A stretch of DNA of 64,000 bases from a virus: the IMG/VR virus record IMGVR_UViG_3300035703_000041, positions 1 to 64,000 of that record; one strand, 5' to 3'. The position numbers and the translations under genes were made by a program. Positions 1 to 64,000 of this stretch are shown here, piece after piece. Within the stretch, counting starts at the first letter, position 1. Each line of letters starts with the position of its first letter. Under the pieces are notes generated by a model. That model did not search any database. It had not been told where the DNA came from and was given only the letters and a program-made list of their open reading frames with translations.

Positions 1-2
1 TA

Positions 3-1289
3 TTTGTTGAAACAAGAAGAGATGCATTAAACAGTAATCATATATGTATTGTTCACTATCAACAAAACAGTGTAGTTGCAATACATTGCAGGGACGCTGA
101 ATGGACACCTCAAACTGCTATATCTGGTTTTACTTCTATTAAACCTGGATTTAATTTAGCAGCAGTTAATAGTCAACAATTTGTTGGAACTGTAACTAAT
201 GCTGCAAACTTAGGCAATATTGAAGCTGTTCGTTATCTAAGAAATGATATAAGTGGTAGCATAGACGGTAGCTTAACATTAGCTAACGAAGGTTTGATAA
301 TTGGAGAGTTTGATGATCTTCAAGCATATATTGATGGTCCAGACGCTTACATAGCTAAACCTGAAGGTAAGATAAGTTTCCTATCGGGATTAACACCAAT
401 ATTAAACTTAGATGAGACTATACAAGCACAATTTGCTGATGGTAGTGAAGCAGAACCTAGTATTACTTTTATTAGTGATACAGATAGTGGTATGTTTAGG
501 ATTGATGAAGACATTATTGGCGTAGGAGTTAATGGAACTACAATACTTGAAATTAGTGATGGCGGATTGTTTGTTAATGGTGCAATACAAGCCACTGCTT
601 TTTCAGGAGTTTTAAACGCAACAAATGTTATTGCAACAAATATTCAAACAGTTAACTTAAATGTAACTGGTAATACTATCTTAGGTAATAATGCTAATGA
701 TAGTGTTCAAATACAAGCAAGCAATATTAGTATACCAAATGGATTGATATTTTCAAGTTCAGCTGTACAGTTTAACGGTCAAGTTAAACTTGGTGATATA
801 TTAACAAGCGATGATGGCATCGCTCCAATAACTATCGATCCTGATTTATATGTAACAGGTGATACCCAGATAGATGGTGACCTTGTAATAGGTGGCACAA
901 TCAACGTTGCTAACTTATTAATTGGTGATGAAAATGGTCGTTTGATATTTAATTCAGCAGTTGCTACTGGATATGCTAATGTTGGCGACTTTACTATGGG
1001 TCAAACTAACGGTATACGTAGTTATAATAGTCCTAAGATGTGGATTGCATGGAATGGTACGTTAGCTGGATTAGCAATTTACGATAGTTTCAACATTGAT
1101 TTTGTAACTAGAACTAGTACTAATAATTATAGTTTTACAACTGAATATCCTATTACAAGCGGCGCGATGGCAGTGATTGGCACTAACAGCACTAATATGC
1201 CATCTGCTCCAAGTATTGGTGCAACAAGTTTTTCAATAACTACAACAAGCGAAGGCACTAGAATGGCGCTAGTAGTCTTAAGTCAATAA
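3..1289 (+). CDS. Tail fibre/virion structural protein, 5'-truncated by window edge
   Basis: Frame of the 294..1289 ORF is open from nt 3; G/N/T/I-rich beta-repeat composition; DGSxxxPSITFxSDTDSG and WIAWNG fibre-type motifs. Confidence 0.7.
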   Translation, partial: FVETRRDALNSNHICIVHYQQNSVVAIHCRDAEWTPQTAISGFTSIKPGFNLAAVNSQQFVGTVTNAANLGNIEAVRYLRNDISGSIDGSLTLANEGLIIGEFDDLQAYIDGPDAYIAKPEGKISFLSGLTPILNLDETIQAQFADGSEAEPSITFISDTDSGMFRIDEDIIGVGVNGTTILEISDGGLFVNGAIQATAFSGVLNATNVIATNIQTVNLNVTGNTILGNNANDSVQIQASNISIPNGLIFSSSAVQFNGQVKLGDILTSDDGIAPITIDPDLYVTGDTQIDGDLVIGGTINVANLLIGDENGRLIFNSAVATGYANVGDFTMGQTNGIRSYNSPKMWIAWNGTLAGLAIYDSFNIDFVTRTSTNNYSFTTEYPITSGAMAVIGTNSTNMPSAPSIGATSFSITTTSEGTRMALVVLSQ

Positions 1290-1299
1290 GGATTAACAA

Positions 1300-1512
1300 A
1301 TGAAGATAATTTATCCAAATGGAACAGGTGGAGTAGCAGTAGCAGCAGTAAATCCAAAATATACTGATTTAGTAGTTGCTGGAAAAAAGTTTATTCCAAA
1401 AGGGTTGCCATTTAAAATTGTAAATGACAACGATTTACCATCAGATGACACATTCTTTGATGCATGGGAATATGATTTTTCTAGTAAAGATGGGATAGGC
1501 GAGAGAGAATAA
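1300..1512 (+). CDS. Tail fibre assembly-like small protein
   Basis: PFKIV...LPSD.TF.DAW motif; directly after fibre gene; SD AGGA. Confidence 0.55.
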   Translation: MKIIYPNGTGGVAVAAVNPKYTDLVVAGKKFIPKGLPFKIVNDNDLPSDDTFFDAWEYDFSSKDGIGERE

Positions 1513-1754
1513 TGATTACAATTAATATGGAAAAAGCCAAACTTATCTGGCGTGAAAAAATATTAACAGAACGCAAAGCAGCATTTGAAAAGAATGACAT
1601 AGCAATACGTGATGCACAGTTAGATAATGATGCTGAAAAGTTGGCAATAGCAATAACACGACGTGATGAATTGCGTGCTATTGGTGATATTATCGATGCA
1701 GCTAAAACAACGGATGAATTAAAAGCTACTTTAGAAATAATAAATAAAGTATAA
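1512..1754 (+). CDS. Tail fibre assembly/chaperone-like protein
   Basis: MITINMEKAK...RDELR helical family that typically follows fibre genes; TAATG coupling. Confidence 0.45.
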   Translation: MITINMEKAKLIWREKILTERKAAFEKNDIAIRDAQLDNDAEKLAIAITRRDELRAIGDIIDAAKTTDELKATLEIINKV

Positions 1755-1765
1755 AGGAAAATTAG

Positions 1766-2521
1766 ATGGCTTCAAATGTTAATCCAAACAATATAGATGG
1801 CACATATCCTATTGCAGGACAGGATAATGACAGTCAAGGTTTTAGAACCAATTTTACAAATATAAAGAACAACTTTATATACACCAAAAGCGAAATAGAA
1901 GATCTCCAAGCAAAAGCTATTCTAAAGTCTGGCCTAACTGGTACTGTGCTTGACAATAACATGGCTGGTTCAACTTTTAGATCAGCAGAAGTTAGAGATT
2001 TGAGAGAAACAAGAGTTGATCTTGGCACCACTAGCGGAACTATCACACTTGATCACACTGCCGCACACTATTACGTTGTTATATCAAGTGGTAATTTAGA
2101 GATTTCTTTCGCTGGATTTCCAGCAGCAGGTCGCGTTGGAAGAATTCGTTTAGAAGTTACCATAACAGATACTACAGACGCACTTGTTCTTCCATCAAAC
2201 GTAACATATGGTACACAGGGACTTGCTGGTTTCGATGGTATTGATACAGTTGAATTCTTTGCTACTGGTACTTACATTTTTGAATTTATAACTGAAAACG
2301 GCGGCACTGATGTTCATATTGAAGATTTAAGCCGTGCAAGAACATTATTCCACAGCGAGCAAATTACACTACAACAAAGAACTCCAGCTGCTGAAGGTCG
2401 CGATGGCGACACTGCTGGAATGATTGCTGTTGACGGAGATTATCTATACGTATGCACTGATAACTATGACGGTGGTTCCACACAAATTTGGAAGCGCGTA
2501 TCACTAATACCTTATTCATAA
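1766..2521 (+). CDS. Virion structural protein (tail-associated)
   Basis: N-terminal YPIAGQDNDSQGFRTNF; C-terminal YLYVC...WKR; TAAATA at 1741-1746. Confidence 0.6.
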   Translation: MASNVNPNNIDGTYPIAGQDNDSQGFRTNFTNIKNNFIYTKSEIEDLQAKAILKSGLTGTVLDNNMAGSTFRSAEVRDLRETRVDLGTTSGTITLDHTAAHYYVVISSGNLEISFAGFPAAGRVGRIRLEVTITDTTDALVLPSNVTYGTQGLAGFDGIDTVEFFATGTYIFEFITENGGTDVHIEDLSRARTLFHSEQITLQQRTPAAEGRDGDTAGMIAVDGDYLYVCTDNYDGGSTQIWKRVSLIPYS

Positions 2522-2564
2522 GGACGAAAAATAAAGCCCCGCTTATTTGTTTCGACAAAAGCAC

Positions 2565-2592
2565 CCCGGTAGTTCAGGCTGCCGGGTTTTTA
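2565..2592 (+). terminator. Rho-independent terminator
   Basis: cccggtag-ttcagg-ctgccggg followed by T-tract; second hairpin at 2541-2562. Confidence 0.8.
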
Positions 2593-2640
2593 TTTGCATT
2601 GTTCTATAATACTTGCTACTATTACTTTTAGGAGTAAAGC

Positions 2641-3075
2641 ATGTCGCAAATTGATTTAAACAAGTATCGAGAATTTGTATTAGAAGTAACCAGTAAGCCA
2701 AGCAAAGACCTAACGGAATTCATGAACCGATTAGATGAACTGGATGCAAACTACATTGGCGAAGGCAAGCACGGTCCTCAAATTAATGTACCACTACTTC
2801 TTACTGCTGGTGTTGGTCTCGCAAGTGAAGGTGGCGAGTTCAACGAGATTGTAAAGAAGATGTTCTTCCAAGGCAAACCACTTAATGATGACAATGTTTT
2901 CCATATGAAGCGAGAACTTGGGGATATTATGTGGTATTGGGTTAATGCTTGTACTGCACTTGGACTTGATCCAAACGAGGTAGTTGCTGAGAATGTTGAA
3001 AAGCTTAAAGCACGTTATCCAGGCGGTGAGTTTAACGTATGGCATAGTGAGAACCGTAAGGAAGGCGATCTCTAA
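2641..3075 (+). CDS. mazG: MazG-like NTP pyrophosphohydrolase
   Basis: GLASEGGEFNEIVKK...ELGDIMWY...NVEKLKARYP. Confidence 0.9.
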   Translation: MSQIDLNKYREFVLEVTSKPSKDLTEFMNRLDELDANYIGEGKHGPQINVPLLLTAGVGLASEGGEFNEIVKKMFFQGKPLNDDNVFHMKRELGDIMWYWVNACTALGLDPNEVVAENVEKLKARYPGGEFNVWHSENRKEGDL

Positions 3076-3078
3076 ACT

Positions 3079-3303
3079 ATGGGGTTAGGTCCTCCTGTTT
3101 GCGAAAAGTGCAGAGTTATTGCTTCACTCGAAGCAATAAGGTTTAAATGGCATTGTAAATACTGTGGTAATAAAGATCCACAGTGGAACGCATGGGACTG
3201 TGGACTAACAGAAGAGGAACTGCACGAAAACAAACTTTTCCTCGATTTCGTAAAAGGAACACAGGATGCACCCACTAGCAGGAGATCTAACTCAATTAAG
3301 TGA
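3079..3303 (+). CDS. Small zinc-ribbon protein
   Basis: CEKC...CKYC. Confidence 0.5.
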   Translation: MGLGPPVCEKCRVIASLEAIRFKWHCKYCGNKDPQWNAWDCGLTEEELHENKLFLDFVKGTQDAPTSRRSNSIK

Positions 3304-3502
3304 TGAAGAGTTACTTAAAAAGCTAAATGAATTATATGATAGACTTAAGAAAGCTTATTACTTTCCAGATCCAAGTATAACTCATCAATTAAAGCTTTTA
3401 CTTGAATCGTACAGAAACGAACAAACACGCAGGGCACAAATTGCACAAGAAAAATTTATGCAGCAAAATAAAAAATTAGTTGACAGGATAGATATAAATT
3501 AA
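3266..3502 (+). CDS. Hypothetical helical protein
   Basis: Coupled ORF, MHPL...LSDEEL. Confidence 0.55.
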   Translation: MHPLAGDLTQLSDEELLKKLNELYDRLKKAYYFPDPSITHQLKLLLESYRNEQTRRAQIAQEKFMQQNKKLVDRIDIN

Positions 3503-4164
3503 TGTTTACATGGACAGCGGGATGGAATGGTATGATGTTACTAGATAACATCTTAGTTCCAAACGAATGGGAAATTAAAGTAGAGTTTAACGGAGAAGCA
3601 AACGATTTAGATCAAGAATTAATAGCATTTGATAGATGCAAGTTTTTAATTGAAGTTGCTTATCAAGAAGCATTGTTTATGCGTGTCGATGAAGTTACAT
3701 TTAGTAAATTATACGATAAAGTTATATGTCACAAAATAACTTTACCTGATGAAGCTATCGATAGTAATATAGCTATTGCTACATTAAGCAAAATGATGTG
3801 TATCGCAGAAGATCGTTTATCATTTGATGGTATACACATTACTAGCAGGATTTCAGAAGGAATCTCATTTTACTTTGATGCCAATGATATGAAGAATGTG
3901 CCTTGGTTAGTTGACAATCCAGTGCGTAAAATGTCAGGAGAACCTGCTTGGTTTATGCGTAGTGATGCAGGAACAACTGATATATGGTTACAAAGTAAAA
4001 AGAAGCACGAAATTATACGCGACATTGATGATTGGAAAAATCATAGATTAGATTGGGAACAAACACCAATGCCAAATCCAACTGAAAATCTAGTTTTACC
4101 ATCGCATAAACCAATCATCAAAAAAGGTTGGAAACCTAAAGTTATTGATGGCGGCAAGAAGTAA
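3502..4164 (+). CDS. Conserved hypothetical phage protein
   Basis: 220-aa ORF with TAATG coupling at both ends. Confidence 0.6.
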   Translation: MFTWTAGWNGMMLLDNILVPNEWEIKVEFNGEANDLDQELIAFDRCKFLIEVAYQEALFMRVDEVTFSKLYDKVICHKITLPDEAIDSNIAIATLSKMMCIAEDRLSFDGIHITSRISEGISFYFDANDMKNVPWLVDNPVRKMSGEPAWFMRSDAGTTDIWLQSKKKHEIIRDIDDWKNHRLDWEQTPMPNPTENLVLPSHKPIIKKGWKPKVIDGGKK

Positions 4165-4688
4165 TGTTTGATGAATATAATCGTAGGATAATAAGTGAGA
4201 AAGATCTAATAGATCTACTCTATAAAAATCCTACGATTGATTTATCAAACTTTTACTTAGATGATCCTATCAAACACAATGCTGCAATTGATATAAATTA
4301 TAGTGATATCCCAAAGCTAGCTACACTGTCAATTATTGAAGTATCACCACAAGAGTGGCATAAACAAAATCAAAGTAATTGGTTAATGCCAGATGAATAT
4401 AAAGACTTTGATATTGCTGCCTGGGTATTAAACCAATGTAATGGTAACGAAGTTGAACTACAGCGTTGTGGACAAGAGTTGTTAGAATATGCTGCTAGGG
4501 ATTTACTACCCTTATTACAATACCTTAAATACTTAGTAGATGTTATGCGTAAAAATAATATAGTATGGGGCGTTGGGCGAGGTAGTTCTGTCGCAAGCTT
4601 TGTACTATATAAAATTGGCATACATCGTATTAACTCAATTGAGTACGATTTACCAATTGAAGAATTTTTTAAAGAGCTAATAAGCTGA
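4164..4688 (+). CDS. DNA polymerase III alpha (DnaE)-like fragment
   Basis: VWGVGRGSSVASFVLYKIGIHRINSIEYDL matches DnaE GRGS palm motif; only 174 aa. Confidence 0.8.
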   Translation: MFDEYNRRIISEKDLIDLLYKNPTIDLSNFYLDDPIKHNAAIDINYSDIPKLATLSIIEVSPQEWHKQNQSNWLMPDEYKDFDIAAWVLNQCNGNEVELQRCGQELLEYAARDLLPLLQYLKYLVDVMRKNNIVWGVGRGSSVASFVLYKIGIHRINSIEYDLPIEEFFKELIS

Positions 4689-4698
4689 GGAGAATAAC

Positions 4699-5154
4699 AT
4701 GGGTAAGATTTATAGAACCGCACAAGGTCGTTCGTTAGATATGGAAACAATTCGTTTACAAAACGAACTAGTACCAGCACTTGGAAATATGCGTGTTAAT
4801 GCACGCGGTGATCAATTAGGACCAGGTGGTAAAGTCATTAAAACAAGAGAAATGATTATGGATGAGCATTACGCTACACGCACAAGTGCAGCCGTTGATA
4901 ACATTCCAACACAAAGTTCCATCCCTACACGCAGTAATCCAACACGCAGGAAAAGCGATCCGCTTCCAATGAGCAGTAAGAAACAAGTTGAATTTACACC
5001 AGATGATGCAACACCAGATGTAATACTTCCAACTAACGAACCAGTTGCTGAAACAAAGACTAAAAAAACAAAAGAAACAAAGCTAAAGGGCGGTCTAGCT
5101 GCTGCTATCGCTAAAGCGCAAGAAACAGAAAAGAAAGTTAAAAGGATTGATTAA
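4699..5154 (+). CDS. Conserved hypothetical phage protein
   Basis: GNMRVNARGDQLGPGG; SD GAGGAG. Confidence 0.6.
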   Translation: MGKIYRTAQGRSLDMETIRLQNELVPALGNMRVNARGDQLGPGGKVIKTREMIMDEHYATRTSAAVDNIPTQSSIPTRSNPTRRKSDPLPMSSKKQVEFTPDDATPDVILPTNEPVAETKTKKTKETKLKGGLAAAIAKAQETEKKVKRID

Positions 5155-5504
5155 TGCCAATTACACATGTTGAAGGAAAAGTTATACCTATCAAAGATCA
5201 TATACTAGTAGAAGAAATGGATTTTGGTGAGCGCAAAACTCGTGCTGGTATTATCTTACCTGGGGACAATGGAGACTTACGTGGTATTAGACCTCGCTGG
5301 GGCCGTGTTTATGCAGTTGGTCATGAACAAAAAGATATTAAAGCAGGGCAATATATTCTAATAAGCCACGGACGTTGGACTCGCGGTGTTGAAGTTACAG
5401 ACGAAGGTAAAACAATTACTGTTCGCAGAGTTGATAATAACGATGTGCTGCTTGTTAGTGACGAACATCCTGGTGTAGATGAAAACGTAGGCGCTGGTGT
5501 ATGA
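5154..5504 (+). CDS. groES: Co-chaperonin GroES
   Basis: PIKDHILVE...KTRAGIILP...GRVYAVG...IKAGQ. Confidence 0.85.
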   Translation: MPITHVEGKVIPIKDHILVEEMDFGERKTRAGIILPGDNGDLRGIRPRWGRVYAVGHEQKDIKAGQYILISHGRWTRGVEVTDEGKTITVRRVDNNDVLLVSDEHPGVDENVGAGV

Positions 5505-5662
5505 CACAAAAAGAAATAATGACCGAGCTGGACATTCTAAAAAAGAATGTTGCAGACCTACAATTAGAATTGAACAAAGCCTACAAGCGTATTGCCGAGT
5601 TAAATGAACAAATTATTGCTTTACAGCGTGAGCAGAGTGTAAACTTAGGGCAACGTTATTAA
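5501..5662 (+). CDS. 53-aa coiled-coil protein (not in ORF track)
   Basis: MTQKEIMTELDILKKNVADLQLELNKAYKRIAEL; ATGA overlap with groES. Confidence 0.5.
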   Translation: MTQKEIMTELDILKKNVADLQLELNKAYKRIAELNEQIIALQREQSVNLGQRY

Positions 5663-5671
5663 GAGGAATAC

Positions 5672-6598
5672 ATGAAGCAACTTTGGACAGAATTGTATAG
5701 GCCAAAAACTGTAGATGATTACGTATGGCGAGATGAAGAACAAAAGTCTCAAGTGGAGCAATGGGTAAATGAGAAATCAATCCCTCACATCTTGTTAAGC
5801 GGATCACCTGGTGTTGGTAAAACTACACTTGCTAAGATTTTAATCAACGCAATTGGTGTTGAAAAATATGATGTGCTAGAAGCAAACGGATCTAAAGAAG
5901 GTCGTAAGATTGAATGGATTGACAAGCTTATTAACTTTTGTCAAACTGTTCCGTTTGGTCCCTTTAAAGTTGTGCTAATTGATGAGGCTGATTATCTTAA
6001 CCCGCATTCAGTACAACCAGCATTGCGTAACTTAATGGAACAATTTAGTGATAGTGTACGTTTCATTTTAACTTGTAACTATCCTAATAAAATTATCCCA
6101 GCAATTCATTCACGCAGCCAAGGTTTCCACGTAGAAAAAATTGATCATACTGAGTTTACTGCAAGGTGCGCCACTATTCTTGTAAGTGAAGGAGTTGAGT
6201 TTGATCTTGATATGCTTGACATTTATGTTACTGCCGCTTACCCAGACTTACGTAAGTGCATTAACAACTTACAAATGGCAAGCGTAAATGGCAAATTAAG
6301 CAATCCAAAAGAATCAAACACAAGCACAATTGATTATAGAATCAAGATGGTTGAACTTTTTAAGTCTGGTAAAATTGCAGAAGCACGTAAGCTTGCTTGT
6401 GAGAATGTACGTCCAGATGAAATGGAAGATATGTTCCGTTGGATGTACAGCAATTTAGATTTATGGGCAAAAACTCCTGAAGGACGAGATCAAGCTATTG
6501 TTAAGATTAGAGATGGCTTAGTTAGTCATTCCTTAGTAGCTGATACTGAAATTAATCTTGCAGCCACACTTGTTGAACTAACCACAATAGAAGAATAA
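5672..6598 (+). CDS. Clamp loader AAA+ subunit (gp44/RFC small-like)
   Basis: LWTELYRP, GSPGVGKTT, IDEAD, FILTCNY, HSR motifs. Confidence 0.92.
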   Translation: MKQLWTELYRPKTVDDYVWRDEEQKSQVEQWVNEKSIPHILLSGSPGVGKTTLAKILINAIGVEKYDVLEANGSKEGRKIEWIDKLINFCQTVPFGPFKVVLIDEADYLNPHSVQPALRNLMEQFSDSVRFILTCNYPNKIIPAIHSRSQGFHVEKIDHTEFTARCATILVSEGVEFDLDMLDIYVTAAYPDLRKCINNLQMASVNGKLSNPKESNTSTIDYRIKMVELFKSGKIAEARKLACENVRPDEMEDMFRWMYSNLDLWAKTPEGRDQAIVKIRDGLVSHSLVADTEINLAATLVELTTIEE

Positions 6599-6599
6599 A

Positions 6600-6932
6600 A
6601 TGAAAAAGCATCGTTACCTATTTGCCAAGTATCTAGCTAAACCACGCGATCCAACAAAGACACACATTAAGGGGTATATGACAGATCCAAAAAATGTGCG
6701 TTATGATGAAGTAGTTGGGTTTAGTGTTGGTCTAAAAAACAAGGATCACGAAAATCAAATCATCATTGACATTGATGGACAAAAAGTAATTAAAAACTCC
6801 ATGAACGAAAACAACGATTGGAGCCAATTGATGAATTACTTTTTGAGTACATATGAAAAGCAGTTGCTGAACTTTATGCGTAAAACAGGTGGAACTACAC
6901 CGCAGGTTGCAGTGGACACCCCAAAGAGCTAA
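6600..6932 (+). CDS. Conserved hypothetical protein
   Basis: ORF following the clamp loader. Confidence 0.55.
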   Translation: MKKHRYLFAKYLAKPRDPTKTHIKGYMTDPKNVRYDEVVGFSVGLKNKDHENQIIIDIDGQKVIKNSMNENNDWSQLMNYFLSTYEKQLLNFMRKTGGTTPQVAVDTPKS

Positions 6933-6960
6933 GTCCTTGTTTTCATTGCAGAATCTTTTT
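6928..6960. promoter_or_regulatory. Repeated upstream element, copy 1 (IHF-like site)
   Basis: gctaagtccttgttttcattgcagaat; reverse AAACAAGGACTTA is 1 mismatch from WATCAANNNNTTR. Confidence 0.5.
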
Positions 6961-6983
6961 TTGCTATTTTGACACTTTTTTGG

Positions 6984-7011
6984 TTGACGTTCTGGACAGT
7001 GATGTTATTAT
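6984..7011 (+). promoter_or_regulatory. Early sigma70-type promoter
   Basis: TTGACG-16-TATTAT with TGn extension. Confidence 0.75.
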
Positions 7012-7063
7012 CCAAAATGTGAGCTGCGGGAAATTGTTCCTGTAGCAGTTAGGAGATTACTAT

Positions 7064-7498
7064 ATGGCTAAGCTTTTTTCCGTAGTTGGTGTGTCCCGTA
7101 TCCGTGAGAAGGATGCTATGAAGTTGCGTGTTGCTAATGGCAAGGCTGAGGCCCGCGCCAAGCGCCTTACGCGAGGTGGACACGTAGAAGTTGTGCTTTT
7201 TGATACTAAGCCTATGACGAAGGTGGACGCGCTTGCGTGGCTTGAGCGTACCCATCCCGACCTTGCTGCCCAGATTGGTGTTAAGCAGGCTGCTGCTGTG
7301 CGCGCCAAGGTTGCAAAGTCCGCTCCTAAAGCGGAAGTTGTAGAGGTCGCTGCTAAGGAAGTGGAAGTTGAGGTAGTTGATGAGCCCCTTAGCCCTGCTG
7401 CGAAGCTTGCACTTAAGCGCGTCAGGGACGCCGCTAGGAAGCGTGAAAAGCGCGCCCTGGAACGTGCTGTTAAGGAAGCTGCCAAGTCCGTAGCGTGA
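7064..7498 (+). CDS. Basic Ala/Lys-rich early protein
   Basis: SD AGGAG; AAG/GAG-biased codons; 5' hairpin at 7023-7046. Confidence 0.7.
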   Translation: MAKLFSVVGVSRIREKDAMKLRVANGKAEARAKRLTRGGHVEVVLFDTKPMTKVDALAWLERTHPDLAAQIGVKQAAAVRAKVAKSAPKAEVVEVAAKEVEVEVVDEPLSPAAKLALKRVRDAARKREKRALERAVKEAAKSVA

Positions 7499-7507
7499 CG
7501 TCTAATA

Positions 7508-7544
7508 GCCCTGCTAGGTGTTTGATCTAGCAGGGCATTCTTTT
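7508..7544 (+). terminator. Rho-independent terminator
   Basis: Perfect 10-bp stem gccctgctag/ctagcagggc followed by attctttt. Confidence 0.75.
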
Positions 7545-7568
7545 ATCCAAATTAACAAGAGGTTGCAA

Positions 7569-7814
7569 ATGGTACGTATATACAACTCGCATGTCTGGAA
7601 ACGTTTGGAACTTCGTCATAAAAAGCGAGAAGCACGACTTCCGTGCGTAATACTTGCTACACTCTTTTGGTTGTTTTGGTCACCCTTTTTATCTGCCTTT
7701 ATAGCAGGTTATTTTACAAGCACTACAGGCGGAGCATACTTGCTTTGGTTGTGCTTGTTTGGTCTTGCTACTTTTGGTTTATGGCGTGTATATGAGTGGG
7801 GTGATCTAAAATAA
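7569..7814 (+). CDS. Small membrane protein
   Basis: Two hydrophobic segments; ATG 7569 preferred because GTG 7518 lies inside the terminator loop. Confidence 0.55.
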   Translation: MVRIYNSHVWKRLELRHKKREARLPCVILATLFWLFWSPFLSAFIAGYFTSTTGGAYLLWLCLFGLATFGLWRVYEWGDLK

Positions 7815-7817
7815 TAG

Positions 7818-7845
7818 TTGACGAGTCTATAACTTAGTTTATTAT
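7818..7845 (+). promoter_or_regulatory. Early sigma70-type promoter
   Basis: TTGACG-16-TATTAT. Confidence 0.65.
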
Positions 7846-7862
7846 GTTGGTATAACAAGGAG

Positions 7863-8111
7863 ATGAGTATGAACAAGTACCTCACCCAGTACATTGCCCA
7901 GCGTAATATGCAGCGCATGTGGTTTAACCAGGTGCAGATTGATCCCGCAAACATTTCCCCTAAGGAAGCTCGCGAGTTGCTCGACTCGCTTGAGGGTGAC
8001 CTTAGCCCCGAGAATTTGTGTTGCGATGGGGAACTGCGTGGTGCGCCGCTTCGTGCTAAGACCAAGATGCTTACTGAGGCCAAGAAGGCCCTGCTCCAAG
8101 GAGAATATTAA
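7863..8111 (+). CDS. Hypothetical early protein
   Basis: LSPENLCCDGE motif; SD AGGAG. Confidence 0.6.
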   Translation: MSMNKYLTQYIAQRNMQRMWFNQVQIDPANISPKEARELLDSLEGDLSPENLCCDGELRGAPLRAKTKMLTEAKKALLQGEY

Positions 8112-8365
8112 TGAAAGTGTTTCAAGTTAGAGCATTGAGCTCATCTCGAGTCAGTTACGATTGTGGGACTTTTTCTACTCAGGAACTTGCCGAGGCAAAA
8201 ATTAAAAAAATGAAAAGGGAACCTGGTTGGAAAACTGTTTGGGATTCTATCCAAATTTGGGAATTTACTGTAGAGGGTCCAGAAGCTAATTCAGATGCAA
8301 GCTGGGAAGTGGACAGGCTACGCGCCGAGGGCGCTTATGACACTGGAAGGGATGGTTGGCGATGA
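8111..8365 (+). CDS. Hypothetical protein
   Basis: Coupled ORF. Confidence 0.5.
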   Translation: MKVFQVRALSSSRVSYDCGTFSTQELAEAKIKKMKREPGWKTVWDSIQIWEFTVEGPEANSDASWEVDRLRAEGAYDTGRDGWR

Positions 8366-8526
8366 TAGACTTTAAAGAACAACTTGAACAAATGGTTGAA
8401 CCTCTTGCCCGTCAGTTTGCAGCGGAAAAGATGGCACTTGTAAAAGACATGCATGGCGAAAAACTTCCTGCGGAAATATGGAAGCAGGCTGTACCGCAGG
8501 CTCGTAAATTCCTTAACTTGGAGTAA
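8362..8526 (+). CDS. 54-aa hypothetical protein (not in ORF track)
   Basis: MIDFKEQLEQMVEPLARQFAAEK...; ATGA overlap. Confidence 0.5.
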   Translation: MIDFKEQLEQMVEPLARQFAAEKMALVKDMHGEKLPAEIWKQAVPQARKFLNLE

Positions 8527-8530
8527 TATA

Positions 8531-8797
8531 ATGGCACGGGAATATACCAACAAGCTACTCGAAATGCTCGAAGAAGGATTGCTCGATAAGGACACAGTTA
8601 TTATGGCTTGTGTAAAGTACATGAGCGAGGATGACGTTAAGGACATGATGGAAGCAAACGAACTTCTTATAGATTGGGAAGGTGAGGAGGAAGGTTTCAG
8701 CCGCGACAATGACGTTTGGAGCACGGAAGACGATGACGAGGAAGAAGACGAAGATGAAACTTTTATTGATGTTAACCAAAATGGAGGAAAATGGTAA
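8531..8797 (+). CDS. Acidic hypothetical protein
   Basis: MAREYTNKLLEM...; start 8531 after GGAG; D/E-rich tail. Confidence 0.6.
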   Translation: MAREYTNKLLEMLEEGLLDKDTVIMACVKYMSEDDVKDMMEANELLIDWEGEEEGFSRDNDVWSTEDDDEEEDEDETFIDVNQNGGKW

Positions 8798-9027
8798 TGG
8801 TACTATCGACTAAAAAGAAAAAACTACGCAAAACCGCAATCAATTTAATGCAGAAGCATTATCTTGTTACTGGTGTAAACCTATATTTCCGCAATCAAAT
8901 TTCTGTTGCAGTTAAGCATGAACACATTGAAGATGCAGTTAAATCTCTAGAAAAGGATGGCACTGTTACCCGTGTTATGGTTAAAGGAGCAGTTGCTTAT
9001 AAACTAAAGGATGAAATGCTGGTATGA
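8791..9027 (+). CDS. Hypothetical basic protein
   Basis: SD GGAGG; coupled ORF. Confidence 0.5.
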   Translation: MVMVLSTKKKKLRKTAINLMQKHYLVTGVNLYFRNQISVAVKHEHIEDAVKSLEKDGTVTRVMVKGAVAYKLKDEMLV

Positions 9028-9341
9028 CCTGGCGACTTTTCCTCGATGACGAGCGTATGCCCGTTCGCGAGGATGAATGGTTTATCGCTCGTGATGTGAA
9101 TGATGCGGTGTTCCTTGTTATCAAACAGGGAGTGCCCACTTACATCAGCTTCGACCATGATCTTGGTGATGGTGCTAACGGTGCTGCTTTTGCAAACTGG
9201 CTGATTAACCACATGCTGGATGAAGGAATCAAATTCCCAAAAGATTTTGACTACTTTATCCACAGCCAAAACCCAATTGGCGCTGCTAACATCCGTGCCA
9301 AAATGGATGCTGCTATTAAGCATATTGGGTACGAAAGCTAA
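9024..9341 (+). CDS. Cyclic-phosphate-processing receiver-domain protein
   Basis: LFLDDER...ISFDHDLG...HSQNPIG. Confidence 0.75.
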   Translation: MTWRLFLDDERMPVREDEWFIARDVNDAVFLVIKQGVPTYISFDHDLGDGANGAAFANWLINHMLDEGIKFPKDFDYFIHSQNPIGAANIRAKMDAAIKHIGYES

Positions 9342-9391
9342 GTGTTTGAAATCATTACAGAATTTTTTTGTAGTAAAATCAAGCACTTAGC
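9337..9391. repeat. Imperfect 55-bp inverted repeat made of two IHF-like sites
   Basis: gctaagtgtttgaaatcattacaga ... tgtagtaaaatcaagcacttagc; right arm AATCAAGCACTTA is a perfect WATCAANNNNTTR. Confidence 0.65.
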
Positions 9392-9406
9392 AACTAAAAA
9401 TAGTGG

Positions 9407-9434
9407 TTGACAGCACCCTATTTGGTGCTATTAT
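9407..9434 (+). promoter_or_regulatory. Early sigma70-type promoter
   Basis: TTGACA-16-TATTAT, TGc extension. Confidence 0.8.
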
Positions 9435-9463
9435 TACGATATAACAAACAGGAGATACACGTT

Positions 9464-9583
9464 ATGGTTACATTTATTGTTGGTGCCCTTGTTGGTGCAG
9501 TTGCTATGGACTACCTTTGGGCCCGCAAAACGGGTGTTGATAAGATGGTCTTTGCTAAGATCAAGTCCTTTTTTACCCGCTAA
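9464..9583 (+). CDS. 39-aa membrane peptide (not in ORF track)
   Basis: MVTFIVGALVGAVAMDYLWARK...; SD AGGAG; own promoter. Confidence 0.55.
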   Translation: MVTFIVGALVGAVAMDYLWARKTGVDKMVFAKIKSFFTR

Positions 9584-9613
9584 GTGCTTGAAATAAAAGC
9601 GCAATCTTTTTGG

Positions 9614-9641
9614 TTGCGCTTTTACCGTTTTCTGCTATTAT
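9614..9641 (+). promoter_or_regulatory. Early sigma70-type promoter
   Basis: TTGCGC-16-TATTAT; IHF-like copy at 9579-9595 upstream. Confidence 0.65.
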
Positions 9642-9673
9642 ACGAATATAAGCAATTAACAGGAGTTTAGCGC

Positions 9674-10405
9674 ATGGGATATTACCGTAGAGCTTACGCA
9701 CCCCGCATTTCCGCTGGTTATAACAAGCCCCAAAAAGCTGCTTTTATGTATAAGGCTGAGGACGTTTGGGCGGCCGCTGCTGCTGTAATGCGCGTTAACG
9801 GACAGTATTTGAAGGAAGCAACCTTCCGCGCCGTAACGGATGAAAACGGTTACACCTCAATGGTGCAGGAAAAGGAAGCTAACAAGGTGCTGGTGCGCCA
9901 GATGCTTGCTGCAAACACCACTTACACTGAGGAAGATATTGAGCGTGGTGCAGTTGCCCGCAAGTATTGGCAGGATAGCCTGCTTAGAATGCTTGGCGGT
10001 GCTGCTAACGATTTTGAACAGACTGCTATTGCACTTGCTAACAAGGAGCAGATTGAGACTGTTTATGACGTTAGCGTTATTGCTAGCCTCATTGCTAGTG
10101 CCGACCGCGCTCTTGCTCGTGAGGCGGTAAAGGAAGTTAAGTTGCAGACCAACTCCGTGCATGTTGGCAAGGTTAAGGACAACGTCGTTGTCCGCGATGC
10201 TGAGGTGCTGACCGTGCGCTACAATGCCAACTTTGGCAAGTACCGCGTTGATGTGCGTAGCAACGGTAACCTGTTTAGCTGGTGGGCTAGCAAGGACTAT
10301 ACTGTGGGTGCCCGCGTTAACATTAAGGGTAAGGTCAAGGCACACTATGCCGACCGTGACACTAACGTTGCTGTTACGCAGCTTAACTATGTAAAGGAGG
10401 TTTAA
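9674..10405 (+). CDS. Early protein with C-terminal OB-fold-like domain
   Basis: SVHVGKV...GNLFSW...IKGKVKAH...TQLNYV. Confidence 0.6.
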   Translation: MGYYRRAYAPRISAGYNKPQKAAFMYKAEDVWAAAAAVMRVNGQYLKEATFRAVTDENGYTSMVQEKEANKVLVRQMLAANTTYTEEDIERGAVARKYWQDSLLRMLGGAANDFEQTAIALANKEQIETVYDVSVIASLIASADRALAREAVKEVKLQTNSVHVGKVKDNVVVRDAEVLTVRYNANFGKYRVDVRSNGNLFSWWASKDYTVGARVNIKGKVKAHYADRDTNVAVTQLNYVKEV

Positions 10406-10594
10406 TTGAAAACTTTTTTTGTGCTTTGGATTTGGTCTGGACTTGGACATAGCCAAATAATGGCAATGGACCACTTCCCCACACTTGAGGAATGTGAAGC
10501 TGCTAAGGCTGCTGTGGTACAATTTTACGATGGTGATTGGGACCAAAATACAATTAAACAAGATATGGTTTGCTTAAAGGCAACAACGAAATAA
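10406..10594 (+). CDS. Small exported-type hypothetical protein
   Basis: Hydrophobic N-terminus; F.TLEECEAA...C. Confidence 0.45.
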   Translation: MKTFFVLWIWSGLGHSQIMAMDHFPTLEECEAAKAAVVQFYDGDWDQNTIKQDMVCLKATTK

Positions 10595-10609
10595 AAAGGA
10601 GAACTAAAA

Positions 10610-10861
10610 ATGTCGAATGCAACTGGTAAGGTAGCTGAAAAAAGTTTTGTATATAACAACCGTACATCAAACTTTGTTGATTGGTGTCAGGAGGCACAGC
10701 GGCGATTTAAGGCAATTGGACTTGACCGCTTTGACGAATTTAATCTTGCGCCCAAACATGCTTACGAACTTGGGTACACGCCTGATAGTTGGGCGCGGGA
10801 AGTCCAGGATCAAACTGCAAGGGCAAAGCGGGTAAGGGAATTTAAGAAGTTCAATCCGTAA
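10610..10861 (+). CDS. Hypothetical protein
   Basis: SD AGGAG. Confidence 0.5.
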   Translation: MSNATGKVAEKSFVYNNRTSNFVDWCQEAQRRFKAIGLDRFDEFNLAPKHAYELGYTPDSWAREVQDQTARAKRVREFKKFNP

Positions 10862-10869
10862 ATTTTTGG

Positions 10870-10897
10870 TTGACACTTGCCCAGCGTATGCTATATT
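10870..10897 (+). promoter_or_regulatory. Early sigma70-type promoter
   Basis: TTGACA-16-TATATT. Confidence 0.75.
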
Positions 10898-10927
10898 TGC
10901 ATTATTAACAACAGATTGGAAATATAG

Positions 10928-11368
10928 ATGAACAAGGTAATTGTTTTTGACATCGATGGTACGCTGGCCAACATCGAGCACCGCAGGGGTTTTGTGGCTA
11001 GCAAGCCAAAGAACTTTAAGGCATTCGTTGCTGCAATCCCGCAGGATACGCCGCATGAGGAAATCGTGTTCCTCGCGCAGACGTTTGCTGCACTGGGCAA
11101 CCAGGTTATCCTGTGCTCGGGCCGTGGTGAGGAGGAGCGTGAAGTGACCGTTAAGCAGATGGAGGACTTTGGTGTGAAGTTCAACAAGCTGTTTATGCGT
11201 AGCGCAAAGGATTACAGGAAGGACTCGATCGTTAAGGTTGAGCTGCTTGCTCAGATCCGCGAGGAGTTTGGAACCCCCTATCTTTGGTTCGACGACAGGC
11301 AGCAGGTTGTTGACGCAATCCGTGCTGAGGGTGTGAAGGTTTGTCAGGTTGCGCCGGGGGACTTCTAA
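10928..11368 (+). CDS. Polynucleotide 3'-phosphatase (PNKP HAD domain)
   Basis: FDIDGTL, SGR, LFMR...D.R.D..VK, FDDR..V, QVAPGDF as in the T4 PseT C-terminus. Confidence 0.88.
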   Translation: MNKVIVFDIDGTLANIEHRRGFVASKPKNFKAFVAAIPQDTPHEEIVFLAQTFAALGNQVILCSGRGEEEREVTVKQMEDFGVKFNKLFMRSAKDYRKDSIVKVELLAQIREEFGTPYLWFDDRQQVVDAIRAEGVKVCQVAPGDF

Positions 11369-11604
11369 TGTCCCCTGTGCATACTGAAGTTAAAATTACC
11401 ACAAAAAATTTGGAAATGATTAGTATCCTTGATTGGTGCTGCACTACATTTGATGGGATGAAAAAGAAGAAGCGTGTTGCTAATTGTTTTACAAGCGGTA
11501 AAGGTTGGAGGAAAATATCTGGATCAGTGATTGGGGAAGGCGAACACACTTTTCAATTTGATAACGTAGAAGATGCGACATTATTTGCGTTGAGGTGGAC
11601 TTGA
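11368..11604 (+). CDS. FxLRW-family small protein 1
   Basis: C-terminal EDATLFALRWT. Confidence 0.6.
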   Translation: MSPVHTEVKITTKNLEMISILDWCCTTFDGMKKKKRVANCFTSGKGWRKISGSVIGEGEHTFQFDNVEDATLFALRWT

Positions 11605-11605
11605 C

Positions 11606-11893
11606 ATGTCTCCCCGCTACTTTATTGACTACGACGATAGCAGAGTTTTTGTTTCGTTTGACAAATTAGATCAGCAGATATTGAACCTTATCAAACACGT
11701 AAAAGAATGTTACAATATCCCAAGTCAAAATTTGGATTTGGTATCTTACACTGTAAAACAATTAGTAGAGAAAGAACATAATGCTGTCATTATTGGCGGC
11801 AATGTTATACGTATCGGCAAGGTAGGATTACAGTCTGCATTTGTTTTTGATACAATGTCTGATTTTACTATGTTTATGTTGAGATGGTCGTGA
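11606..11893 (+). CDS. FxLRW-family small protein 2
   Basis: C-terminal SDFTMFMLRWS. Confidence 0.6.
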   Translation: MSPRYFIDYDDSRVFVSFDKLDQQILNLIKHVKECYNIPSQNLDLVSYTVKQLVEKEHNAVIIGGNVIRIGKVGLQSAFVFDTMSDFTMFMLRWS

Positions 11894-12129
11894 GTTATTG
11901 CTTACCGGATAGATACAAAGATCCAAGTCAATTTGCAGAGTATCAACCATGGTTTAAAAAATCAATGGGTGATGTCCTAAAAATTACTAATATGAATGGA
12001 TTCGACGTTTACAAATTTTATGAAGCACAGTATAATGTGAAACTTTTCCGTAATTCGTTTGGTGTAATTGAGCAAGTTATCTTTCCTTCGGAAGAAGACG
12101 CATTGCTTTTCTTGTTGAGGTGGTCGTGA
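11890..12129 (+). CDS. FxLRW-family small protein 3
   Basis: C-terminal EDALLFLLRWS; GTGA overlap. Confidence 0.6.
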   Translation: MSYCLPDRYKDPSQFAEYQPWFKKSMGDVLKITNMNGFDVYKFYEAQYNVKLFRNSFGVIEQVIFPSEEDALLFLLRWS

Positions 12130-12305
12130 GATATAAAATTATTGTCAAAAATGAAAATTTTATTGAAGCTGTTAAATGGGCAGAGCAACATTGCAGAGAA
12201 GATTATAACTTCAACCATTTACTTACCGAAAACGAGAAAGTAATGCTACGGTTTTATTTTAGGAAAAAATCAGACGCTACACTTTTTGCGCTACTGTGGA
12301 GTTAA
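12126..12305 (+). CDS. FxLRW-family small protein 4
   Basis: C-terminal SDATLFALLWS; GTGA overlap. Confidence 0.6.
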   Translation: MRYKIIVKNENFIEAVKWAEQHCREDYNFNHLLTENEKVMLRFYFRKKSDATLFALLWS

Positions 12306-12308
12306 AAA

Positions 12309-12482
12309 ATGGAAGATCCAAATACCATTATTGAAAATGCTGTTGGTGAACTTTATCGCGGGTTTTACAAACTTCGCCAGTCCAAACAGTACCAAGAAGA
12401 ATATGATGCAATGGGCTCTTTGCTCAACATGCTAACACAGGATAGGGACTTCCTAAGGAAGAAACACAAAGTAAATCCATAA
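12309..12482 (+). CDS. 57-aa hypothetical protein (not in ORF track)
   Basis: MEDPNTIIENAVGELY...; fills gap, TAATG coupling. Confidence 0.45.
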   Translation: MEDPNTIIENAVGELYRGFYKLRQSKQYQEEYDAMGSLLNMLTQDRDFLRKKHKVNP

Positions 12483-12691
12483 TGGCTAAAGTGACCATTC
12501 CATATAATATTATTGATCCAGCTCTAAAATGGGCAAAAGATAACTGTCCATCTTACATTACCAATAATGTGGTTCCTGTAAGCTTTGTTGAAGCAAATGA
12601 TTCTGACTATATATCAGTTCGTGTTATATTCCACTTTAGTGAAGAAAAGGATGCAACTCTGTTTGCTTTAAGATGGACCCAAAATGAGTGA
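12482..12691 (+). CDS. FxLRW-family small protein 5
   Basis: EKDATLFALRWT. Confidence 0.6.
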   Translation: MAKVTIPYNIIDPALKWAKDNCPSYITNNVVPVSFVEANDSDYISVRVIFHFSEEKDATLFALRWTQNE

Positions 12692-12965
12692 CAAAGTTTA
12701 CACTGCACTGTATCCTTTAGATTTTAGTGGTTACGAATTATACGAAAATGTGCAAACTGCAATTGAAAGTTATTACTATCACAAATTTCATCCAGGTGGA
12801 TTTGTTTACGCATTACTGTGTAACGATTTAGTTGGGGCAGTATTAAAAGCTGACTATTGGAATGCTTTTGAAATAAAGCAAATCGTGCTTTGGTTAGTTC
12901 AGCGTATGCCGCCCGCTGCGTGGGGAAGTAAAGAAGTAGTTGATGCTTGGTTAAAAATTGATTGA
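12684..12965 (+). CDS. Conserved hypothetical phage protein
   Basis: PGGFVYALLCNDL...AD...P..AWGS. Confidence 0.6.
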   Translation: MSDKVYTALYPLDFSGYELYENVQTAIESYYYHKFHPGGFVYALLCNDLVGAVLKADYWNAFEIKQIVLWLVQRMPPAAWGSKEVVDAWLKID

Positions 12966-13016
12966 CTTTGATTTTAATTTCTATATAACAAAATAATAGT
13001 TACAAAGGAATAAATT

Positions 13017-13598
13017 ATGGCCACTAAAGATTGCACAATGGATTTAGACATTGCTTTTTTTAATGAACTTTTTCTTAAAGCTTATCCCAATGCATGTGAA
13101 ATTACTAAAAAACAATCTAAACAAATGCTAGCAGATGGCGTTATTCAAATTGAAACACTTTTTGAATTGTCCATTTCTAAAGTAGGAAATTTGGAAAGAA
13201 AGTCCGTAGATGGGATGGACTTCTCAGATTGGAGTGATGCTAAAAAGACAAGTGTTCGTACTTCTCGTTATGGTAACGCTTATTCTGCCCCAGTTTCTCA
13301 AATTCATAATAAAAAGGGGAAACTACGAGTAATGTGCTACGAAAGGAAAAAGAATAAATTTTATTATTTTGTTTTTCCAAAGTCTGCTTACAAACACATT
13401 ACGTCATCGAGCAATATTGAAATTCCATTTTATATGGATGGAACTCCACGACGAATTCCATCGAGACCAGTATTTACAAATTGGTGGAGATATCAAGTTG
13501 ACTCTTTTGAAGAAATGGCAGGTGCTAAGGATGCCAAAGAATTAACTTTAACTGAACTGGGAAATAAAGATCGTGCAGAAAATGCTCAATGTTGGTGA
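13017..13598 (+). CDS. Possible PD-(D/E)XK endonuclease-like protein
   Basis: E...DFSD.SDAK motif; own promoter TTGACT-16-TATAAC at 12962-12989. Confidence 0.4.
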   Translation: MATKDCTMDLDIAFFNELFLKAYPNACEITKKQSKQMLADGVIQIETLFELSISKVGNLERKSVDGMDFSDWSDAKKTSVRTSRYGNAYSAPVSQIHNKKGKLRVMCYERKKNKFYYFVFPKSAYKHITSSSNIEIPFYMDGTPRRIPSRPVFTNWWRYQVDSFEEMAGAKDAKELTLTELGNKDRAENAQCW

Positions 13599-13983
13599 TA
13601 CAGTTACAATTAAAGTAAAGAATCCAGTTTGGTGGATGAGAAAGGCATATGCAAGTTATGTACAAGTTCCAGAATTTAACACCTTTACAGGTAGAGTGGT
13701 TCGCGATCATCGTGCTATTAAGCCTGGTCAAATTGGGCTAACAACACAGGATCCAAACTTTGACTTGCGAGTTATTGATATAGAGCGTATTGTTGCTGTT
13801 GATGACACAGTTATTACTCAACCAGTTAAAACTGAGTCAAGCACAAAAACTTGGACCGTCCAGGGGTCTAAGGGAAAAACTTATACCGTGACGCTGGATC
13901 ACGGACGTTATGAATGTACATGCCCAGGCTTCCAATTCCGGCGGTCCTGCAAGCACGTAGATGAACAGAAGGAAAATGTTTAA
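13573..13983 (+). CDS. SWIM zinc-finger protein
   Basis: GSKGKTYTV...CTCPGFQFRRSCKH. Confidence 0.75.
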   Translation: MQKMLNVGDTVTIKVKNPVWWMRKAYASYVQVPEFNTFTGRVVRDHRAIKPGQIGLTTQDPNFDLRVIDIERIVAVDDTVITQPVKTESSTKTWTVQGSKGKTYTVTLDHGRYECTCPGFQFRRSCKHVDEQKENV

Positions 13984-14909
13984 TGATTAAGTCTGCTTTT
14001 ATGTTTAGTGCTGCTGTTGGTCTTGCTCTATTTGCGGGTACTGCTAACGCTGCCGAGAAGATGAAGATTAACCTGTGTACAGGCAGTGAAGGTCGTCCTT
14101 ATCATGAGACTGGGCAGTATATTGCTAGCTTCATGCGTGACAGCCGCAATGCTGAAATTAATGTTGTTACCAGCAAAGGCACATGGGACAACATTGAACG
14201 CACCGTGCTAACACCTGCTACACCAGAGAATGTAGGCAGTGGCGAAGCATGTCATGCTTTTATTGGTCAGCCTGATGGTGCTGTTCTACTAAAGCGTAAG
14301 AATCCAGCCGCTGCAACCAAGCTACGTATTATTGGTTTAGGTCCACGTGAATTCCTGCATGTGCTTTGCTCCAAGGAGTCAGGTGTAGATGATCTAAGTG
14401 ATCTTGCAGGTGACAATAGTAAGAGTGTTGCGCTTGGTGCTAGTGGCTCTGGTTCTTGGCTAATTTGGCAAAACTTTATTGCAGAAGACAAGAGCTATGC
14501 AGAAGTCCAAGTTACTAGCGAAGAAGGTGCTATTGCAATGGCTAGCGTAGCGTCAAACACCACTACTTGCATGATTGTTCCTGCTGCTGTTGGTAATGCT
14601 ACAGTAGCACAAGTAGATACTGACTTTGGTGATAGCATTAATCTAGTTGGTGCTAACGACAAGGACTTTAACGATGCAACCAACATTGATGGAAAGGTCC
14701 TATATCGCTGGCAGACAATTCCAAGTGGTACTTACCCGCAGAACCTACAAGCAGGTTGGTTCTCTAGTGCAGATACAGTTGCTTGGCAAGCAGGTGTTTA
14801 CGTAAACACTGAGTACTTTGCTGGTAACCAAAAGGCACTGGAAGACTTTATTACTGCGGTAGCTAAGGCTAAGCCTGCTATTAAAAAGACTTTTGGCGAA
14901 CTAAAATAA
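13983..14909 (+). CDS. TAXI-family TRAP-like solute-binding protein
   Basis: Signal peptide (ANA-A); TG..G.Y, S.GT.DN, Q.D, E.LHVL, V.LG..GSG. Confidence 0.65.
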   Translation: MIKSAFMFSAAVGLALFAGTANAAEKMKINLCTGSEGRPYHETGQYIASFMRDSRNAEINVVTSKGTWDNIERTVLTPATPENVGSGEACHAFIGQPDGAVLLKRKNPAAATKLRIIGLGPREFLHVLCSKESGVDDLSDLAGDNSKSVALGASGSGSWLIWQNFIAEDKSYAEVQVTSEEGAIAMASVASNTTTCMIVPAAVGNATVAQVDTDFGDSINLVGANDKDFNDATNIDGKVLYRWQTIPSGTYPQNLQAGWFSSADTVAWQAGVYVNTEYFAGNQKALEDFITAVAKAKPAIKKTFGELK

Positions 14910-14941
14910 AGGCGTGTAGGTAGTATACGTCTCCTCTGATG

Positions 14942-14965
14942 AAAGGGTCCTAACGGGCCCTTTTG
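14942..14965 (+). terminator. Rho-independent terminator
   Basis: aaagggtcc-taac-gggcccttt-t. Confidence 0.7.
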
Positions 14966-14968
14966 TCA

Positions 14969-14974
14969 TAAATA
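14969..14974 (+). promoter_or_regulatory. T4-like late promoter core TAAATA
   Basis: 4 nt upstream of ATG 14979; no SD. Confidence 0.6.
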
Positions 14975-14978
14975 TTAG

Positions 14979-16013
14979 ATGCTACTCGTTGATTTATTTG
15001 AAGGTGGTTGGACCACTACTGTAACCCAAGGTACTGTTATTCGTCCCAGTACCGTTAAAAAAGCTCTAGCAATAATGGAAAAGTTTATTGCTGATTTTAA
15101 TGTTTATGCAAAACAAAATGATATCCCAACAGTTAAGATTGGACACCCAACAGGTAGCAGCGCATATCACGAAGTAGATCCAGAAGATAAAATTTACGGT
15201 GATATCGATTTACAAATTGTTGTTCCAGAATTAAAAGACAAACCAAATATGACTACTGGACAAATACAGTATTTTTGGAATAAGCAATTTGGAGAGTTTG
15301 TAAAAGCAACTAATCCAAATTATGTACATCCTGATTCAACACCTGGACATCCAATCCTAAATATTGGAGGTGATGCTTGGGTACAGATTGATATAATGCC
15401 ACACCCAGAACCACTTGCTACGTGGGGACGATATAGAGCAACACCAGAGCGCGGTGTAAAAGGAATGCTTAACGGAAATATGTTTGCTGTAATAGGCGAA
15501 ATGCTTATGCTTAACTTGCAACATTCCGGAGTGCAATATAAGGAGCAAAATAGTCGTCGTGTTCCATATGCTGCAACTAAAAAAGATTATGAATTAAAAA
15601 CTATTACTACAAATGTAGAAACATTTGTGCGTGATATATTTGATAACGAATATAAAGACATCACATATCGTGATCCAAAAAATGCTAAAATTGATCCATT
15701 GTTAATTAAGCATCCAGGTAGTGACCTTAAAGAAGTAAAAATCAGTAACCTTGTTAATGCTGTAAAAGGTATGGCACGTAGTTTTGAAATGAACAATATG
15801 TATGGTAAAGACATACTTACTCCATATTTGAATGCAGAAGACTTTTTAAACAAGTTTGTTGAGATCTATATGAAAAAAGCACAAGGTGCAATTGATGCAC
15901 CAAAACGCGATAAGGCAGAAACTCCAGAAGCTAAAGCAAGAGCAGAAGCAGATAAGAAGTCTATTGCTCAAGGTGCCAAGATGGTTCAACAATTATTTGC
16001 AAAGAATGATTAA
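14979..16013 (+). CDS. Pol-beta-superfamily nucleotidyltransferase with head-protein-type leader
   Basis: TGSS...GDIDL...QIDI; leader MLLVDLFE|GG; resembles N-terminal domain of 36103..42510. Confidence 0.6.
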   Translation: MLLVDLFEGGWTTTVTQGTVIRPSTVKKALAIMEKFIADFNVYAKQNDIPTVKIGHPTGSSAYHEVDPEDKIYGDIDLQIVVPELKDKPNMTTGQIQYFWNKQFGEFVKATNPNYVHPDSTPGHPILNIGGDAWVQIDIMPHPEPLATWGRYRATPERGVKGMLNGNMFAVIGEMLMLNLQHSGVQYKEQNSRRVPYAATKKDYELKTITTNVETFVRDIFDNEYKDITYRDPKNAKIDPLLIKHPGSDLKEVKISNLVNAVKGMARSFEMNNMYGKDILTPYLNAEDFLNKFVEIYMKKAQGAIDAPKRDKAETPEAKARAEADKKSIAQGAKMVQQLFAKND

Positions 16014-16030
16014 CGTGCTATAATGCACAT

Positions 16031-16546
16031 ATGAGTAGAATCTTTATTATTTCAGATACGCATTTTGGACACGAAAACATTTTAAAGTTTCGTGATAGTA
16101 ACACTAATGAGTTGATCCGAAACTTTAGTGATATACATGATATGAATGAATACATGGTTGACCGTTGGAACAAAACTGTTAACGATGATGACATTGTTTA
16201 CCATCTCGGTGATGTTTACTTTGGTAAAGGACATGAGGTACTAGGCCGGCTAAAAGGACGCAAGCGTCTTATTCTTGGCAATCACGATCACGGCAAGGAT
16301 CAAAAGCTGCATCAACACTTCCAAAAGATTTTGATGTGGCGTATGTTCCCAGAATATAATTGCTTGCTAACGCATGTGCCAATTCACGAAAGTGGCATGT
16401 ACAAAGTCCAATACAACTTGCATGGGCATATTCATCAGCAAAAGAGTCCTACGGAACGGCACATCAACTGCTCCGTGGAAGTGCAGGATTATATGCCAAA
16501 ATTGATCACGGATTTGGTGCCAAATTTAGCTGTACAAAACGGTTGA
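16031..16546 (+). CDS. Calcineurin-like metallophosphoesterase
   Basis: DTHFGH, LGD, GNHD, HGHIH. Confidence 0.9.
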   Translation: MSRIFIISDTHFGHENILKFRDSNTNELIRNFSDIHDMNEYMVDRWNKTVNDDDIVYHLGDVYFGKGHEVLGRLKGRKRLILGNHDHGKDQKLHQHFQKILMWRMFPEYNCLLTHVPIHESGMYKVQYNLHGHIHQQKSPTERHINCSVEVQDYMPKLITDLVPNLAVQNG

Positions 16547-16570
16547 CATACCCCTTTTCTGTGTTATATT
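16543..16570 (+). promoter_or_regulatory. Early sigma70-type promoter
   Basis: TTGACA-16-TATATT. Confidence 0.75.
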
Positions 16571-16597
16571 AAGCTATAAACAGATAGGGGAAGCTTT

Positions 16598-17803
16598 ATG
16601 AAGTACGATTTTCCTGTAATTACGCACATTAACGAAGTGCTACCTGCAATTGCAGGACGCGACGAATTTATTGTCGCGCAGAAGGATGGGTACCAGGTTG
16701 TAAATTACGCCGTTATGATGGAGGACTCTTTCCCGCCCGTTTTTACTGCTGGCGGGTCCGCTGCTATGCGTGAGGAAGCTACCCTGCACAAGTCCATTTT
16801 GCGCGAGTGCCGTGGGCTTGTTTTTGACCTTGAGGGCAACCTAATCAATCGCCGTTATCACAAGTTCTTTAACGTAAATGAGCGTGATGAAACTCGCTTT
16901 GAAAAGATTGACTTTAGCAAGCCGCATGTGATCCTCGACAAGCTTGATGGGTCCATGGTGTCTCCTTGCATGGTAAACGGCCATGTTCGTTGGATGACGA
17001 AGATGGGCATTACTGATACGTCCTTGCAGGCAGAGCTCCACACTGTGCGTAACCGCATTTACCGTGAAATGGCTGAGTGGGAACTTAGCCGTGGATGGAC
17101 GCCTGTGTTTGAGTGGGTAAGCCGCGCTAGCCGTATTGTTCTTGATTATCCCGAGGATTCTCTCGTCCTTACTGCTATGCGCGAAACTGCAACCGGTCGT
17201 TATATGTTGTATAAGGACATGGTTGAACTTGGATATTACTATGATATCCCTGTTGTTAAGGCTTACGATTACCGTGCCGAAAACATCTTGGAAATCGTGC
17301 GCGAGCTCGAAGGTGCTGAAGGCGTAGTGATCCGTTTTGACGATGGGCATATGCTCAAGGTCAAGGCTGATTGGTACGTGTTGCGTCACAAGTCCAAGGA
17401 TGCAATCACACGCGAAAAGAACGTGCTTGATTATGTTGTCAACGACCGTGTTGACGATGTGCTTCCGTTCTTGCAGGTTGAGGATCAGGAGCGTTTGCTC
17501 AAGTTCCAGGACAAGTTTTGGGAAGGGTTTAAGGAGTCGCTTGCGGCTTATGAAGACCATTATCAGAACGTAGTTGCTGCTGGTGTTGACCGCAAGCAGT
17601 ATGCGTTGGAATGGAAACCGGTAATTGAAAAGACTTTTCCGTTTGCTCCGCAGTATGTTTTTGGTCGTATGTCTGGTCGTGATGGCCGTGACATGTTGCT
17701 TGATTACGTAGGCAAGAACATTGGAACTAAGTCTAAGATTGATGCTGTACGTAATGTTTGGGGTGGGACCGAATGGTCCTACTCTTTTGAAGGAGATGTG
17801 TAA
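16598..17803 (+). CDS. rnlA: RNA ligase 1 (T4 RnlA-like)
   Basis: ECRGL, KFFN, KLDGS, FE, EGVV, KVK motifs. Confidence 0.9.
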   Translation: MKYDFPVITHINEVLPAIAGRDEFIVAQKDGYQVVNYAVMMEDSFPPVFTAGGSAAMREEATLHKSILRECRGLVFDLEGNLINRRYHKFFNVNERDETRFEKIDFSKPHVILDKLDGSMVSPCMVNGHVRWMTKMGITDTSLQAELHTVRNRIYREMAEWELSRGWTPVFEWVSRASRIVLDYPEDSLVLTAMRETATGRYMLYKDMVELGYYYDIPVVKAYDYRAENILEIVRELEGAEGVVIRFDDGHMLKVKADWYVLRHKSKDAITREKNVLDYVVNDRVDDVLPFLQVEDQERLLKFQDKFWEGFKESLAAYEDHYQNVVAAGVDRKQYALEWKPVIEKTFPFAPQYVFGRMSGRDGRDMLLDYVGKNIGTKSKIDAVRNVWGGTEWSYSFEGDV

Positions 17804-17967
17804 TGGCACTTGTAATTGCAAAATATGAAATTATATCTAGTGCTGGAATTATGGCATTACAACTGTTAGTAAATGATTATATTTCCCAAGGATGGGAACC
17901 ACTTGGTTCTCCGTTTGATTACGAAGGTAGAATTTGCCAAGCTATAGTTTTTAAGGAGGTAGCATAA
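17803..17967 (+). CDS. DUF1737-like small protein (not in ORF track)
   Basis: VNDYISQGWEPLGSP...QAIV; TAATG coupling at both ends. Confidence 0.55.
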   Translation: MALVIAKYEIISSAGIMALQLLVNDYISQGWEPLGSPFDYEGRICQAIVFKEVA

Positions 17968-18443
17968 TGGAAAAACTTCCAGTACTGTACGTATTTGTTA
18001 ACACTGATCTGCCAAGTATGAACCCTGGTAAGGCGCAGGCTCACAGTGGTCACGCTGCTAATGCGTTTATTCATCAAAATGCAATTAAGCTTATGCTGGC
18101 TGGCAAGCGTGTAGACCCAATTCTTGCTGAATGGATGGGTGCTACGCCGTTTGGATTTGGCACACAGATCAACCTCAAGGGAAAGTGGGATGATGTTGTT
18201 AAAACCGTTGCTGACTGGTGTGAAACTGGTGGGCGCGGTGAACTGGTAATTGATCCAACCTATCCTTATATTGTTGATGCTGAAATTGTTAAGCTGATTG
18301 ACTCTAAAGTTCATACTGAAATTCCGTTTGATCTTGAGAACGGTAAGTTCCTGTGTCATCGTAATGAAGTGACCGCAGCTTATATCTTTGGTTATAAGCA
18401 GGATCTGGAACAGTTTGTTGGCAAGTATCCACTGCATCCATGA
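17967..18443 (+). CDS. Peptidyl-tRNA hydrolase, Pth2-like
   Basis: LYVFVNTDL.SMNPGKAQAHSGHAA resembles Pth2 VRxDLxMxxGKxAAQxxHA. Confidence 0.65.
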   Translation: MEKLPVLYVFVNTDLPSMNPGKAQAHSGHAANAFIHQNAIKLMLAGKRVDPILAEWMGATPFGFGTQINLKGKWDDVVKTVADWCETGGRGELVIDPTYPYIVDAEIVKLIDSKVHTEIPFDLENGKFLCHRNEVTAAYIFGYKQDLEQFVGKYPLHP

Positions 18444-18628
18444 ACCTAAATGACAAAAAAGTACTACGTGTAGCACGAGCAATATGCTATGCTGCTGGTA
18501 CTGAAAACTTCAGTTATTGTGTAGTTTGTGATCCTGATAATAAAGGATTAGGGCCATCTAACTGCACAATGATTGAACAATTCAAGCGTGAGGCAGAGGC
18601 TGCAATTAAGGCAGCAAAGGGATATTAA
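18440..18628 (+). CDS. Hypothetical Cys-containing protein
   Basis: RVARAIC...EAEAAI. Confidence 0.45.
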   Translation: MNLNDKKVLRVARAICYAAGTENFSYCVVCDPDNKGLGPSNCTMIEQFKREAEAAIKAAKGY

Positions 18629-18901
18629 ATGACCAAAAATGAAATAATTGAAATGCTTAGGGGCGGAGTATATACAGTGACCTTTACCAAGGTAAATGGT
18701 GAGGAACGTAGTATGCCCTGCACACTAATGGAATCGTTTTTACCTCTACCAACAAAGAACGATCCAATTACGCAAAAGAAGGTGCGTGAAATTAATGATA
18801 AGGTAGTTGCTGCTTGGTGTGTTAATAAGCGGCAGTTCCGCAGTTTTAGAGTAGACAACGTCATTAAGATTGAAAAATATACAGAGAATAATAATGGCTA
18901 A
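18629..18901 (+). CDS. WYL-like/SH3 beta-barrel protein
   Basis: VTFTKVNGEERSMPCTL...FRSFRVDNV. Confidence 0.7.
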   Translation: MTKNEIIEMLRGGVYTVTFTKVNGEERSMPCTLMESFLPLPTKNDPITQKKVREINDKVVAAWCVNKRQFRSFRVDNVIKIEKYTENNNG

Positions 18902-19271
18902 AGAACTATTGTTTAGCGTGACCGCAGCAGATTGTGATTGGCAATACTTGCGTGGTACAGGTCCAGGTGGACAAAAACGCAACAAGACTGAGTCCAAAGT
19001 TCGTTGCGTCCATCGTGCTAGCGGCGCAGTAGGCGAAAGTGACCTTACTCGTAGTCAACACGAAAACAAACGTATTGCATTTCGCAAAATGGCAGAAAGC
19101 AACGAATTCAAACTTTGGCATAAACTAGAAACGGCACGGCGCATGGGCGATCAACTTACTGTTGAGGAGAAGGTTGACAAAGCCATGAACGATGCTAATT
19201 TACGTATTGAAGGTAAAGCTGGCGGGCGTTGGGTTCCAATTGAAGAAGCGCCGTTTGAGGAAACAAAGTAA
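18894..19271 (+). CDS. GGQ-motif release factor homologue (ArfB/PrfH-like)
   Basis: RGTGPGGQKRNKTES.VR..H...RSQHENK. Confidence 0.85.
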   Translation: MAKELLFSVTAADCDWQYLRGTGPGGQKRNKTESKVRCVHRASGAVGESDLTRSQHENKRIAFRKMAESNEFKLWHKLETARRMGDQLTVEEKVDKAMNDANLRIEGKAGGRWVPIEEAPFEETK

Positions 19272-19501
19272 TGAAACTAATCAGTGTTATGTTGTTTATT
19301 CTTAGTATGGCGTTGTTGATTTCAACGCTTAAAACAATTAGTCTTCGCCATGAAAATAATTTTCTAGCAGCAGATCGAGAGTTCTTAAAAAAGAACTATG
19401 ACTATTATTTTGATGGAGCAGTTAAAAGGCAATACCTTGATATTTGTAAAAATGCAAAAGGTGAAATTGGTAGTTGGTTCAAAGATGAGTGTGTGAAATA
19501 A
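19271..19501 (+). CDS. Membrane-anchored hypothetical protein
   Basis: Hydrophobic N-terminus. Confidence 0.45.
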   Translation: MKLISVMLFILSMALLISTLKTISLRHENNFLAADREFLKKNYDYYFDGAVKRQYLDICKNAKGEIGSWFKDECVK

Positions 19502-19725
19502 TGGAAAAACTTTTAGAGCTTGCTAAAGAAGCTGGACTTAAAGGACAGTTTGAAACTGGACTAAGTCCGCAAGAGCAAAAATTTGCTGAACTAATCATCA
19601 AAGAATGCGGCATAACATTGCTCGATAGCCGATACAAGATTGCCGAGACTGATTATTATGATGGTTTCAATGAAGCTTTAGTATACAGCGCAAATAGAAT
19701 AGAAGAGCTTTTTGGTTTTGAGTAA
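19501..19725 (+). CDS. Hypothetical protein (FAELII.EC family)
   Basis: KFAELIIKEC...I.E.FG. Confidence 0.55.
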   Translation: MEKLLELAKEAGLKGQFETGLSPQEQKFAELIIKECGITLLDSRYKIAETDYYDGFNEALVYSANRIEELFGFE

Positions 19726-19903
19726 GCATAAACATATCGATGATGCCGGCGAACGTGCTATAAAAAAGCATCAACAGTTGTTACATGCAAAAGTACTAGA
19801 ATTGGTTCTTGGAGACATGGTAGGAATAGACGGGGTGCATGAAACTAGACAAAAATTAAAATGGTACTATGACCATTTAGAGGAATTTGATAATGGACTT
19901 TGA
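19712..19903 (+). CDS. Hypothetical protein
   Basis: Fills gap; start uncertain. Confidence 0.35.
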   Translation: MVLSKHKHIDDAGERAIKKHQQLLHAKVLELVLGDMVGIDGVHETRQKLKWYYDHLEEFDNGL

Positions 19904-20126
19904 TGGAGTTATGATGACAAAACATTTTAGAAACGATGACGATGTGCCAGATGGTTTTCTTTGGCCAACTTGGTCAGCATTTGAAAAAGATATGGAAGAA
20001 GAACTAGAGCGCATGAAGACTGAAGGCGTACGTCTTGGCAAATTAGAAGTAACACCTGAAGGATGGTTAAAAGGTCATGGACACCTAGACAACTGGTTCG
20101 ATGCAGTCTGTAAGAAAGACGACTAA
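19887..20126 (+). CDS. Hypothetical protein
   Basis: Start uncertain. Confidence 0.4.
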   Translation: MIMDFDGVMMTKHFRNDDDVPDGFLWPTWSAFEKDMEEELERMKTEGVRLGKLEVTPEGWLKGHGHLDNWFDAVCKKDD

Positions 20127-20358
20127 AGAAGTTCCACAGCACTACGATAAACTTGGAACAGAACTTTTTCCAGGCGATTTCGTTGCTGCTCCTTGCGTTC
20201 ATAAAAAAATACAGATTGCAAAGGTGATAAAACTTAATCCTAAAATGCTAACAATCTGCAAGATTGGGACAAAGTATAATACAAATACATATGCTAATGA
20301 AACAGTAAAACTTGACCCTGCACTTGTTTCTATGTATATTTTACGAAACAAAAAGTAG
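20101..20358 (+). CDS. Hypothetical SH3-like protein
   Basis: DKLG.EL..GDFVA. Confidence 0.5.
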
Positions 20359-20363
20359 ATAAT

Positions 20364-20765
20364 ATGCGAGCAGAATTTGAATCACTTCTTGGCAAGACAC
20401 TTATAAAAATTGAGTCAGATCCACAAGAGATCAAATTCTACACATTTACCCATGTGTATACATTGACGCATGATCAGGATTGTTGTGAGTCTGTTACTGT
20501 AGAAAGCATCAACGGTAACTTAGAGGATTTAATTGGTAGTCCTATTCTTCTTGCAGAAGAAGCAAGTAATAGTTGGGATGCAACAGATGATGCAAGAGTA
20601 ATGCATGCCTTAATGCCAAATGAACCTATATCATCTGGTGATGAAAGTTGGACATGGACATTTTACAAGTTAGCAACTATTAAGGGCTATGTTGATATAC
20701 GTTGGTATGGTACTAGCAATGGTTACTACAGCGAAACTGTAAGTTTTTATTGTAATGAGTACTAA
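20364..20765 (+). CDS. Conserved phage protein
   Basis: HDQDCCESV...[11 protein letters not shown]...SNGYYS. Confidence 0.7.
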
Positions 20766-20995
20766 TGGAAATTTATTTTTATAAGATGCCTGCTACACCA
20801 CCAAATGTTTGGTTTACAAATTTTAATGGTGTAGTAATTTCTGAATGGTGTGCTGAACATAACATTCGTTATAAAATGTATAGCTTTAATGGATTTAGTA
20901 CCGGAATTGTTCTTGAAGATGAAAAAGATAGAGTGTATTTTGAATTAAGATGGGGTGGGAAACCTCCTACACACATAGAGGATTATATAGACTAA
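20765..20995 (+). CDS. FxLRW-family small protein 6
   Basis: EKDRVYFELRWG. Confidence 0.55.
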   Translation: MEIYFYKMPATPPNVWFTNFNGVVISEWCAEHNIRYKMYSFNGFSTGIVLEDEKDRVYFELRWGGKPPTHIEDYID

Positions 20996-21450
20996 TGGCT
21001 ACAATATACATGCTTGTGGGAGTTCCCGGTTCGGGCAAAACTACGTGGATTAAGAATAATAAGCACAATGCTGTTGTTCTAAGCACCGACGATTATATCG
21101 AAAAGGTTGCCGCTAAACAGGGCAAGACTTATAGCGAAGCATTCAAAGACGTTATTGGCGATGCTACAGATCAAATGGAAAAAGATCTTATCCAAGCTGT
21201 GCGTAACGAGCGCGACATCATTTGGGATCAAACAAATCTTACTGCTAAGACTCGTAAGAGCAAATTAAGTCGTATTCCAAAAAGTTATAAGAAGGTTGGG
21301 GTATACTTTTCTGTACCGCACGACTTGCGTGATCGTTTAGCAAGTCGTCCAGGAAAAACTATTCCAGAACCTGTTGTGCTGAGTATGATTAACCAACTTC
21401 AACCTCCATCAAAAGAGGAAGGATTTGATGAGATCGTCCACGCAAGCTGA
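20995..21450 (+). CDS. Polynucleotide kinase-like P-loop protein (AAA_33)
   Basis: GVPGSGKTT, STD, DQTNL...R. Confidence 0.85.
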   Translation: MATIYMLVGVPGSGKTTWIKNNKHNAVVLSTDDYIEKVAAKQGKTYSEAFKDVIGDATDQMEKDLIQAVRNERDIIWDQTNLTAKTRKSKLSRIPKSYKKVGVYFSVPHDLRDRLASRPGKTIPEPVVLSMINQLQPPSKEEGFDEIVHAS

Positions 21451-21703
21451 TTGGTTGCCCGTAAGCGAATACATGAGTTACGTAGGTGAACTACAAAGAA
21501 AAAGTGGTGAACCATATAATTGGAGTTATTATCTACCTAAAAGTGGCTATTACTCTGTTTTACTCCGCGATCCATTACAGTGGAGTAACGCACATGCTTG
21601 GGCAACCGATACTGCTGGTCTTGGTTATTATTGTTGGGCTGGTAGCGTTTTTTATTTTAATAGAGAAAGCGATGCACTTCTATTTGCACTACAATTTGGA
21701 TAA
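21428..21703 (+). CDS. FxLRW-family small protein 7 (divergent)
   Basis: FYFNRESDALLFALQFG. Confidence 0.5.
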   Translation: MRSSTQADWLPVSEYMSYVGELQRKSGEPYNWSYYLPKSGYYSVLLRDPLQWSNAHAWATDTAGLGYYCWAGSVFYFNRESDALLFALQFG

Positions 21704-21706
21704 AAT

Positions 21707-22231
21707 ATGGATCTACCTAAGTTAGAACATTTCTATGAAAGTGTAGAGGGATGGTTCACTGATCAAGACGCAGCAATGTATAAGTTTGCAATTGACCGTA
21801 GCCCAAACCCTGCACATTTTGTAGAAATTGGTTGTCACAAAGGTCGCAGTTCTTCTTATGCTGCTACAGAAATTGCTAACAGCGGAAAGAGCATTACATT
21901 TGATTGCATTGATATTTGGGAAGATAACTTAGTCTTTGAAGAGTTTAAAGTCAACATGAAACCACTTGAAAAGTATCACACTGCAATTAATTTAGCTTCA
22001 ATGGAAGCAGTTAAACTTTATCAAAACTCTAGTTTAGATTTTGTTTTCATTGACGGGGACCATCATCTAGCGGCAGTAACTTACGATATAAAAAAATGGT
22101 ATCCAAAAGTTAAACCGCAAGGGATACTTGCTGGACATGATTTACATTTTGAAACTGTTAAAACAGCAGTAGAAAAGATATTTGAAAATTACCAAACAAT
22201 AGGTAATTGCTGGTATGTAATTAAAAAGTGA
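21707..22231 (+). CDS. Class I SAM methyltransferase (Methyltransf_24-like)
   Basis: VEIGCHKGRS, DFVFIDGDH, GILAGHD. Confidence 0.85.
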   Translation: MDLPKLEHFYESVEGWFTDQDAAMYKFAIDRSPNPAHFVEIGCHKGRSSSYAATEIANSGKSITFDCIDIWEDNLVFEEFKVNMKPLEKYHTAINLASMEAVKLYQNSSLDFVFIDGDHHLAAVTYDIKKWYPKVKPQGILAGHDLHFETVKTAVEKIFENYQTIGNCWYVIKK

Positions 22232-22240
22232 GAGAAAAAT

Positions 22241-22591
22241 ATGTGGCCATTTAAGAAAAAAATTGAAGTAGCTGAAGAAAAAGTTAAAGAAGAATCTGAA
22301 ACCATTACTATCTATGCAAATGATGATGGTATGCGCCGTGCAGAAGTTGCTATGCGTATGGCCGGGTTTGCGATTAATACCACAATGTATAATCAGCTTC
22401 CTTGGATTGCCAAGGCATTTGATGAATACAAAAAACTAGATTATGCAGCTGGTGCTAATTCACGTAAAAAGAAAAAACCAAAGAACACCTACTGCCCTGG
22501 ATGTAAGAGATATCTAGATGAGATTAAAAAAGATGGTTGCGGATCACAACGTTGTCCACCTCTTACAGCAGGACCTTCACCTAACGATTAA
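22241..22591 (+). CDS. Hypothetical protein with C-terminal Cys cluster
   Basis: CPGC...C..RC. Confidence 0.45.
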   Translation: MWPFKKKIEVAEEKVKEESETITIYANDDGMRRAEVAMRMAGFAINTTMYNQLPWIAKAFDEYKKLDYAAGANSRKKKKPKNTYCPGCKRYLDEIKKDGCGSQRCPPLTAGPSPND

Positions 22592-23196
22592 TTGCTGTTG
22601 GCAATAAACGCAGGCACCCATTCCAATACTTCTGTGTGCTTTGTTAGAAAATGAAACCCTAGCCCTGCTCCAAAATCTTCTATTCTAAAATAAAACTTTG
22701 ATGCACTTGGATCTATAACATTAAGTATCTCAAACAAATGAGCATCTGACGTTATCTCATCTTCCTCCATTTTAGTTGAAGATGATATGATTATTGGATG
22801 CTTATGAATTCCAAGAATTGCCATAGCTGTTAATTTTTTATTACCTTTGTAGACGACATACTTTTCTTTAAAAAAGTTTAGACATATTGGTGATCTAACA
22901 GGGTTGTTTGGTAATTCTGATATTAAGTATTCAACTGCTGCAACCGTTCGTCGTTTAGTATAATCGCTTGATTGAATAATTTCTTGATAAGAATTATTGT
23001 ATGAGCTTGCTAATGATGTAGGATCTACTTTCAAAAGTTCAAAAGGGTTACAAGACTTAAAGTAAAGTTTGTAACCTTGAGTATTGAAGTAGGGAATAAC
23101 TCCGTCAATAAGCTTGTTAGTTTCAGACTGGTTATTCTCTACTTCGCCAATAAACTTTCCTATATCAAGTAAAATAACTGGATTATTCGTCACCAT
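22588..23196 (-). CDS. Hypothetical protein, degenerate ParB/Srx-like
   Basis: PICL...YVVYKGNKKLTAMAILG; overlaps phoH end. Confidence 0.45.
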   Translation of the reverse strand: MVTNNPVILLDIGKFIGEVENNQSETNKLIDGVIPYFNTQGYKLYFKSCNPFELLKVDPTSLASSYNNSYQEIIQSSDYTKRRTVAAVEYLISELPNNPVRSPICLNFFKEKYVVYKGNKKLTAMAILGIHKHPIIISSSTKMEEDEITSDAHLFEILNVIDPSASKFYFRIEDFGAGLGFHFLTKHTEVLEWVPAFIANSN

Positions 23197-23929
23197 AAAT
23201 TTTTAATACTTCTGCTACTGCTGGGTGCCTTTCTATATCTTTATAACCAAATGCAGTCCATCCAATAAATTTACTTTCGCCAAAGCTTTGTAACAAACGG
23301 TCAAAGTCAATTAGACCATTGTCTTCGCCTTTGCGATCTGCCTGCATAACGTCACCTGTAACCACCATGCGTGAACCTTCGCCTAATCGAGTAAGTAACA
23401 TTTTCATCTGGCCCGGTGTAGCGTTTTGCATTTCATCAGCAATTATATAACTGTCTTTGAAAGTGCGTCCACGCATAAATGCCAGTGGGCTTATTTCTAA
23501 TATGCCTTCTTCGAGCATCATTTGTGTATCTTTTGGAGTATAATGTTCGTGCAATACATCAAATATTGGTCGTGTCCATGGTTCCATCTTTTGATTAAGA
23601 TCACCAGGTAAGAATCCATGTTTTTCACCATCAACTCCAACTGCTGGACGAGTTACAATAATTTTCTTTATATCACCTTCTTTGAGTGCTTTAACGGCTG
23701 CTAATACTGCTAACATTGTTTTACCAGTACCAGCAGGACCTGTTGCAAATACTATGCTTAAGTCTGGACTTAATAAGTTATAAATGTAATCTTCTTGTCT
23801 TCTATTTCGCGGAATTAATTCTATGCGCTTATTATGTTTTTTATATTCATTAAAGTTTATAGTGTTATTTGATTGTTTAGTTTCATTGTTTTTAAACTCA
23901 TTCCATGAGCGTTTTGTTTTTCTAGACAA
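23183..23929 (-). CDS. phoH: PhoH family ATPase
   Basis: GPAGTGKT, GFLPG, LAFMRGRT, DEMQN, GDVMQ, RHP; minus-strand TAAATA at 23988-23993. Confidence 0.95.
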   Translation of the reverse strand: MSRKTKRSWNEFKNNETKQSNNTINFNEYKKHNKRIELIPRNRRQEDYIYNLLSPDLSIVFATGPAGTGKTMLAVLAAVKALKEGDIKKIIVTRPAVGVDGEKHGFLPGDLNQKMEPWTRPIFDVLHEHYTPKDTQMMLEEGILEISPLAFMRGRTFKDSYIIADEMQNATPGQMKMLLTRLGEGSRMVVTGDVMQADRKGEDNGLIDFDRLLQSFGESKFIGWTAFGYKDIERHPAVAEVLKIYGDE

Positions 23930-24045
23930 GTAAATTTGCTCCCATAAATGAAGGGCAGCCCTACTAGGGCTAATTGCCCTCCAAAAGTATTTACGGTGTT
24001 TTACAAAACGATTGCTTCAAATGCTACTTTTATAATACTAGCATT

Positions 24046-24777
24046 TTACTTTTCAAAAACAAAGTACAAGCGATTTCCGTTATCTTTTTTAAGTGTAATT
24101 AACTTTACATTGTGATCTTTAGCAAGACGATAAACGCTATCAAAGTCGTAAGGATAAATTTCAATATAAGAACCATTTTTGTGCGTTTCTCCTGGATTTG
24201 CTCGCACATAGACGCGACCACCAGGCGCAGTCAATTCAAATACTTTCTTAAATTTTGCACTCACATCTTCATAACTACCAAAGTTAATACTACCTAAAAC
24301 AAGTACAGCATCATATGTATTAGGTTCTACATTGTAATCGAGAATATCCACCATAAAGTCTGCACTGTTATTGTACTTGTCAATGCCAACTAGGTTTGGA
24401 ATACGTGGTTTAAATTGATTGTAACCACATCCAACATCTAACACTGCTTTAGGATTTTCTTTTAAAACTGTATCAACTAATCCCCACCCGGTGTATTGAT
24501 ATTGATCAGTCTTTGGTTGCCAGATACCTTGTCCCCAAAAACGTTCGCTATACTTCTCATCAATGTTATCTACTAGATTGCGTATTGTTCCACTAAAGTT
24601 TATATCATTTAATCCAAATTCATCTGCACACGCAATTTGAAACTTCTCAAAACGAGCAGGTGTCCAAGGAAGATCGTTTATAAATGTATACTCATGAAAG
24701 GTTAAAGAATTGTATTTTGGTAATTTAAAGCTGTCTTGCAATTTTTCGCTTACGTACCTAAAAATTTTTTTATTCAC
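24046..24777 (-). CDS. SAM methyltransferase with N-terminal ACP-like domain
   Basis: VLDVGCG, GID, YDAVL; minus-strand TATAAATA at 24806-24813. Confidence 0.75.
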   Translation of the reverse strand: MNKKIFRYVSEKLQDSFKLPKYNSLTFHEYTFINDLPWTPARFEKFQIACADEFGLNDINFSGTIRNLVDNIDEKYSERFWGQGIWQPKTDQYQYTGWGLVDTVLKENPKAVLDVGCGYNQFKPRIPNLVGIDKYNNSADFMVDILDYNVEPNTYDAVLVLGSINFGSYEDVSAKFKKVFELTAPGGRVYVRANPGETHKNGSYIEIYPYDFDSVYRLAKDHNVKLITLKKDNGNRLYFVFEK

Positions 24778-24863
24778 TAGAAATTTCCTTTATTTGTTAA
24801 AAATCTATTTATAGTATATAATTTTTTATTAATATAAGTAAATTTATTAAAGAAAGCAAAAAA

Positions 24864-25598
24864 ATGACACAGTTAATATGTTTAGCGTACCAACCTGGAT
24901 CTTACGGAAGTTTTACAAGTTGGGTCGTAGATCGCTTTAGTGCAGAACATAAAAAGTATGAAGCAGTAGCAGATGATCCACTATTGCCAGATGGCAGTGG
25001 TCACAAGTATGTAACTTACTGCAAGATTCAAAACAATGACAACTTTATTGCAATGATGGATCATGCAAAGTCAAAGCAAAAACCATGGGGCTATAACATC
25101 TATGCTGGATGGCCTGTTGGGGTGCGTGAAGACATAAACGTTTGCATGATGAAAGCAATTGGCAATCTTAAAGACAACGACAAAATGATCTTAATTGAAT
25201 GTACAAACATGGAGGAACATTTCATTCGTTATCTACGTAATGAGCCAACTATGGATCAAGCACGTTGGTATGGTATGTTAGAGGTGACCGACGAAGAGGA
25301 TTTGTACGTTCGTCTCAAGGTAGACGTGGAAGCAAGACAACTTGCACCTAATTATTACAATAAGAACTTACTACGCATTAACATGCAAGACATTAACTTT
25401 GCTGAGCCATATGTTTTGTTTGATAAAATCACAAATTTTCTTGCGTGGGATATTTGCGACAGAGAACTTTTTGGTGAAATCTTTAATCGCAGACAAAAAC
25501 TTCAGGTGCCATACTATGAGCAGTTGAAAAGAGTAATGACTGGTGATGTTCGCACACCAGCAGAACGTGTAGTTTACAGATACATTAAAGGAGAATAA
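24864..25598 (+). CDS. Hypothetical protein, P-loop/sulfotransferase-like
   Basis: N-terminal YQPGSYGSF strand-loop. Confidence 0.45.
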   Translation: MTQLICLAYQPGSYGSFTSWVVDRFSAEHKKYEAVADDPLLPDGSGHKYVTYCKIQNNDNFIAMMDHAKSKQKPWGYNIYAGWPVGVREDINVCMMKAIGNLKDNDKMILIECTNMEEHFIRYLRNEPTMDQARWYGMLEVTDEEDLYVRLKVDVEARQLAPNYYNKNLLRINMQDINFAEPYVLFDKITNFLAWDICDRELFGEIFNRRQKLQVPYYEQLKRVMTGDVRTPAERVVYRYIKGE

Positions 25599-25599
25599 T

Positions 25600-27063
25600 A
25601 TGGATTTCACAACTCTATTCCCGTTGTTTAGTCAATCAACGGGATGGGCAATTGTTGGTCTTTACGGACTAGTAGTTTTAGCATTAACTACATTTTACGT
25701 TAAGGGCTATGCAGATAATAAAACAAGCTTCCTTGTTGCACGCCGTGAGATTGGTGGTGTAGCAGGATCAATGAGTATTGCAGCAGCGTGGGCATGGGCA
25801 CCCGCACTGTTTATTTCTGCCCAGATGGCATATCAAAACGGTATTGCAGGGTTGTTTTGGTTTACCATCGGTAACTTTTTAACACTCATTCTCTTTGGAT
25901 GGTTTGTCCCCAAGATACGAGAACGAATGCCTGAAGGATTTACGCTTGCTGGCTACGTCAAAGAAAAGTTTAGCAACCGTGTACAAAACATCTTCTTGCT
26001 AGAACTTTGGATGCTTGCAAGCTGTGCATTTGCTATTAACGCACTTGCCGGATCAAAAGCAGTCGAGACAATTACTGGTCTTAACTACCACGTAACTAGC
26101 CTTGTACTAGCAGGTATTGCACTTGTTTACGCATTGCGCGGCGGACTTAAGGCATCAGTTGTAACTGAGATCTTCAAAATTGTTGTGCTATGGGCAGGTA
26201 TTATCCTTGTTATTCCTTGGGCTTGGAGTGCAGCAGGTGGCAGCTTAACACTTGCAAATGGCCTAGGCGGTATTACCGGTAATGGCGCTAGCTTAATTAA
26301 CGAGTTTGCGCTTGGTGTATTCATGGCCGTAGGTATGAGTACAGCACTAGGACACTTGGGTGCACCATGGGGTGACAACGGGTTCTATCAACGTGCATTT
26401 GCTATTAAGCAAAATGCAATTAGAAAGGCATTTATTGGTGGTGCGTTTGTATTCGTATTTGTTCCGCTAATGATTGGTTCACTTGGTTTCCTTGCAGCAG
26501 GCATGGGCTTACAGATTCCTAAGGAACTTGTAGGCATGACAACTGTTATTACAATTGGTAGCGTACTACCAAGCTGGACAGTGTTAGTACTTGTATTCAT
26601 GTTGCTTGCAGGTCTAGTTGCAGTTCTTGACAGTCAACTTAACAGTGCTGCAAGTCTTGTAGGACATGACATTAAGAACAAGTTTAGCAGTGATACTTCT
26701 GAGACTGCAAACATTCGCTGGTCACGCGCTGGTATGTTTGCGTTAGCTGCAATGGCACTTAGTATTGCAAATTGGCCTGGCATGACTCTACTAACAATCT
26801 TCTTGTTCTTTGGTGTTATGAGAGCAACTGTTTGGTGGCCAATGATGCTACATCTATGGAAACCAAACTTAATTACTGAACGTGGTATGTTCTGGGGTAT
26901 CGTAATCGCATTCGTGCTTGGGTTCCCAACATTCGTTTACGGTCAACAATTTGGCGGCGGTGCAAATCTAACTATGATTGGTACACTTGTAGCAATCTTT
27001 GGTTCAGGCGCACTTGCTTACCTTATCAGCAAGTTGGATAATAAGAAGTTAGCACATGCCTAA
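25600..27063 (+). CDS. Sodium:solute symporter family transporter (DUR3/PutP-like)
   Basis: About 13 TM segments; SF..A.R, SIAAAWAW, GGLKASV.T, YQRAFA. Confidence 0.88.
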   Translation: MDFTTLFPLFSQSTGWAIVGLYGLVVLALTTFYVKGYADNKTSFLVARREIGGVAGSMSIAAAWAWAPALFISAQMAYQNGIAGLFWFTIGNFLTLILFGWFVPKIRERMPEGFTLAGYVKEKFSNRVQNIFLLELWMLASCAFAINALAGSKAVETITGLNYHVTSLVLAGIALVYALRGGLKASVVTEIFKIVVLWAGIILVIPWAWSAAGGSLTLANGLGGITGNGASLINEFALGVFMAVGMSTALGHLGAPWGDNGFYQRAFAIKQNAIRKAFIGGAFVFVFVPLMIGSLGFLAAGMGLQIPKELVGMTTVITIGSVLPSWTVLVLVFMLLAGLVAVLDSQLNSAASLVGHDIKNKFSSDTSETANIRWSRAGMFALAAMALSIANWPGMTLLTIFLFFGVMRATVWWPMMLHLWKPNLITERGMFWGIVIAFVLGFPTFVYGQQFGGGANLTMIGTLVAIFGSGALAYLISKLDNKKLAHA

Positions 27064-27682
27064 CAAATATATATTCGTTGCCGGCGCACCGGGCTCCAAA
27101 TGGAGCTCGGTCGTCAAAAACATTTATTACAGTCCTAGCATTGATCGTAGCGACTACAGCGATGATAGAACTTATTATCACAGTGCGTGGGGTAAACCAG
27201 AGTTAATGCATTTAGGTGCATACTACGATCCAGGCATGGAGTTTGGCAAAAAGTTTATGCGACTTCCGTTAATGGAAACTAAAGACGCAGAACAAGAATT
27301 TAATCGACCATTTAATGGCAAAGGTTCGCGTATAGTTAAGAGCCATGTGTTTTGTCACTACTTAGATTATCTTAAACACACTTGGCTAGATTCACCAATT
27401 GTATTAGTACATAGACCAAATGATGCATGTCTAGGTTGGTGGGTACGTTGTGGACAGTTTGACATTACGTATCCTAACTATCAATACTACAGCAATCTAC
27501 AAATGATGGCTATGCATATTGACCAACAAAACGCAGACATGTTAAAGTATTGCGTTGAAAATGATGTTGATTTTGATGTTGAAGACAATTACGATTTATG
27601 CGATCGTCTTGGTATTGAACGACCATCTATCGAATACAAACAAAACTATGCACAATGCGATATAAGGGTAGCAATAGTATGA
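27056..27682 (+). CDS. Sulfotransferase-like P-loop protein
   Basis: IFVAGAPGSKWS...IVKSH...IVLVHR. Confidence 0.5.
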   Translation: MPNKYIFVAGAPGSKWSSVVKNIYYSPSIDRSDYSDDRTYYHSAWGKPELMHLGAYYDPGMEFGKKFMRLPLMETKDAEQEFNRPFNGKGSRIVKSHVFCHYLDYLKHTWLDSPIVLVHRPNDACLGWWVRCGQFDITYPNYQYYSNLQMMAMHIDQQNADMLKYCVENDVDFDVEDNYDLCDRLGIERPSIEYKQNYAQCDIRVAIV

Positions 27683-28305
27683 AAATGATTATACTATTTG
27701 GTCCTCAAGGATCTGGTAACCACTTGTTTGGTAAAATCTTTAGTATGCATCCAGCAGTGCATGGATGGAAAGATTCTTTAAAACCTGATGGGTATTTTAT
27801 TCCACACTATAAAGAACCCTTTAACTGGTATTGGAATAATATAGATAAGATCGACATTGATATAATGGGCGGTAAGGATTATGCTGTAACAAGTATTAGC
27901 GCGCCTTATATTGAAAACTGGTTACCTAAAATTCCACCTGTACATGATTTTATGAAAGCAGTAGAGAATCTTGGCATTACTGTACAGCCTGTTGTTATTT
28001 CAAGAGATCAAAACATTCTTACACATCAGCAAACACGAGTACGAGGCGGACCAACGTGGGGCTGCGTTACACAATTAATACAGCACATGATTACTCCACC
28101 ATTTTTTGTTAACCAAGAAGCACTTTATTTGTACCGTAGACATTATATCAGAAGTTTACAGCATTGGTTAGATTTCCCGTTGGCATGGGATGATCCACAA
28201 GTTGATGAAATTTTAAAACAAGATGCAAATGAAAAATATGTTCATGCCGCTGATAGTTGGTGGCTGGATGAGCACTTAAAAAACATTCTAACTCCCCCAA
28301 ACTAA
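27679..28305 (+). CDS. Sulfotransferase-like P-loop protein
   Basis: ILFGPQGSGNHLF..IF..HP; VVISRD. Confidence 0.5.
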   Translation: MKMIILFGPQGSGNHLFGKIFSMHPAVHGWKDSLKPDGYFIPHYKEPFNWYWNNIDKIDIDIMGGKDYAVTSISAPYIENWLPKIPPVHDFMKAVENLGITVQPVVISRDQNILTHQQTRVRGGPTWGCVTQLIQHMITPPFFVNQEALYLYRRHYIRSLQHWLDFPLAWDDPQVDEILKQDANEKYVHAADSWWLDEHLKNILTPPN

Positions 28306-28329
28306 TTTGACTTTTTAATAAATACTACT

Positions 28330-28923
28330 ATGGATATTAAAGACGCTATAAAAAATACCAAAACTATCTATATGAGTAATAGTAGTTTAAATGTATTACT
28401 TGATTTTGAGCGAGTTATAGATGAGCTCGATCTATATGTGTTTGATAATTGGGAAAAAGGCGAATTAGTTGAAGGCCCAGTTATTGAAAAATATTGGGTT
28501 AGATGTAAATTTATGTGGCCACGCAAAATGATGCCAGATCCAAATGGTGCTGAAAGATTGCTTCCATATGGATGTAAAGTAACTTATGAAAAAACTAACA
28601 TACAAATACCTACTAAAGTCAAAGAACCAGATGATTTTAGACCTGATGGTAGTCGCAAAGGCAAGTTAATTGAAGTTCCAGTTTGGTTAGTTGATATTAA
28701 AATGCCTAAAGAATTAATTGCAGATATTGAACAGGGTAGCTTAGAAATTGCTGGTGAAGATATGGATCTTGAAGATATCCAAAACGCTTACCAGCAGGGC
28801 ATTGATCAACAAGCCAATGTTCAAAAAGAAGATGAATCTAATTTTGCTCCAGAAGCTGGAGCAGAACTAGGTATGGGTGCTCCAGAACAAGCAATTCCAG
28901 GAGGACTACCAGGTGTCGCTTAA
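28330..28923 (+). CDS. Conserved late phage protein
   Basis: TAAATA at 28319-28324; LLDFERVID...NW..GE...GP. Confidence 0.65.
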   Translation: MDIKDAIKNTKTIYMSNSSLNVLLDFERVIDELDLYVFDNWEKGELVEGPVIEKYWVRCKFMWPRKMMPDPNGAERLLPYGCKVTYEKTNIQIPTKVKEPDDFRPDGSRKGKLIEVPVWLVDIKMPKELIADIEQGSLEIAGEDMDLEDIQNAYQQGIDQQANVQKEDESNFAPEAGAELGMGAPEQAIPGGLPGVA

Positions 28924-29446
28924 AAAATTGGAACTTAAAGATAGTATTTGGGATACAATACACGTTGACGAATACAAAGCTAAAATGGGTGATGACGCAG
29001 ACGTGATTGTTCTTAGCTTTAAGTCTAAGTATAAAGATCAAGCATGGGATCTAGTTAACTTTTTGGAAAAAGGGTATGAATGGATCCTTGATGCAGATGT
29101 TAGTGCTGGCGAATTAGAAGATGGCGGATACTTGGTTTTTATTGAAGCACTACGCAGACCAACTATACCTAATAAAATACTAAAACTACTCGATGATATG
29201 GCTAATTTAACTGGATTAAAACCAGAAGAATATCGCTTACAATACCATAAAGAAATAAGTTACGTTCCGTTAACTATGGAAAATATAACAAATAAGGTTC
29301 CATTAGAACCACGTAAGTATAAAAAAATGCATAAGAGTCAAGATGATGTTGAACTTGAAAATATGCAAATGGCAGCTGGGTTAGCACCTAAGACTGAAGA
29401 AACAACAGATCCTGAAATTAAGCACTTTGTTAATTTAAGCAAGTAG
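28913..29446 (+). CDS. Conserved late phage protein
   Basis: GTG 28913 after GGAGG; IHVDEYKAKMG...FLEKGY..ILDAD. Confidence 0.6.
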   Translation: MSLKKLELKDSIWDTIHVDEYKAKMGDDADVIVLSFKSKYKDQAWDLVNFLEKGYEWILDADVSAGELEDGGYLVFIEALRRPTIPNKILKLLDDMANLTGLKPEEYRLQYHKEISYVPLTMENITNKVPLEPRKYKKMHKSQDDVELENMQMAAGLAPKTEETTDPEIKHFVNLSK

Positions 29447-29447
29447 C

Positions 29448-29455
29448 TATAAATA
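29448..29455 (+). promoter_or_regulatory. T4-like late promoter TATAAATA
   Basis: Exact T4 late consensus in intergenic gap. Confidence 0.7.
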
Positions 29456-29484
29456 ATAATATAATAAAATAAAGGAGCCAACAA

Positions 29485-29802
29485 ATGGCTACTAGGAGAT
29501 CTGAAACTTGGATCCAGTATTACTGGCGCCCAGCAATGGCATGGCAATATTTTGTTGTTTGCATATTTGACTTTTTCCTTGCACCAATATTAACTGGGGT
29601 ATTTCACTATTTAAATGGTAGTGCATATGAACCATGGCAACCACTTACTTTAACTAACGGTGGATTATATCATTTAGCTATGGGAACAATAGTTGGCGTT
29701 GCTGCTTGGAGTAGAACTAAAGAAAAAATACAAAAAATGTTAATGGATGGTACTACTTTTGAGTCACAAGAAGAAACAACAACACAAACAATAAAAAAGT
29801 AA
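29485..29802 (+). CDS. Holin-like membrane protein (3TM/GTA-holin type)
   Basis: WRPAMAW.Y...DF, two or more TMs, G..AW.RT.EK. Confidence 0.55.
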   Translation: MATRRSETWIQYYWRPAMAWQYFVVCIFDFFLAPILTGVFHYLNGSAYEPWQPLTLTNGGLYHLAMGTIVGVAAWSRTKEKIQKMLMDGTTFESQEETTTQTIKK

Positions 29803-29815
29803 TTAGGGGAAATAA

Positions 29816-30391
29816 ATGATTACATTAATCTCTACGATATTTGGTGTATTATCAGGATTATTGCCAAATGTCATTAAAATATTTGAAAAAAGGTTAGATT
29901 ATAAGCATGAAATCGAACTCACTAAAATCAAAATGGATGCAGCTCGAGAAGGTCTCATACTACAGCTCCAAATTGAAGGCATTAAAGCGGATACTGCGGA
30001 GGGAGAATCTATTCGCAAGCATGATAGCGATATTGAGTATACTGGCTTTTGGGGAGCATTACGAGCTTCTATCAGGCCAACCATTACCTACGCTTTCTTC
30101 GCTTTATTCGTTGGCATTAAAATAGCAGCGTTTATGGTATTAGTAGATCGCGGTGCTTCACCAACTGAACTATTAACATTAGTTTGGGATAGCGAAACAA
30201 TGGCAATATTCTCAGCTATTATTGGTTTCTGGTTTGGTAGCCGCGCTATTGAAAAGTTTGGAAACTTCTATACTGGCACAACATTCAGTTTAGCTTCAAA
30301 ACAAGGTGTTAGCGCAGTTACAATGAATGCAAAACCTTTGTCTGTACCTGTTAAAAAAGCAGCACCAAAGAAGCGAACTAAAAGAAATTAG
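29816..30391 (+). CDS. Holin-like membrane protein (3TM/GTA-holin type)
   Basis: RASIRP.ITY...IIGFWFGSR; basic C-terminal tail. Confidence 0.55.
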   Translation: MITLISTIFGVLSGLLPNVIKIFEKRLDYKHEIELTKIKMDAAREGLILQLQIEGIKADTAEGESIRKHDSDIEYTGFWGALRASIRPTITYAFFALFVGIKIAAFMVLVDRGASPTELLTLVWDSETMAIFSAIIGFWFGSRAIEKFGNFYTGTTFSLASKQGVSAVTMNAKPLSVPVKKAAPKKRTKRN

Positions 30392-30435
30392 TTTTTACTT
30401 GCAGGATCACGCGCGATAGCATAAATTATTATATC

Positions 30436-31305
30436 ATGCGTGATCCTTATCAAACACTTGGCGTACAAAGAACTGCTACCCCTGAAGAAATTAAAGCAGC
30501 TTATCGTAAATTAGCAAAACAGTATCACCCTGATCTTGGTGGCGATCCTGAAAAGTTTAAAGAACTAAACGAAGCTAACGATATACTAAGCGATCCTAAT
30601 AAAAAAGCTCAGTATGATATGGGCGGGTTTAACTATCAAAACTTTAATCCTGGCGCACAAGCATATAGAAGTGGCACCCACTTCCACTTTGAGGACATAT
30701 TCTCAAACGAAGACTTTATGAATATCTTTGCTCAAGCAGCAGGATTTCCAGGTGGACGTCGCAGACCAAAAAATAGTAATATCAGGATTCGAATGAATGT
30801 TACACTTGAATCTATATTACAAGAACAAATCAAAACAATTGATATCAACACATCCACAGGCAGCAAACAAGTTGAAATCAAAATTCCTGCAGGCATTCAC
30901 GATGGAGCAATCATAACATATAGAGGCATGGGACAAAACACTTATTCAGATCAACCAGCTGGGGATCTAATGGTTGAAGTTACAATAGCACCACACGAAC
31001 GATTTGTAAGAATGAATGAAGATCTTCATTCAAACATCACGCTTGATTGTTTCAAGGCTACACTTGGTACTGTAATGGAATTTACAACTATTAGAAATAA
31101 AAGAGTTAAAGTAACTATACCAGCTGGTAGTCAAAATGGCACTGTGCTACGTTTGCCAAGTGAAGGATTGCCAAGTATGAATAGAAACAAATATGTTGGC
31201 AGTCAGTACTTAAAAATTAATGTTTCAATTCCAAACAATTTGACTAATGAACAAATTGATTTAGTAAAAAAGATCGTTGACATACAAAACGGTTTAAATA
31301 CTTAA
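30436..31305 (+). CDS. dnaJ: DnaJ/CbpA-type co-chaperone (no zinc finger)
   Basis: J-domain with HPD; G/F region; C-terminal IPAG repeats. Confidence 0.9.
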   Translation: MRDPYQTLGVQRTATPEEIKAAYRKLAKQYHPDLGGDPEKFKELNEANDILSDPNKKAQYDMGGFNYQNFNPGAQAYRSGTHFHFEDIFSNEDFMNIFAQAAGFPGGRRRPKNSNIRIRMNVTLESILQEQIKTIDINTSTGSKQVEIKIPAGIHDGAIITYRGMGQNTYSDQPAGDLMVEVTIAPHERFVRMNEDLHSNITLDCFKATLGTVMEFTTIRNKRVKVTIPAGSQNGTVLRLPSEGLPSMNRNKYVGSQYLKINVSIPNNLTNEQIDLVKKIVDIQNGLNT

Positions 31306-31321
31306 TAGTACAATATATCGC

Positions 31322-31349
31322 TTGACACTGTGTAAATCTGTACTATATT
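31322..31349 (+). promoter_or_regulatory. Sigma70-type promoter for clpA (late TAAATA also at 31295-31300)
   Basis: TTGACA-16-TATATT. Confidence 0.65.
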
Positions 31350-31379
31350 ATACATAACAACTTTAATGGAGAAAAACAG

Positions 31380-33650
31380 TTGGCACTTCAAAATAATCCA
31401 GAAATTGATCGGATCGTAGCACATGCTATTGATATTGCAAAAGCCGCTAGCCATAAACTAGTTACAACGGAACATTTGGCACTAGCATTAATTGTCAACG
31501 AAGGCTTTAGAAATGTCATTGAAGATGCCGGTGTTGATCAAAATTCGCTAGTTGATGAGATTTCTAAACACCTAGCACAACAAACTCACCTTATGGGCGA
31601 TGCAGTAGAACAGCCAAATAAAACACATGCACTTGAACGTGTATTCAATCGAGCATTTACACAAGTTCTGTTTAGCAATCGTCAAGTAATGCAACCAGTT
31701 GACTTGTATCTAAGTCTTAGCAATGAGACTGATAGTTGGGCTGCATACTTCTTTACCAAATATGGTATGGAAAAGTCTAAGATTGTAACTTCGCATAATA
31801 ACAAAAATGCGCGTGGCGGTAATTTAGATTCTTCTGGTGCGGATGCAATTCTAAAAGAGTATTGTACTGATCTAAATGAACTTGCTGAGAATAACGAAAT
31901 CGATCCAGTTATTGGTCGCGAAAACGAACTTACTGAGATCGCACAGATCCTTGCACGTCGTAATAAAAACAACGTGCTTATGGTTGGTGATCCAGGTGTA
32001 GGCAAGACTGCAATTGCAGAAGGGCTTGCACTTAACATTGTTAATAAAAATGTTCCAAAGTTCTTAAAAGACTGGCGTGTCTATAACTTGGACATTGGTA
32101 CATTACTTGCTGGATCTAAATTCCGTGGTGAGTTTGAAGAAAAGCTACGTGAAGTAATTAACGCTCTAAGTAAGAAGGGTAAGTCTATTCTATTCGTAGA
32201 TGAAGCGCACCAAATGCGCGGAGCCGGTTCAGGCGGACACAGCGATGTTGACTTCTCTAACATGATTAAGCCAGCTCTTGCAAAAGGTAAGATCAAAGTT
32301 ATTGCCTCAACTACGTGGGAAGAATACAGCACAAGCTTTGAAAAGGATCGCGCACTTATGCGTCGTTTCCATAGGCTTACTGTTGATGAACCTACTCCTG
32401 TACATGCTAAGGAAATCCTAAAAGGATTACGTCCTTACTTTGAGAAGTTCCACACTGCTACAATTACAGATGATGCTATTGAAGCAGCAGTTGATCTTAG
32501 TGTTCGTTATCAAAGCGATAAGAAGCTACCAGACAAGGCACTTGACTTAATCGACAGTGCTTGTGCTCGTGAGAAAGTAAAAGATCACAAGAATTTTGCT
32601 GTTACACGTGGCATGATTGTTGATGAGATTAGTACTGCAACAAAGATTCCAATTAGCCAAATTGATGCTAAGAGTGATGAAGTTGCTGTTGATCTTGAAG
32701 GTGCAATTAAGTCTAAGCTGTACGGACAAGATGCAGCAGTAGACAATGTACTTGAAAAGGTATATGTTGCTAAAGCTGGACTTAAGAGCATCAACAAGCC
32801 AATGGGTGTGTTCCTCTTCTTAGGACCAACTGGTACAGGTAAGACTGAGCTTGCTAAGTTGCTTGGTGAAAACATGGGCATGAAGCTACTACGCTATGAC
32901 ATGGGCGAATACCAAGAGAAGCATAGCGTTGCAAGGCTTATTGGTGCACCTCCAGGATATGTAGGATATGATGACGGTAACTTAGGTGGTGGTTTGCTAA
33001 TTAGCGAAATTACTAAAAACCCAAACGCAATTATCCTCTTTGACGAAGTGGAAAAGGCACATCCTGATGTTATGACAGCACTGCTTGCTCTCATGGACGA
33101 GGGTATGGTAACCGGATCAAACGGTAAGAAAGCTGATGCACGTAATTGTCTTGTTATTATGACAAGCAATCTGGGTGCTCAGGAGAGCGAGAAGAACAGC
33201 ATCGGTTTTGGATCTCCTGAAAAGAAGGGAGAGGACGATAAGGCGGTGCAGCAGTACTTCCGCCCAGAATTCCGCAACCGTTTAGATGGTATTGTTAAGT
33301 TTGGTAAGCTTGATCAAATGAGCTTGCGTAAAATCGTAGCTAAGTTCATTGTTGAGATTAATGAACTGCTTGGTGATCGTGGTATTAAACTACGTCTTGA
33401 TGAACCAGTAGTTGATTTAATTATTGAACAGGGCTATGATGCTAAGATGGGTGCGCGTCCTATTAGTCGTAAGATTAATGAACTCGTAAAAGTTCCACTT
33501 AGCCGCAAAATTCTCTTTGATAAGATCCCTGCAGGTGTTACACTTGTAGCGAAGCTTACTGATGGTAAAATTGAATTTGTACAACATGACGACAACAAAG
33601 TGGTAGGAGATGATGGAATTATCCGCGTTGATGGCTCGGTTACAATCTAA
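31380..33650 (+). CDS. clpA: ClpA-like AAA+ unfoldase
   Basis: Clp N-domain; GDPGVGKT and GPTGTGKT Walker A; IGF loop; no ClpB coiled coil. Confidence 0.92.
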   Translation: MALQNNPEIDRIVAHAIDIAKAASHKLVTTEHLALALIVNEGFRNVIEDAGVDQNSLVDEISKHLAQQTHLMGDAVEQPNKTHALERVFNRAFTQVLFSNRQVMQPVDLYLSLSNETDSWAAYFFTKYGMEKSKIVTSHNNKNARGGNLDSSGADAILKEYCTDLNELAENNEIDPVIGRENELTEIAQILARRNKNNVLMVGDPGVGKTAIAEGLALNIVNKNVPKFLKDWRVYNLDIGTLLAGSKFRGEFEEKLREVINALSKKGKSILFVDEAHQMRGAGSGGHSDVDFSNMIKPALAKGKIKVIASTTWEEYSTSFEKDRALMRRFHRLTVDEPTPVHAKEILKGLRPYFEKFHTATITDDAIEAAVDLSVRYQSDKKLPDKALDLIDSACAREKVKDHKNFAVTRGMIVDEISTATKIPISQIDAKSDEVAVDLEGAIKSKLYGQDAAVDNVLEKVYVAKAGLKSINKPMGVFLFLGPTGTGKTELAKLLGENMGMKLLRYDMGEYQEKHSVARLIGAPPGYVGYDDGNLGGGLLISEITKNPNAIILFDEVEKAHPDVMTALLALMDEGMVTGSNGKKADARNCLVIMTSNLGAQESEKNSIGFGSPEKKGEDDKAVQQYFRPEFRNRLDGIVKFGKLDQMSLRKIVAKFIVEINELLGDRGIKLRLDEPVVDLIIEQGYDAKMGARPISRKINELVKVPLSRKILFDKIPAGVTLVAKLTDGKIEFVQHDDNKVVGDDGIIRVDGSVTI

Positions 33651-34314
33651 GGGAGTCGAGGTCTCCCTTAGACCTAACTTTAAAAAGTACTACAATAGAT
33701 TTCCTCAAGTTATTCGTTTAAATGATAGAATAAATCAAGGCAATAGCCGTAATGGGTATTTGATTCACCAACATTTATCTAAACGTGTCTATGAAGATCT
33801 AAACAAAAAATTAACTAAAGAGGATTTTCGTTCTCGTCACGAATATTATGAATTAGTTATCTTTTGTTACGATGCAAAAAAGGTGTTATCATCAATAAAA
33901 ATGGACACACTTAAAGAATTTAATACGATCACTATTGGTATTATGGAAGATAAAGTTTTTGAAGAATCAAAAACTAAAGTTGATCTTCCACGAGCTCAAA
34001 CTGTAGTAGTTAAAAAACTACCACACAAGGGATATCGTTATCGTGTGTTTTGGCCAAAATCCGGCAAATTTAGAAAAATAGGCAAAGATGCACTTGGCGC
34101 AATTGTAGATCAAATTAACAATGATCCACATACACGACCACTAAGTGGAGTTGCGACTGATTATTTGAAAAGAGGAAGCTATTATGGGGGCACTTACTTC
34201 TATACTAATAGCGAAGATTTGTTCTCAATTATTAGTTTAATTGATTCTCGCTTCATTGCTAAGATTGAAAAGTTTACTACAATTGAGGAACTAAATGAAA
34301 AAACAGCTAGCTGA
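33610..34314 (+). CDS. Hypothetical protein
   Basis: 234-aa ORF. Confidence 0.5.
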   Translation: MMELSALMARLQSKGVEVSLRPNFKKYYNRFPQVIRLNDRINQGNSRNGYLIHQHLSKRVYEDLNKKLTKEDFRSRHEYYELVIFCYDAKKVLSSIKMDTLKEFNTITIGIMEDKVFEESKTKVDLPRAQTVVVKKLPHKGYRYRVFWPKSGKFRKIGKDALGAIVDQINNDPHTRPLSGVATDYLKRGSYYGGTYFYTNSEDLFSIISLIDSRFIAKIEKFTTIEELNEKTAS

Positions 34315-34696
34315 AGCTCTTATCAATAAGGGTATTATGAAGCCCGGTACACTACTGTATGGTTATACACAAACATCTGGGCTAGGACAAACACTACAAA
34401 CTCTTCCATTAGAATTAATGATGGAAGAGTTTGATGGAACTACATTTTATTGCAGAGATAGATTAGGAAAAAATTATACCATGCACATTAACGATGTACA
34501 AGAAGTTGATGGCATGGAACCAACGCGATTAGCAAGTGTGTTCAATATTAAAGCAAATGGCGAAAATAAAATTGCTGGTAAAAAGCGTGGACGTAAACCT
34601 AAAGTAAAAACTACGCAGTTAATGGAAATAAATACTGTGGAGGGAGAAATCCATGGCAAAGATAAACGAACAGAAGATAACATTCACATTGAGTAA
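34295..34696 (+). CDS. Hypothetical protein with AT-hook-like KKRGRKPK
   Basis: Motif near C-terminus. Confidence 0.5.
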   Translation: MKKQLAEALINKGIMKPGTLLYGYTQTSGLGQTLQTLPLELMMEEFDGTTFYCRDRLGKNYTMHINDVQEVDGMEPTRLASVFNIKANGENKIAGKKRGRKPKVKTTQLMEINTVEGEIHGKDKRTEDNIHIE

Positions 34697-34811
34697 GTTA
34701 GTACGCAACGGTGAAGAAAACGATGCAATACTAGATGATGAGATGCTCGCAACCTTATTCCAAGCGTTACAGGAAATGGTTGGTAAAGAAGTTCTTATCG
34801 AACTTGAATAA
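34653..34811 (+). CDS. 52-aa late protein (not in ORF track)
   Basis: MAKINEQKITFTLSKLVR; TAAATA at 34629, SD GGGAG. Confidence 0.55.
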   Translation: MAKINEQKITFTLSKLVRNGEENDAILDDEMLATLFQALQEMVGKEVLIELE

Positions 34812-34821
34812 CAGGTAAACA

Positions 34822-35652
34822 ATGACAGAAGAAGTAAATCAAAATCTTTCACCTGAGGAAGCGCAAAAGCAAGCTATAGAAAGATTACAAAAGATTCATA
34901 TCCATTTTGGTACTCCTTGTTATGGTGGTAACATTATGGAACCATGCTTTGCAAGCTATTTAAGATTTTCAATGTTAGCAATGAAGTATGGTATTAACTT
35001 CAGTGTTGATACTATGGTAAATGAAAGTCTTATTCCGCGAGGAAGAAATAACTTAGTAGCTAAGTTTTTAGCGAATGAAAAAGCCACACATCTAATGTGG
35101 ATTGACGCAGACATTCGTTGGGAACCAGAAGCTGTGCTACGCATGGCATTGTATAATGCCGGGGTAGTTTGTGGACTTTATCCTATGAAGGGTATCCCAA
35201 TACGATATGTATTAAACTCGTTGCCTGGTGGAAGGCGCGTTGGTCCTTTATTAGAAGTATCAACATCTGGCACAGGGTTTATGTTAATTAAAAGAGAAAT
35301 TATCGAACAGCTTATTGAAAAAATGCCTGAAACAAAATACAAGGATAGTTTAAATTTAGGCAAACAATATGAGCCATATATGTATGCGCTGTTTGATACT
35401 ATGATTGATGAAAATGGACATTACTTAAGTGAAGATTGGACCTTCTGCAAACGTGTTCGAGAAAAACTTAATGTTCCAGTTTGGGTTGATACTGAAATTA
35501 AATTAGATCATTGCGGCACATACACGTTCCCAGGTGATGTTGAAGTGATTAAAAAGCTTGCAGATGAATGGTCTGCAAACTTAAAAGATAATGCTGAACA
35601 GCTAAAAGCATATGAAAAAATAGAGTCAAATGCAAACAACCTTAAATCTTGA
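34822..35652 (+). CDS. GT-A fold glycosyltransferase-like protein
   Basis: TPCYGG, ESLIPRGRN, LMWIDAD, GTGFMLIKR, LSEDW.FC. Confidence 0.75.
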   Translation: MTEEVNQNLSPEEAQKQAIERLQKIHIHFGTPCYGGNIMEPCFASYLRFSMLAMKYGINFSVDTMVNESLIPRGRNNLVAKFLANEKATHLMWIDADIRWEPEAVLRMALYNAGVVCGLYPMKGIPIRYVLNSLPGGRRVGPLLEVSTSGTGFMLIKREIIEQLIEKMPETKYKDSLNLGKQYEPYMYALFDTMIDENGHYLSEDWTFCKRVREKLNVPVWVDTEIKLDHCGTYTFPGDVEVIKKLADEWSANLKDNAEQLKAYEKIESNANNLKS

Positions 35653-36064
35653 GCCAATTGAAATATCAATTGTTCTTTCAAGTACTTTTTGGAAGGATCC
35701 ACCAAAAGTTCGAACGTATATAGATGATAATTTAATATTTGATGGTGAAATAACTGATCAAAAAACTATCAAATGGGTTGGAGAACTAACAGAAGATAAG
35801 CATAAATTAGTTGTTGAATTATATGGAAAAGATAAGTATCAAACTATTTTAGAAAATAATAAAATAGTAAAGGATCAACTTTTAAACATAGAATCTATTG
35901 AATTTGATGAAATAGAAATTGGAAACTTAAAGCATTCATTATCAAACTATTACCCTGTTGATGTTCAAGAACCAATAAAAAATTGTGTAAATTTAGGATG
36001 GAATGGGCGGTGGGAATTTGAGTTTACTACACCCATTTACATTTGGTTACTTGAAAACATTTAA
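35630..36064 (+). CDS. Hypothetical beta-rich protein (related to 45658..45972)
   Basis: PPKVRTYIDD vs PPVYRFWVND. Confidence 0.5.
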   Translation: MQTTLNLEPIEISIVLSSTFWKDPPKVRTYIDDNLIFDGEITDQKTIKWVGELTEDKHKLVVELYGKDKYQTILENNKIVKDQLLNIESIEFDEIEIGNLKHSLSNYYPVDVQEPIKNCVNLGWNGRWEFEFTTPIYIWLLENI

Positions 36065-36102
36065 TACAAATAAATAGTCTATATACATTAATGGGCTATT
36101 AA

Positions 36103-39100
36103 ATGATCAATAAAACAATACTAAATGAGGGCGGCAATGTTGAAATAGATGGCATTGCTGCCCAACGTCTTGATTTAAACAAAGTTTCTCGCAGTGCTGT
36201 AGTTGCTGAAATAGATAAAGCACTACAAATTATTAACAGCACATTTAATAAAGCATACGGAGTTCCTTTATGGAGCCCAGAATTAATAAAAAACAAAGAG
36301 TTTTTAAGTGGTAGTGCGTTTCACTTCTTTAACGTAAAAATACCAGATGATCAATTCACTAAAGTTAAGTCTAGCGTTGGTGACATCGACACTATGGTTG
36401 ATAAAGATTTAGCACAAAAAGCAAGTGACTTTTTAACTAAAGCAAAAGGCAAGCAGTTTGGACCAGCAAAGTTAGTTGGCTTTAAACCTAACCCAGGAAT
36501 GGATACACTTATTAGTTTGTGGCAATTCAACAATCCACCTGTGAATGTACAAATAGATATGGAACTTGTCGACTACGATAAAGGTAGTCCAACAGAGTGG
36601 AGCAAGTTTAGCCACAGTAGCGCATGGGAAGATTTAAGTGTTGGTGTTAAAGGCGTATTCCACAAGTATCTATTGCGTTCGCTAACACATAAAGATGCTA
36701 AAGATCGCTACATTCAAATGAAAACAAAGCTTAAAAAAGTTACAGCAGCGGATTTAGCGTTTGCTGTTTCAGGTGGCGTGCGTAATAAGTTTGAACCAGT
36801 AATTGATCCAAAAACTAAAAAAACAGCAGTAGCACCAGACGGACTTCCAATATACAAGGAAGTGCCAGCAAGTGAAAGCAAGTATGTAACAGACATTAAA
36901 GGTATGTTTACACTTTTAATTGGACGCAAACCAGTTAAAGGTGAAGAAAAATTATTGGGTAGTTTTGTTGGCGTACTATCTTTAATCAACAAATATTTTA
37001 GCAATGAAGATAAAGATAAAATCACAAGTGCATTTATGGCATTAATATTTGGCCCTGCTGCTCAACAACTATACAAAGGTGATCCAGCAACAGATAAAAG
37101 AGAAAAAGAAATTGCTCTTAACAAAATGTTGGAAATTTTAAAAGTTAATGTTGATAAAGCAAGTTTAGCAAAAACTGTTGCAGATTATTATTCTAAGTAT
37201 AAAGCTGAATCAATTACAGAAGCAGATGCACCAGACTATAAGCGTCAAGGCATCAAGCACATTTATAATCCTGGCTCAACTGTTGAAATGAAAGATGTTG
37301 ACTTCTTAGCATTTATTGATGCAATTGCTAAGAATGGTGGCACACTTGATAACATACCAATTACACTTAAAGTAGATGGTGCAGGTATACGCTTTGGACG
37401 AGATCAAAGTGATAAACCATTTTTTATGACTAGTCGTGTTACAAATCCAATTTACGCTGATAACGTTGGTATGTTTGAAAAGTACGCTAGAGATAATAAT
37501 GGCAATGAAGAACAAATTGCTCGTGCTGAAAAGTATGATCAAGCATTAAGTTTAATTGTTAACAGCGACTTTATTAAAGTATTACCAAAAGACACAATTG
37601 TCCAAGCAGAAATGATGTACAATCCAATGGCTGAAAAGACAAGTGCTGGACTTAAGTTTGTAAACATCCCATATGATCCAAAGTTACTTGGTAAACAAAT
37701 GACGCTTGTGCCAATTGTCGCAAGTACATATTCAACTGGCGAAGCATTACCAAACACAATTCTTCAAAAAGTAATAAGCAAGTCTACTCCTCAAATTAAA
37801 ATACTTGGTACTGAGTTACAGCATAGCGATATTGATGTAAAAAATATTGTTGAACCAATTGCTAAGATGGATGATACGCTTCGTGCTGCGTTAGCAAGTA
37901 GGAAGAAAAATGATCCAGCAAAAGCAAAAGCAAAAGAAATACTAACAACAGCACGCAAGGCAATTAGTGATGCAATCATTAATAGCCCTAACATTAAAGG
38001 TAAAGATAAGCTAGGTAAGACTATTGAAGGTTTAGTTATTGCTATGCCAAATGGTCAACTTGCTAAAGTTACCAGTAGCGAAATGAAAGGTGCAATGGCT
38101 GCAAAAGCTATTAAGAAAGCACCAACAACAGGCAGCAATAGAACTAAAGCTGCTATTGTTACTGCTGGTAGCTTTGTTGGCCACATAGGTCATCAAAAAG
38201 TTGTTGATACTGTTATTAACTTTGCTAAAAAAGTTGGCGGTGACCCGTACATTTACATTAGCAGTAAAGTGGGACCAGATGATCCTATTCCACCAGAAGT
38301 AAAATTAGCTACTTGGAAGAAAATGTATCCAGAGTATGCAAAAAGTTTCCAACTAATTGTAAGCCCAGATGGTGTAACTGTTCCAAGTCCAGTTAAAAAG
38401 ATTGAAAAAGAATTAGTACTACCAGCAAACAGTCCTTACAAAAAGATTGTATTAATGGTTGGTACTGATCGTTATGAAGGTTTCAAGAAGTGGATGGATA
38501 CTCTTGAAAAGCGTATGAAGGATCCAGTAGCATTAGCAAAATATGGTGGAACACAAGATCAAGTTGATTACGAAACTATTGCTATACCACGCGGCGCAGC
38601 ATTAGGTGGTATTGATGCAAGCTTCACACAACTACGCAATACATTAAAAGATCCTAATCTTTCACTAAAAGAAAAGTTAGCTGTTTGGTCAAAAGGATTT
38701 GGTGGAAAGCTAGACGAAGATTGGATCAAAAAGTTAATGATGCTTTCTGCTCAAGGCATGGGAATTAAGTTAGGAGAAGCTAAATCACCATGGGATAAAA
38801 TGGTTAGAGCTGTTCCCAAACTAAAAGGACATGAAGATAGAGTTAACGATATATTAAAAGCAATTAAGCAAGCAAATGCAGAATATCAAGCAATACTTGA
38901 TAAAGAAAAAAATCCATTAAAAGAAGATGATGATCTAAATGTCCGTTTCCATGATACATTAAATCCAGCACTATTTAGAAATAACAAGATGAGTCCTATC
39001 GTAAGAGAAAAGCTGCTAAAAATAGCAGAGGACTTTAAGGATAGTTTAGGTGTTAAGTTACCAAATCTAAAAGACATTACTGTAAGTGGCAGTAATGCTG

Positions 39101-42100
39101 CATTCACTTATACACCAAAAAGTGATATTGATCTACACTTAGTTGTTGATTTACCTGAAGCAGATGGCGATGCTACTTATAGGGAATTGTTTGATGCTAA
39201 GAAGTTCCAATACAACGAGCAGCATGACTACAAGATTAAAGAATACGATGTAGAACTTTATGTGCAAAATGCAAATGATGAACATGTAAGTCAAGGTATC
39301 TACAGTGTAATGAATGATGCTTGGATTAAAGAACCACAACCAGTAAGTGGCGAGTACGATGAAGACAGCACACGCGCCAAATATGATCAAATAAAGTATC
39401 TCATACAAAAAGCATTAACTGTAAGAGATTATGCTTTAGCAGACAAGCTACGTCGAACTATTAAAAAGTATCGTCAAGTTGGGTTACATTCAACTGGTGA
39501 GTTTGGTCCTGAAAATCTTGCATTCAAAGCATTGCGTGCTAATGGCTACATTAAGAAACTGTATGAGTTATTAAATGATATTAAGGACAAAGAGTTTAGT
39601 TTAGAGAGTAACGATCAACGATTACTTGAAATTGATATGAGTCCAGGAGCACTCAAAAAGTTCTCAACTACTGAGATTGCAAAGTCAACTAGTGTTGGTT
39701 TTGAGTTTGAAATGATCGTACCTAACATGATAGATGACGGCAGTGAAAGTGAACCAGATTACGATTATGATGAATATGTAACAGATTCAACTGTTACTGC
39801 TATGCAAGATGATTTAATTAGATTCTTTAGAGATACTGAAACAAGTACAGCAATTAAACGAGCAGTTGAAGAAGTATCAGATGAAATAAATGATTTTATT
39901 TTAATGGAGTTTGATGGTGAATTAGATTCTGTAGATCAGCAGAGACGATTAAGAGAATTGTATAAAGCAGATACTTCACTCGAAGATGATGAAATAGAAA
40001 AGAGCATTGAAGATCAAGATAGCACTTATGACGAAGTATTAAGTTCTTTGAGAGATGAGTATATGGAAGACTGGGACAATCTAAGTGGATTCTTAGAATA
40101 TAACAGTCTTGAAATGATGTCTGAATGGGCTAGTAGATTTAATTGGGAATGGCCACACTACACTGAAGCTGGCAGCGATGAAGTCGACGAACAAGCAATG
40201 CGTGAAGTAGCAGATGAAATCAAAAACGCTGTTAGTATGTCAGTTAGGTCTTCTCCTAATTATCATGCATTTAAGAAAAATAGAGAATCTGGTGTTTGGT
40301 ATTTAGAAACTGATAGTTCAATTAATGCTGATGAAAGTTCTGGTGAAGGTGGACTAGAATTAGTAAGTCCTCCATTGCCACTTGAGCAAGCATTAGAAAA
40401 GTTAGATGCAGTTCTAAATTGGATGCAGAGATACGGCGCATATACTGATAGTTCAACTGGGTTCCATATGGGTGTAAGCATTCCGCAAATGGAAAATGTT
40501 GACTACATTAAGTTAATATTATTCCTAGGTGACAAATATGTATTAGATCAATTTGGTCGTTTAGGCAATTCATACACCCGCAGCGCACTAGATAAGATGG
40601 AAGTACAAAATGTTCCATATGTTATGAAAAACATGCCAACTGTATTTGATGCTCTAAAAGGTGGATTAAACAAAGCAGCATTAAAAATGCTTGAATCAGC
40701 TCTTGTACCTCGAGGAGACAAATATACTAGCGTAAACATTAAGGGCAGCACAACACCTAGTGGAGACATCAAGGATAATTACATTGAATTCCGTAGTGCT
40801 GGTGGAGATTACTTAGAAGCGATTGAAAAGATTAAAAATACACTATTGCGTTATGTTCGTGTAATGGCGCTTGCTGCTGATCCAAATGAAGCAAAGGAAG
40901 AGTATGCTAAGAAACTCTACAAGATGCTATACAATGCTCAAAGCAATAAAAATGAAGATAATGTAGTTAGATTGTTTAGTATGTTTGCTAGCGGCAATAT
41001 TTCAAAAGCAGAACTTGTAATGAAGCTTAAGGCAAAACAAGAATTAAGATTGGCAAAGAAAAGAGGCCCAATTGATTACGCAGTCTTAGATAGGAATAGC
41101 GATCCTATTACTATAGTTAAAGCAATTAACAATAGCGAAGCTTTAACAAAAGGAATAGAATGGGAAAGAAGCAACCCAGTATCTGGCGGTGTGAGAGGTG
41201 TAAGATTAGCGACACTAGACGATATAAAAGCTGTAGCTAATAGAAATACTGAAGGACAATGGCAACGTTGGAATGTTTATGGACACGAAGGACAAATCTT
41301 TACTAGTGTTTCAGCTCGCAATCGTCAAGAAGCAAGTCAACTTGCACTACGCTGGGGAAGAGAAAACGATAGTGTTATTTCTCATGTTACTCCTGAATCT
41401 GAGGATGAATTTGCAGCACTACATAGAACAGAATCAAAAGAAGTTGTAACTGAACTTGCTAACAAGCCATACCCTTTTAAAACACAAGGCAATAAAAAGC
41501 ATTTTCAAGCTCGTTTCGTAACAGACAACAAACTAGTGTATAATGTTATGATTTTGGTCCCTCTTGAAGATTTTGAACCAAATAAAGCAGAAATAGAATT
41601 TTTCTCTGAAAATGAAGATGTTTTAAGAGGACATAAAATAACTGGAACTGGTGATTCTTTTAAAGTATTTGCGACTGTGTTAGAAATAATAAAAGCTTAT
41701 CTAACAAAGCACAAAACAATCAACGAATTTGAATTTGGTGCTAACAAAAGTGAACCGTCCCGTGTAAAGTTGTATGACACTATGGCAAAAATGTTACCAA
41801 AATATATTAATAATTTCAAATTTTTCAATAAGTATCCAAATAACTATAACGGATTCGCGTACCATTTTGTAAAAGTCAAAAAACCAACTACAGTAAAAGA
41901 AAATGAATTTGTAACTGAACTTGCTAATAAACCATATGAATATGATTTAGAAAGCGATAGCAGAGTTCTTCGTGCTACCTTTAAAACAGATGCTGGTCAA
42001 CCTTATAGAATTTATATCGTAAAAGAGAAAGACGAAGAAGGGGAAGTAAAATATATCTCTGTTGAGTTCTCTGCTCTTAAATATGTAGATGGTCGATTCT

Positions 42101-42510
42101 TAACTACACAAGCTAAAACCGGAACAGGTGACGCATTTAGAATATTTGCAACAGTTGGTGCAGTACTAAAACGCTATTTGGATGAAAATCCAGAAATTAC
42201 TAGATTTGAATTCTCTGGTGATAAGGATGAACCAAGTCGAATAAAGCTATATGACACTATGGCTAAAATGTTGCCTAAGTTTATTCCACAATTCAAACTA
42301 ATTGAAATTGAAAAAGGATTTATGTTTAATCATTATCAATTTTCAAAAGTAAGTAATGAATCAAAAAATCCAAGTTCATTGAAAGAATATATTGAAGTAT
42401 CTTACAAACCTTTTATTCGAGAAAAGAAAGAAGAACCAAAAAAAGAGTTAACAGACATGCAAAAAGCGTGTATACTAGGCGGACAAGAATATACAGGTGA
42501 GATAAACTAA
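36103..42510 (+). CDS. 2135-aa multidomain internal-head polyprotein (NTase, KxDG ligase-like, HIGH NTase, NTase, amidoligase, tandem repeat)
   Basis: SGSA..GDID; KVDGAG; GHIGH; SGSNA..SDIDLH; GFEFE..D.S..ELVSPP..STGFH..EFR; TAAATA at 36071. Confidence 0.75.
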   Translation: MINKTILNEGGNVEIDGIAAQRLDLNKVSRSAVVAEIDKALQIINSTFNKAYGVPLWSPELIKNKEFLSGSAFHFFNVKIPDDQFTKVKSSVGDIDTMVDKDLAQKASDFLTKAKGKQFGPAKLVGFKPNPGMDTLISLWQFNNPPVNVQIDMELVDYDKGSPTEWSKFSHSSAWEDLSVGVKGVFHKYLLRSLTHKDAKDRYIQMKTKLKKVTAADLAFAVSGGVRNKFEPVIDPKTKKTAVAPDGLPIYKEVPASESKYVTDIKGMFTLLIGRKPVKGEEKLLGSFVGVLSLINKYFSNEDKDKITSAFMALIFGPAAQQLYKGDPATDKREKEIALNKMLEILKVNVDKASLAKTVADYYSKYKAESITEADAPDYKRQGIKHIYNPGSTVEMKDVDFLAFIDAIAKNGGTLDNIPITLKVDGAGIRFGRDQSDKPFFMTSRVTNPIYADNVGMFEKYARDNNGNEEQIARAEKYDQALSLIVNSDFIKVLPKDTIVQAEMMYNPMAEKTSAGLKFVNIPYDPKLLGKQMTLVPIVASTYSTGEALPNTILQKVISKSTPQIKILGTELQHSDIDVKNIVEPIAKMDDTLRAALASRKKNDPAKAKAKEILTTARKAISDAIINSPNIKGKDKLGKTIEGLVIAMPNGQLAKVTSSEMKGAMAAKAIKKAPTTGSNRTKAAIVTAGSFVGHIGHQKVVDTVINFAKKVGGDPYIYISSKVGPDDPIPPEVKLATWKKMYPEYAKSFQLIVSPDGVTVPSPVKKIEKELVLPANSPYKKIVLMVGTDRYEGFKKWMDTLEKRMKDPVALAKYGGTQDQVDYETIAIPRGAALGGIDASFTQLRNTLKDPNLSLKEKLAVWSKGFGGKLDEDWIKKLMMLSAQGMGIKLGEAKSPWDKMVRAVPKLKGHEDRVNDILKAIKQANAEYQAILDKEKNPLKEDDDLNVRFHDTLNPALFRNNKMSPIVREKLLKIAEDFKDSLGVKLPNLKDITVSGSNAAFTYTPKSDIDLHLVVDLPEADGDATYRELFDAKKFQYNEQHDYKIKEYDVELYVQNANDEHVSQGIYSVMNDAWIKEPQPVSGEYDEDSTRAKYDQIKYLIQKALTVRDYALADKLRRTIKKYRQVGLHSTGEFGPENLAFKALRANGYIKKLYELLNDIKDKEFSLESNDQRLLEIDMSPGALKKFSTTEIAKSTSVGFEFEMIVPNMIDDGSESEPDYDYDEYVTDSTVTAMQDDLIRFFRDTETSTAIKRAVEEVSDEINDFILMEFDGELDSVDQQRRLRELYKADTSLEDDEIEKSIEDQDSTYDEVLSSLRDEYMEDWDNLSGFLEYNSLEMMSEWASRFNWEWPHYTEAGSDEVDEQAMREVADEIKNAVSMSVRSSPNYHAFKKNRESGVWYLETDSSINADESSGEGGLELVSPPLPLEQALEKLDAVLNWMQRYGAYTDSSTGFHMGVSIPQMENVDYIKLILFLGDKYVLDQFGRLGNSYTRSALDKMEVQNVPYVMKNMPTVFDALKGGLNKAALKMLESALVPRGDKYTSVNIKGSTTPSGDIKDNYIEFRSAGGDYLEAIEKIKNTLLRYVRVMALAADPNEAKEEYAKKLYKMLYNAQSNKNEDNVVRLFSMFASGNISKAELVMKLKAKQELRLAKKRGPIDYAVLDRNSDPITIVKAINNSEALTKGIEWERSNPVSGGVRGVRLATLDDIKAVANRNTEGQWQRWNVYGHEGQIFTSVSARNRQEASQLALRWGRENDSVISHVTPESEDEFAALHRTESKEVVTELANKPYPFKTQGNKKHFQARFVTDNKLVYNVMILVPLEDFEPNKAEIEFFSENEDVLRGHKITGTGDSFKVFATVLEIIKAYLTKHKTINEFEFGANKSEPSRVKLYDTMAKMLPKYINNFKFFNKYPNNYNGFAYHFVKVKKPTTVKENEFVTELANKPYEYDLESDSRVLRATFKTDAGQPYRIYIVKEKDEEGEVKYISVEFSALKYVDGRFLTTQAKTGTGDAFRIFATVGAVLKRYLDENPEITRFEFSGDKDEPSRIKLYDTMAKMLPKFIPQFKLIEIEKGFMFNHYQFSKVSNESKNPSSLKEYIEVSYKPFIREKKEEPKKELTDMQKACILGGQEYTGEIN
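41446..42350 (+). repeat. Tandem ~155-aa domain duplication inside the giant ORF
   Basis: VTELANKPY...TGTGD.F..FATV...EPSR.KLYDTMAKMLPK.I occurs twice, 465 nt apart. Confidence 0.85.
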
Positions 42511-42511
42511 A

Positions 42512-42658
42512 ATGCCAGAGAAAAAGTTTAATGATGACACTGCTAAAACTATTTGGAACAAACTAAAAGGTAAGGATGTTCCACAAGACTACAGTGATAA
42601 AGACAAGGAAGATATTGTTAAACGATACTGGCATAAAGCAATGGAAAGCGAACAGTAG
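42512..42658 (+). CDS. 48-aa hypothetical protein (not in ORF track)
   Basis: MPEKKFNDDTAKTIW...YWHKAMESEQ. Confidence 0.45.
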   Translation: MPEKKFNDDTAKTIWNKLKGKDVPQDYSDKDKEDIVKRYWHKAMESEQ

Positions 42659-43188
42659 TGTTATTAACAGATTACTATAAATCTGTTTTAGAAAAAGAAC
42701 ACGCCAACGGAGAATGGGGTATTGCTTCTGTTCATTATGCACCACGTGTTGCAAATATGATGAAGCGTTATAATCTAAATGAAGTTTTAGATTACGGTTC
42801 AGGTGCAGGCAATTTAGAAAAAACACTAAAAACTATATTACCTGATGTAATTGTTTATAATTATGAGCCAGGTATACCTAAATGGAATATTATTCCAGCA
42901 CCATGTAAAATGGTTGCTTGTATTGATGTTATTGAACATATTGAACCTGAGTGTATAGATTCTGTATTAGATGATTTAGAAAGAATTATTGAGGGTTACG
43001 CATTTATATCAATTTCTACTACATTAGCAAATAGAGTATTAAACAATGGATGGAATGCTCACATTTGCCTAAAAGATCCACAAGAATGGAAAGAAATTTT
43101 TGAGAGAAGATTTCAAATAATTTGCCCTGGAATGTATGACGGCGGTGTAGAAATTGAAATATGCAGGAGAGACAATGAAAATATATGA
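42658..43188 (+). CDS. Class I SAM methyltransferase
   Basis: VLDYGSG, CIDVIEHI. Confidence 0.8.
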   Translation: MLLTDYYKSVLEKEHANGEWGIASVHYAPRVANMMKRYNLNEVLDYGSGAGNLEKTLKTILPDVIVYNYEPGIPKWNIIPAPCKMVACIDVIEHIEPECIDSVLDDLERIIEGYAFISISTTLANRVLNNGWNAHICLKDPQEWKEIFERRFQIICPGMYDGGVEIEICRRDNENI

Positions 43189-43693
43189 GTTAGCAGGTAA
43201 ACCAACAGTTTTCGTAGATATGGATGGCGTGCTTGCTGACCTGTTTAACCACGTTGGTGACATTCACGATGTTGAACATTACAATCAAATGACTGATCAA
43301 CAGTGGCAAGATTTTTTTCAAAATACTAATGCTTATCACTTGTTTAAGGATTTACCCCCATTCCCAACAGCAAATCGTTTACTACGTATGGTAAAAGGAA
43401 TGGTTGGTGGATACAAAATTCTTTCAAGTCCACTTAACTTTGACCGTGAAGGCAGCATAAAAGGCAAGCGTGAGTGGTTAAGTAGGCATATATCTGTAGC
43501 CCCAGATGGCGTTATTTTCGAGCATGAAAAATACAAATATGCTGTTAGTAACGGTAAACCAAACATATTAATTGATGATTACGGTGTAAACATTAAAAAA
43601 TGGCGTGCTGCTGGCGGTATTGGAATTAAGTACCAAGCAGATGAAAACAGTTTAGAAGAATTAGCGGAACAGTTAGCGGCTGCTTTGAAATAA
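43175..43693 (+). CDS. 5'(3')-deoxyribonucleotidase (NT5C HAD)
   Basis: DMDGVLAD, LSSP, LIDD; leader MKIYE|. Confidence 0.85.
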   Translation: MKIYELAGKPTVFVDMDGVLADLFNHVGDIHDVEHYNQMTDQQWQDFFQNTNAYHLFKDLPPFPTANRLLRMVKGMVGGYKILSSPLNFDREGSIKGKREWLSRHISVAPDGVIFEHEKYKYAVSNGKPNILIDDYGVNIKKWRAAGGIGIKYQADENSLEELAEQLAAALK

Positions 43694-43715
43694 ATATTAC
43701 ATAGGAACTTATGTA

Positions 43716-45401
43716 ATGAAAATTAAAGAATTATTAGAGGGTGTTGGACGCATTACACCATATAATCAAACAGTTGATGTAGGGCCAAACGAAATCAAAA
43801 AACAAGCAGCTAAGTTTGGATTTAAAGTAGACAAGGACGGTTATCCTCCTGTTATAGGCAACGGACGCTACGCTAAAAATTCCACCCCTAACAAACTAAT
43901 GAATCTTGGACTTACTGAATCAAAAATTATTGAGGCTAGAGGTGTAACTGCTCGCGTTGCTGGTGAGCGATACATAAATGATAAAGATCCAAATGATTAC
44001 AGAGTTATCCAATCCATTAAAGTTATAAATCCACCAAAAACTCCAGCATACAAAACCGCTGAAGAACTTAAAGCTGCTATCAAGGAATATCTTCCTAGAA
44101 ATGCTAAAACAGTCGATGACAACAAACATGGCAGTGATTTAAGAGCTGCAATCATAGCAAAAGTTGCTACACCATCAAATGATGTTGAGTATTGGATAAG
44201 GTATATTAAAGCAGTACCTCCAACGGGTGTACATCAAATGTGGCAAACACTACGCGGATACAGTTATGATAATCCAAGATCAGCTAGTGAAAAGATTAAA
44301 CTTAAACCATCTGATTTAATTAAAGATGAAAGTCCTAAAAATCTAAAACAACTAGCAACAGAAATTATGTCTTCTATCGAAGCAATGGGTGATGAAGAGT
44401 TGACAAACGCAATGCGTCAAGCAGTTAATCATGCCGTACAAGGTAAAGACATTGTAATTAAAGATGGTGTTAAATTTGCTACAGCTATATCTAAATATGC
44501 AGGAGAATATTTAGGTGCAATGTCGCTGATGACCGGTAAGATCATGAAAGGTGATCTTAAAAAAGCTATGGAAGCATTAGACATTAATACATTAAAAGGC
44601 AGTAAAATTACTTTCCCACAAGCAAGATTGCAAGAACTATATGACAGCACTTTAACAACATCAGATGGCAAAATATTACAAATAAGCACCAAGATGCATA
44701 AAACCGGTTCTGGATCAAGTTTAAGCGGTGTAGTAAAGCAACTTAATGATGATATTGAATCACAGTATCCAAAAGGTGCTGCTGTTTTACGTATGCTTGG
44801 TGGTGAATCAAGTGGTGCAGCTGGTGTGTTAAAAGCTGCTCAAGAGTACAAATTAATTAATGCCTCAGATGTAAAAGAAGTAATGAGTATGGATCCTGGT
44901 TCTAAAGATCCAACAATTATTAAAAGTCCAAGATTGCAAAGATTATTTTCAGAACAAAAAGTTAGTGCTGGAGCACCAAAAAGATTTGGTTACACAATAC
45001 GCAGACATTTAATGGCTGCTATTGCAAACAGGACAGTTAAAACAATTAATGAAGATAATGAAGTATTAACTGCACTTATGCTCGCTTTAAACAACAACAA
45101 TTATTTGCAAGTTGTTACTGAAACATCTATAACTGGCAACGATGTTACTATGACTTTTTATACAAAATATCCAACAGAATTTAGTGGCAAACCTAAATTA
45201 CAAAATGCTGCTTTTTGGAGCACTGGTGAACAAGGTAGAATAGCATTCTCATTACCTACAACTAATGTTGATGTTGAAGTTGAAGAACCAGAAGTAGAAG
45301 TTCCAGTAAAAAGAAAACCAGTACCAATTACAGCAAGAAATCCTAAATTAGATAAATCAAAGTCAGCCCCGAAAGGAGTTGGTCGCGGTAAGAGGGATTA
45401 A
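43716..45401 (+). CDS. Internal-head-type polyprotein with possible PD-(D/E)XK module
   Basis: Leader MKIKELLE|; junction LTE|SKIIE|; GEY..YDS..ISTK; TAAATA at 43691. Confidence 0.55.
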   Translation: MKIKELLEGVGRITPYNQTVDVGPNEIKKQAAKFGFKVDKDGYPPVIGNGRYAKNSTPNKLMNLGLTESKIIEARGVTARVAGERYINDKDPNDYRVIQSIKVINPPKTPAYKTAEELKAAIKEYLPRNAKTVDDNKHGSDLRAAIIAKVATPSNDVEYWIRYIKAVPPTGVHQMWQTLRGYSYDNPRSASEKIKLKPSDLIKDESPKNLKQLATEIMSSIEAMGDEELTNAMRQAVNHAVQGKDIVIKDGVKFATAISKYAGEYLGAMSLMTGKIMKGDLKKAMEALDINTLKGSKITFPQARLQELYDSTLTTSDGKILQISTKMHKTGSGSSLSGVVKQLNDDIESQYPKGAAVLRMLGGESSGAAGVLKAAQEYKLINASDVKEVMSMDPGSKDPTIIKSPRLQRLFSEQKVSAGAPKRFGYTIRRHLMAAIANRTVKTINEDNEVLTALMLALNNNNYLQVVTETSITGNDVTMTFYTKYPTEFSGKPKLQNAAFWSTGEQGRIAFSLPTTNVDVEVEEPEVEVPVKRKPVPITARNPKLDKSKSAPKGVGRGKRD

Positions 45402-45415
45402 AATGGGAGATCAAT

Positions 45416-45658
45416 ATGAAAATAAAAAATACATTGGAGGATTTTACAATCCCCTTCAAACCAACATCACCCCCTGGAACGATCAAAAGAAAAGCTTTAG
45501 AATACTTAGGTAAAAAGCTTGGAGAAAAACTCTCCAAAAAAGATTTAAAACTTGTGGAATCTAAAGCAGACAAAATAAAGAAATCCACAGTTAAGGCAGA
45601 TAGGCAAATAAATCATCAATTAGTAAAACAAGTTGAACTAATTAAAGATATAGAATAA
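45416..45658 (+). CDS. Small basic head-type protein
   Basis: Leader MKIKNTLE|. Confidence 0.5.
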   Translation: MKIKNTLEDFTIPFKPTSPPGTIKRKALEYLGKKLGEKLSKKDLKLVESKADKIKKSTVKADRQINHQLVKQVELIKDIE

Positions 45659-45972
45659 TGCTAGTTCAAATTAATGTAGATGTATATGCTTATTACAAGC
45701 ATCAACCCCCAGTTTATAGATTTTGGGTAAATGATACCCTTTACAACGAAAGAGAATTTTGGGTTGATTGTTTATCAAACTATATAGAAGAAGAAATGTA
45801 TGTTGAACTAGAACCTGGCAAACATACTTTTTTAATAGAAAAAGTAACTACTGACATACATTCTAAAATATGGGTAGAAAAGTTTGTTGTAAAATACAAT
45901 GAAACTGTAAATACAGTGTTTTTAAATATAGATCCACAAGATAAACAAATAATTAATTTTGAAATAGGATAA
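45658..45972 (+). CDS. Hypothetical beta-rich protein
   Basis: PPVYRFWVND.LY.ER. Confidence 0.5.
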   Translation: MLVQINVDVYAYYKHQPPVYRFWVNDTLYNEREFWVDCLSNYIEEEMYVELEPGKHTFLIEKVTTDIHSKIWVEKFVVKYNETVNTVFLNIDPQDKQIINFEIG

Positions 45973-46000
45973 ATAATATTATTATACGGAGACGCAAGTC

Positions 46001-46387
46001 ATGACTAAGAAGAGAATTAAAGAAGGCCTCAGCGACGAAGCTATGGCAGTTGACCGCGACCATGAGGTACAAATGGCTCGCGCTCAACTTTATCATTTAG
46101 CTAATGATGCTGTACGCTTACATAAGTTGTTAAAGAACGTAACTGAATCAGAAGGACTAGAAGGTTGGATGCAAAGCAAGATTACACTTGCTGCGGACTA
46201 CATTAAATCAACTGCTGATTACTTGGAATACGATAAGATTAAAGCACCTAGACCAGTAACAGTTACTCCAGCACCAATGATGCCAACTGCTGGTATGCCT
46301 GAAAGTGTAAGCGCAGGTGGTATGGGTGCTGGATCGGTTGCTACTGCTCCAATGGCTCTTAAAAAGAAACCATTAGTTAGAAGATAA
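46001..46387 (+). CDS. Head-type late protein
   Basis: RIKE| leader; MARAQL...EGWMQSKIT.A.DY; TAAATA at 45970. Confidence 0.6.
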   Translation: MTKKRIKEGLSDEAMAVDRDHEVQMARAQLYHLANDAVRLHKLLKNVTESEGLEGWMQSKITLAADYIKSTADYLEYDKIKAPRPVTVTPAPMMPTAGMPESVSAGGMGAGSVATAPMALKKKPLVRR

Positions 46388-47083
46388 TTTCAATATTTCC
46401 CAAGTATGCTCCCAGTTTTCAACACGGTGAGCAATATCAACACTAACAGCCAGGGGGTAATCATTTCCCCCTGGCAATGTTTTATCACCAAAGAAAATAA
46501 CTGGGCCTGTAGGTTTAATAAACTCTAATACTTGGCGCTTATCTTTACCTGTAGGGTAAATGTCTATTCCAGTATCACCACCAATCATAAAGTCAATGTT
46601 TTTGAACTGGCGTTCAAGTCTTAATGCTATATCAATCCGCTCACCGTGTTCTTCATCATACTTTTTGTATGTGTCTCGCTGTTGGGAATCAGCGCCGCGA
46701 CCTAATACACTAAAATTTACTAGTCCAGTTCGAATTTCTATATGATTCCCTGTACGTATGGGAAACTTACTGTTAGTTAATTCTTCATCTAACGCATCAA
46801 TTAGTTCGTGTGGTGGTTGCCAGTTTGAAGCATGTGTTATTAGCTTACCTATTCTTACTTCGTTCCCGCAACAGTTAAAGATCATTTTAGCGTTATCTAT
46901 TACTTCTTCCCCAACTTGTGCTAAAGTTTTAGGATAATCACTTCCAGTAACAAGATAAGTATTATGTGTTTTTTGCCACTCAACAAACCAATCTTTAAAT
47001 TTAGGATCCATTTTAGCCCTGCTTGGTGTTAGTGTACCATCTACGTCAAAAACATAACTTATATTCATGTTTAAATTTAACAT
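46373..47083 (-). CDS. HAD-IIB phosphomannomutase-like protein
   Basis: FDVDGTLTPSR, VTGSD, IE.R.G..NFS.LGR, FFGDK..PGGNDY. Confidence 0.8.
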   Translation of the reverse strand: MLNLNMNISYVFDVDGTLTPSRAKMDPKFKDWFVEWQKTHNTYLVTGSDYPKTLAQVGEEVIDNAKMIFNCCGNEVRIGKLITHASNWQPPHELIDALDEELTNSKFPIRTGNHIEIRTGLVNFSVLGRGADSQQRDTYKKYDEEHGERIDIALRLERQFKNIDFMIGGDTGIDIYPTGKDKRQVLEFIKPTGPVIFFGDKTLPGGNDYPLAVSVDIAHRVENWEHTWEILKLSSN

Positions 47084-47129
47084 AAGTTATATGTTAAAAT
47101 CAAATAAATAAACAATATTGGAGACTTGA

Positions 47130-47558
47130 ATGTCACGCGGATTAATGAAAAAGTATATAGATATACTAATGGAAGCTTTAAGCTATTCCAGCTTGCAAGA
47201 TGCAGGAGATGATTATAGTCCTGGCAATACTCAAATTTGGTATTGGAGAGAAGATCTTGGACGCGATATGATGATGGGATATGATTTCCTTAAAAAGCAA
47301 AACAAGCTTCCGGATCCAGCAAATTTATCAGCTACACATGTACTAATTGGTAGCATTGCTGAAACTAATTTAGATAAAATTTATTCAATGATGCAATCAG
47401 AAAGTTGGAGCCCACAGGGTGAAGCTAGAGATTTAATTAATAAAAGCGGGGCTGGTCATACAAGTATGAGTGTTGGTGATATTATTGTAATTAATAATGA
47501 TGCATCTATGGTTGATAAAGTTGGGTTCGTAAACCTAGCAACAGGGGAAGAAATATAA
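47130..47558 (+). CDS. YodL-like domain protein with head-type leader
   Basis: L..IY...GHTSMSVGDII...VD.VGF; leader MKKYIDILME|; TAAATA at 47105. Confidence 0.6.
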   Translation: MSRGLMKKYIDILMEALSYSSLQDAGDDYSPGNTQIWYWREDLGRDMMMGYDFLKKQNKLPDPANLSATHVLIGSIAETNLDKIYSMMQSESWSPQGEARDLINKSGAGHTSMSVGDIIVINNDASMVDKVGFVNLATGEEI

Positions 47559-48934
47559 TGTTACTTGAAAGTTTATTAAAAGAGTTTGATGAAGCAGTAA
47601 ACAAACCTAAATTTACTGGTTATTGGAAAGCTCAAGATAAAGCACCTCCAGGCAAGAAAATGGTTGGTGAAGAAGAAAAAACTACAGAAGCATCAACTTT
47701 GGATACTGACATTGAATATGAACCAAGTGTAGATCAAGAGTTTGATAAGAAAGAGCTTGCAGCATTGTTAACTCAAAAATTAACAGGACTAGCACCAAAA
47801 GAAGAACGAGCAATTAGATTAAAAATATTTTATGATTATACTTATGATCAAATTGGTGAAAAATTTGGGGTATCTGGTGATAGAGCAAGAGACATCTTTA
47901 TGAAGGGAATTAGAAAATTGAGGCACCCTTCTCGCGCGAGAGAAATTAGACCTTTCCTTGAGGATGAAAATCCAACAGATAAAATTACAATGGATATACC
48001 ACTATTTTTACGTATGATGGAATATGCTAAAGAAGATGCAAAAACAGATATGGACTTGCATCAAGTAACTGCTCGCGCAATAGAATTAATGCAACAACAT
48101 GACTACCTATGTATGGATAATTATGATACTATCATAAACAATAGCGAACCTATAGATGAAGGTTGGTTAGATAAAGTTTACTCTGCTGGTCGTAACTTTG
48201 CTGATACTGCCACTCTAGGTGGTTACAAGTATGCACGAGCTGGTGCTGATTACGCTGCTAAGAACATTGGCAATAAATTAGGGTTCGATGTGAAACCTAC
48301 CACATATCAAAAAGAACTTGATCAGGAAGTTGAAAAACTTAACAAAGATTGGGAAAAGGAACCAGGTGCAAGTCTAGCTGGCATGGGTGGAGCAATGGCT
48401 TTACCTCTAGCCGGTCAATACGGCGCTGCTGTTAAAGGCGCACAGGGGTTAGGTGGTCAAGCATTAGATGCTTACGGTAAGTTTGTTAAAACATATCCAT
48501 TGGCTAAAAAAGCTTTAGGTTTAGAAAACAAAGATGAAGATATAGATGAAGAGAAAAAAGGTCTTTACTATTATGTAAACAAGCGTAAAAAGGCTGGCAC
48601 AAGCAGACCAGCTAGTCATCCAAAAGCACCAAGCGAACAAGATTGGAAGAACGCTGCTAAGACTGCAAAGAAAGAAAGTGTGGGCGAAGCGGGTCAATTT
48701 TCATATGGAGCTAAAACTCCACGCAAAGGCACAGTTGCTTACAACGCAGCACAAAAGCGTAAAGAAGATGAAAAAAGACAAAAACCAATTGAGCCAAAAG
48801 ATCAAATGGTCGGTGTTGCTAAGGTAACAAAAGAAGGCAAGGAAAAAGGCGCTGATGGCAAAGCTTGCTGGCCAGGTTATCGTTATGCTGGCACAGAGAA
48901 CGGCAAAGACAAGTGTGTGAAAGTTAAGAAGTAA
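47558..48934 (+). CDS. Modular polyprotein containing an RpoD region-4 module
   Basis: KGIRKLRHPSR..EIRPFLE; about 7 short modules bounded by xxE junctions. Confidence 0.65.
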   Translation: MLLESLLKEFDEAVNKPKFTGYWKAQDKAPPGKKMVGEEEKTTEASTLDTDIEYEPSVDQEFDKKELAALLTQKLTGLAPKEERAIRLKIFYDYTYDQIGEKFGVSGDRARDIFMKGIRKLRHPSRAREIRPFLEDENPTDKITMDIPLFLRMMEYAKEDAKTDMDLHQVTARAIELMQQHDYLCMDNYDTIINNSEPIDEGWLDKVYSAGRNFADTATLGGYKYARAGADYAAKNIGNKLGFDVKPTTYQKELDQEVEKLNKDWEKEPGASLAGMGGAMALPLAGQYGAAVKGAQGLGGQALDAYGKFVKTYPLAKKALGLENKDEDIDEEKKGLYYYVNKRKKAGTSRPASHPKAPSEQDWKNAAKTAKKESVGEAGQFSYGAKTPRKGTVAYNAAQKRKEDEKRQKPIEPKDQMVGVAKVTKEGKEKGADGKACWPGYRYAGTENGKDKCVKVKK

Positions 48935-50539
48935 ATGTTAATTAAAGATTTGCTACAAGGATCTACGCATGTTAATGAGGATGCTATATCAGATCTTGCC
49001 AGTAAATTAAAGAGTACTAAAGCAACAAGTTATGATAATATCGATGCAATTATGCAAAAGATAGCAAAAGACAATAATATAACAGCTAAAGAATTACACG
49101 ACATTTGGGTAAAAAAGTACGGTGAAAAACCAGATGATTGGATTAAAGATCAACTTAATGAAGCATTAACCGCTAAAGATACAGTTGAACGTTGGATTGC
49201 TGTTTTTAAAAGTAGTAAGCATCCAAAGTTTGCAGGTAAAACTCCTGAGCAGCGTGAGAAGATGGCAAGAGCTGCACAATATCGTGCAGTTCATAATAAA
49301 AAAATTAATGAAGCAAAAGTAACACTATATACTGATCCATCATACTATGGTGCTGAAGTTGCAGACAATGCTGGCGAAGGTATACCCGTACAAGAAATAC
49401 CATTAGACAATTTAGTTGGGTTTGAACCTGACGTTAAAATGCAGGACAAAAAGAGTGCAGCCAATATGTCTAAAATGGTTGACCTATTGAAAGCAGGCAA
49501 GGGCAAAGAACTACCACCAATACTAGTACGCAAGTATAAAAATGGTTATCAAGTATTAGATGGACATCATAGATTCCATGCTTACAAGAAAGCTGGAATA
49601 AAAACTATTCCAGCTAAACTTGTTCCTGATGAAGATATCAAAGTTGTTGATAAAATTGAAGAAGGTCCAGTTTGGGATAAAGTAAAGAATACTGCACTTG
49701 CTGGAACAATGGCAGGTGCGCTAGGGTATGGTGCGCTAACAGGGCAGTTACGTGACGAACCAAGGCAAGTGCCAGTTGACAAACCTCCTTTAGAAATTAC
49801 TATACCAGGTGGTCAAGCAGAACCTGAAGTTAAAAAAGAACCAGAAAAACTATCACCAAGTACCGCTACAAACGCAAACAAAGAAATGGAAAAACTCGTG
49901 CTAACTGTTGCTTATCGCTCTGGGATAAGAGGTCAAGAGTTGGCACAATTCATGGGACAAGTTGCTCATGAGACACTAGGATTTCAACGTTTAGTAGAAG
50001 TTGGTAGCGCAGAATACTTTAATAGATATGATCCAGAACATAGTCCTAAAAAAGCAAAGATACTTGGTAATGTTAATCCTGGTGACGGCATACGTTATAA
50101 AGGTCGCGGGTTTATACAAATAACTGGGCGTGACAACTATAAGCGTGCTGGGAAAGCACTAGGGATTGATTTAGAAAATAACCCAAAGTGGGCAAGCAGT
50201 CCTAAAATTGCTGCTAAGATCGCTGTATGGTATTGGAAAAGTAGAGTAAAACCAGCAGTGGATGACTATACTGATACTATTGGTGTTACTTCAAAAATTA
50301 ATCCTAGTATGAATGGTCTTGGTGATAGAGACATGAACTTTCATCATTATTTAGAAAAGCTTAATTTAAATGAAAATTTTGCTGATGGAAAGAAACCAGG
50401 ACGCAAGGGATTAGCCAAAAGAGTTGGTGTTAATTGTAAACAAAGCGTGACAAAGTTAAGAAAAATTGCTAGTAATAGTAGTGGTGAAAAACAGCGTATG
50501 GCACATTGGTGTGCAAATATGAAAGGCGGCAAAAAATGA
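48935..50539 (+). CDS. Modular polyprotein with ParB/Srx and GH19 muramidase modules
   Basis: PPILV...VLDGHHRF; AQFMGQVAHET...YKGRGFIQITGRDNY. Confidence 0.75.
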   Translation: MLIKDLLQGSTHVNEDAISDLASKLKSTKATSYDNIDAIMQKIAKDNNITAKELHDIWVKKYGEKPDDWIKDQLNEALTAKDTVERWIAVFKSSKHPKFAGKTPEQREKMARAAQYRAVHNKKINEAKVTLYTDPSYYGAEVADNAGEGIPVQEIPLDNLVGFEPDVKMQDKKSAANMSKMVDLLKAGKGKELPPILVRKYKNGYQVLDGHHRFHAYKKAGIKTIPAKLVPDEDIKVVDKIEEGPVWDKVKNTALAGTMAGALGYGALTGQLRDEPRQVPVDKPPLEITIPGGQAEPEVKKEPEKLSPSTATNANKEMEKLVLTVAYRSGIRGQELAQFMGQVAHETLGFQRLVEVGSAEYFNRYDPEHSPKKAKILGNVNPGDGIRYKGRGFIQITGRDNYKRAGKALGIDLENNPKWASSPKIAAKIAVWYWKSRVKPAVDDYTDTIGVTSKINPSMNGLGDRDMNFHHYLEKLNLNENFADGKKPGRKGLAKRVGVNCKQSVTKLRKIASNSSGEKQRMAHWCANMKGGKK

Positions 50540-50964
50540 GGCAGTGGATTAATTTGTTTGAAGACATTAATGATGAATGGTTCAGTAACGGCGGTTTCCA
50601 AGCATGGAAACAACCAGTCCCAGTAAAGTATACTACAGCAGCAGACTCAGGCACTATTCAAACACTTGAAGGTCCAGTAGCATATGGTGCTGGATTTAAA
50701 ATTATTACTGGACCAAAAGGTGAACAGTATCCAGTTCCTCCACAAAAGTTTGCAGAACTATATGATGATAATGAAGATGGTACTGCTACACCAAAGAAGA
50801 TTGTTAAGACCGCTAAAGTAGCAGATCACAACGGCGCTGTTAAGACAAGCTGGGGCGAGACGCTAAACTATACTGCAGGTGAGGATGTGATTGTACGACA
50901 TGGACCAGGCGATTATGGTGTAGTTAAGAAAGATATTTTCGCTAAAACTTATACAACTTCTTAA
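50536..50964 (+). CDS. PGDYG-domain protein with head-type leader
   Basis: TLEG...GPKGEQYPV; GPGDYGVV..DIFAKTY; leader MRQWINLFE|. Confidence 0.65.
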   Translation: MRQWINLFEDINDEWFSNGGFQAWKQPVPVKYTTAADSGTIQTLEGPVAYGAGFKIITGPKGEQYPVPPQKFAELYDDNEDGTATPKKIVKTAKVADHNGAVKTSWGETLNYTAGEDVIVRHGPGDYGVVKKDIFAKTYTTS

Positions 50965-52394
50965 GTTAATCTTACAAATACCTGCCCACTTACTTGATAG
51001 TAAGGATTACCAACAGCAACCCCAGCTAATGCAGCGGCTGCATCGTCAGCATAAGGACCAGGGATACCTGGCCATGCAGTTGATTGTACAGTATTATCAG
51101 GGAAAGTTAAATTACCATCAGTCTTAAAAGTCCACTCATACGCAGTAAGTTCAATGCCAAGCCCGCCGGTTGTGATTTTTACTTCACCTGAATCAGCCTC
51201 ATTGAATGTTGCTATTGCTACATTGCCCATTTCAAAAGCATTTTCGCCCCAACCTAGCTGCATGCCGCCGCCAACGCCTGAGGTTGTAAATACCAAAAGT
51301 TCAGCAGGGGCTTGTAGCATCAAGGTTCCGTTAACAGGAGCATAATTTCCAATAGGAGATATAGTTAAATTCCCTGGTAAACTAAAGGAACCATCCTCAC
51401 CAAATGTCCAACGTCTTAGTGTGCTGTCTGTTAGGTTGATGTCTATGTTGATAGCACTTTCGCTACCAATGTTGCCAGGTATGGTTAGATCACCGTCACT
51501 ACCAAATATCCAAGACTTGCTGCTTTCACTATTTGCATTGGTTAGAACAGCAAACCCATCGTCGCTGAATACTACCAGTCCAGGTTCGTCTTCACTTATC
51601 CTGCCATTGCTGCTTCCAGGAAAAATTAAATCACCACTTGAATTAAATGTCCAAGTCTTATACAATGCGCCAAATAAAACTGTTTGTGGCCCATCATCAA
51701 ATCCTGCGGTAATATCTTGATCGACATGTATTTGCCAGTTGCCAGCATCTTGTTGGATATCTGTAATCGTAGCAGTTATCGGTGTTCCCCATGCTGTGGT
51801 TACAGCACCACCTATTTGAATATTTGATCCCAATGCAGGATAGGTGTTGTCGTTGATAAACAAACGCCAAACATTGCCCGGAGGCACAAGTTCATCTACA
51901 GTGTGTACCGTGATATTCTCTATTAATGGATTTCCTATTGATATAAATGCATTAGTTGAGCTATTAATATTAACCGCGCTATTTGTGTCACTTACTTTTA
52001 CATGGTTTATTTCACCACCGAGAAATAGATCGGCTGTGCTTTGATCTATGCTCCCACCTGCTCTGATATGTATGTGACTAGGTTCACCACCAGTAGGTTC
52101 TATCACAAGATATTGATCGCTGCCGTTTCTCCTAAGTTCTTCGTCAGGAACCAGTTTAATAGTATCAAATTCATTGCCGTCACTGCTGTCTGCATCACCA
52201 CCATAGAAGGTGCCTTTGTTTAGGACCTTGCTTTTTACATGTGTTCGAATGCCGTCAAACATCAATAATTCTAATTTACCGTTGTCACCAACATAAAGAG
52301 CAAGTTCACCATAGGGACGGATTTCGTCTGTGCTAGTATTGTTAGCGCCGTCACCTTCAATTTGACTTACATTTATTCTTCTTACTCTCGTCAC
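50961..52394 (-). CDS. Tail fibre/virion protein
   Basis: Repeated W.F..DG.L..P units; FPDNTVQSTA. Confidence 0.6.
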   Translation of the reverse strand: MTRVRRINVSQIEGDGANNTSTDEIRPYGELALYVGDNGKLELLMFDGIRTHVKSKVLNKGTFYGGDADSSDGNEFDTIKLVPDEELRRNGSDQYLVIEPTGGEPSHIHIRAGGSIDQSTADLFLGGEINHVKVSDTNSAVNINSSTNAFISIGNPLIENITVHTVDELVPPGNVWRLFINDNTYPALGSNIQIGGAVTTAWGTPITATITDIQQDAGNWQIHVDQDITAGFDDGPQTVLFGALYKTWTFNSSGDLIFPGSSNGRISEDEPGLVVFSDDGFAVLTNANSESSKSWIFGSDGDLTIPGNIGSESAINIDINLTDSTLRRWTFGEDGSFSLPGNLTISPIGNYAPVNGTLMLQAPAELLVFTTSGVGGGMQLGWGENAFEMGNVAIATFNEADSGEVKITTGGLGIELTAYEWTFKTDGNLTFPDNTVQSTAWPGIPGPYADDAAAALAGVAVGNPYYQVSGQVFVRLT

Positions 52395-52409
52395 TTTGTT
52401 TGCCCCTAA

Positions 52410-55283
52410 TTAATCGTTGTTGTATTCTGAACCGTAGAATATCTTAGCAGTCCATTGTATCTTAAGTGTATTGACCTCACCATCTAATCTACGGTAGCTG
52501 ATAGTGCCTTCATTCTGCACGAACCACAAGTCATCATTTTCGCCATCTGTTGACCCGCTTGATACCTCAGTGTGAGTGATGTTCTCTTCACCATCGTCAT
52601 CTACTATGTGTATGGTTCCTATGATGGTAGCATCGCCAGTAAACGCATGATAATCAATTATTGCACCGCGGAAGTCGTCACTGCCACCTGAAAGATCATT
52701 CTTATCCCACCATACAACAGGTTCAGCACCTGTTGAAACTCTATAATAAACCGTGTCTCCCTGTGTGACGGAAACATAACGATCACCTATGTGGTATAAC
52801 TGAAGGAAGTTATTTGTGCTGCTGCCCACTACCTCAGCTGGATACCAAGTGCTGTTATCGAGACTAAATTCCAATTCATAGTCTGTTGGTCCATCGTAGA
52901 GAGTGTATAGATCTACATCCCAGTTTATGAATGTGTAATAATCGTTTCTAGTGTCAAAAGCAGTTGCCGCTACTGATGTTTGAGTTATTCTTTCAGTTAC
53001 TGATACTTGTTTGTAACCAACAGCTTCTTCAATCCTGCGTTCGTCTGTTGCTCTAAGTTTAACGCGACCCAACCCTTCTGCGGATTTTAATATAGTACCA
53101 TCAACAAATTTGATACCTTCATTTAGTTTAGTTCTATCTATCTCATAACGTAGATAACTAAAACCGCCTCCACCTCCTTGTGTCCAGCTTAACCAATATA
53201 TACCAAAATATTGATCAGTGTCAGGAATATACATAATTGCTTTACTACCAGGGACTTTGTTACCTAACCCGCCGTTACCATATGCTTCATAAAAAGGAAG
53301 ATAAGTTCTATCTTCCAAATTAGTTAAGTCATCCCACCCAGCAATGTTCCACAATGTTCCTAGAGGGCTTACATCTGAGTCCCATCCGTTTTCTCTGTAC
53401 GGGTTATAGATGCCGTTGTTGGCATCTCTAGTTATACCAATTTGTAAGGTTGAGTCATCGTTTTCTACGAAAGTATCTATCAAATTGCTATTATCAGGTT
53501 TTAGGAAATAGTTTGGATTAGTGATTTGAGTTCTTGTGTAAGCAAATGATCCACCGTTATTTTGTCCCCAATCAGTAAACTCAAACTTGTAATACTTGTC
53601 GTTTATTGTGTCGTGCATTACAAGCTCAGCTTCAAGAATATTATTACCAACTTGGTTGTTAAGTGCTGAACGGAATGTAGTATAACTTCTAGATTCTAAA
53701 TTTAATAAGTCTCCCCAACCATCGTTGTTCCATTCAGTGCCTAGAGGACTTAGATAAGTGTTATTGTCATACTCAATTTCAGCTTCTATATTATACAATG
53801 CTTGGTTACTACTGCGAGCGAGAGTTAAACCTGTATCTATCTCATCAGTTTGAGAACCATCTGCTGTTCTTGTAAATTCAAAAGGTTCACCTAAGACTGC
53901 TGCTTGCACAATAAGTGGATTGTTTGTTAGCTCTAGATAAGGTTGCGAAGTACTGCCGCCTCCTCCAGTAATAACATTGCCATCTACTAATAAATTACCT
54001 GTATTATCTATACTTAAAGCAACATTGCCCAAGTATATTGTGCTATTGCTTACATATAAATCTTTCCATGGACGATCAATAGTACCTAAACTATGTTGAG
54101 GGGTTAAGTCTGGGCCTTCTATTACACCTGGTAATAAATCTCCATCAAAATAAACATCCCCAGTTCCATCAAACAAAGTAGTGTGGAATTCATTTGTCGC
54201 TCTATCAACACGGGAAATTCTTATATCTTCAAAATTCATATTGATAGCTAATAATCCGTCTTCTGTTGCTATTTTACTACCAACAGTTGGTACTCTTAAT
54301 TCGCCATCACCTAAAAATCTCCAAGCTTTACTTGGATTATTTTGCCATTGTGTTTGAATAAATGGACCAACAGCATCAATACCAATAAAGCTATCTAAAT
54401 CATAACTTGCTAACTCAACATAACTATTGGCTGCTGCTCTTATGTCTAAGCTATGTTGTCCTGCGGGATCATTAGGATTGCCTTGTTCTCCGTACCAAAT
54501 TTCTAAACGTGGCCCGTCATTTAAATGTGTTAGATCGTTAAATCTAATAAATCCTCCATCCCCAACATTGTGATCGGGGTCTGTTGAATTGTCTTCAAAT
54601 ATAATACTTTGTGATCTAAATCTAAATTCTAAAGTATCTAAACTTGTTTCTATTAAATTGTTAGAAACGTTTAAATTACCAATAGTGATATTTGATACCA
54701 CGTTGCTAAATTCTATTCCATTTTCAGTGCTATTAACTTTAAGCAACAAACCTGCTTGGCTAGCAAAGCTATCAGGTGTTTCACCAATATTTGTAAATGT
54801 TATGTTTGGGACTCCATCTATAGTAGATGTTGCTGTTGGATTATAGTTCCAAGCATCTTCAATTGTAATTGGAGTAAATGCACCATAGTTATCATCAAGG
54901 TATAAAATTTCACCTGAACTTACGCTACTACCATCATCAGGATCAACTAAACGAGCAATTAGATGATAAAAACGATGTTGAAGATATCTTAAATCTTCTT
55001 CAGTAAATGTAATTGTAGCTACACCAGAAGCTGGTGCAGTAATAGTAGCAGTTTTAGTTACAAAATGCTCTTTAGTTTCACGATCAACAATTTGAACTTG
55101 AACATCATAATTAGTCAAGTTCACTACTTTTTGATTTACGCTAAAAACAACTAACCTAAATTGATTAGCAGTTCCTTTGTAAAGCATAATAGGCTGTTGA
55201 TAAGCCATACGCCAATTAGTACCTGTTGTATTAGTACCAGTTGCGATTACGGGGTTATAACTGAAGGCATATATAGTTTGCAT
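52410..55283 (-). CDS. Large tail/baseplate-associated virion protein
   Basis: Baseplate-upper-like N-terminus; LGTIDRPWKDLY; internal duplication SPLGT.WN..GW.DL.NLE.R.Y; TAAATA 5 nt upstream. Confidence 0.6.
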   Translation of the reverse strand: MQTIYAFSYNPVIATGTNTTGTNWRMAYQQPIMLYKGTANQFRLVVFSVNQKVVNLTNYDVQVQIVDRETKEHFVTKTATITAPASGVATITFTEEDLRYLQHRFYHLIARLVDPDDGSSVSSGEILYLDDNYGAFTPITIEDAWNYNPTATSTIDGVPNITFTNIGETPDSFASQAGLLLKVNSTENGIEFSNVVSNITIGNLNVSNNLIETSLDTLEFRFRSQSIIFEDNSTDPDHNVGDGGFIRFNDLTHLNDGPRLEIWYGEQGNPNDPAGQHSLDIRAAANSYVELASYDLDSFIGIDAVGPFIQTQWQNNPSKAWRFLGDGELRVPTVGSKIATEDGLLAINMNFEDIRISRVDRATNEFHTTLFDGTGDVYFDGDLLPGVIEGPDLTPQHSLGTIDRPWKDLYVSNSTIYLGNVALSIDNTGNLLVDGNVITGGGGSTSQPYLELTNNPLIVQAAVLGEPFEFTRTADGSQTDEIDTGLTLARSSNQALYNIEAEIEYDNNTYLSPLGTEWNNDGWGDLLNLESRSYTTFRSALNNQVGNNILEAELVMHDTINDKYYKFEFTDWGQNNGGSFAYTRTQITNPNYFLKPDNSNLIDTFVENDDSTLQIGITRDANNGIYNPYRENGWDSDVSPLGTLWNIAGWDDLTNLEDRTYLPFYEAYGNGGLGNKVPGSKAIMYIPDTDQYFGIYWLSWTQGGGGGFSYLRYEIDRTKLNEGIKFVDGTILKSAEGLGRVKLRATDERRIEEAVGYKQVSVTERITQTSVAATAFDTRNDYYTFINWDVDLYTLYDGPTDYELEFSLDNSTWYPAEVVGSSTNNFLQLYHIGDRYVSVTQGDTVYYRVSTGAEPVVWWDKNDLSGGSDDFRGAIIDYHAFTGDATIIGTIHIVDDDGEENITHTEVSSGSTDGENDDLWFVQNEGTISYRRLDGEVNTLKIQWTAKIFYGSEYNND

Positions 55284-55288
55284 ATGAA

Positions 55289-55314
55289 TATTTATTTGAA
55301 ACTACCTATAAATA
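55289..55314. promoter_or_regulatory. Back-to-back divergent late promoters
   Basis: Minus-strand TAAATA at 55289-55294 and plus-strand TATAAATA at 55307-55314. Confidence 0.7.
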
Positions 55315-55337
55315 CATATAGTTATTAGGAACATGCC

Positions 55338-55661
55338 ATGCGAGCAACAGACATTATAAGACAAGTTTTAAATATGATTGACAGCATAGAAACAAACATG
55401 GCACAGGGCAAAGAAGAACCTGTTGTTAGTGTTGAAATTGAAGCTGGTGCCGATGATGAATTAGCTCGTATGAAACAGATTGCAGGTCTACTAGGATCTG
55501 GGGAAACTCAATATAGCAATCAACCTCAGGAACGTATTGCAAGTATTGAAGCAGTAACAACTGATGCTGGGGGAGGCGTTAATGGTCCAAAACATCCAGC
55601 TGATATGAGAGCAGATAGCATAAGCATGTATCCAAATCATCAACATAAGCCAGGAATGTAA
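55338..55661 (+). CDS. Head/scaffold-type late protein
   Basis: MRATDIIR leader; ELARMKQIAGL; YSN.P.E; GGGVNGPK. Confidence 0.55.
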   Translation: MRATDIIRQVLNMIDSIETNMAQGKEEPVVSVEIEAGADDELARMKQIAGLLGSGETQYSNQPQERIASIEAVTTDAGGGVNGPKHPADMRADSISMYPNHQHKPGM

Positions 55662-55664
55662 AAT

Positions 55665-56084
55665 ATGGCAAATATAACAATAAGCGTACAAAGCTTTTTA
55701 AACGCGGCAGACACACTTAGTATTACTATTGCAGATACTAATACTGTAGCTCAATTGAAAACTGCTATAAGTTTGCAGGAAGCTGTTCCAACAACTCAGA
55801 TGAAGTTGTTTTTCAACAATGCATTATTGGGTAATACTAGCACTTTAGTTAGTTTAGGAATTGTAAGTGGAAGTTATATTAAAACAGCTAATACAATTGC
55901 TCGTTTATCAACAAGAGAAGATAGACAAAAAGCTAAATTGGATTTAGCAGCACTTGATCGTGCAGCATATGGTTCTCGTCCAAGCACATACGACATAAAC
56001 AAACTTCCAAATCCATATAATGGCAATAGTGTTGATCCTGATGACGGTGCTTCAACACTAACAACAGGCCGTCCCTGGAGTTAA
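55665..56084 (+). CDS. Ubiquitin-like (beta-grasp) domain protein
   Basis: TVAQLKTAISLQEAVPTTQMKLFF..ALL...TL.SLGI..GS aligns with ubiquitin [24 protein letters not shown]..QL...TL.DYNI..ES. Confidence 0.65.
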   Translation: MANITISVQSFLNAADTLSITIADTNTVAQLKTAISLQEAVPTTQMKLFFNNALLGNTSTLVSLGIVSGSYIKTANTIARLSTREDRQKAKLDLAALDRAAYGSRPSTYDINKLPNPYNGNSVDPDDGASTLTTGRPWS

Positions 56085-56087
56085 TAA

Positions 56088-57914
56088 ATGGCAGGCAGAG
56101 AAGGCCCTTACAGGCGAGATTACAATTCAACTGATTATATCCATCCTAATGAAGAGAATCTGTTCAATCTTCACAAGGCTATGCAATATAATAATGCTGG
56201 ACAACCTGTTATACGAACTCATGTGGATGGTATCACTTTAGAAGGCGATGTACTCGTAGATAAAGTTAGAGTTGAAGTTAATGCTGCTGGCGATACTATA
56301 ACGCCTGATACCCCTGTATCAATAAGCAAAGATGATAATCCTAACTCGAGCAGCAATCCAATCTATGTTGCAGCTAACATAACAGGTGGTAATGTTAATG
56401 CTGCTGTGACCGGCACTGTTACTGTGAGTAGCATTACTAATACTGCTAATGTTAACATATTAAACATACCAAGTGTGACAATCAATAGTGGAACAATTAC
56501 TGCTATTACAAACACTGTAAATGTTAATGTTCTTAATATTCCGAGCGTAACTGTTAACAGTGGAAACATTACATTAGCTACAGGTAGCAATGTCATTGGA
56601 CAAGTCAATCAAGCTACTGCTAGCAATCCGTGGCATGTTGATGGAAATGTAAATGCCACTATCACAGGCACGGTAACAACCACCGTTGTTGATGGTGCAG
56701 TAGATGCTTTTGGTAGGTTAAGAGTAAGTGAAGCATTTACACTGGGTGACTACAAACACACCTACGGTATTGATCCTAACTTTAGGGACACACTGTCTAA
56801 TGGTGGAACCGTGACCCACATTACCAATCAAGCCGCTGCAAGATTGGCAACTACTAATAACTCTAGTAGCCGTGTCATTCATCAGACAAAAATGTATCAC
56901 AACTACATGCCTGGTAAAAGCCAACTGGTTAAAAGCACCATAAACTTTTACAGTGCCACAGCAAATGTAACCAAACGCACGGGATACTATGATGATCTGA
57001 ATGGCATTTACTTTGAGCAGATTGGCACCGGAGAGTTGGCATTTGTGATCAGGACAGATACCAGTGGCACTGCCAGTGATGCTCGCAGAGCAATTCAATC
57101 CAGCTGGAACAAAGATAAGTGTGATGGCACAGGACCGAGTGGATTTAACTTAGACATTACAAAAACACAAATTTTCTTTACTGATTTTCAATGGTTGGGT
57201 GTAGGTCGAGTTCGCTGTGGATTCGTTCATGATGGACTAACGATTATAGCGCACGAGTTTTATAACAGCAATAACTTAGCCACAGTGTATATGAGCAATC
57301 CTAACTTACCTATTCGTTGTGAAATCTTAAACACAGGTGCTACTGCTGGTGGATACTTTGATCAAATCTGCTCCACTGTAATTTCTGAGGGTGGGTATAT
57401 AGAAAGTGGTATCGACTTTAGCGTCGACAGTGGTCAAACATCGCAGAGCGTTACTGTTGCTAATGGAATGTATCCTATTGTTGCTATCAGATTGAAGAAT
57501 ACATTTAGAGGATATCCCAACAGAGTTGTGGTGCGTTCAGGTAATATTAACGTGTATGCTGAAGAATTTCCAGCATACTGGGCATTGTTCAAACTGTCAG
57601 GTTTATCTGCTATCACATTGTCTGATGCCACTTGGACTTCTGCTAATGCTGATTCGGCAGTGGAGTATAGTTTAAATGCTACAGCATTTACTGGTGGCGA
57701 CAGATTAGATGGTGGAATTGTAGGAACAACAAGTCCTGGCGGTTCAGCGAAAGGTACAGGCACTGCACCTGTGAATCAACCAAGCAACGCTAAGAAAAAC
57801 TTTATCGCACAGAATCAAGACAGTACTGATAGTGAGATTTACCTAGTCTGTGCAAAAGCAATAGGTGGAACCAGCAAGCTATGGGTTGACTTTCAGTGGC
57901 GTGAGATTTATTAA
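56088..57914 (+). CDS. Virion structural protein (DAFGRLRVS family)
   Basis: DAFGRLRVS, YMPGK, DFQWLGVGRVR, NPNLPIR. Confidence 0.7.
   Translation: MAGREGPYRRDYNSTDYIHPNEENLFNLHKAMQYNNAGQPVIRTHVDGITLEGDVLVDKVRVEVNAAGDTITPDTPVSISKDDNPNSSSNPIYVAANITGGNVNAAVTGTVTVSSITNTANVNILNIPSVTINSGTITAITNTVNVNVLNIPSVTVNSGNITLATGSNVIGQVNQATASNPWHVDGNVNATITGTVTTTVVDGAVDAFGRLRVSEAFTLGDYKHTYGIDPNFRDTLSNGGTVTHITNQAAARLATTNNSSSRVIHQTKMYHNYMPGKSQLVKSTINFYSATANVTKRTGYYDDLNGIYFEQIGTGELAFVIRTDTSGTASDARRAIQSSWNKDKCDGTGPSGFNLDITKTQIFFTDFQWLGVGRVRCGFVHDGLTIIAHEFYNSNNLATVYMSNPNLPIRCEILNTGATAGGYFDQICSTVISEGGYIESGIDFSVDSGQTSQSVTVANGMYPIVAIRLKNTFRGYPNRVVVRSGNINVYAEEFPAYWALFKLSGLSAITLSDATWTSANADSAVEYSLNATAFTGGDRLDGGIVGTTSPGGSAKGTGTAPVNQPSNAKKNFIAQNQDSTDSEIYLVCAKAIGGTSKLWVDFQWREIY
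56433..56573 (+). repeat. 72-nt tandem repeat (24 aa x 2)
   Basis: ITNTANVNILNIPSVTINSGTIT / ITNTVNVNVLNIPSVTVNSGNIT. Confidence 0.8.
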
Positions 57915-57958
57915 AGTACATGCAAATTATCATAAATTACTAAAAAGGAGAAATCAAA

Positions 57959-58120
57959 ATGTCTAAAGCAAAAATTGGCGGTCAAGGCGCTGCAAAAAAC
58001 ATGCTTGGCCGCGCAGGAAGTGGTAAAAAGACTAGCATCGGCGCTAGTAACAATAGCCGACCAAAAAGTCGCAGCGCAAAACTAAGTACAAAAGCTTATC
58101 GCGGGCAAGGTCGTCCGTAA
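57959..58120 (+). CDS. 53-aa basic protein ending YRGQGRP (not in ORF track)
   Basis: SD AAGGAG; KKTSIG...KAYRGQG. Confidence 0.65.
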   Translation: MSKAKIGGQGAAKNMLGRAGSGKKTSIGASNNSRPKSRSAKLSTKAYRGQGRP

Positions 58121-58176
58121 TTAAATTTTGCTTTTTATCTCTAAGACTGTTAGCTTATGTTATCTAAGGAGCATAT

Positions 58177-58440
58177 ATGACAACTACTCGAAACTTTAAT
58201 GCTGAAGAAAAGGCCAAGCTTACTCAGATCATCCGCGAAGGTTCAACCATCCTACAAGAAGTAGAAGACCTTAATGGTAGTCTTAGTGATACAATTAAAG
58301 CTGTAGCAGAAGAGCTACAGATTAAACCAAGCATTCTTAAAAAAGCAATTGCTATTGCTCACAAGGGCGAATATCAACGCCATGCTGAGGACTTTAGTAT
58401 TCTCGAAGACGTACTCGCTGCTGTTGGTAAAGCAGAATAA
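58177..58440 (+). CDS. T4 DsbA/GapR-like dsDNA-binding protein
   Basis: L.D.IKAVAEELQIKPSILKKAI.IAHK. Confidence 0.65.
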   Translation: MTTTRNFNAEEKAKLTQIIREGSTILQEVEDLNGSLSDTIKAVAEELQIKPSILKKAIAIAHKGEYQRHAEDFSILEDVLAAVGKAE

Positions 58441-58449
58441 AAATAAGTA

Positions 58450-59526
58450 ATGGCGAGTTTAACCACAGTTGGTCCAAGGATCAAATCAATATGTGGTATG
58501 TTGAGCGATATAGGTCGCGATCAATCAACAGAAGTTATTGATTTATACTCGCCATTACTTAAAATAAAAAATCAAAAATCAGTTTGGGTTGGGATAAATT
58601 TAATATTTCCATCAAAAAAAGAATTGTTAGTTCCTGTTACAAAGGAAACTAAATGTTATATTGCAACCTTTCATGGTGATCCTATTGATTCAAAATGGAT
58701 TAAATCTACTTCAGAAAGACTATTACAATATGATAAAAACTTATTAAAAAATTTTATTGTATGCAGCAATTATCCAAATCCACAAATACCACAAAATATC
58801 AAACATTTTCAAATTGAGCATTTGCATTTGTTGCCAAAATTTTATGGTAATAGCAACTTACACTTATCTCGCCCTGCAAAATATAGACAATTTAATTTTA
58901 GTTTTTATTCTTTTCGACCAAGTTGGTATAGGACAGCATTATTCATTTGTCTATACCGTTTAGAAAAAGCAATTTTATCTTTTCCTAACAACCCAGACTT
59001 AAACGATAAAGAATTAAGAAACTTTTTAAAAGAGAATGATATTGAATGCTCATTTGAGGATTTAGAAAGTTTTTTACCACTGCCAGTAGATAATTATTTT
59101 GAAAGTAATACAGACTTGCAACACGCATGGTCAGTAAATAATATCGCGTATCAAAACTGCCTTATTAATGTTGTAAATGAATCATCTATAGAATATACTG
59201 GACATATGAGTGAAAAAAGTTTTAAACCGCTTATTAGCAAAACTTTACCAATTTATAGTAATCAAGCACAAATTTCTCGTCTTAGAGAATTTGGATTTAA
59301 AATAAATTCATCTTTTTATGATAATCATCCAAATTCAATTATTAGGCAAGTTAACACACTAAAAAACTTGTTAAAATTACCTAACAGTAAATTAATTGAC
59401 GTTGTTAACGAATATGCAGATCATAATAGAGATTGGTTTTTTAATAATTTTTATGATAAAATTACAGAGGAAAATCAAGGTGTTTTAAAAGAGCTAGTTG
59501 AATATGTTAAAAATATTGTAGATTAA
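58450..59526 (+). CDS. AT-rich hypothetical, possibly glycosyltransferase-like
   Basis: INVVNES...SEKSFKPL...LREFGF. Confidence 0.45.
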   Translation: MASLTTVGPRIKSICGMLSDIGRDQSTEVIDLYSPLLKIKNQKSVWVGINLIFPSKKELLVPVTKETKCYIATFHGDPIDSKWIKSTSERLLQYDKNLLKNFIVCSNYPNPQIPQNIKHFQIEHLHLLPKFYGNSNLHLSRPAKYRQFNFSFYSFRPSWYRTALFICLYRLEKAILSFPNNPDLNDKELRNFLKENDIECSFEDLESFLPLPVDNYFESNTDLQHAWSVNNIAYQNCLINVVNESSIEYTGHMSEKSFKPLISKTLPIYSNQAQISRLREFGFKINSSFYDNHPNSIIRQVNTLKNLLKLPNSKLIDVVNEYADHNRDWFFNNFYDKITEENQGVLKELVEYVKNIVD

Positions 59527-59575
59527 TAACAAGAATAATACTATTGTATTCGTGTTAAAAACACATGTAGAGGTA

Positions 59576-59599
59576 GGTCAGCCGCAAGTGACTAGGAGG
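59576..59599 (+). promoter_or_regulatory. Hairpin abutting the DNA polymerase SD (candidate translational operator)
   Basis: GGTCA-gccgcaag-TGACT, then AGGAGG. Confidence 0.45.
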
Positions 59600-59603
59600 T
59601 TTC

Positions 59604-62264
59604 ATGAGTTATGTAGACTGTCTGTTTGACAGAGAGCGTGATCGCATTCACGTTGTAGAACGAGTTAACGGAGAACGCCGTTACACAGATTATCCCGCAC
59701 AATATATTTTCTATTACGATGATCCTAAAGGTAAGTTTAAAACTATCTACGATACTCCAGTAAGTAGATTTAGTACACGTAATAACAAAGAATTCCGCAA
59801 GGAACTAGCAGTACGCAAAGGTAAGACAACATGGGAAAGCGATATGAATCCTGTGTTTCGTTGTCTTGCTGAACATTATTTAGGCAAAGACGCGCCTAAA
59901 CTACATGTAGCATTTTTCGACATCGAAACAGATTTTGATCCTGAACGAGGATTTAGTAGCCCAGAAGATCCGTTTACTAAAATTACGGCTGTTACTGTTT
60001 ATCTACAGTGGCTAGATCAACTAGTTACACTTGCTATGCCACCTAAATCTATGAGCATGGAAAGTGCAAATGAAATTGCTGCTAAGTTTGATAACACATT
60101 TATGTTTGAAGATGAAACAGATTTAATTAAAACTTTCTTAGATCTAATTGAAGATGCTGATGTATTGAGTGGATGGAACAGTGAAGGATTTGATATTCCT
60201 TATATGATTAATCGCACTACAAACATCTTAAGTAAAGATGATACTAGACGTTTTTGTTTGTGGCAACAACTTCCTAAAGGCAGAGAATACGAAAAGTTTG
60301 GTGCAACACGTCAAACATATGACTTAGTTGGTCGTATACATGTTGACTATATGAACTTGTATCGCAAGTATACATATGAAGAACGTCACAGCTATAGTCT
60401 CGATGCTATTGGTGATTATGAGTTAGGTGAACGCAAGGTAATTTATGAAGGTAGTTTGGATGCATTATATAACAAGGACTTTGAAAAGTTTATTGCGTAT
60501 AACAGACAAGACGTTGCACTACTTGGTAAACTAGATAACAAACTTAAATTTATGGATTTAAGTAATGTGCTCGCACATGAGAACACAGTGCTTATTCAAA
60601 CAACTATGGGCGCAGTAGCACTTACTGAACAAGCTATTATTAACGAAGCACATAGTCTTGGATTAGTTGTACCTGATCGTAAAAATCATGGCAGCGATAC
60701 ACAAGCTGCTGGTGCTTATGTTGCTTATCCTAAAACTGGATTACATGAATGGATTGGTGCAATTGACATTAATTCGCTTTATCCTTCAAACATTCGCGCA
60801 CTAAACATGGCGCCAGAAACTATCGTTGGGCAATTGCGTCCAATCATGACTGACAAATACATTAACAATAAAATTGATAATGAAAAATGTTCCTTTGCAG
60901 AAGCATGGGAAGGACTTTTTGGTAGTTTAGAATACACTGCGGTGATGGAGCAAAAACGAGGAGTGGAGATCACTGTTGATTGGGTAGATGGCACTGAAGA
61001 TATTTTTACTGGCCATGAAGTCTACAACATGATTTTTAAGAGTAATCAACCTTGGATCCTAAGTGCAAACGGAACGATCTTTAGTTATGAACGCAAAGGT
61101 GTTGTACCTGGACTGCTTGAACGTTGGTATGCAGAACGTAAAGTACTACAAAAGAACTTGAAGGCAGCTATCGCAGCAGGTGACAAAGAACAAATTGAAT
61201 TTTGGGACAAGCGCCAGCTAGTTAAGAAAATTAACTTGAACTCACTGTATGGTGCAATTCTTAATCCTGGTTGTAGGTTCTTCGACAAACGCATTGGACA
61301 ATCAACTACGCTTACTGGTCGTACAATTGCAAAGCATATGGATGCTTATGTTAACGAGTGTATTACTGGCAAATACGATCACACAGGTGATGCAATCATT
61401 TATGGTGATACAGACTCTGTTTACTTTAGTGCATGGCCAATTATTAAAGATGATGTTGAAGCTGGCCGTATGGAATGGAACAAAGAAATTTGTGTGCAGC
61501 TATATGATAGCATTGCAGATCAAGTTAATCAAAGTTTTCCTGCATTTATGGAACAAGCATTCCACTGCCCACGTGAACTTGGTGAAATCATTAAAGGTGG
61601 TCGTGAACTTGTAGCTACACGTGGTCTGTATATTACCAAAAAACGTTATGCTGTTATGATTTATCAAAAAGAAGATAAACGTATTGATGTTGATGGTAAA
61701 CCTGGCAAAGTAAAAGCTATGGGACTTGATCTTAAACGAAGTGATACTCCTAAAGTTGTACAAGACTTTTTAATGAAAGTTCTAATGGATGTATTACAAG
61801 GTGCTAACGAACAACAGGTACTAGATAAGATTGTTGAATTCCGTAAGGAGTTTAGTGAACGACCTGCATGGGAAAAGGGCACACCAAAGCGTGTCAATAA
61901 ACTTACATATTATGGAAACATGGAAAAGCAACACGGTAAATTTAACATGCCAGGACATGTAAGAGCCGCTGTAAATTGGAACACACTACGTAAGATGCAT
62001 GGTGATAACTATAGTCAAAAGATAACTGATGGACAAAAAGTTATTGTATGTAAGCTTAAGGATAATCCACTAGGTTATACTAGTGTTGCCTATCCAATTG
62101 ATGAAAATCACTTACCTGAATGGTTCTTAGAAATGCCATTTGATCATAGTTCTATGGAAGGAACTATTGTTGATGGTAAGGTTAAAAACTTGCTTGGTGT
62201 TCTTAACTGGAATTTAGCAAGCACTGCTGGTGACCAAAACTCATTTAATCTAATGTTTGGATAA
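59604..62264 (+). CDS. Family B DNA polymerase
   Basis: ExoI DIET, GWNSEGFD, YN..D; DINSLYP, K..LNSLYG, YGDTDS, KKRY. Confidence 0.96.
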   Translation: MSYVDCLFDRERDRIHVVERVNGERRYTDYPAQYIFYYDDPKGKFKTIYDTPVSRFSTRNNKEFRKELAVRKGKTTWESDMNPVFRCLAEHYLGKDAPKLHVAFFDIETDFDPERGFSSPEDPFTKITAVTVYLQWLDQLVTLAMPPKSMSMESANEIAAKFDNTFMFEDETDLIKTFLDLIEDADVLSGWNSEGFDIPYMINRTTNILSKDDTRRFCLWQQLPKGREYEKFGATRQTYDLVGRIHVDYMNLYRKYTYEERHSYSLDAIGDYELGERKVIYEGSLDALYNKDFEKFIAYNRQDVALLGKLDNKLKFMDLSNVLAHENTVLIQTTMGAVALTEQAIINEAHSLGLVVPDRKNHGSDTQAAGAYVAYPKTGLHEWIGAIDINSLYPSNIRALNMAPETIVGQLRPIMTDKYINNKIDNEKCSFAEAWEGLFGSLEYTAVMEQKRGVEITVDWVDGTEDIFTGHEVYNMIFKSNQPWILSANGTIFSYERKGVVPGLLERWYAERKVLQKNLKAAIAAGDKEQIEFWDKRQLVKKINLNSLYGAILNPGCRFFDKRIGQSTTLTGRTIAKHMDAYVNECITGKYDHTGDAIIYGDTDSVYFSAWPIIKDDVEAGRMEWNKEICVQLYDSIADQVNQSFPAFMEQAFHCPRELGEIIKGGRELVATRGLYITKKRYAVMIYQKEDKRIDVDGKPGKVKAMGLDLKRSDTPKVVQDFLMKVLMDVLQGANEQQVLDKIVEFRKEFSERPAWEKGTPKRVNKLTYYGNMEKQHGKFNMPGHVRAAVNWNTLRKMHGDNYSQKITDGQKVIVCKLKDNPLGYTSVAYPIDENHLPEWFLEMPFDHSSMEGTIVDGKVKNLLGVLNWNLASTAGDQNSFNLMFG

Positions 62265-62272
62265 GTATATGC

Positions 62273-63274
62273 ATGGGACTTCCTCTAAGTGAAATATTCA
62301 ATCGTCTTATTAAAATAAGAAATTTGAATTTTGATGGCAATAAACAAGATATCTTAAACAAGATTGATAGTTTTAATAACTACCTTAAAAACGTTAAATT
62401 TATAGAATCCAATGAATTAAAAAGTATTGAAGAAAAGCTAGTTAAAGAATTAAACAATTATAGCGAGTTAATTAAAAAAATTGAACTTAAATTAGAAAAA
62501 GCAGTTTTAGATAATGAAGCATCTTACATTAAAGCAAGCAAAAAAATGTATGTTGAAAATTTAGAAAAAATGTTGTTTGAAGAACATTTAGAGTGGAGTC
62601 AACTATGGCCGCCAACTGATTTAGAATTTGATCATTTTTTAAATCAAATCAAACAATATATTAATTGGCAAGAACCATCTTTAATTTTTGGTGCTAATAA
62701 TTCTAAAATATTAAAAGCAACGATCGGTACTGAGCCAATTTATATTTTAGAACGCTATCCAGAATATTTTAACTTACAAAAAGAAAAATTTAATGTAAGC
62801 TTTTCAAGAAAATTACGTTTTTATGATATTAACTCAATTAATTTATTACCTAAAAATAGTATTGGGTTATTGATATGCTTTAATGAACTTAACTTTCTGC
62901 CGTGGGATATTAGTTCTTATCTATTAACTACGTTTTCTCAAATATTATCACCAGGCGGGAAACTTATTTTCAATTATAATAACTGTAAGACACTTAGAGG
63001 TTTTGTAGAATTTGAAAACCAAAGTATGGTATTTTCAACTCCTGAAATGTATATTAAACATTTAAAAAAATATAATTTAAATTGTATACACGAATATACA
63101 TCAAACAGAGAAACATTTAGTTTTATGATTTTTGAAAAAAGCGGAGTTAAAAACTTAGTTAAGAAAAGTCCTAGTGTTGGATATATTAAACAACAGCTAA
63201 CATTATCAAAACCTGTTGAACACAAAGCTAGAATTGAACATATTGAAAAATTAATAAACAATAAATTGACCTAG
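62273..63274 (+). CDS. Coiled-coil plus degenerate methyltransferase-like protein
   Basis: LPKNSIG...ILSPGGKLIFNY; very AT-rich. Confidence 0.5.
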   Translation: MGLPLSEIFNRLIKIRNLNFDGNKQDILNKIDSFNNYLKNVKFIESNELKSIEEKLVKELNNYSELIKKIELKLEKAVLDNEASYIKASKKMYVENLEKMLFEEHLEWSQLWPPTDLEFDHFLNQIKQYINWQEPSLIFGANNSKILKATIGTEPIYILERYPEYFNLQKEKFNVSFSRKLRFYDINSINLLPKNSIGLLICFNELNFLPWDISSYLLTTFSQILSPGGKLIFNYNNCKTLRGFVEFENQSMVFSTPEMYIKHLKKYNLNCIHEYTSNRETFSFMIFEKSGVKNLVKKSPSVGYIKQQLTLSKPVEHKARIEHIEKLINNKLT

Positions 63275-63320
63275 CGATAAATAAAACTTATAATAATAAC
63301 ATTAACAATAAAGGTAAAAT

Positions 63321-64000
63321 ATGAAAGACTACTTAATCGACATCGTTAAGCACACTGTCAACATGGGGTGTTTTGAAACACTACGCATTGACGGTACAGA
63401 TGCTGAAACTAAACTTAGTTCAACTGAAAAAGAACGTACAGTTGTTCTAAGAGCAAAACTACATGGTACCATTAAAGAGTTTGAAGGTACTTTTGGTGTA
63501 CCAAACTTAGCATTGCTTAATACAATTTTGAATATTCCAGAGTATCAAAGTGATGATGCTAAGATTACTGTGGAACGTAGAGCTATTAATAACGTAGAAC
63601 AACCAACTAGCATTAAGTTTGAAAATGGTGTTGGTGACTTTAAGAACGAGTTTCGTTTGATGGCATCTAACTTAATTGAAGCTATCGAGCCACTACTCAA
63701 GTTCAACGTTACAAGTTGGCCAGCTACATTTGTACCAACAGTAGCAGCACAAAGCAGACTTAAGTATCAAGCATCTGCACATCCAGAAGAAAAAGCTGTA
63801 ACTTTCCGTATTGAAAATGGCGAAGTACGTGCAAATATGGGTGATGGTTCAAGTCACAATGGTAGCTTTGTTTTCCATACTGGCGTAGACAAAAAGATCA
63901 AGGAAACAATTGTAGTTCCCGTAGCGGTTGTAACAAGTGTGCTTGCACTTGCTGGCGACAAAACAATGCAAATGGGTGGACCAGGAATGATGATTAGCGT
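63321..64000 (+). CDS. Probable sliding clamp/replication accessory protein, 3'-truncated
   Basis: Open to window end (MKDYLIDIVKHT...GTFGVPNL); near the polymerase; promoter TTGACC-17-TATAAT at 63266-63294. Confidence 0.5.
   Translation, partial: MKDYLIDIVKHTVNMGCFETLRIDGTDAETKLSSTEKERTVVLRAKLHGTIKEFEGTFGVPNLALLNTILNIPEYQSDDAKITVERRAINNVEQPTSIKFENGVGDFKNEFRLMASNLIEAIEPLLKFNVTSWPATFVPTVAAQSRLKYQASAHPEEKAVTFRIENGEVRANMGDGSSHNGSFVFHTGVDKKIKETIVVPVAVVTSVLALAGDKTMQMGGPGMMIS

Follow-up and report, generated by a model that had tools for sequence, protein, structure and literature searches.

The closest described systems to the locus analyzed here are the internal proteins of phage T4 and the polyvalent proteins. 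The capsid targeting sequence (CTS) of T4 is MKTYQEFIAE and is cut after its Glu. The protease gp21 has a cutting specificity of L/I-x-E, and it cleaves accessible sites of this form in core proteins, yielding many fragments. One T4 cargo protein, Alt, is an ADP-ribosyltransferase. Polyvalent proteins, including DarB/DdrB of P1, occur in phages and conjugative elements (Iyer, Burroughs, Anand, de Souza, Aravind 2017, PMC5512222). Their processing by an embedded metallopeptidase (MPTase) was proposed, this domain being present in ~70% of some classes and not obligatory (PMC5512222). In the phiKZ and SPN3US group, gp175/gp245 are distant gp21 relatives that cut after Glu at S/A/G-x-Glu, sometimes at several sites per protein.

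We analyzed the locus at 36103-50964 in a window of 64,000 nt (positions 1 to 64,000 of IMG/VR record IMGVR_UViG_3300035703_000041). A sequence-only reading had proposed that four long ORFs encode chains of domains joined at prohead protease sites. All four ORFs exist as claimed (Table 1), and each motif listed was found at the residue given for it. Judging from the genes and their homologues, we consider it likely that a jumbo T4-like phage encodes its internal proteins (head cargo) at this locus.

Genes and modules of the locus

The sequence studied is a 95-kb fragment of a T4-like giant phage, estimated to be 26% complete, and the DNA polymerase that it encodes is T4-type. PF03420 had no match on this 95-kb, 26%-complete contig, and no protease, scaffold or capsid genes were found on it. 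A related contig (G005) contains the T4 head module, including a Peptidase_S77 match (87 bits). The MCP of that contig has a YLGE/S motif (a slash marks the bond after Glu), which would correspond to the gp21 cut of T4 gp23 near Glu-65. Four of 5 large relatives encode a gp21-type protease, as do all 3 of those that are >=95% complete.

The motif ATAAATA is depleted in the window, with 13 copies compared to 29.5 +/- 6 expected. All 13 copies are situated 4-37 nt upstream of an ORF start on the same strand, including those of ORFs 36103, 43716, 46001 and 47130, for which the distance is 19-26 nt. The proposal that TAAATA late promoters precede the transcription units was therefore borne out, and the signal is sharper as ATAAATA. 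From this arrangement the genes of the locus look late-expressed.

Table 1. Features of the locus; all coordinates are window positions and a slash marks the bond after Glu
Feature	Position (nt)	Strand	Residues and remarks
ATAAATA, late-promoter-like	36070-36076	+	26 nt before ORF 36103
ORF 36103	36103-42510	+	2135 aa
Leader of ORF 36103	36103-36129	+	MINKTILNE; ends L-N-E before GGN
Module 1	36130-37221	+	aa 10-373; nucleotidyltransferase-like (phrog_19290); ends ITE/AD
Module 2	37222-38778	+	aa 374-892; ligase-like KxDG and HxGH cytidylyltransferase-type domains; ends LGE/AK
Short spacer module	38779-38925	+	aa 893-941; ends LKE/DD
Module 3	38926-39630	+	aa 942-1176; pol-beta-type nucleotidyltransferase (PF01909, phrog_36119)
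Module 4	39631-41454	+	aa 1177-1784; acidic stretch, Amidoligase_2 and a further domain; after RLLE/ID
Two DUF6934 copies	41455-42387	+	aa 1785-1939 and 1940-2095; each after VTE/LANKPY
ATAAATA	43690-43696	+	19 nt before ORF 43716
ORF 43716	43716-45401	+	561 aa
N-terminal part of ORF 43716	43716-43934	+	leader MKIKELLE; module A (aa 9-68, ends NLGLTE/S); SKIIE/A
Body of ORF 43716	43935-45401	+	aa 74-561; starts RGVTAR
Small late ORFs (within 45416-46387)	45416-45658, 45658-45972, 46001-46387	+
ATAAATA	45969-45975	+	before ORF 46001
ATAAATA	47104-47110	+	before ORF 47130
ORF 47130	47130-47558	+	opens a tightly coupled operon; overlaps next ORF at TAATG
ORF 47558	47558-48934	+	458 aa; chain of small modules; C-terminal module basic, Cys-bearing
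Sigma-70 region-4 cassette of ORF 47558	47690-47962	+	aa 45-135
ORF 48935	48935-50539	+	534 aa; leader 1-15, two small modules, ParB_N 127-243, 244-480, 481-534
GH19 part of ORF 48935		+	aa 244-480; Gly/Ala-rich hydrophobic segment and GH19 muramidase
C-terminal module of ORF 48935		+	aa 481-534; conserved, basic, 54 aa
PGDYG-domain ORF	50536-50964	+	ATGA overlap with stop of ORF 48935

A megablast search of the 2135-aa ORF against phage records gave no match, nor did a PDB sequence search with modules 1 and 2. In Xanthomonas phage BUDD, S-CRM01, Cr30 and Atu_ph07, the homologues of its modules are encoded by separate genes that lie next to each other. This arrangement suggests that they belong to one pathway and contradicts the view that the joined domains are unrelated. 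In 104 of 109 clusters of module 1 homologues, a leader of variable length (5-16 aa or more) ends in E before GGN, and P3 is L, I, V or M in 103 of these 104; the remaining 5 clusters begin with M-GGN and have no leader. These homologues carry 93 distinct leaders. A stand-alone paralogue of module 1 is present outside the locus at 14968-16013 (+ strand), behind an ATAAATA motif; it starts MLLVDLFE/GGW, and in a relative the start is MRAREFIFE/GGW.

The joint at residue 373 is retained in 118 of 119 homologues, although the surrounding linker varies in length and sequence. At the control boundary, ~aa 665 inside module 2, a site was found in 27 of 120 homologues. Site 892 is retained in just 68 of 118, and several module 2 homologues terminate shortly after GMGI. 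At the spacer that follows, the relative L009 (83% identical) has an extra module of ~100 aa, and another relative (L011) has MFE/N at the aligned place. Stand-alone homologues of module 3 end in ..LSL; fused homologues go on with x-E (SLKE, SLVE, SLQE and others). Cr30 gp180 and Molly gp026 have the leaders MRKFSQLLE and MNLKTLVE, respectively. The second DUF6934 copy retains a whole leader-like string, KENEFVTE; L009 has a single copy of this domain, and the ends of the indel fall on flagged junctions. The claim that domain boundaries coincide with [LIV]-x-E held for most joints; the boundaries at ~aa 665 and, inside module 4, at ~aa 1655 of the 2135-aa protein are without a site.

Elsewhere, module A of ORF 43716 is fused to NT5C, GH19, ParB, Fe/Mn-SOD, Cu/Zn-SOD, pterin dehydratase and DUF6934, and [LIM]xE follows it in 35 of 36 contexts. 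The body of this ORF stands alone in >30 clusters behind leaders such as MRAKEFLSE, with E-[SA] before RGVTAR in 30 of 30 contexts. A search with ORF 43716 for related loci found none. As Foldseek with the body gave no match at E<0.3 and the best VIA-wide structure match (Z<=5.1) was under the tool's noise guide, we treat a possible PD-(D/E)xK nuclease-like fold as a weak lead only. Downstream, ORFs 45416 and 46001 have the leader-like starts MKIKNTLE and MTKKRIKE/G, respectively.

HSP boundaries among 120 homologues of ORF 47558 peak at aa 135, 201, 330, 377 and 426, and the sigma region-4 cassette is missing from L009. Its joints mostly have E at P1, with a loose and often non-hydrophobic P3, both here and in the homologues. 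Most of the listed sites are indeed [LIV]-x-E-like; FDE12, TTE44, FLE135 and TKE426 of ORF 47558, with F or T at P3, are not. Blocks 124-240, 241-478 and 478-534 of ORF 48935 recur among 199 related stretches, and its AF2 pLDDT is <50 at aa 1-11, 120-125 and 243-298. Three of its four sites coincide with pLDDT breaks, whereas site 154, which had not been flagged, lies buried within the core of ParB; site 76 is inside a predicted helix. The C-terminal module of this protein is preceded by E in 39 of 39 contexts and by a hydrophobic P3 in 34 of 39 (p=8e-16). The true start of the PGDYG-domain ORF is likely the ATG at 50536, which would give the leader-like sequence MRQWINLFE/D.

Leaders, joints and cassette exchange

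The overall density of [LIV]xE is ordinary, with observed/expected ratios of 0.88, 1.44, 1.22 and 1.13 in the four ORFs and 1.11 in all ORFs of the contig. As this is chance level, density cannot be used as an argument, and the expected enrichment holds for the position and conservation of the sites, which are significant, but not for their number. Clustering of sites at BLAST HSP boundaries was not significant (7 of 16 compared to 4.3 expected, p=0.09) in a crude test in which the clusters were too broad. A homologue with 42-46% identity keeps 6 of 7 flagged sites compared to 1 of 13 unflagged [LIVM]xE sites (Fisher p=0.0012). Of the 8 breakpoints defined objectively against L009 alone, only 3 have a strict [LIVM]xE site no more than 3 residues away, and two further ones (E44 and E135) match joints in which P3 is T or F. 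The MAFFT alignments A1 and A3, which contained mixed fragments, were misaligned, and A1 was left out of the results. From these sequence comparisons we conclude that the placement of the sites, unlike their frequency, is far from chance.

Starts of the MRAxEF[IV]xE type were found in 105 ORF segments of related loci compared to 0.35% of internal Met residues. Forty copies of these leaders are encoded by 40 different codon strings, indicating selection on the peptide. The window leaders MKIKELLE, MLLVDLFE, MINKTILNE and MLLESLLKE are more diverged than the MRAxEFIxE consensus, and a fixed-length PSSM was of little use because leader length varies. Across hundreds of related proteins, the modules recur alone or in other combinations, each preceded by a variable CTS-like leader or by another module, and the joint is nearly always hydrophobic-x-Glu. 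On these family-level counts, the joints conform to the L/I-x-E rule of gp21, as had been proposed. The predicted reshuffling of homologous modules at the same junctions was also seen; for example, L009 has gained or lost cassettes at junctions 941, ~1932-2093, 44/135, 243 and 480. In relatives, QGVAE is present on both flanks of ParB. Its 74 copies comprise just 14 distinct 15-mers, nearly always CAA GGT GTG GCG GAA, and the linker is thus conserved at the DNA level too; this conservation may in part be due to recombination and not to cleavage.

Homologues of two modules are known virion proteins. Gene 1-56 of Campylobacter phage IBB_35, a module 1 homologue, was identified by MS with 17% coverage, and gp196 of Agrobacterium phage Atu_ph07, a module 4 homologue, was identified by 14 peptides (30% coverage). 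The N-terminus of gp196 is ..KKLTE/L, and its gene is two genes from the portal gene gp198. The residues after the leader Glu are GGNTTTINK... in gene 1-56 and LKMNSS... in gp196. Both are single-module proteins. The authors of the IBB_35 study reported that observed and predicted masses were mostly in agreement, which is consistent with removal of a short leader and silent on internal cuts.

Proposed mechanism and alternative explanations

The explanation that we favor, with a probability of about 0.65, is that these late chains with their CTS-like leader are loaded into the head, cut apart at the joints and injected. The chain proteins would be made late, and the N-terminal peptide, CTS-like in pattern, would dock each chain on the scaffolding core during prohead building. 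Once activated, a gp21-type prohead protease would take off the leader and cut exposed hydrophobic-x-Glu joints, such that a single gene would supply several separate proteins to the head. The enzymes among this putative cargo would be two of nucleotidyltransferase type, a ligase-like/cytidylyltransferase pair, one of amidoligase type and a GH19 muramidase, and the other cargo would comprise DUF6934 domains, a sigma region-4 mimic, a ParB-N domain and small basic modules. All would exit with the DNA at infection. As leader and linker share the same end motif, modules would be movable between chains or could stand alone behind a leader, which would explain the mix-and-match pattern among relatives. 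That the proteins of this locus are packaged, cut at their inner joints, ejected and active as effectors is an inference. The predicted sizes of the modules of the 2135-aa protein are 40, 57, 27, 69, 18 and 18 kDa. The proposed release of >20 separate effectors is an upper bound only, since that tally includes leaders and peptides of <6 kDa. Acquiring a linker would also not be enough to make a domain injectable, as had been suggested; an N-terminal leader is required as well.

An unlikely explanation is that the proteins are head cargo from which the leader is removed and that the chain then stays whole, the internal motifs being relics of leaders that preceded fusion. Alt and the N4 virion RNA polymerase are multi-domain head proteins that stay in one piece. 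Leaders of stand-alone homologues do align with internal joints, the string in the second DUF6934 copy is a complete one, some boundaries have no site, and the separate neighboring genes that correspond to modules of the 2135-aa protein suggest joint action. However, relics should decay, yet joint 373 persists in 118 of 119 homologues within a freely varying linker, the C-terminal module of ORF 48935 has retained P1 and P3 in front of it across 39 unrelated contexts, and conservation is not seen at unflagged sites that fit the same motif. Moreover, cutting of accessible L/I-x-E sites into many fragments is what gp21 does to T4 core proteins. Chance placement is barely credible: some boundaries are bound to have a three-residue motif close by when one is expected per 50-70 residues, and the ordinary density and the p=0.09 of the crude cluster test are in line with this, but it is contradicted by the family-level counts and by the contrast in conservation between flagged and unflagged sites.

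The near-invariant QGVAE DNA and the exchange of cassettes exactly at linkers raise the question of whether the linkers are mainly recombination joints, with the peptide motif as a by-product of conserved DNA. We consider this improbable. Most joints, including all of those in the window, are not QGVAE and have in common a P1 Glu and a hydrophobic P3; as P2 and the flanks are free, DNA identity at these joints is too low for recombination. The leaders, no two of which share a codon string among 40 copies, do not fit this explanation either, and recombination at linkers would in any case not conflict with cleavage. It is more improbable still that the products are unpackaged cytoplasmic late enzymes plus a lysis protein, with the GH19 protein acting as a SAR-type endolysin and the common N-terminus serving another purpose (translation, stability or membrane targeting). 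The Gly/Ala-rich hydrophobic segment before GH19 is SAR-endolysin-like, enzymes of these kinds are mostly cytoplasmic, and the module 1 homologues of BUDD and Vibrio phage pv27 lack a leader. Nevertheless, homologues of two modules are present in purified virions, the EF-I-x-E core of the leader agrees with the T4 CTS, which was defined by experiment, and the same leader is attached directly to GH19 relatives. In addition, a SAR domain could not function at such a distance (243 residues) from the N-terminus unless the chain was cut.

Should cutting of the chains take place inside the head, the phage would deliver with its DNA a changeable kit of ready-made enzymes that is compactly encoded and reshuffled at a fixed joint, and the repertoire of injected phage proteins would be far wider than the three T4 IPs plus Alt. 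Many 'hypothetical' multi-domain ORFs of environmental jumbo phages would be explained, and leader plus joint would constitute a simple sequence rule for predicting virion cargo from genomes. The system would also provide rules, taken from nature, by which foreign proteins could be packed into T4-type capsids. First-minute counter-defence activities would also be indicated, which could be tested module by module. As a tentative extension that we think rather doubtful, the system would be widespread in the T4 superfamily, with a universal address peptide and an equally universal protease-site joint plugging any protein into head-delivered chains, the QGVAE joint doubling as a recombination site in some lineages, and the enzymes of the 2135-aa chain being injected ready-made as a counter-defence pathway, active ahead of phage gene expression. 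Proteins plugged in this way may include nucleotidyltransferases, amidoligase, superoxide dismutases, nucleotidases, muramidases, the sigma mimic and a possible nuclease.

Comparison with known systems

Our literature searches, which covered few subscription journals, found no paper on protease-jointed cargo polyproteins. Like polyproteins of RNA viruses and retroviruses, each chain would be translated as one product, which a protease of the virus itself then cuts at short linker motifs; for retroviruses this occurs in the assembling particle. Unlike those polyproteins, to which there is no evolutionary relation, the products here would be optional cargo rather than the replication or structural core. 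The head and ejection proteins of phiKZ, 201phi2-1 and SPN3US are similar in that a giant phage has many head-internal proteins (putative ones in our case). In that group, however, P3 is small rather than L/I/V/M, cuts remove propeptides instead of separating shuffled cassettes, and the lineage is a different one; here, the polymerase of the fragment and the head genes of G005 are T4-type.

By the criterion of 2-15 domains of unrelated activity per polypeptide, assessed with Pfam and PHROG, the four ORFs resemble polyvalent proteins. Shared features are the many unrelated enzymatic domains in one polypeptide, the late-gene or virion context and a ParB-type domain fused to a lysozyme; for both, delivery with the DNA and processing are proposals. 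The chains differ in having a T4-type leader and joints that match the prohead protease, and no peptidase family was found in the four ORFs at E<=0.1 (Pfam, PHROG).

With T4 IPI, IPII, IPIII and Alt, the locus shares a short leader that ends in L/I-x-Glu and whose core is of the E-F-I-x-E type, apparent late expression, and a hypervariable locus of variable, dispensable-looking putative cargo that includes enzymes; relatives also have a head module of T4 type together with an S77 protease. T4 cargo consists of single proteins that are cut once, Alt at both ends, whereas here one ORF carries several modules (<=2135 aa) with the protease motif at inner joints, and from phage to phage these modules are found in many different combinations. 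Our verdict is that the chains are best regarded, on sequence grounds, as an apparent variant of both the T4 internal-protein cargo and the polyvalent proteins.

Conservation of the putative cleavage joints

The locus lies on a 95,224-bp viral contig, 26% complete by CheckV, whose first 64 kb make up the window. The affinity of its family-B DNA polymerase, nearest to those of the jumbo T4-like phages Phosso, Atu_ph07 and the Rak2-like group (44-50% identity), together with nearby ORFs that include virion structural and fibre-like proteins, marks it as a jumbo-phage fragment of the T4 superfamily. Two capsid-type matches beyond the window look like capsid-protein-like fragments, not a capsid gene.

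The sequence-only reading had described four ORFs, named here by their starts (36103, 43716, 47558 and 48935), in which domains meet at [LIV]xE-like motifs. The four ORFs and all listed motifs were correctly placed, and the observation is confirmed. Four sites of ORF 47558 carry F or T at P3, two residues before the Glu, and are therefore compatible with an x-x-E reading only. The density of [LIV]xE in the four ORFs was unremarkable (observed/expected 0.88-1.44 versus 1.11 across all ORFs). As the 2135-aa product of ORF 36103 contains 29 such sites, 8 of which had been flagged, what matters is whether these stand apart from the rest. A rough comparison with clustered BLAST boundaries fell short of significance (sites at 7 of 16 versus 4.3 expected, p=0.09). 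In homologues of 42-46% identity, 6 of 7 flagged sites were kept, whereas among unflagged sites with an equivalent motif the figure was 1 of 13 (Fisher p=0.0012).

In the 2135-aa protein, the N-terminal core is immediately preceded by a Glu-ending leader before GGN in 104 of 109 homologue clusters, with L/I/V/M at P3 in 103; five clusters start M-GGN without a leader. The 93 different leaders range from 5 to >16 residues, a pattern that, at the sequence level, is that of a removable propeptide. Joint 373 retained hydrophobic-x-Glu in 118 of 119 clusters within a linker free in length, versus 27 of 120 at a control boundary near residue 665 (ligase/cytidylyltransferase). Joint 892 was weaker (68/118); nevertheless, several homologues terminate there. 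The ORF 47558 boundaries at 135, 201, 330, 377 and 426 are real, with P1 mostly Glu and P3 loose. Two domain boundaries in the chains had no site, so some modules would remain fused.

The 54-aa C-terminal module of ORF 48935 (NFADGKKPG...) has 39 distinct contexts on its upstream side; every one of them ends in Glu, and 34 have L/I/V/M at P3 (p=8e-16; 22 of 26 once similar contexts were collapsed). In many contexts a leader stands directly before it (MRAQEFVGE, MRASEFIIE, MRINELLE). The ParB module has QGVAE on either side, the most frequent Glu-ending pentamer of the related loci (74 versus 0.2 expected). Its codons are nearly always CAA GGT GTG GCG GAA (14 distinct 15-mers in 74 copies, loci L028-L106, e.g. 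L057, L054 and L011), GC-rich although the genomes are AT-rich; leaders, by contrast, are free in codon use. This joint, almost fixed as DNA, may double as a recombination site. The two small Cys-bearing basic modules, kept at 83-90% identity among otherwise unrelated chains, are possible zinc- or DNA-binding modules.

The body of ORF 43716 (RGVTAR...) stands alone behind MRAKEFLSE-type leaders in >30 clusters, and E-[SA] preceded it in 30 of 30 contexts. Elsewhere, module A of this ORF is fused to 5'-nucleotidase, GH19, ParB, two kinds of superoxide dismutase, pterin dehydratase or DUF6934, and [LIM]xE followed it in 35 of 36 cases. In related proteins P0068, P0086, P0077 and P0083, leader plus module A is joined to Fe/Mn and Cu/Zn superoxide dismutases, pterin-4a-carbinolamine dehydratase and 5'-nucleotidase. 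Such fusions in other phages suggest that 'auxiliary metabolic' enzymes may also be head cargo. NT5C, leaderless here, is elsewhere part of leader-bearing chains.

Coordinates of features in the window, on the whole contig (genome) and in one related locus
Feature	Position	Remarks
Clp-type ATPase (phrog_4871)	window 31380-33650	756 aa, two AAA+
Leaderless genes inside the locus	window 42658-43693 and 46373-47083, - strand	methyltransferase, NT5C 5'-nucleotidase, HAD-type phosphatase
ORF 43716 body	window 43935-45401	pLDDT 82.7
Cys-bearing basic C-terminal module	window 48836-48931	GADGKACW..YRY.GTENGKDKCV
Cys-bearing basic C-terminal module	window 50375-50536	NFADGKKPG..HWCANMK
107-aa ORF	window 55308-55661	starts MRATDIIRQ; full TATAAATA ahead
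Second capsid-type match	genome 81478-81618	weak
Gp23-family match	genome 87448-87654, outside window	short (30.8 bits); internal TGA and TAG
ClpP-like protease candidate	genome 94204-94797, near contig end	recognised by N-terminal sequence
QGVAE example	L011 15436-18129	

Cassette exchange and predicted structures

Shuffling of modules at the same junctions in relatives was borne out by family-wide module blocks and by whole-cassette differences in L009, a relative with 83% identity. Single-ORF searches returned hundreds of relatives, whose match blocks coincide with the modules (in ORF 48935, residues 124-240, 241-478 and 478-534). L009 has an additional module of ~100 aa at junction 941 and a single DUF6934 copy versus two in the window, and the sigma region-4 cassette is missing from it. 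Its GH19 protein is joined upstream as VIDE|GPIW to a different module (KIEE|GPVW in the window) and stops at KLKLE, where the window goes on NLNE|NFADG.

A model of ORF 48935 residues 1-300 (mean pLDDT 68.5) showed confidence breaks at 1-11, 120-125 and 243-298, matching sites 15, 126 and 243; site 76 falls inside a predicted helix, and unflagged site 154 is buried in the ParB core. The ORF 43716 body was modelled confidently and had no clear relative among solved structures. Weak, mutually consistent leads suggest an SH3/Tudor-like barrel followed by a PD-(D/E)xK nuclease-like domain that faintly resembles restriction endonucleases of the MspI/HinP1I type, and D237, S251 and K253 were invariant in an alignment. 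This body may be a packaged nuclease-like protein.

Leaders, probable late expression and virion homologues

The T4 capsid targeting sequence, MKTYQEFIAE, is removed by the prohead protease gp21, which cuts after the Glu of L/I-x-E, and foreign proteins fused to it are loaded into the head. Relatives' leaders, MRAxEF[IV]xE, share its E-F-I-x-E core and open 105 ORF segments versus 0.35% of internal Met. Forty copies were encoded by 40 different codon strings, indicating that selection acts on the peptide. Leaders within the window depart further from this pattern (MKIKELLE, MLLVDLFE, MINKTILNE, MLIKDLLQ...VNE). No Peptidase_S77 gene was found on the 26%-complete fragment; one lies inside a T4-like head module of a related 167-kb contig (G005), and the family occurs in four of five large relatives, among them each of the three with a completeness of 95% or more. 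The G005 capsid protein contains YLGE|S, which would lie roughly where gp21 cuts T4 gp23 (near Glu-65).

The proposal of late promoters held up. ATAAATA is rarer than expected in the window (13 versus 29.5 +/- 6), and every one of the 13 copies has an ORF start on the same strand 4-37 nt downstream of it; ORFs 36103, 43716, 46001 and 47130 are four of those so preceded. In this form the motif matches the late promoters that T4-like phages use, NATAAATA. Since ORFs 47130, 47558, 48935 and 50536 abut or overlap (TAATG, ATGA), they look like one coupled operon. The 107-aa MRATDIIRQ ORF, the contig's best match to the relatives' leader profile, is a further cargo candidate outside the locus.

Two homologues are known from virions. 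Residues 9-348 of the 2135-aa protein have a homologue in Campylobacter phage vB_CcoM-IBB_35, gene 1-56, whose product starts MKLSELMFILE|GGN and is among the structural proteins identified by MS (17% coverage). Atu_ph07 gp196, homologous to the amidoligase module (..KKLTE|L aligned to RLLE|ID) and encoded two genes from the portal gene gp198, was detected in virions with 14 peptides (30% coverage). As both are single-module proteins, they support packaging and not internal cleavage.

Assessment and comparison with known systems

The polyprotein interpretation has partial support; we assign a probability of about 0.65 to the full mechanism, in which leader-targeted head cargo would be made as chains, cut at the joints and injected; our confidence in head targeting alone is higher. 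Leaders, conserved joints, cassette swaps and S77 in relatives favor this polyprotein reading. Against it are the two site-less boundaries and two overstated points. The domains had been called unrelated, a description that probably does not hold for the 2135-aa protein: its modules are separate adjacent genes in BUDD (a Xanthomonas phage), S-CRM01, Cr30 and Atu_ph07, and therefore are probably linked in function. Similarly, the figure of >20 effectors includes peptides of <6 kDa.

We found no published description of shuffled cassettes strung between prohead-protease sites. The chains have the multi-enzyme architecture of polyvalent proteins, for which processing by an embedded metallopeptidase was proposed (Iyer et al. 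2017); unlike those, the chain ORFs contain no embedded metallopeptidase of that type. Their address-peptide-plus-protease logic is the same as that of T4 IPI-III and Alt.

Follow-up and report, generated by a model that had tools for sequence, protein, structure and literature searches.

In bacteriophage T4, the prohead protease gp21 recognizes the cleavage motif L/I-X-E, and the capsid-targeting sequence (CTS) is described as 10 aa long (PMC9026906). Polyvalent proteins, which are encoded by phages and conjugative elements, are predicted to be delivered with the DNA; in their description, no association of their 2H domains with RNA ligases was seen and glutamine-synthetase-like domains go unmentioned (PMC5512222). 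RlaP provides a precedent for a Pol-beta nucleotidyltransferase that works with RNA ligases (bioRxiv 10.64898/2025.12.29.696909; PMC7824862). We analyzed a gene in a 64,000-nucleotide stretch of viral DNA (the window; positions 1 to 64,000 of IMG/VR record IMGVR_UViG_3300035703_000041). We propose, with a probability of about 0.6, that in a T4-like jumbo phage it encodes a precursor, a "cargo polyprotein," the enzymes of which would be packaged, cleaved, and ejected with the DNA.

The original prediction described one 2135-aa protein with four nucleotidyl-transfer domains of three folds plus an amidoligase. The single chain was borne out by one uninterrupted open reading frame (ORF) at 36103..42510 on the plus strand, stop codon included (all features below are on this strand). 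The end first reported, 41454, was incorrect. It is the last base of the codon for residue 1784, where there is no stop codon, and the ORF stops at 42510. Full-length relatives are 69 to 97% identical. The predicted fold, combined with fold and profile searches, pointed to about nine enzyme-like domains in the chain, and we can confirm that the initial observation was real and understated. The two alpha/beta repeats, two DUF6934 repeats, and 51-aa tail described below were not part of it. Fold and profile searches upheld the folds assigned to domains B, C, D, and E, including the amidoligase, over aa 376-672, 680-891, 942-1165, and 1180-1655, respectively, whereas the Pol-beta fold of domain A was not confirmed. 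In all five enzyme domains, the catalytic residues are invariant or nearly so among homologues with 30 to 50% identity.

Domain A (aa 10-373; 36130..37221; phrog_19290) has no Pfam model. It carries a GS..GDxD..QxDxE signature like that of Pol-beta nucleotidyltransferases and ends in I-T-E373. The motif residues G70, S71, D94, D96, and D152 were invariant in 78 diverse homologues (28 to 45% identity), and the family is large (717 representative clusters). The AF2 model places GS after a short strand, DxD on strand 94-100, and D152 on strand 146-156; GS and DxD are spaced by 22 residues, more than is usual. Matches to domains B and C took up the fold-search lists ahead of any to domain A. An hhalign comparison of domains A and D aligned helix 1 and the GS motif, with a reported probability of only 0.27. 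The only lead came from the ESM Atlas, where 33% of the members of a nearby viral cluster have NTP_transf_2 (score 0.95; 196 shared features). Because the motif residues are invariant, yet domain A had no match in Pfam, PDB, or profile searches, a Pol-beta fold is plausible but unproven. Membership in the RlaP family was not supported, since no PF10127 model was among the matches listed for 33 and 78 domain-A family members (E values up to 10 and up to 1); the second of these scans listed 25 of 44 single-member families. Even without such membership, domain A may work like RlaP, because both are genetically tied to an RNA-ligase-fold partner.

That partner is domain B (aa 374-672; 37222..38118), an RNA-ligase-type covalent nucleotidyltransferase with K423 in KVDG, an EGLVI motif IV, and K655. 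Motif I (K423-V-D425-G426) and R430 were invariant in 40 homologues. The adenylyltransferase fold and motifs III, IV, and V place domain B in the ATP-dependent ligase/capping-enzyme superfamily. Its closest folds are RNA ligases, with DNA ligases ranking lower, and its sequence matched no Pfam ligase family. Domain C (aa 680-891; 38140..38775) is a PPAT/NMNAT-like adenylyltransferase of the HIGH superfamily, with HxGH and SxTxxR motifs. GSFVGH694IGH697 and F841-T842-x-x-R845 were invariant, the profile matched the HxGH region of RibF (E = 7e-4), and the fold is the Rossmann-like fold of PPAT, NMNAT, or GCT. Domain C fits small-molecule adenylyltransferases and no known RNA-repair enzyme.

Of 80 IMG/VR loci, all but the 3 without C have domains A, B, and C in colinear order. 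In Xanthomonas phage BUDD, each of the three has its own gene and the genes adjoin one another; in hundreds of relatives, they are fused. We conclude that they are one conserved functional unit. Our best guess for their role is the healing and sealing of broken RNA ends, with domain A adding a nucleotide to the 3' end, as RlaP does, and domain B then performing the ligation. Counting against this RNA-repair role, there is no kinase or phosphatase within the 2135-aa protein.

A linker and helix (aa 892-941; 38776..38925; pLDDT below 50 at aa 892-911 and 936-940) end in L-K-E941 and lead into domain D (aa 942-1176; 38926..39630). This is an ANT(9)/AadA-like Pol-beta nucleotidyltransferase with a helical C-terminal half that ends in L-L-E1176. 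Residues G996, S997, D1008, D1010, and E1051 are invariant, and the hG[GS] and [DE]x[DE] motifs, a third carboxylate, and the Pol-beta fold place it in the Pol-beta superfamily. It scored 20.1 bits against Pfam NTP_transf_2, 0.9 bits short of the cutoff of 21. Foldseek matched it to AAD(9) 6xz0 (probability 0.97; 244 columns), and Synechococcus phage DSL-LC02 has a homologue with the annotation "aminoglycoside nucleotidyltransferase." Domain E (aa 1177-1655; 39631..41067) is an Amidoligase_2 protein with both a PF12224 match and the glutamine-synthetase (GS) catalytic fold, and it has an acidic helical insert at approximately aa 1212-1365. Region F (aa 1656-1784; 41068..41454) consists of two small alpha/beta repeats that span aa 1657-1770, had no match in a Pfam search, and ends in V-T-E1784. 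It is followed by two DUF6934 repeats with a GNAT-like fold (aa 1785-1939 and 1940-2084; 41455..42354), each of which starts with LANKPY right after V-T-E and contains a TGTGD motif. The 51-aa tail (aa 2085-2135; 42355..42507) is kept at the extreme C terminus of 17 relatives.

The first nine residues (MINKTILNE; 36103..36129) are a candidate capsid-targeting propeptide ending in an L-x-E cleavage motif (L-N-E). Residues 1 to 10 are predicted to be disordered (pLDDT below 50). E9 was kept in 36 of 36 homologues, and the G10, G11, and N12 that follow were invariant. Among related leaders, 143 of 148 end in [LIVM]-x-E (L in 105, I in 34), and the median leader length is 15 aa. Thus, leaders of the domain-A family match the T4 gp21 motif and the description of its CTS. 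Of the 197 family members in which domain A is close to the N terminus, 49 start with M(E)GGN.

Similar motifs are found inside the protein. At four domain-boundary linkers, 96 to 100% of homologues keep a Glu preceded at P3 by a hydrophobic residue (97% for E373 and 100% for E1176). These junction glutamates all lie within low-pLDDT linkers, and they are conserved while the flanking linker sequence varies. In contrast, the remaining 25 [LIV]xE sites are at most 68% conserved, except for one to which just one homologue aligns. Under random placement, the four best-conserved sites would all be among the 7 linker sites with a chance of 35/23751 (~0.0015). Of 23 fused homologues, 22 have a hydrophobic-x-E sequence ahead of domain D, although P3 there often departs from the L/I of T4, being M, F, V, or A. 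Only about half of the homologues aligned at the sites ahead of the DUF6934 repeats keep them. When a protein starts with domain E or D, the residues after its leader are the same as those after the internal junctions. For domain E, the leader and start are ILNE/VNMSPSAL, and the internal junction is LLE/IDMSPGAL (slashes mark the boundary). For domain D, they are MNIHE/LDSY..KFNDRLNP and LKE/DDDLNVRFHDTLNP.

The proposal that the protein is packaged was part of the original prediction and gained support from this T4-CTS-like leader, from the conserved Glu junctions, and from related phages. Peptidase_S77 is encoded close to a gp23-like capsid gene in two of five related records (G001 and G002), and it is present in BUDD, CP220, and pv27, which are all three of the cultured phages with domain-A genes. 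The window's own record (95 kb; CheckV completeness of only 26%) yielded no prohead protease, and there was no T4-type late promoter, TATAAATA, near the gene. Gene 1-56 of Campylobacter phage IBB_35 encodes a stand-alone homologue of domain A (44,446 Da; 30% identity) with the leader MKLSELMFILE/GGN. ESI-MS/MS identified 38 proteins in the virions, one of which is the product of this gene (17% coverage; N terminus unmapped; PMC3322345 Tables S1 and S2). In relatives, ParB, sigma region 4, GNAT, NT5C, an AAA_33 kinase, and lysozymes carrying LysM or peptidoglycan-binding domains are among the fusion partners, and such partners are typical of injected polyvalent proteins (PMC5512222). These partners and a deaminase are swapped behind a constant A-B-C module, and some relatives have up to four amidoligase copies.

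We suggest that the short leader steers the 240-kDa precursor into the assembling prohead. There, a prohead protease of the T4 gp21 type (S77) would cleave after the Glu of hydrophobic-x-E at E9, E373, E941, E1176, and probably E1784 and E1939. This would free A, as a Pol-beta-like nucleotidyltransferase; B-C, as an RNA-ligase-type adenylyltransferase still joined to the PPAT/NMNAT-like HIGH nucleotidyltransferase; D, as an aminoglycoside-nucleotidyltransferase-like Pol-beta enzyme; E-F, as an ATP-dependent carboxylate-amine ligase; and the two GNAT-like domains. The released enzymes would leave with the DNA and act ahead of all phage gene expression. Proteolytic release of separate enzymes, which we consider likely, was absent from the original prediction. 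The domain assignments, the conserved motifs, the shuffling of modules, and the presence of a homologue in virions are observations; for the window's phage, we infer targeting, cleavage, ejection, and every substrate. The host targets might be tRNA ends, proteins, NAD, or signaling nucleotides, and the enzymes might serve an antidefense role.

Alternatively, the gene might encode an ordinary cytoplasmic multienzyme fusion, made during infection and neither cleaved nor packaged, that channels RNA repair or nucleotide/cofactor metabolism. The N-terminal extension and linker Glu residues would then reflect flexible-linker composition. This would fit the leaderless stand-alone A, B, and C genes of BUDD and pv27, the products of which are presumably cytoplasmic, as well as the 49 family members that begin directly at GGN and the lack of a visible protease gene or late promoter in the window's record. 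However, it is hard to reconcile with the exact [LIVM]-x-E ending of 143 of 148 leaders or with junction Glu residues that are 96 to 100% conserved when the neighboring linker sequence is not. In IBB_35, the homologue with a leader is found in virions, and peptidoglycan hydrolases are joined behind A-B-C in relatives. Therefore, we consider a cytoplasmic fusion unlikely.

It is less likely still that the substrates are phage DNA or the phage's nucleotide pool instead of host molecules, for example with the nucleotidyltransferase, amidoligase, and GNAT domains contributing to DNA hypermodification and the ligase sealing nicks. Genes for a methyltransferase and an NT5C deoxyribonucleotidase are in the neighborhood, and a GGACT gene is elsewhere in the record. 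In addition, the domain-A gene adjoins a radical-SAM gene in CP220 and IBB_35, which are phages with modified guanine. Even so, domain B is nearest to RNA ligases, with DNA ligases lower; none of the known hypermodification enzyme families was matched; and head packaging suits an early pretranscription role better than replication-coupled modification. A packaged protein might also serve mainly as a head-assembly core or scaffold or a bulky internal body, with its enzyme folds being relics or nucleotide-binding modules that hold DNA. T4 core and phiKZ/SPN3US inner-body proteins are likewise cleaved at x-E (PMC9026906), and the long acidic helical insert and conserved C-terminal tail would be in keeping with this. 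However, the catalytic residues of the five enzyme domains are invariant or nearly so, and an architectural role would not tolerate the free shuffling of domains among relatives. We regard such a role as very improbable.

If the cargo polyprotein reading is correct, it takes two known ideas, the T4 CTS and the injection of polyvalent proteins, as far as a polyprotein system, of which we found no description in the literature searched. The leader and the conserved hydrophobic-x-E linkers would then be a simple sequence rule that predicts which proteins uncultured T4-like giant phages inject. The enzyme families to which it points, such as domain A with its 717 clusters and no Pfam model, would be candidates for early pretranscription counterdefense. 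An injected RNA ligase and nucleotidyltransferase would be a new phage route to preempt anticodon nucleases and other RNA-cleaving abortive-infection systems, and the natural junctions could inform the design of multicargo T4 delivery vectors. More tentatively, and at somewhat less than even odds, T4-like jumbo phages may have made the CTS/gp21 system a general polyprotein delivery platform. Giant precursors would be cut inside the prohead at the conserved linkers, and an injected RNA-end repair module, made up of A, B, and C, would prearm the virion against host RNases or nucleotide-depleting defenses ahead of phage transcription.

Several known systems share parts of this arrangement. Phage Amidoligase_2 (PF12224) genes, such as that of phiEco32, are in the same Pfam family as domain E and share its GS-like fold, and the window's record has a GGACT gene. 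However, phage amidoligases of this family are usually paired with a GATase and a gamma-glutamyl cyclotransferase, whereas domain E is embedded in a polyprotein immediately behind an ANT-like nucleotidyltransferase, has an acidic helical insert of ~150 aa, and has no GATase that we could find in the window's record. T4 Rnl1/Rnl2 and RlaP (PF10127) also couple a Pol-beta-type nucleotidyltransferase to an ATP-dependent RNA-ligase fold in T4-like and jumbo phages (bioRxiv 10.64898/2025.12.29.696909; PMC7824862). The module described here differs in always having the HIGH nucleotidyltransferase, in having a candidate packaging leader, and in having no Pnkp-type end-healing domain in this protein.

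In phiKZ, 201phi2-1, and SPN3US, many head-internal proteins are cut after Glu at short motifs and ejected, but the motifs are S/A-x-E, the protease is divergent, and the cargo is mostly nonenzymatic or virion RNA polymerase. Polyvalent proteins (Iyer et al. 2017, PMC5512222) are similar in having unrelated effector domains in one chain, rampant shuffling, predicted codelivery with DNA, and lysozyme, ParB, GNAT, and nucleotidyltransferase partners. The phage examples are tied to MuF or portal fusions; neither domain was found in the 2135-aa protein or among the Pfam domains listed for its relatives, and a T4-type leader takes that place. There is also a likeness to T4 IPI-III and Alt (PMC9026906), which have a short N-terminal propeptide ending in L/I-x-E and travel inside the head until they leave it with the DNA, as we propose here, and related phages have both the S77 protease and a gp23-like capsid gene. 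T4 cargo consists of single small proteins or one ADP-ribosyltransferase, whereas the single 240-kDa precursor described here combines about nine domains and has other enzymes. With further conserved x-E junctions between its domains, the 2135-aa protein would behave as a polyprotein.

P0001, the predicted cargo polyprotein of a T4-like jumbo phage, is encoded by a single open frame (36103-42510, + strand) coding for 2135 residues. The original prediction ended the gene at 41454, but only codon 1784 ends there, and the frame continues to 42510. CheckV rated the 95-kb IMG/VR record, whose first 64 kb make up the window, as 26% complete. Therefore, the full phage genome is probably ~350 kb. P0001 has relatives along its entire length at 69-97% identity, and a word-indexed search returned 340 relatives of 1174-3737 residues. 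All came from metagenomic contigs of ≤512 kb, and none carried a functional name. Megablast found no match to the gene in cultured phages, NCBIfam had no match for P0001, and phmmer found nothing significant in the PDB. The gene cluster also encodes, upstream of P0001, a 756-aa protein (window 31380-33650) that has two regions of the AAA+ ATPase type and matches phrog_4871, "ATP-dependent protease" (E 8e-238).

P0001 was folded as two halves by AlphaFold2, on alignments of natural homologues (pLDDT of 86.5 for residues 1-940 and 73.3 for residues 941-2135). It had been proposed to carry an amidoligase and four domains for nucleotidyl transfer, the latter of three folds. Four of these five are confirmed, and the fifth, domain A, is plausible. 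Most of the VIA-align and Foldseek matches listed for P0001 concern the RNA-ligase-type domain B (aa 374-672), the PPAT/NMNAT-like domain C (aa 680-891), the amidoligase (domain E), and the GNAT-like repeats. Domain D (aa 942-1165) is a Pol-beta nucleotidyltransferase whose C-terminal half is helical. It falls 0.9 bits below the Pfam NTP_transf_2 threshold, Foldseek matched it to spectinomycin adenylyltransferase AAD(9) at probability 0.97, and its GS, DxD, and third carboxylate are invariant.

Domain A (aa 10-373) is plausible as a Pol-beta nucleotidyltransferase. At E ≤1e-3, its family comprises 717 representative clusters, many of which are 340-400-aa proteins that stand alone. Residues G70, S71, D94, D96, and D152 are invariant in 78 members (28-45% identity), and in the AlphaFold2 model they fall on the elements expected of this fold. 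No known family was reached by Pfam scans of 33 and 78 members or by PDB profile searches, and hhalign of domain A against domain D gave no link to one. When the profile was searched against 1.84 billion representatives, the best 150 matches were all clear members of the A family and included no bridge to known nucleotidyltransferases. The only outside lead was the ESM Atlas neighbour cluster, in which one third of the members have NTP_transf_2.

A strongly acidic helical insert of ~150 aa (window 39736-40197, ~aa 1212-1365) was modeled as confident helix (pLDDT 85-93). It lies inside the amidoligase, with the GFEFE strand on one side and the Pfam-matched core on the other. The usual companion of phage amidoligases is GGACT (gamma-glutamyl cyclotransferase-like), and a gene for it lies outside the window at G000:C1:89979-90278 of the 95-kb record (E 2e-10); GATase_6 was not found in this record. 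Region F consists of two small alpha/beta repeats (window 41068-41454, aa 1656-1784), which matched no Pfam or PHROG family and are absent from the structural matches listed. Elsewhere within the window it had one weak similarity only (13786-13977, E 0.025). The protein ends in a 51-residue tail, ..YKPFIREKK..MQKACILGGQEY.. (window 42355-42507, aa 2085-2135). This tail is kept at the extreme C-terminus of 17 relatives (59-84% identity), irrespective of the preceding domain. Possible roles are as an additional signal for targeting or anchoring, or as a propeptide at the C-terminus, as in T4 Alt.

When the relatives were compared with P0001 by BLAST, they proved to consist of discrete, reusable blocks. 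A-B-C (aa 1 to ~890) recurs as a block, at 40-55% identity, in well over 100 proteins, and what lies behind it differs completely between them: ParB, amidoligase, lysozyme with LysM, Hydrolase_2 with a peptidoglycan-binding domain, NT5C, GNAT, zeta/AAA_33 kinase, dCMP deaminase, or sigma region 4. Domains D and E likewise move as a pair, and the amidoligase is present three or four times in some giant relatives. Of 80 IMG/VR loci, all but three have A, B, and C in colinear order; the three exceptions lack C. In the cultured Xanthomonas phage BUDD (L082 3998-7347), the A-B-C functions are split over four adjacent genes, encoding A (which starts MGGN and has no leader), a 333-aa protein without a family, B, and a 162-aa CTP_transf_like nucleotidyltransferase. 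This is a split and apparently unpackaged version of the module. Given the colinearity in nearly all loci and the adjacent genes in BUDD, the three domains form a functional unit that is conserved in both fused and separate form.

The first ten residues of P0001 are disordered and contain the candidate capsid-targeting leader, MINKTILNE. All aligned homologues keep E9, and the G10, G11, and N12 that follow it are invariant. We counted leaders in 197 family members with domain A starting near the N-terminus. An M(E)GGN start was found in 49 and a leader in 148, with a median leader length of 15. In 143 of the 148 leaders, [LIVM]-x-E directly precedes GGN (L in 105, I in 34). The leader ending matches the L/I-X-E specificity of gp21, the T4 prohead protease, and the layout is the same as in the capsid-targeting sequence of T4, which has 10 residues (PMC9026906). 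Proteins that begin with domain E or D have a short leader followed by the same residues as those after the internal junctions of P0001.

P0001 has 29 [LIV]xE sites. Conservation reaches ≥97% only at E9, E373, and E1176, leaving aside one site for which just one homologue was aligned. At E941, the junction before domain D, 22 of 23 fused homologues have hydrophobic-x-E, and P3 there is frequently M, F, V, or A. All four sites (E9, E373, E941, and E1176) are within low-confidence interdomain linkers; the chance of this, drawing four from 29 sites with 7 in linkers, is 35/23751. The sites ahead of the DUF6934 repeats are conserved in only about half. There is no conserved cleavage-type site at the B-C boundary, and therefore B-C would remain fused.

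Related records that carry the A-B-C module have a Peptidase_S77 prohead protease near a gp23-like capsid gene, and S77 proteases are present in all three cultured phages with domain-A genes. No prohead protease was found in P0001's own partial record. There are 3 copies of the T4 late-promoter word TATAAATA in the window, versus 8 expected, and none is near the P0001 gene. Weak gp23-like (PF07068) matches lie outside the window at G000:C1:87448-87654 and 81478-81618, one with in-frame TGA and TAG. A capsid-family gene that has diverged, been interrupted, or decayed could explain them.

Campylobacter phage vB_CcoM-IBB_35 provides experimental evidence that a family member with a leader is associated with virions, as distinct from being cleaved or located in the head. 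Its gene 1-56 (39251-40417, 44,446 Da) encodes a domain-A homologue with the leader MKLSELMFILE|GGN. The product was detected by ESI-MS/MS in purified virions (PMC3322345), as one of 38 virion proteins and with 17% coverage (PMC3322345 Tables S1 and S2). In the Campylobacter Firehammerviruses CP220 (L083 2969-5137) and IBB_35 (L089 482-2637), the domain-A gene directly follows a radical-SAM gene and precedes a gene for a 92.7-kDa protein. The IBB_35 version of the latter (gene 1-57) was likewise detected in virions (PMC3322345).

Domain-D homologues stand alone in the cultured phages S-CRM01 (g125; L090), a T4-like cyanophage, and Molly_1 (gene 26; L091). Both have short N-terminal hydrophobic-x-E extensions (..HLISE|LKL.. 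and MNLKTLVE|T.., respectively). Domain-D homologues are present too in Lak megaphages and Caulobacter Cr30. The literature on cyanophage "cytitidyltransferase" proteins and S-CRM01 virion proteomics yielded nothing usable.

Look-alike leaders also begin the products of genes downstream of P0001: MKIYEL.. (window 43175-43693, NT5C), MKIKELLEG (43716-45401, a 561-aa protein without assignment), MLLESLLKE (47558-48934, a lone sigma-70 region 4), and MLIKDLLQG (48935-50539, ParB_N plus GH19 lysozyme). In relatives, NT5C, sigma-70 region 4, and ParB occur as fusions to A-B-C or D-E modules, either behind or next to them. Therefore, this looks like a cargo-gene cluster.

Packaging, cutting, and ejection are the most likely fate of P0001, and we infer every step. 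The leader would target the precursor to the prohead. There, cleavage by the S77 protease would yield A (~41 kDa), B-C (~64 kDa), D (~27 kDa), E-F (~69 kDa), and the GNAT-like domains, and the freed enzymes would leave the head together with the DNA. The best-supported function for A-B-C would be healing and sealing of RNA ends. Genetic coupling of A, as a Pol-beta nucleotidyltransferase, to the RNA-ligase fold of B parallels the pairing of RlaP with ligases in phage and bacterial RNA repair, although domain A, by the Pfam matches listed for it, is not a member of RlaP (PF10127). RlaP extends RNA 3' ends by one or two nucleotides (bioRxiv 10.64898/2025.12.29.696909; PMC7824862). In some relatives, AAA_33-type kinase and HAD phosphatase domains are also present. 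Domain C could be a source of cofactor or NAD, or it could adenylylate ends that carry a phosphate.

The sequence evidence for this reading of P0001 is unusually coherent, with processing as a prediction, and the reading is directly testable. Within the literature accessible to us, we found no description of leader-targeted polyproteins with internal gp21-type junctions. Phage polyvalent proteins have been tied to MuF or portal fusions, their 2H domains showed no association with RNA ligases, and GS-like domains are unmentioned (PMC5512222). The P0001 system would join the cargo loading of T4, by capsid-targeting sequence and gp21, with the polyvalent principle (PMC5512222).

Follow-up and report, generated by a model that had tools for sequence, protein, structure and literature searches.

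A mobile sigma-70 region 4 cassette within a leader-tagged mosaic protein of an uncultured jumbo phage

The window that we analyzed is a stretch of 64,000 nucleotides, positions 1 to 64,000 of IMG/VR record IMGVR_UViG_3300035703_000041, and it belongs to a contig of 95 kb that represents about 26% of the phage genome. The source is an uncultured giant (jumbo) T4-related phage from freshwater. The replication genes on the contig are T4-like, and on the basis of the DNA polymerase the nearest cultured phages are Phosso, Atu_ph07, and GAP32. An operon in the window contains an open reading frame (ORF) of mosaic structure, and part of it is homologous to region 4 of the primary sigma factor. The features of this locus are as follows.

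47103 to 47110, plus strand: AATAAATA, a box resembling a T4 late promoter, 19 nt ahead of the first operon gene (47130)
47130 to 47558, plus strand: upstream gene, YodL-like, 142 aa (weak Pfam YodL match, E 0.004)
47558 to 48934, plus strand: mosaic ORF of 458 aa that holds the cassette (from the ORF list; 641 homologues with patchy coverage)
47558 to 47593, plus strand: N-terminal leader M-L-L-E-S-L-L-K-E-F-D-E, residues 1 to 12 (homologue comparison)
47612 to 47668, plus strand: portable tag F-T-G-Y-W-K ... G-K-K-M-V-G, residues 19 to 37 (20 of 120 homologues)
47669 to 47689, plus strand: acidic linker E-E-E-K-T-T-E, residues 38 to 44, the left junction of the cassette (P0003/P0004 comparison)
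47690 to 47755, plus strand: cassette part 1, acidic extension, residues 45 to 66, predicted to be disordered (pLDDT <50)
47756 to 47962, plus strand: cassette part 2, sigma region 4 fold with helices H1 to H5, residues 67 to 135 (Pfam, phmmer, AlphaFold, Foldseek)
47870 to 47911, plus strand: recognition helix, residues 105 to 118 (HMMER alignment to 1TLH chain B and 2P7V chain B; cross-cassette comparison)
47963 to 48154, plus strand: module after the cassette, residues 136 to 199, N-P-T-D-K ... M-D-I-P-L-F ... D-M-D-L-H (30 homologues)
48155 to 48832, plus strand: three more modules, residues 200 to 322, 323 to 377, and 378 to 425 (pile-ups of alignment ends)
48833 to 48931, plus strand: portable C-terminal Cys motif C-W-x-G-Y ... 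C, residues 426 to 458 (57 of 120 homologues)
48935 to 50539, plus strand: downstream gene of the same operon, leader plus ParB_N plus GH19 lysozyme-like domain (Pfam, PHROG)

The cassette is read in frame +2, where nucleotides 47690 to 47962 encode residues A45 to E135 of the 458-aa ORF. It is preceded by ...K-T-T-E44 and ends in ...P-F-L-E135, which confirms the bounds TTE and FLE given in the first-pass annotation. There the peptide was described as a stand-alone cassette. That it is a cassette holds, as it is swapped, absent, or replaced at the same junctions in relatives, but these 91 residues are an internal unit of a longer ORF and not a gene of their own. The acidic extension (pI 4.05) offsets the basic core (pI 10.1), resulting in a pI of 6.9 for the whole cassette. 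A basic core of pI 10 would equally suit plain DNA binding. The core aligns with residues 540 to 612 of Escherichia coli sigma70.

The borders between the modules of the ORF were defined by pile-ups of alignment ends among the homologues, which accumulate at residues 193 to 204, 319 to 330, 373 to 378, and 421 to 432. The AlphaFold model of the whole ORF is poor (mean pLDDT 54) and was used for its linker pattern only; the linkers of low pLDDT coincide with the module borders. The best-modelled part is the Cys motif, a beta-hairpin with a pLDDT of about 80, which among homologues is mostly found about 22 residues before the C terminus and sometimes directly after the leader. The F-T-G-Y-W-K tag is usually N-terminal, with an internal position in P0029 and a C-terminal one in P0131. 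The module that follows the cassette has 27 invariant columns among its 30 homologues, is 55% identical to a 735-kb uncultured phage, and forms a separate gene of about 165 aa in smaller T4-like contigs.

The cassette is a genuine homologue of sigma-70 region 4 and is of the primary type. It spans regions 4.1 and 4.2, with the end of the 3.2/4 linker in front of them and the C-terminal helix H5 behind. Pfam family PF04545 (Sigma70_r4) matches residues 76 to 123 with 29.3 bits, compared to a cut-off of 24.1 (E 6e-7), a genome-wide profile search gave 33.6 bits for the same family over positions 47783 to 47926, and the PHROG family "RNA polymerase sigma factor" matches the ORF at 1.2e-9. Searching PDB sequences with phmmer resulted in 58 matches, all to primary sigma factors (RpoD, SigA, HrdB) except for one SigB, ranked at the bottom. 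The top match has a value of 1.2e-11, and the alignment runs to the C-terminal residues of E. coli RpoD (..FLDD613). Among the 1.84 billion proteins searched, 4698 match at an E value of 1e-3 or lower. The cassette is 39 to 41% identical to enteric RpoD, it carries the R-K-L-R-H-P-S-R ... F-L-E/D end, and it stops exactly where RpoD stops. The first-pass annotation had recognized KLRHPSR as the C-terminal signature of primary sigma70, and both the alignment ending at RpoD residue 613 and the group 1 sigma factors among the PDB matches bear this out. The AlphaFold model of the cassette consists of five helices, with a core pLDDT of 82 to 94 and an intact helix-turn-helix, and every top Foldseek match is a region 4 of sigma70 or sigmaA, such as 8cwr_B (rmsd of 1.9 A over 67 columns). 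As the domain is small, the Foldseek E values are modest (about 2e-3), and we place weight on the uniformity of the matches and on the sequence searches.

The ORF lacks regions 2 and 3, as had already been claimed. PF04545 is the sole sigma domain of the ORF, only 44 residues precede the cassette, and Sigma70_r2 (PF04542) has no match across the 95-kb contig (about 26% of the genome). A functional sigma-70 factor has region 2 in the same protein, and this ORF does not.

In two relatives (P0001 and P0002) the cassette is present at the same slot and is 86% identical. In P0018 and P0021 it lies within a protein led by a nucleotidyltransferase, where the cassette is 57 to 60% identical and the flanks are unrelated, and P0032 corresponds to P0018 without the cassette. 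P0003 shows 97% identity up to residue 39, after which an unrelated insert of about 230 aa takes the place of the cassette; P0004 has no insert at this slot and runs directly into the next module. In both unrelated left contexts a Glu stands before the cassette. The five cassettes cluster in a tree with a support of 82, with sub-clades at 97 and 98. Judged from these comparisons, sigma region 4 behaves here as a discrete, mobile cassette. Sigma region 4 is found in further mosaic proteins (P0131, P0123, P0160, P0133, and P0135). Scanning IMG/VR with the cassette revealed no close relative, and the JGI metagenome scan gave just two distant region 4 matches of 41 to 44% identity. Among sequencing runs, one is the probable source and freshwater runs contain small shares, with no RNA run listed; the contigs assembled from them were short fragments, none outside the source crosses the region 4 core, and no cassette-absent joint was found. 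A tblastn search found no cultured phage with the cassette; its matches in records labelled as phages were rejected, being host rpoD in prophage flanks or in contaminated records.

In the recognition helix, V-T-R-E-R-I-R-Q-I-E of RpoD aligns opposite V-S-G-D-R-A-R-D-I-F of the cassette, and residue by residue our alignment agrees with the earlier description that TRERIRQIE has become SGDRARDIF. The changes, in sigma70 numbering, are R584 to G, E585 to D, I587 to A, Q589 to D, E591 to F, and A592 to M. We take R584, E585, R586, R588, and Q589 to be the residues that contact the -35 bases; the roles that we give to R584, E585, R588, Q589, and L607 presume what is generally held in the sigma70 literature. 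These five contact positions read G, D, R, R, and D in the cassette, so that R586 and R588 are retained and the set as a whole is not. Compared to RpoD there is also a deletion of four residues in the 4.1/4.2 turn. Across the cassettes, position 584 is G or R, position 585 is D, T, or Q, and position 589 is D in all; the sister cassettes retain R584, which the query lineage has lost.

The two cassette lineages differ in how well they conserve each segment. Positions 590 to 603, a target for many activators (PMC2988021), are 82% identical between them, and the base-contact half (582 to 589) is 50% identical. The acidic extension is 70% identical, and 1 of its 22 residues matches RpoD. The best-conserved segment is R-K-L-R-H-x-S-R. 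The changes at hydrophobic positions of H2 and H5 are conservative (F563 to I and L607 to I), and F610 and L611 are kept. H5 as a whole is only 28% identical between the lineages, which is odd if the flap contact of H5 is the point of the module. Such a conservation pattern among the aligned cassettes is more in line with protein binding than with reading of promoters: the recognition helix varies in its base-contact half, and R-K-L-R-H-x-S-R is conserved best.

The ORF that hosts the cassette looks like capsid cargo, judging from its leader, the late-promoter-like motif, the Glu-ended module borders, and the S77 protease of cultured relatives. The capsid-targeting sequences of T4 are propeptides of 10 to 20 residues that are cleaved after Glu (PMC9026906; PMC5694885). 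The leader found here has hydrophobic-x-Glu sites at residues 4, 9, and 12, including L-K-E9 and F-D-E12, and its pattern, M-[LK]-[LI]-x-[DE]-[LF]..x-E, begins about 80 of 120 otherwise different homologues. It is also present on the contig genes at 14979, 36103, 43716, 48935, and 91664. In its hydrophobic-x-Glu sites and in being shared by unrelated cargo, the leader is, at the level of sequence, like a T4 capsid-targeting sequence. Of the five strongest module borders, three are no more than 3 residues away from [LIVMF]-x-E, a result that random placement gave in 0.7 to 1% of trials; this statistic is modest, with a p of about 0.01 at plus or minus 3 residues and 0.04 at plus or minus 6. The left border of the cassette is T-T-E, unlike the T4-type L/I-x-E. 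The right border, FLE, was considered as proof of an evolved cleavage site and was not accepted, because FL(D/E) is the inherited terminus of RpoD itself.

In T4, late promoters consist of a TATA box of 8 bp, of which an A(-13) variant is common (PMC2988020). The contig contains 18 ATAAATA sites, 15 of them intergenic and 14 located 4 to 37 nt upstream of an ORF on the same strand, and in upstream regions this 7-mer is enriched 16-fold. It precedes the cassette operon, a 2135-aa polyprotein, and the virion structural operon, as well as leader-bearing genes, and it does not precede the DNA polymerase gene. The exact 8-mer, TATAAATA, is not enriched within the window (3 found versus 8 expected), and the late-promoter-like signal emerges only when the 7-mer core and its placement upstream of genes are considered. 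The operon may be expressed late. The stop codon of its YodL-like gene overlaps the start of the mosaic ORF (TAATG). In P0135, a metagenome protein of 248 aa, the N-terminal half shares 38% identity (E 6e-26) with the YodL-like protein, and the C-terminal half is a sigma region 4. The downstream gene has the leader M-L-I-K-D-L-L and matches Pfam ParB_N (27.8 bits), Glyco_hydro_19 (54.4 bits), and the PHROG endolysin family (3e-40). Peptidase_S77, the T4-type prohead protease, is encoded by all three nearest cultured phages and also by one IMG/VR contig that shares a module with the mosaic ORF. The 95-kb contig, about a quarter (26%) of the genome, yielded no gene for Peptidase_S77, a capsid protein, or a portal. 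A weak Gp23 match at 87448 to 87654 contains stop codons and was rejected as a capsid gene.

The reading that we tentatively prefer, with a confidence that stays below even, is that the cassette is a mobile module of a late-expressed, leader-tagged mosaic cargo protein and acts on the host RNA polymerase through region 4 contacts. The mosaic protein would be made late in infection, and its leader would bring it into the prohead. There a T4-type prohead protease may cut after Glu at the module joints, including those between E44 and A45 and between E135 and D136, and a piece of about 10.6 kDa would be ejected together with the phage DNA. This piece would work through the protein contacts of sigma region 4 and not as a promoter-reading sigma factor. 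Its partner may be the beta-flap tip of RNA polymerase or a protein that binds region 4, and the piece would weaken -35-dependent initiation in the host as soon as infection begins. Packaging, cleavage, ejection, target, effect, and RNA polymerase binding are steps that we infer. The first-pass annotation had proposed an injected decoy that would bind the beta-flap or titrate anti-sigma factors or activators; this proposal is partly supported, by the identity of the domain, its exchange as a discrete unit, the cargo-like setting, and the conservation pattern. A decoy would presumably need a high copy number or extra contacts, because region 4 on its own is a weak flap binder next to a whole sigma factor, which is held by multiple contacts. 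In a more specific form, which we consider rather unlikely, sigma domain 4 would be delivered by the capsid together with an acidic peptide that mimics the linker in the RNA exit channel, and at time zero it would occupy the beta-flap or soak up region 4-binding regulators.

An alternative that is doubtful but survives best is that the protein is a DNA-binding internal head protein, in which the sigma-4 helix-turn-helix would serve as a small basic DNA-binding unit without any link to RNA polymerase. It could neutralize charge, coat or mark the entering DNA, or bind a new sequence. T4 internal proteins are small and basic and lie within the packed DNA (PMC3012670), and the cassette core has a comparable character (pI 10.1), but the whole cassette has a pI of 6.9. 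The helix-turn-helix is intact in the AlphaFold model, with R586 and R588 kept and R584 kept in sister cassettes, but in the query lineage the DNA-facing helix has lost R584 and acquired Asp at position 589. The best-conserved parts are the RpoD-specific R-K-L-R-H-x-S-R and the acidic extension, and plain DNA binding would have no reason to retain the C-terminal signature of RpoD.

Less probable still is an unpackaged, intracellular transcription cofactor, either a minimal sigma factor or a gp33-like flap partner of a phage region 2-type factor, with the remainder of the ORF as an unrelated fusion. Group 2 jumbo phages are reported to have minimal sigma factors with a single helix-turn-helix as well as gp33 orthologues (PMC7824862), but the nearest cultured relatives, the group 2-type phages Phosso, Atu_ph07, and GAP32, have no Sigma70_r4 (PF04545) match. 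T4 gp33 has been called a mimic of sigma-4, and its pair with gp55 a split sigma factor (PMC2988020), but the cassette cannot expose a gp33-style C-terminal clamp-binding tail, because it is internal to the ORF. A region 2 partner could exist, the contig being 26% of the genome, but presence or absence of the cassette between near-identical relatives (P0003, P0004, and P0032) is unlike an essential cofactor, and a cargo role is favoured by the leader, by the tags, and by the YodL-like and ParB/lysozyme genes next to the ORF. That the cassette is a functionless passenger, the captured 3' end of a sigma gene decaying in a fast-shuffling mosaic gene, is very improbable: its Pfam score (29 bits) is well under the 47 to 73 bits of its relatives, the query lineage is on a long stem in the tree, and 2 of the 4 or 5 substitutions in the P0021 cluster fall within the cassette, but the reading frame is intact, the fold is confidently predicted, the unit has been kept in at least two unrelated protein contexts, and some of its segments are 70 to 82% conserved.

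Our preferred reading, that of an injected region 4 module, has partial parallels in known systems. With region 4 of RpoD (about 540 to 613, PF04545), the cassette shares homologous sequence, the five-helix fold, and the same C-terminal signature and endpoint; it differs in the lack of regions 1 to 3, the deletion in the 4.1/4.2 turn, the altered recognition helix (R584G, Q589D, E591F, A592M), and the phage-specific acidic extension, and in its position inside a larger unrelated protein. [quoted passage not shown] Like IPI to IPIII and Alt, the mosaic ORF belongs to a T4-related phage and combines a short leader ending in hydrophobic-x-Glu with a late-type promoter box and varied, fast-changing cargo. 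Unlike them, it has several units strung together in one ORF that shuffle as cassettes, its packaging and cleavage are putative, and the cassette is a sigma domain and not an enzyme or restriction inhibitor. T4 gp33, a co-activator of late transcription, is a small flap-tip protein that reprogrammes RNA polymerase without reading DNA (PMC2988020). The cassette would likewise be a small helical unit at the site of sigma domain 4, with no need for -35 reading. However, gp33 has no detectable sigma sequence kinship and ends in a sliding-clamp-binding tail, whereas the cassette is a true sigma-4 homologue, is internal (residues 45 to 135 of 458) with no such tail, and is sporadic among relatives.

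The minimal sigma factors of group 2 jumbo phages (Iyer et al. 2021, PMC7824862) resemble the cassette, by their description, in occurring in phages with a T4-type polymerase and capsid and in having a single helix-turn-helix that binds the flap domain, but they are separate genes that act as sigma factors, and here the cassette lies in a leader-tagged mosaic. The polyvalent proteins (Iyer et al. 2017, PMC5512222) also combine many unrelated small domains in one polypeptide and are thought to be delivered with the DNA, and the YodL-like, ParB_N, and lysozyme domains of the neighbouring genes are of the kinds described there. The mosaic ORF is likewise multi-domain and shuffled among relatives, as seen in the coverage map of the mosaic and in the permutation of its modules. 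The difference is that a sigma domain is not among the components in PMC5512222, in the text of which the word sigma is absent, and that the addressing here is T4-like, with a leader and putative Glu cuts.

Phages redirect host RNA polymerase by means of proteins made after entry, such as AsiA, gp33, and their own sigma factors, or by injecting enzymes (T4 Alt) or whole polymerases (phiKZ-like phages). Delivery of a sigma domain by the capsid would, if true, be a fourth route. Searching the literature, we found no relevant account of a sigma domain that is packaged or serves as a decoy, and a virion-borne sigma-domain decoy would be a class of take-over effector that has not yet been described. 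Many uncharacterized metagenome proteins with sigma region 4 alone are among the closest sequence relatives of the cassette, which suggests that the domain is used more widely outside sigma factors, in ways as yet unstudied. With its 91 residues, the cassette is easy to assay with purified RNA polymerase. In the more specific form given above, the capsid-borne decoy would silence -35-dependent promoters of the host ahead of all phage gene expression. If a sigma domain is indeed carried in the capsid, pieces of the host transcription machinery would serve as swappable ammunition in the cargo proteins of jumbo phages.

The segment at positions 47690-47962, which the first-pass annotation had proposed as a sigma region-4 decoy, encodes residues A45-E135 of a single 458-aa ORF (47558-48934, plus strand), whose ATG overlaps the stop codon of the upstream gene (TAATG). 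The peptide quoted in that annotation was correct, as were its flanks, which end in T-T-E44 and F-L-E135. The ORF belongs to a 95,224-bp IMG/VR virus contig, the first 64 kb of which form the window. Pfam, PHROG, a phmmer search of the PDB, and AlphaFold/Foldseek agree that the segment is, as claimed, an RpoD-type sigma region 4. It scores 29.3 bits for Pfam Sigma70_r4 (cut-off, 24.1), it is matched by a PHROG sigma-factor family (1.2e-9), and phmmer against all PDB sequences returned 58 matches (best E, 1.2e-11), all of them primary sigma factors except for one SigB. Aligned with E. coli RpoD (1TLH and 2P7V chains), it spans L540 through D613, where RpoD naturally ends. Its AlphaFold model, based on 75 sequences, has five helices, H1 to H5 (core pLDDT, 82-94), and every one of the top Foldseek matches is a sigma70 or sigmaA region 4. 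In sigma70, residues 584-589 make the base contacts, and the flap contacts of region 4 run through H1, H2, and H5. Activators are contacted by residues 593-603 (PMC2988021). The sigma70 positions kept in the segment are R586, R588, K593, R596, K597, L598, R599, H600, P601, S602, R603, F610, and L611. The -35 recognition helix is indeed altered (R584->G, E585->D, I587->A, Q589->D, E591->F, and A592->M in the RpoD alignment), and four residues are deleted in the turn after F563 (sigma70 numbering). Regions 2 and 3, reported as missing, are both absent from the ORF. Region 2 has no match anywhere in the 95,224-bp contig, of which the segment is the sole region 4 match. Because region 2 is absent, the segment is not a sigma factor by itself.

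The firmest new result is that this unit is a cassette. The first-pass annotation had already used this term, and it is supported by discrete units that are present, absent, or replaced at identical junctions in relatives. When 5.8 billion clustered proteins were searched with the ORF, 641 relatives were retrieved, nearly all covering only parts of it, and the ends of the local alignments pile up at residues 133-138, 193-204, 319-330, 373-378, and 421-432, which delimits discrete units. Low-confidence stretches of the whole-ORF AlphaFold model coincide with these pile-ups. The region-4 unit is found in four further protein clusters: in P0001 and P0002 it occupies the same slot as in the ORF and is 86% identical, and in P0018 and P0021 it lies at residues ~250-340, after a nucleotidyltransferase-like domain, and is 57-60% identical. 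The slot is empty in cluster P0004, cluster P0003 matches the ORF at 97% identity up to residue 39, beyond which ~230 unrelated residues are inserted, and P0032 is P0018 minus the region-4 unit. The five cassettes form one group in a quick tree (support, 82), split into two well-supported sub-clades (97 and 98), with a long stem under that of the ORF cassette. HMMER, run exhaustively against 1.84 billion representatives, placed P0021 first (1.4e-26); after a gap, the next matches (~1e-14) include many short metagenome proteins with an RpoD-like region 4 fused to unrelated sequence. No cassette was found in cultured phages. Taken together, the domain identity and the cassette facts are, in our judgment, nearly certain; everything beyond them we infer.

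Two proteins in the same 90%-identity cluster as P0021 (P0270 and P0271) differ from it by 4-5 substitutions, two of them within the cassette; one substitution is R->K at the equivalent of sigma70 R584. In a family of metagenome proteins of ~200-370 aa (P0129, P0139, P0140, P0144, P0174, P0185, P0218, P0234, and P0240), the N-terminus is conserved (R-x-E-A-R-x-R-N-N-x-L) and weakly matches an XRE-type HTH, and the C-terminal part contains a region 4 like that of RpoD; Pfam detected no region 2 in P0129 and P0139, the two members that were scanned. Judged by sequence, these proteins appear to form an unstudied sigma-4 family with two HTHs. Two long proteins, P0130 and P0141 (471 and 454 aa), match Pfam only through a region 4 at the C-terminal end, and Pfam recognised no sigma regions in the N-terminal ~390 residues.

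The genes and modules around the cassette, in window positions, are as follows.
46373-47083, minus strand: eukaryotic-type phosphomannomutase gene (Pfam PMM, 106 bits), on the opposite strand amid a plus-strand row of predicted cargo genes
47130-47558: YodL-like gene, immediately ahead of the ORF and first gene of the operon
47612-47668: F-T-G-Y-W-K...G-K-K-M-V-G motif, in 20 of 120 relatives
47963-48154: conserved module (N-P-T-D-K, M-D-x-P-L-F, E-Y-A-x-E-D-A, D-M-D-L-H) with 27 invariant residues in 30 relatives
48833-48931: C-W-x-G-Y...C motif, in 57 of 120 relatives
48935-50539: 534-aa protein downstream of the ORF that combines a leader with ParB N-terminal and GH19 lysozyme-like domains

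The content of 48935-50539 is typical of polyvalent or ejection proteins. The metagenome protein P0135 fuses a C-terminal sigma region 4 to an N-terminal half homologous to the product of the YodL-like gene (38% identity, E 6e-26); therefore, domains that adjoin here are fused elsewhere. The F-T-G-Y-W-K and C-W-x-G-Y motifs stand at either end of, or inside, different proteins and may be addressing or anchoring tags. Their order is reversed in the metagenome protein P0131 (leader, Cys motif, region 4, and C-terminal F-T-G-Y-W-K tag), and thus the same small units occur in another order. The 47963-48154 module also occurs in LR756501, an uncultured phage of 735 kb, and forms a separate gene of ~165 aa in two smaller T4-like contigs (L005 and L008), one of which encodes a Peptidase_S77 as well.

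The DNA polymerase, clamp loader, and RnlA-like ligase of the contig are T4-type. By polymerase, the nearest cultured phages are the jumbo phages Phosso, Atu_ph07, and GAP32, whose 360-490 kb agree with the ~360 kb implied by a CheckV completeness of 26%. A weak Pfam match to Gp23 (major capsid) at 87448-87654 of the contig (30.8 bits) is probably spurious; it crosses one TGA and one TAG in a small-gene array. T4 internal proteins and Alt are loaded into the prohead by N-terminal capsid-targeting sequences of 10-20 residues that are removed by gp21, and gp21 and the giant-phage proteases all cleave after Glu (PMC9026906; PMC5694885; PMC3012670). The ORF begins with M-L-L-E-S-L-L-K-E-F-D-E, and a similar leader (M-[LK]-[LI]-x-[DE]-[LF]..x-E) precedes differing bodies in ~80 of the best 120 of the 641 relatives and is found in several genes of the contig, including the ParB_N/GH19 gene and that of a 2135-aa multi-enzyme protein at 36103. 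A Peptidase_S77 is encoded by all three nearest cultured relatives and was not found in the partial contig (26% of the genome). The T4 late promoter box has ATAAATA as its core (PMC2988020). This 7-mer has 18 sites in the contig, 15 of them intergenic and 14 located 4-37 nt ahead of a same-strand gene. Those in the window are listed here.
1740, 14968, 28318, 29449, 36070, 43690, 45969, 47104, 55289 (minus strand), 55308, 63277: ATAAATA sites

ATAAATA marks the predicted cargo genes that carry a leader, and also a virion structural operon. It precedes 47130 (the first gene of the ORF operon), the gene of the 2135-aa protein, one more gene with a leader, and the operon containing a PHROG 'virion structural protein', and the contig scan found none ahead of the polymerase gene or replication genes. 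On balance, we slightly favour the prediction that the ORF protein is head cargo. [LIVMF]-x-E sites occur at residues 4, 9, 12, 38, 101, 135, 155, 201, 331, and 377, and three of the five strongest module borders lie within 3 residues of one (p ~0.01; p ~0.04 at +-6). Glu directly precedes the cassette in both unrelated left contexts. These signs are suggestive and not strong; FLE is RpoD's own ending, and T-T-E is unlike the classical T4 motif.

Between the two cassette lineages, the sigma70 590-603 segment is 82% identical and the base-contact half of that helix 50%, and the lineage of the ORF has lost R584 and has Asp at 589. The hydrophobic positions of H2 and H5 show only conservative changes. 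Both results suggest that the cassette would act via protein surfaces. An unexpected feature is an acidic extension of 22 residues (pI 4.05), 70% conserved between the lineages and unrelated to RpoD, located at the point where the 3.2/4 linker of sigma would pass into the RNA exit channel. We speculate that it may mask the DNA-binding face or add a contact. T4 gp33 is a small flap-tip binder that can reprogramme RNA polymerase without reading DNA (PMC2988020), and Alt is a polymerase-directed protein that T4 already ejects (PMC9026906); we count both precedents as reasons for an ejected protein that works by protein contacts. A plain DNA-binding head protein, with which the basic core and intact HTH would fit, seems unlikely, as conservation falls on the RpoD-specific tail and the acidic peptide. 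Single-HTH sigmas have been reported in this phage group (Iyer et al. 2021, PMC7824862), but a minimal sigma or gp33-like cofactor working inside the cell is less probable still, for the unit is internal to the ORF, sporadic, and not found in cultured relatives. That the cassette is a mere passenger module is very improbable.

Sigma region 4, T4 leader-addressed cargo, polyvalent proteins, and flap-tip binders are all known kinds. The literature searched contained no instance of leader-tagged cargo with a sigma domain as one of its swappable units, and sigma is unmentioned in the 2017 catalogue of polyvalent proteins (Iyer et al. 2017, PMC5512222). In the reading that we prefer, the ORF protein would be made late, addressed to the head by its leader as cargo, and cut at its module joints, and the region-4 piece (~10.6 kDa) would be ejected with the phage DNA and act via the protein surfaces of region 4 rather than by promoter reading. 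We put this whole chain forward tentatively, and the narrower proposal of a flap or partner decoy is more doubtful. The sporadic occurrence of the cassette in near-identical relatives suits an accessory weapon rather than an essential cofactor.
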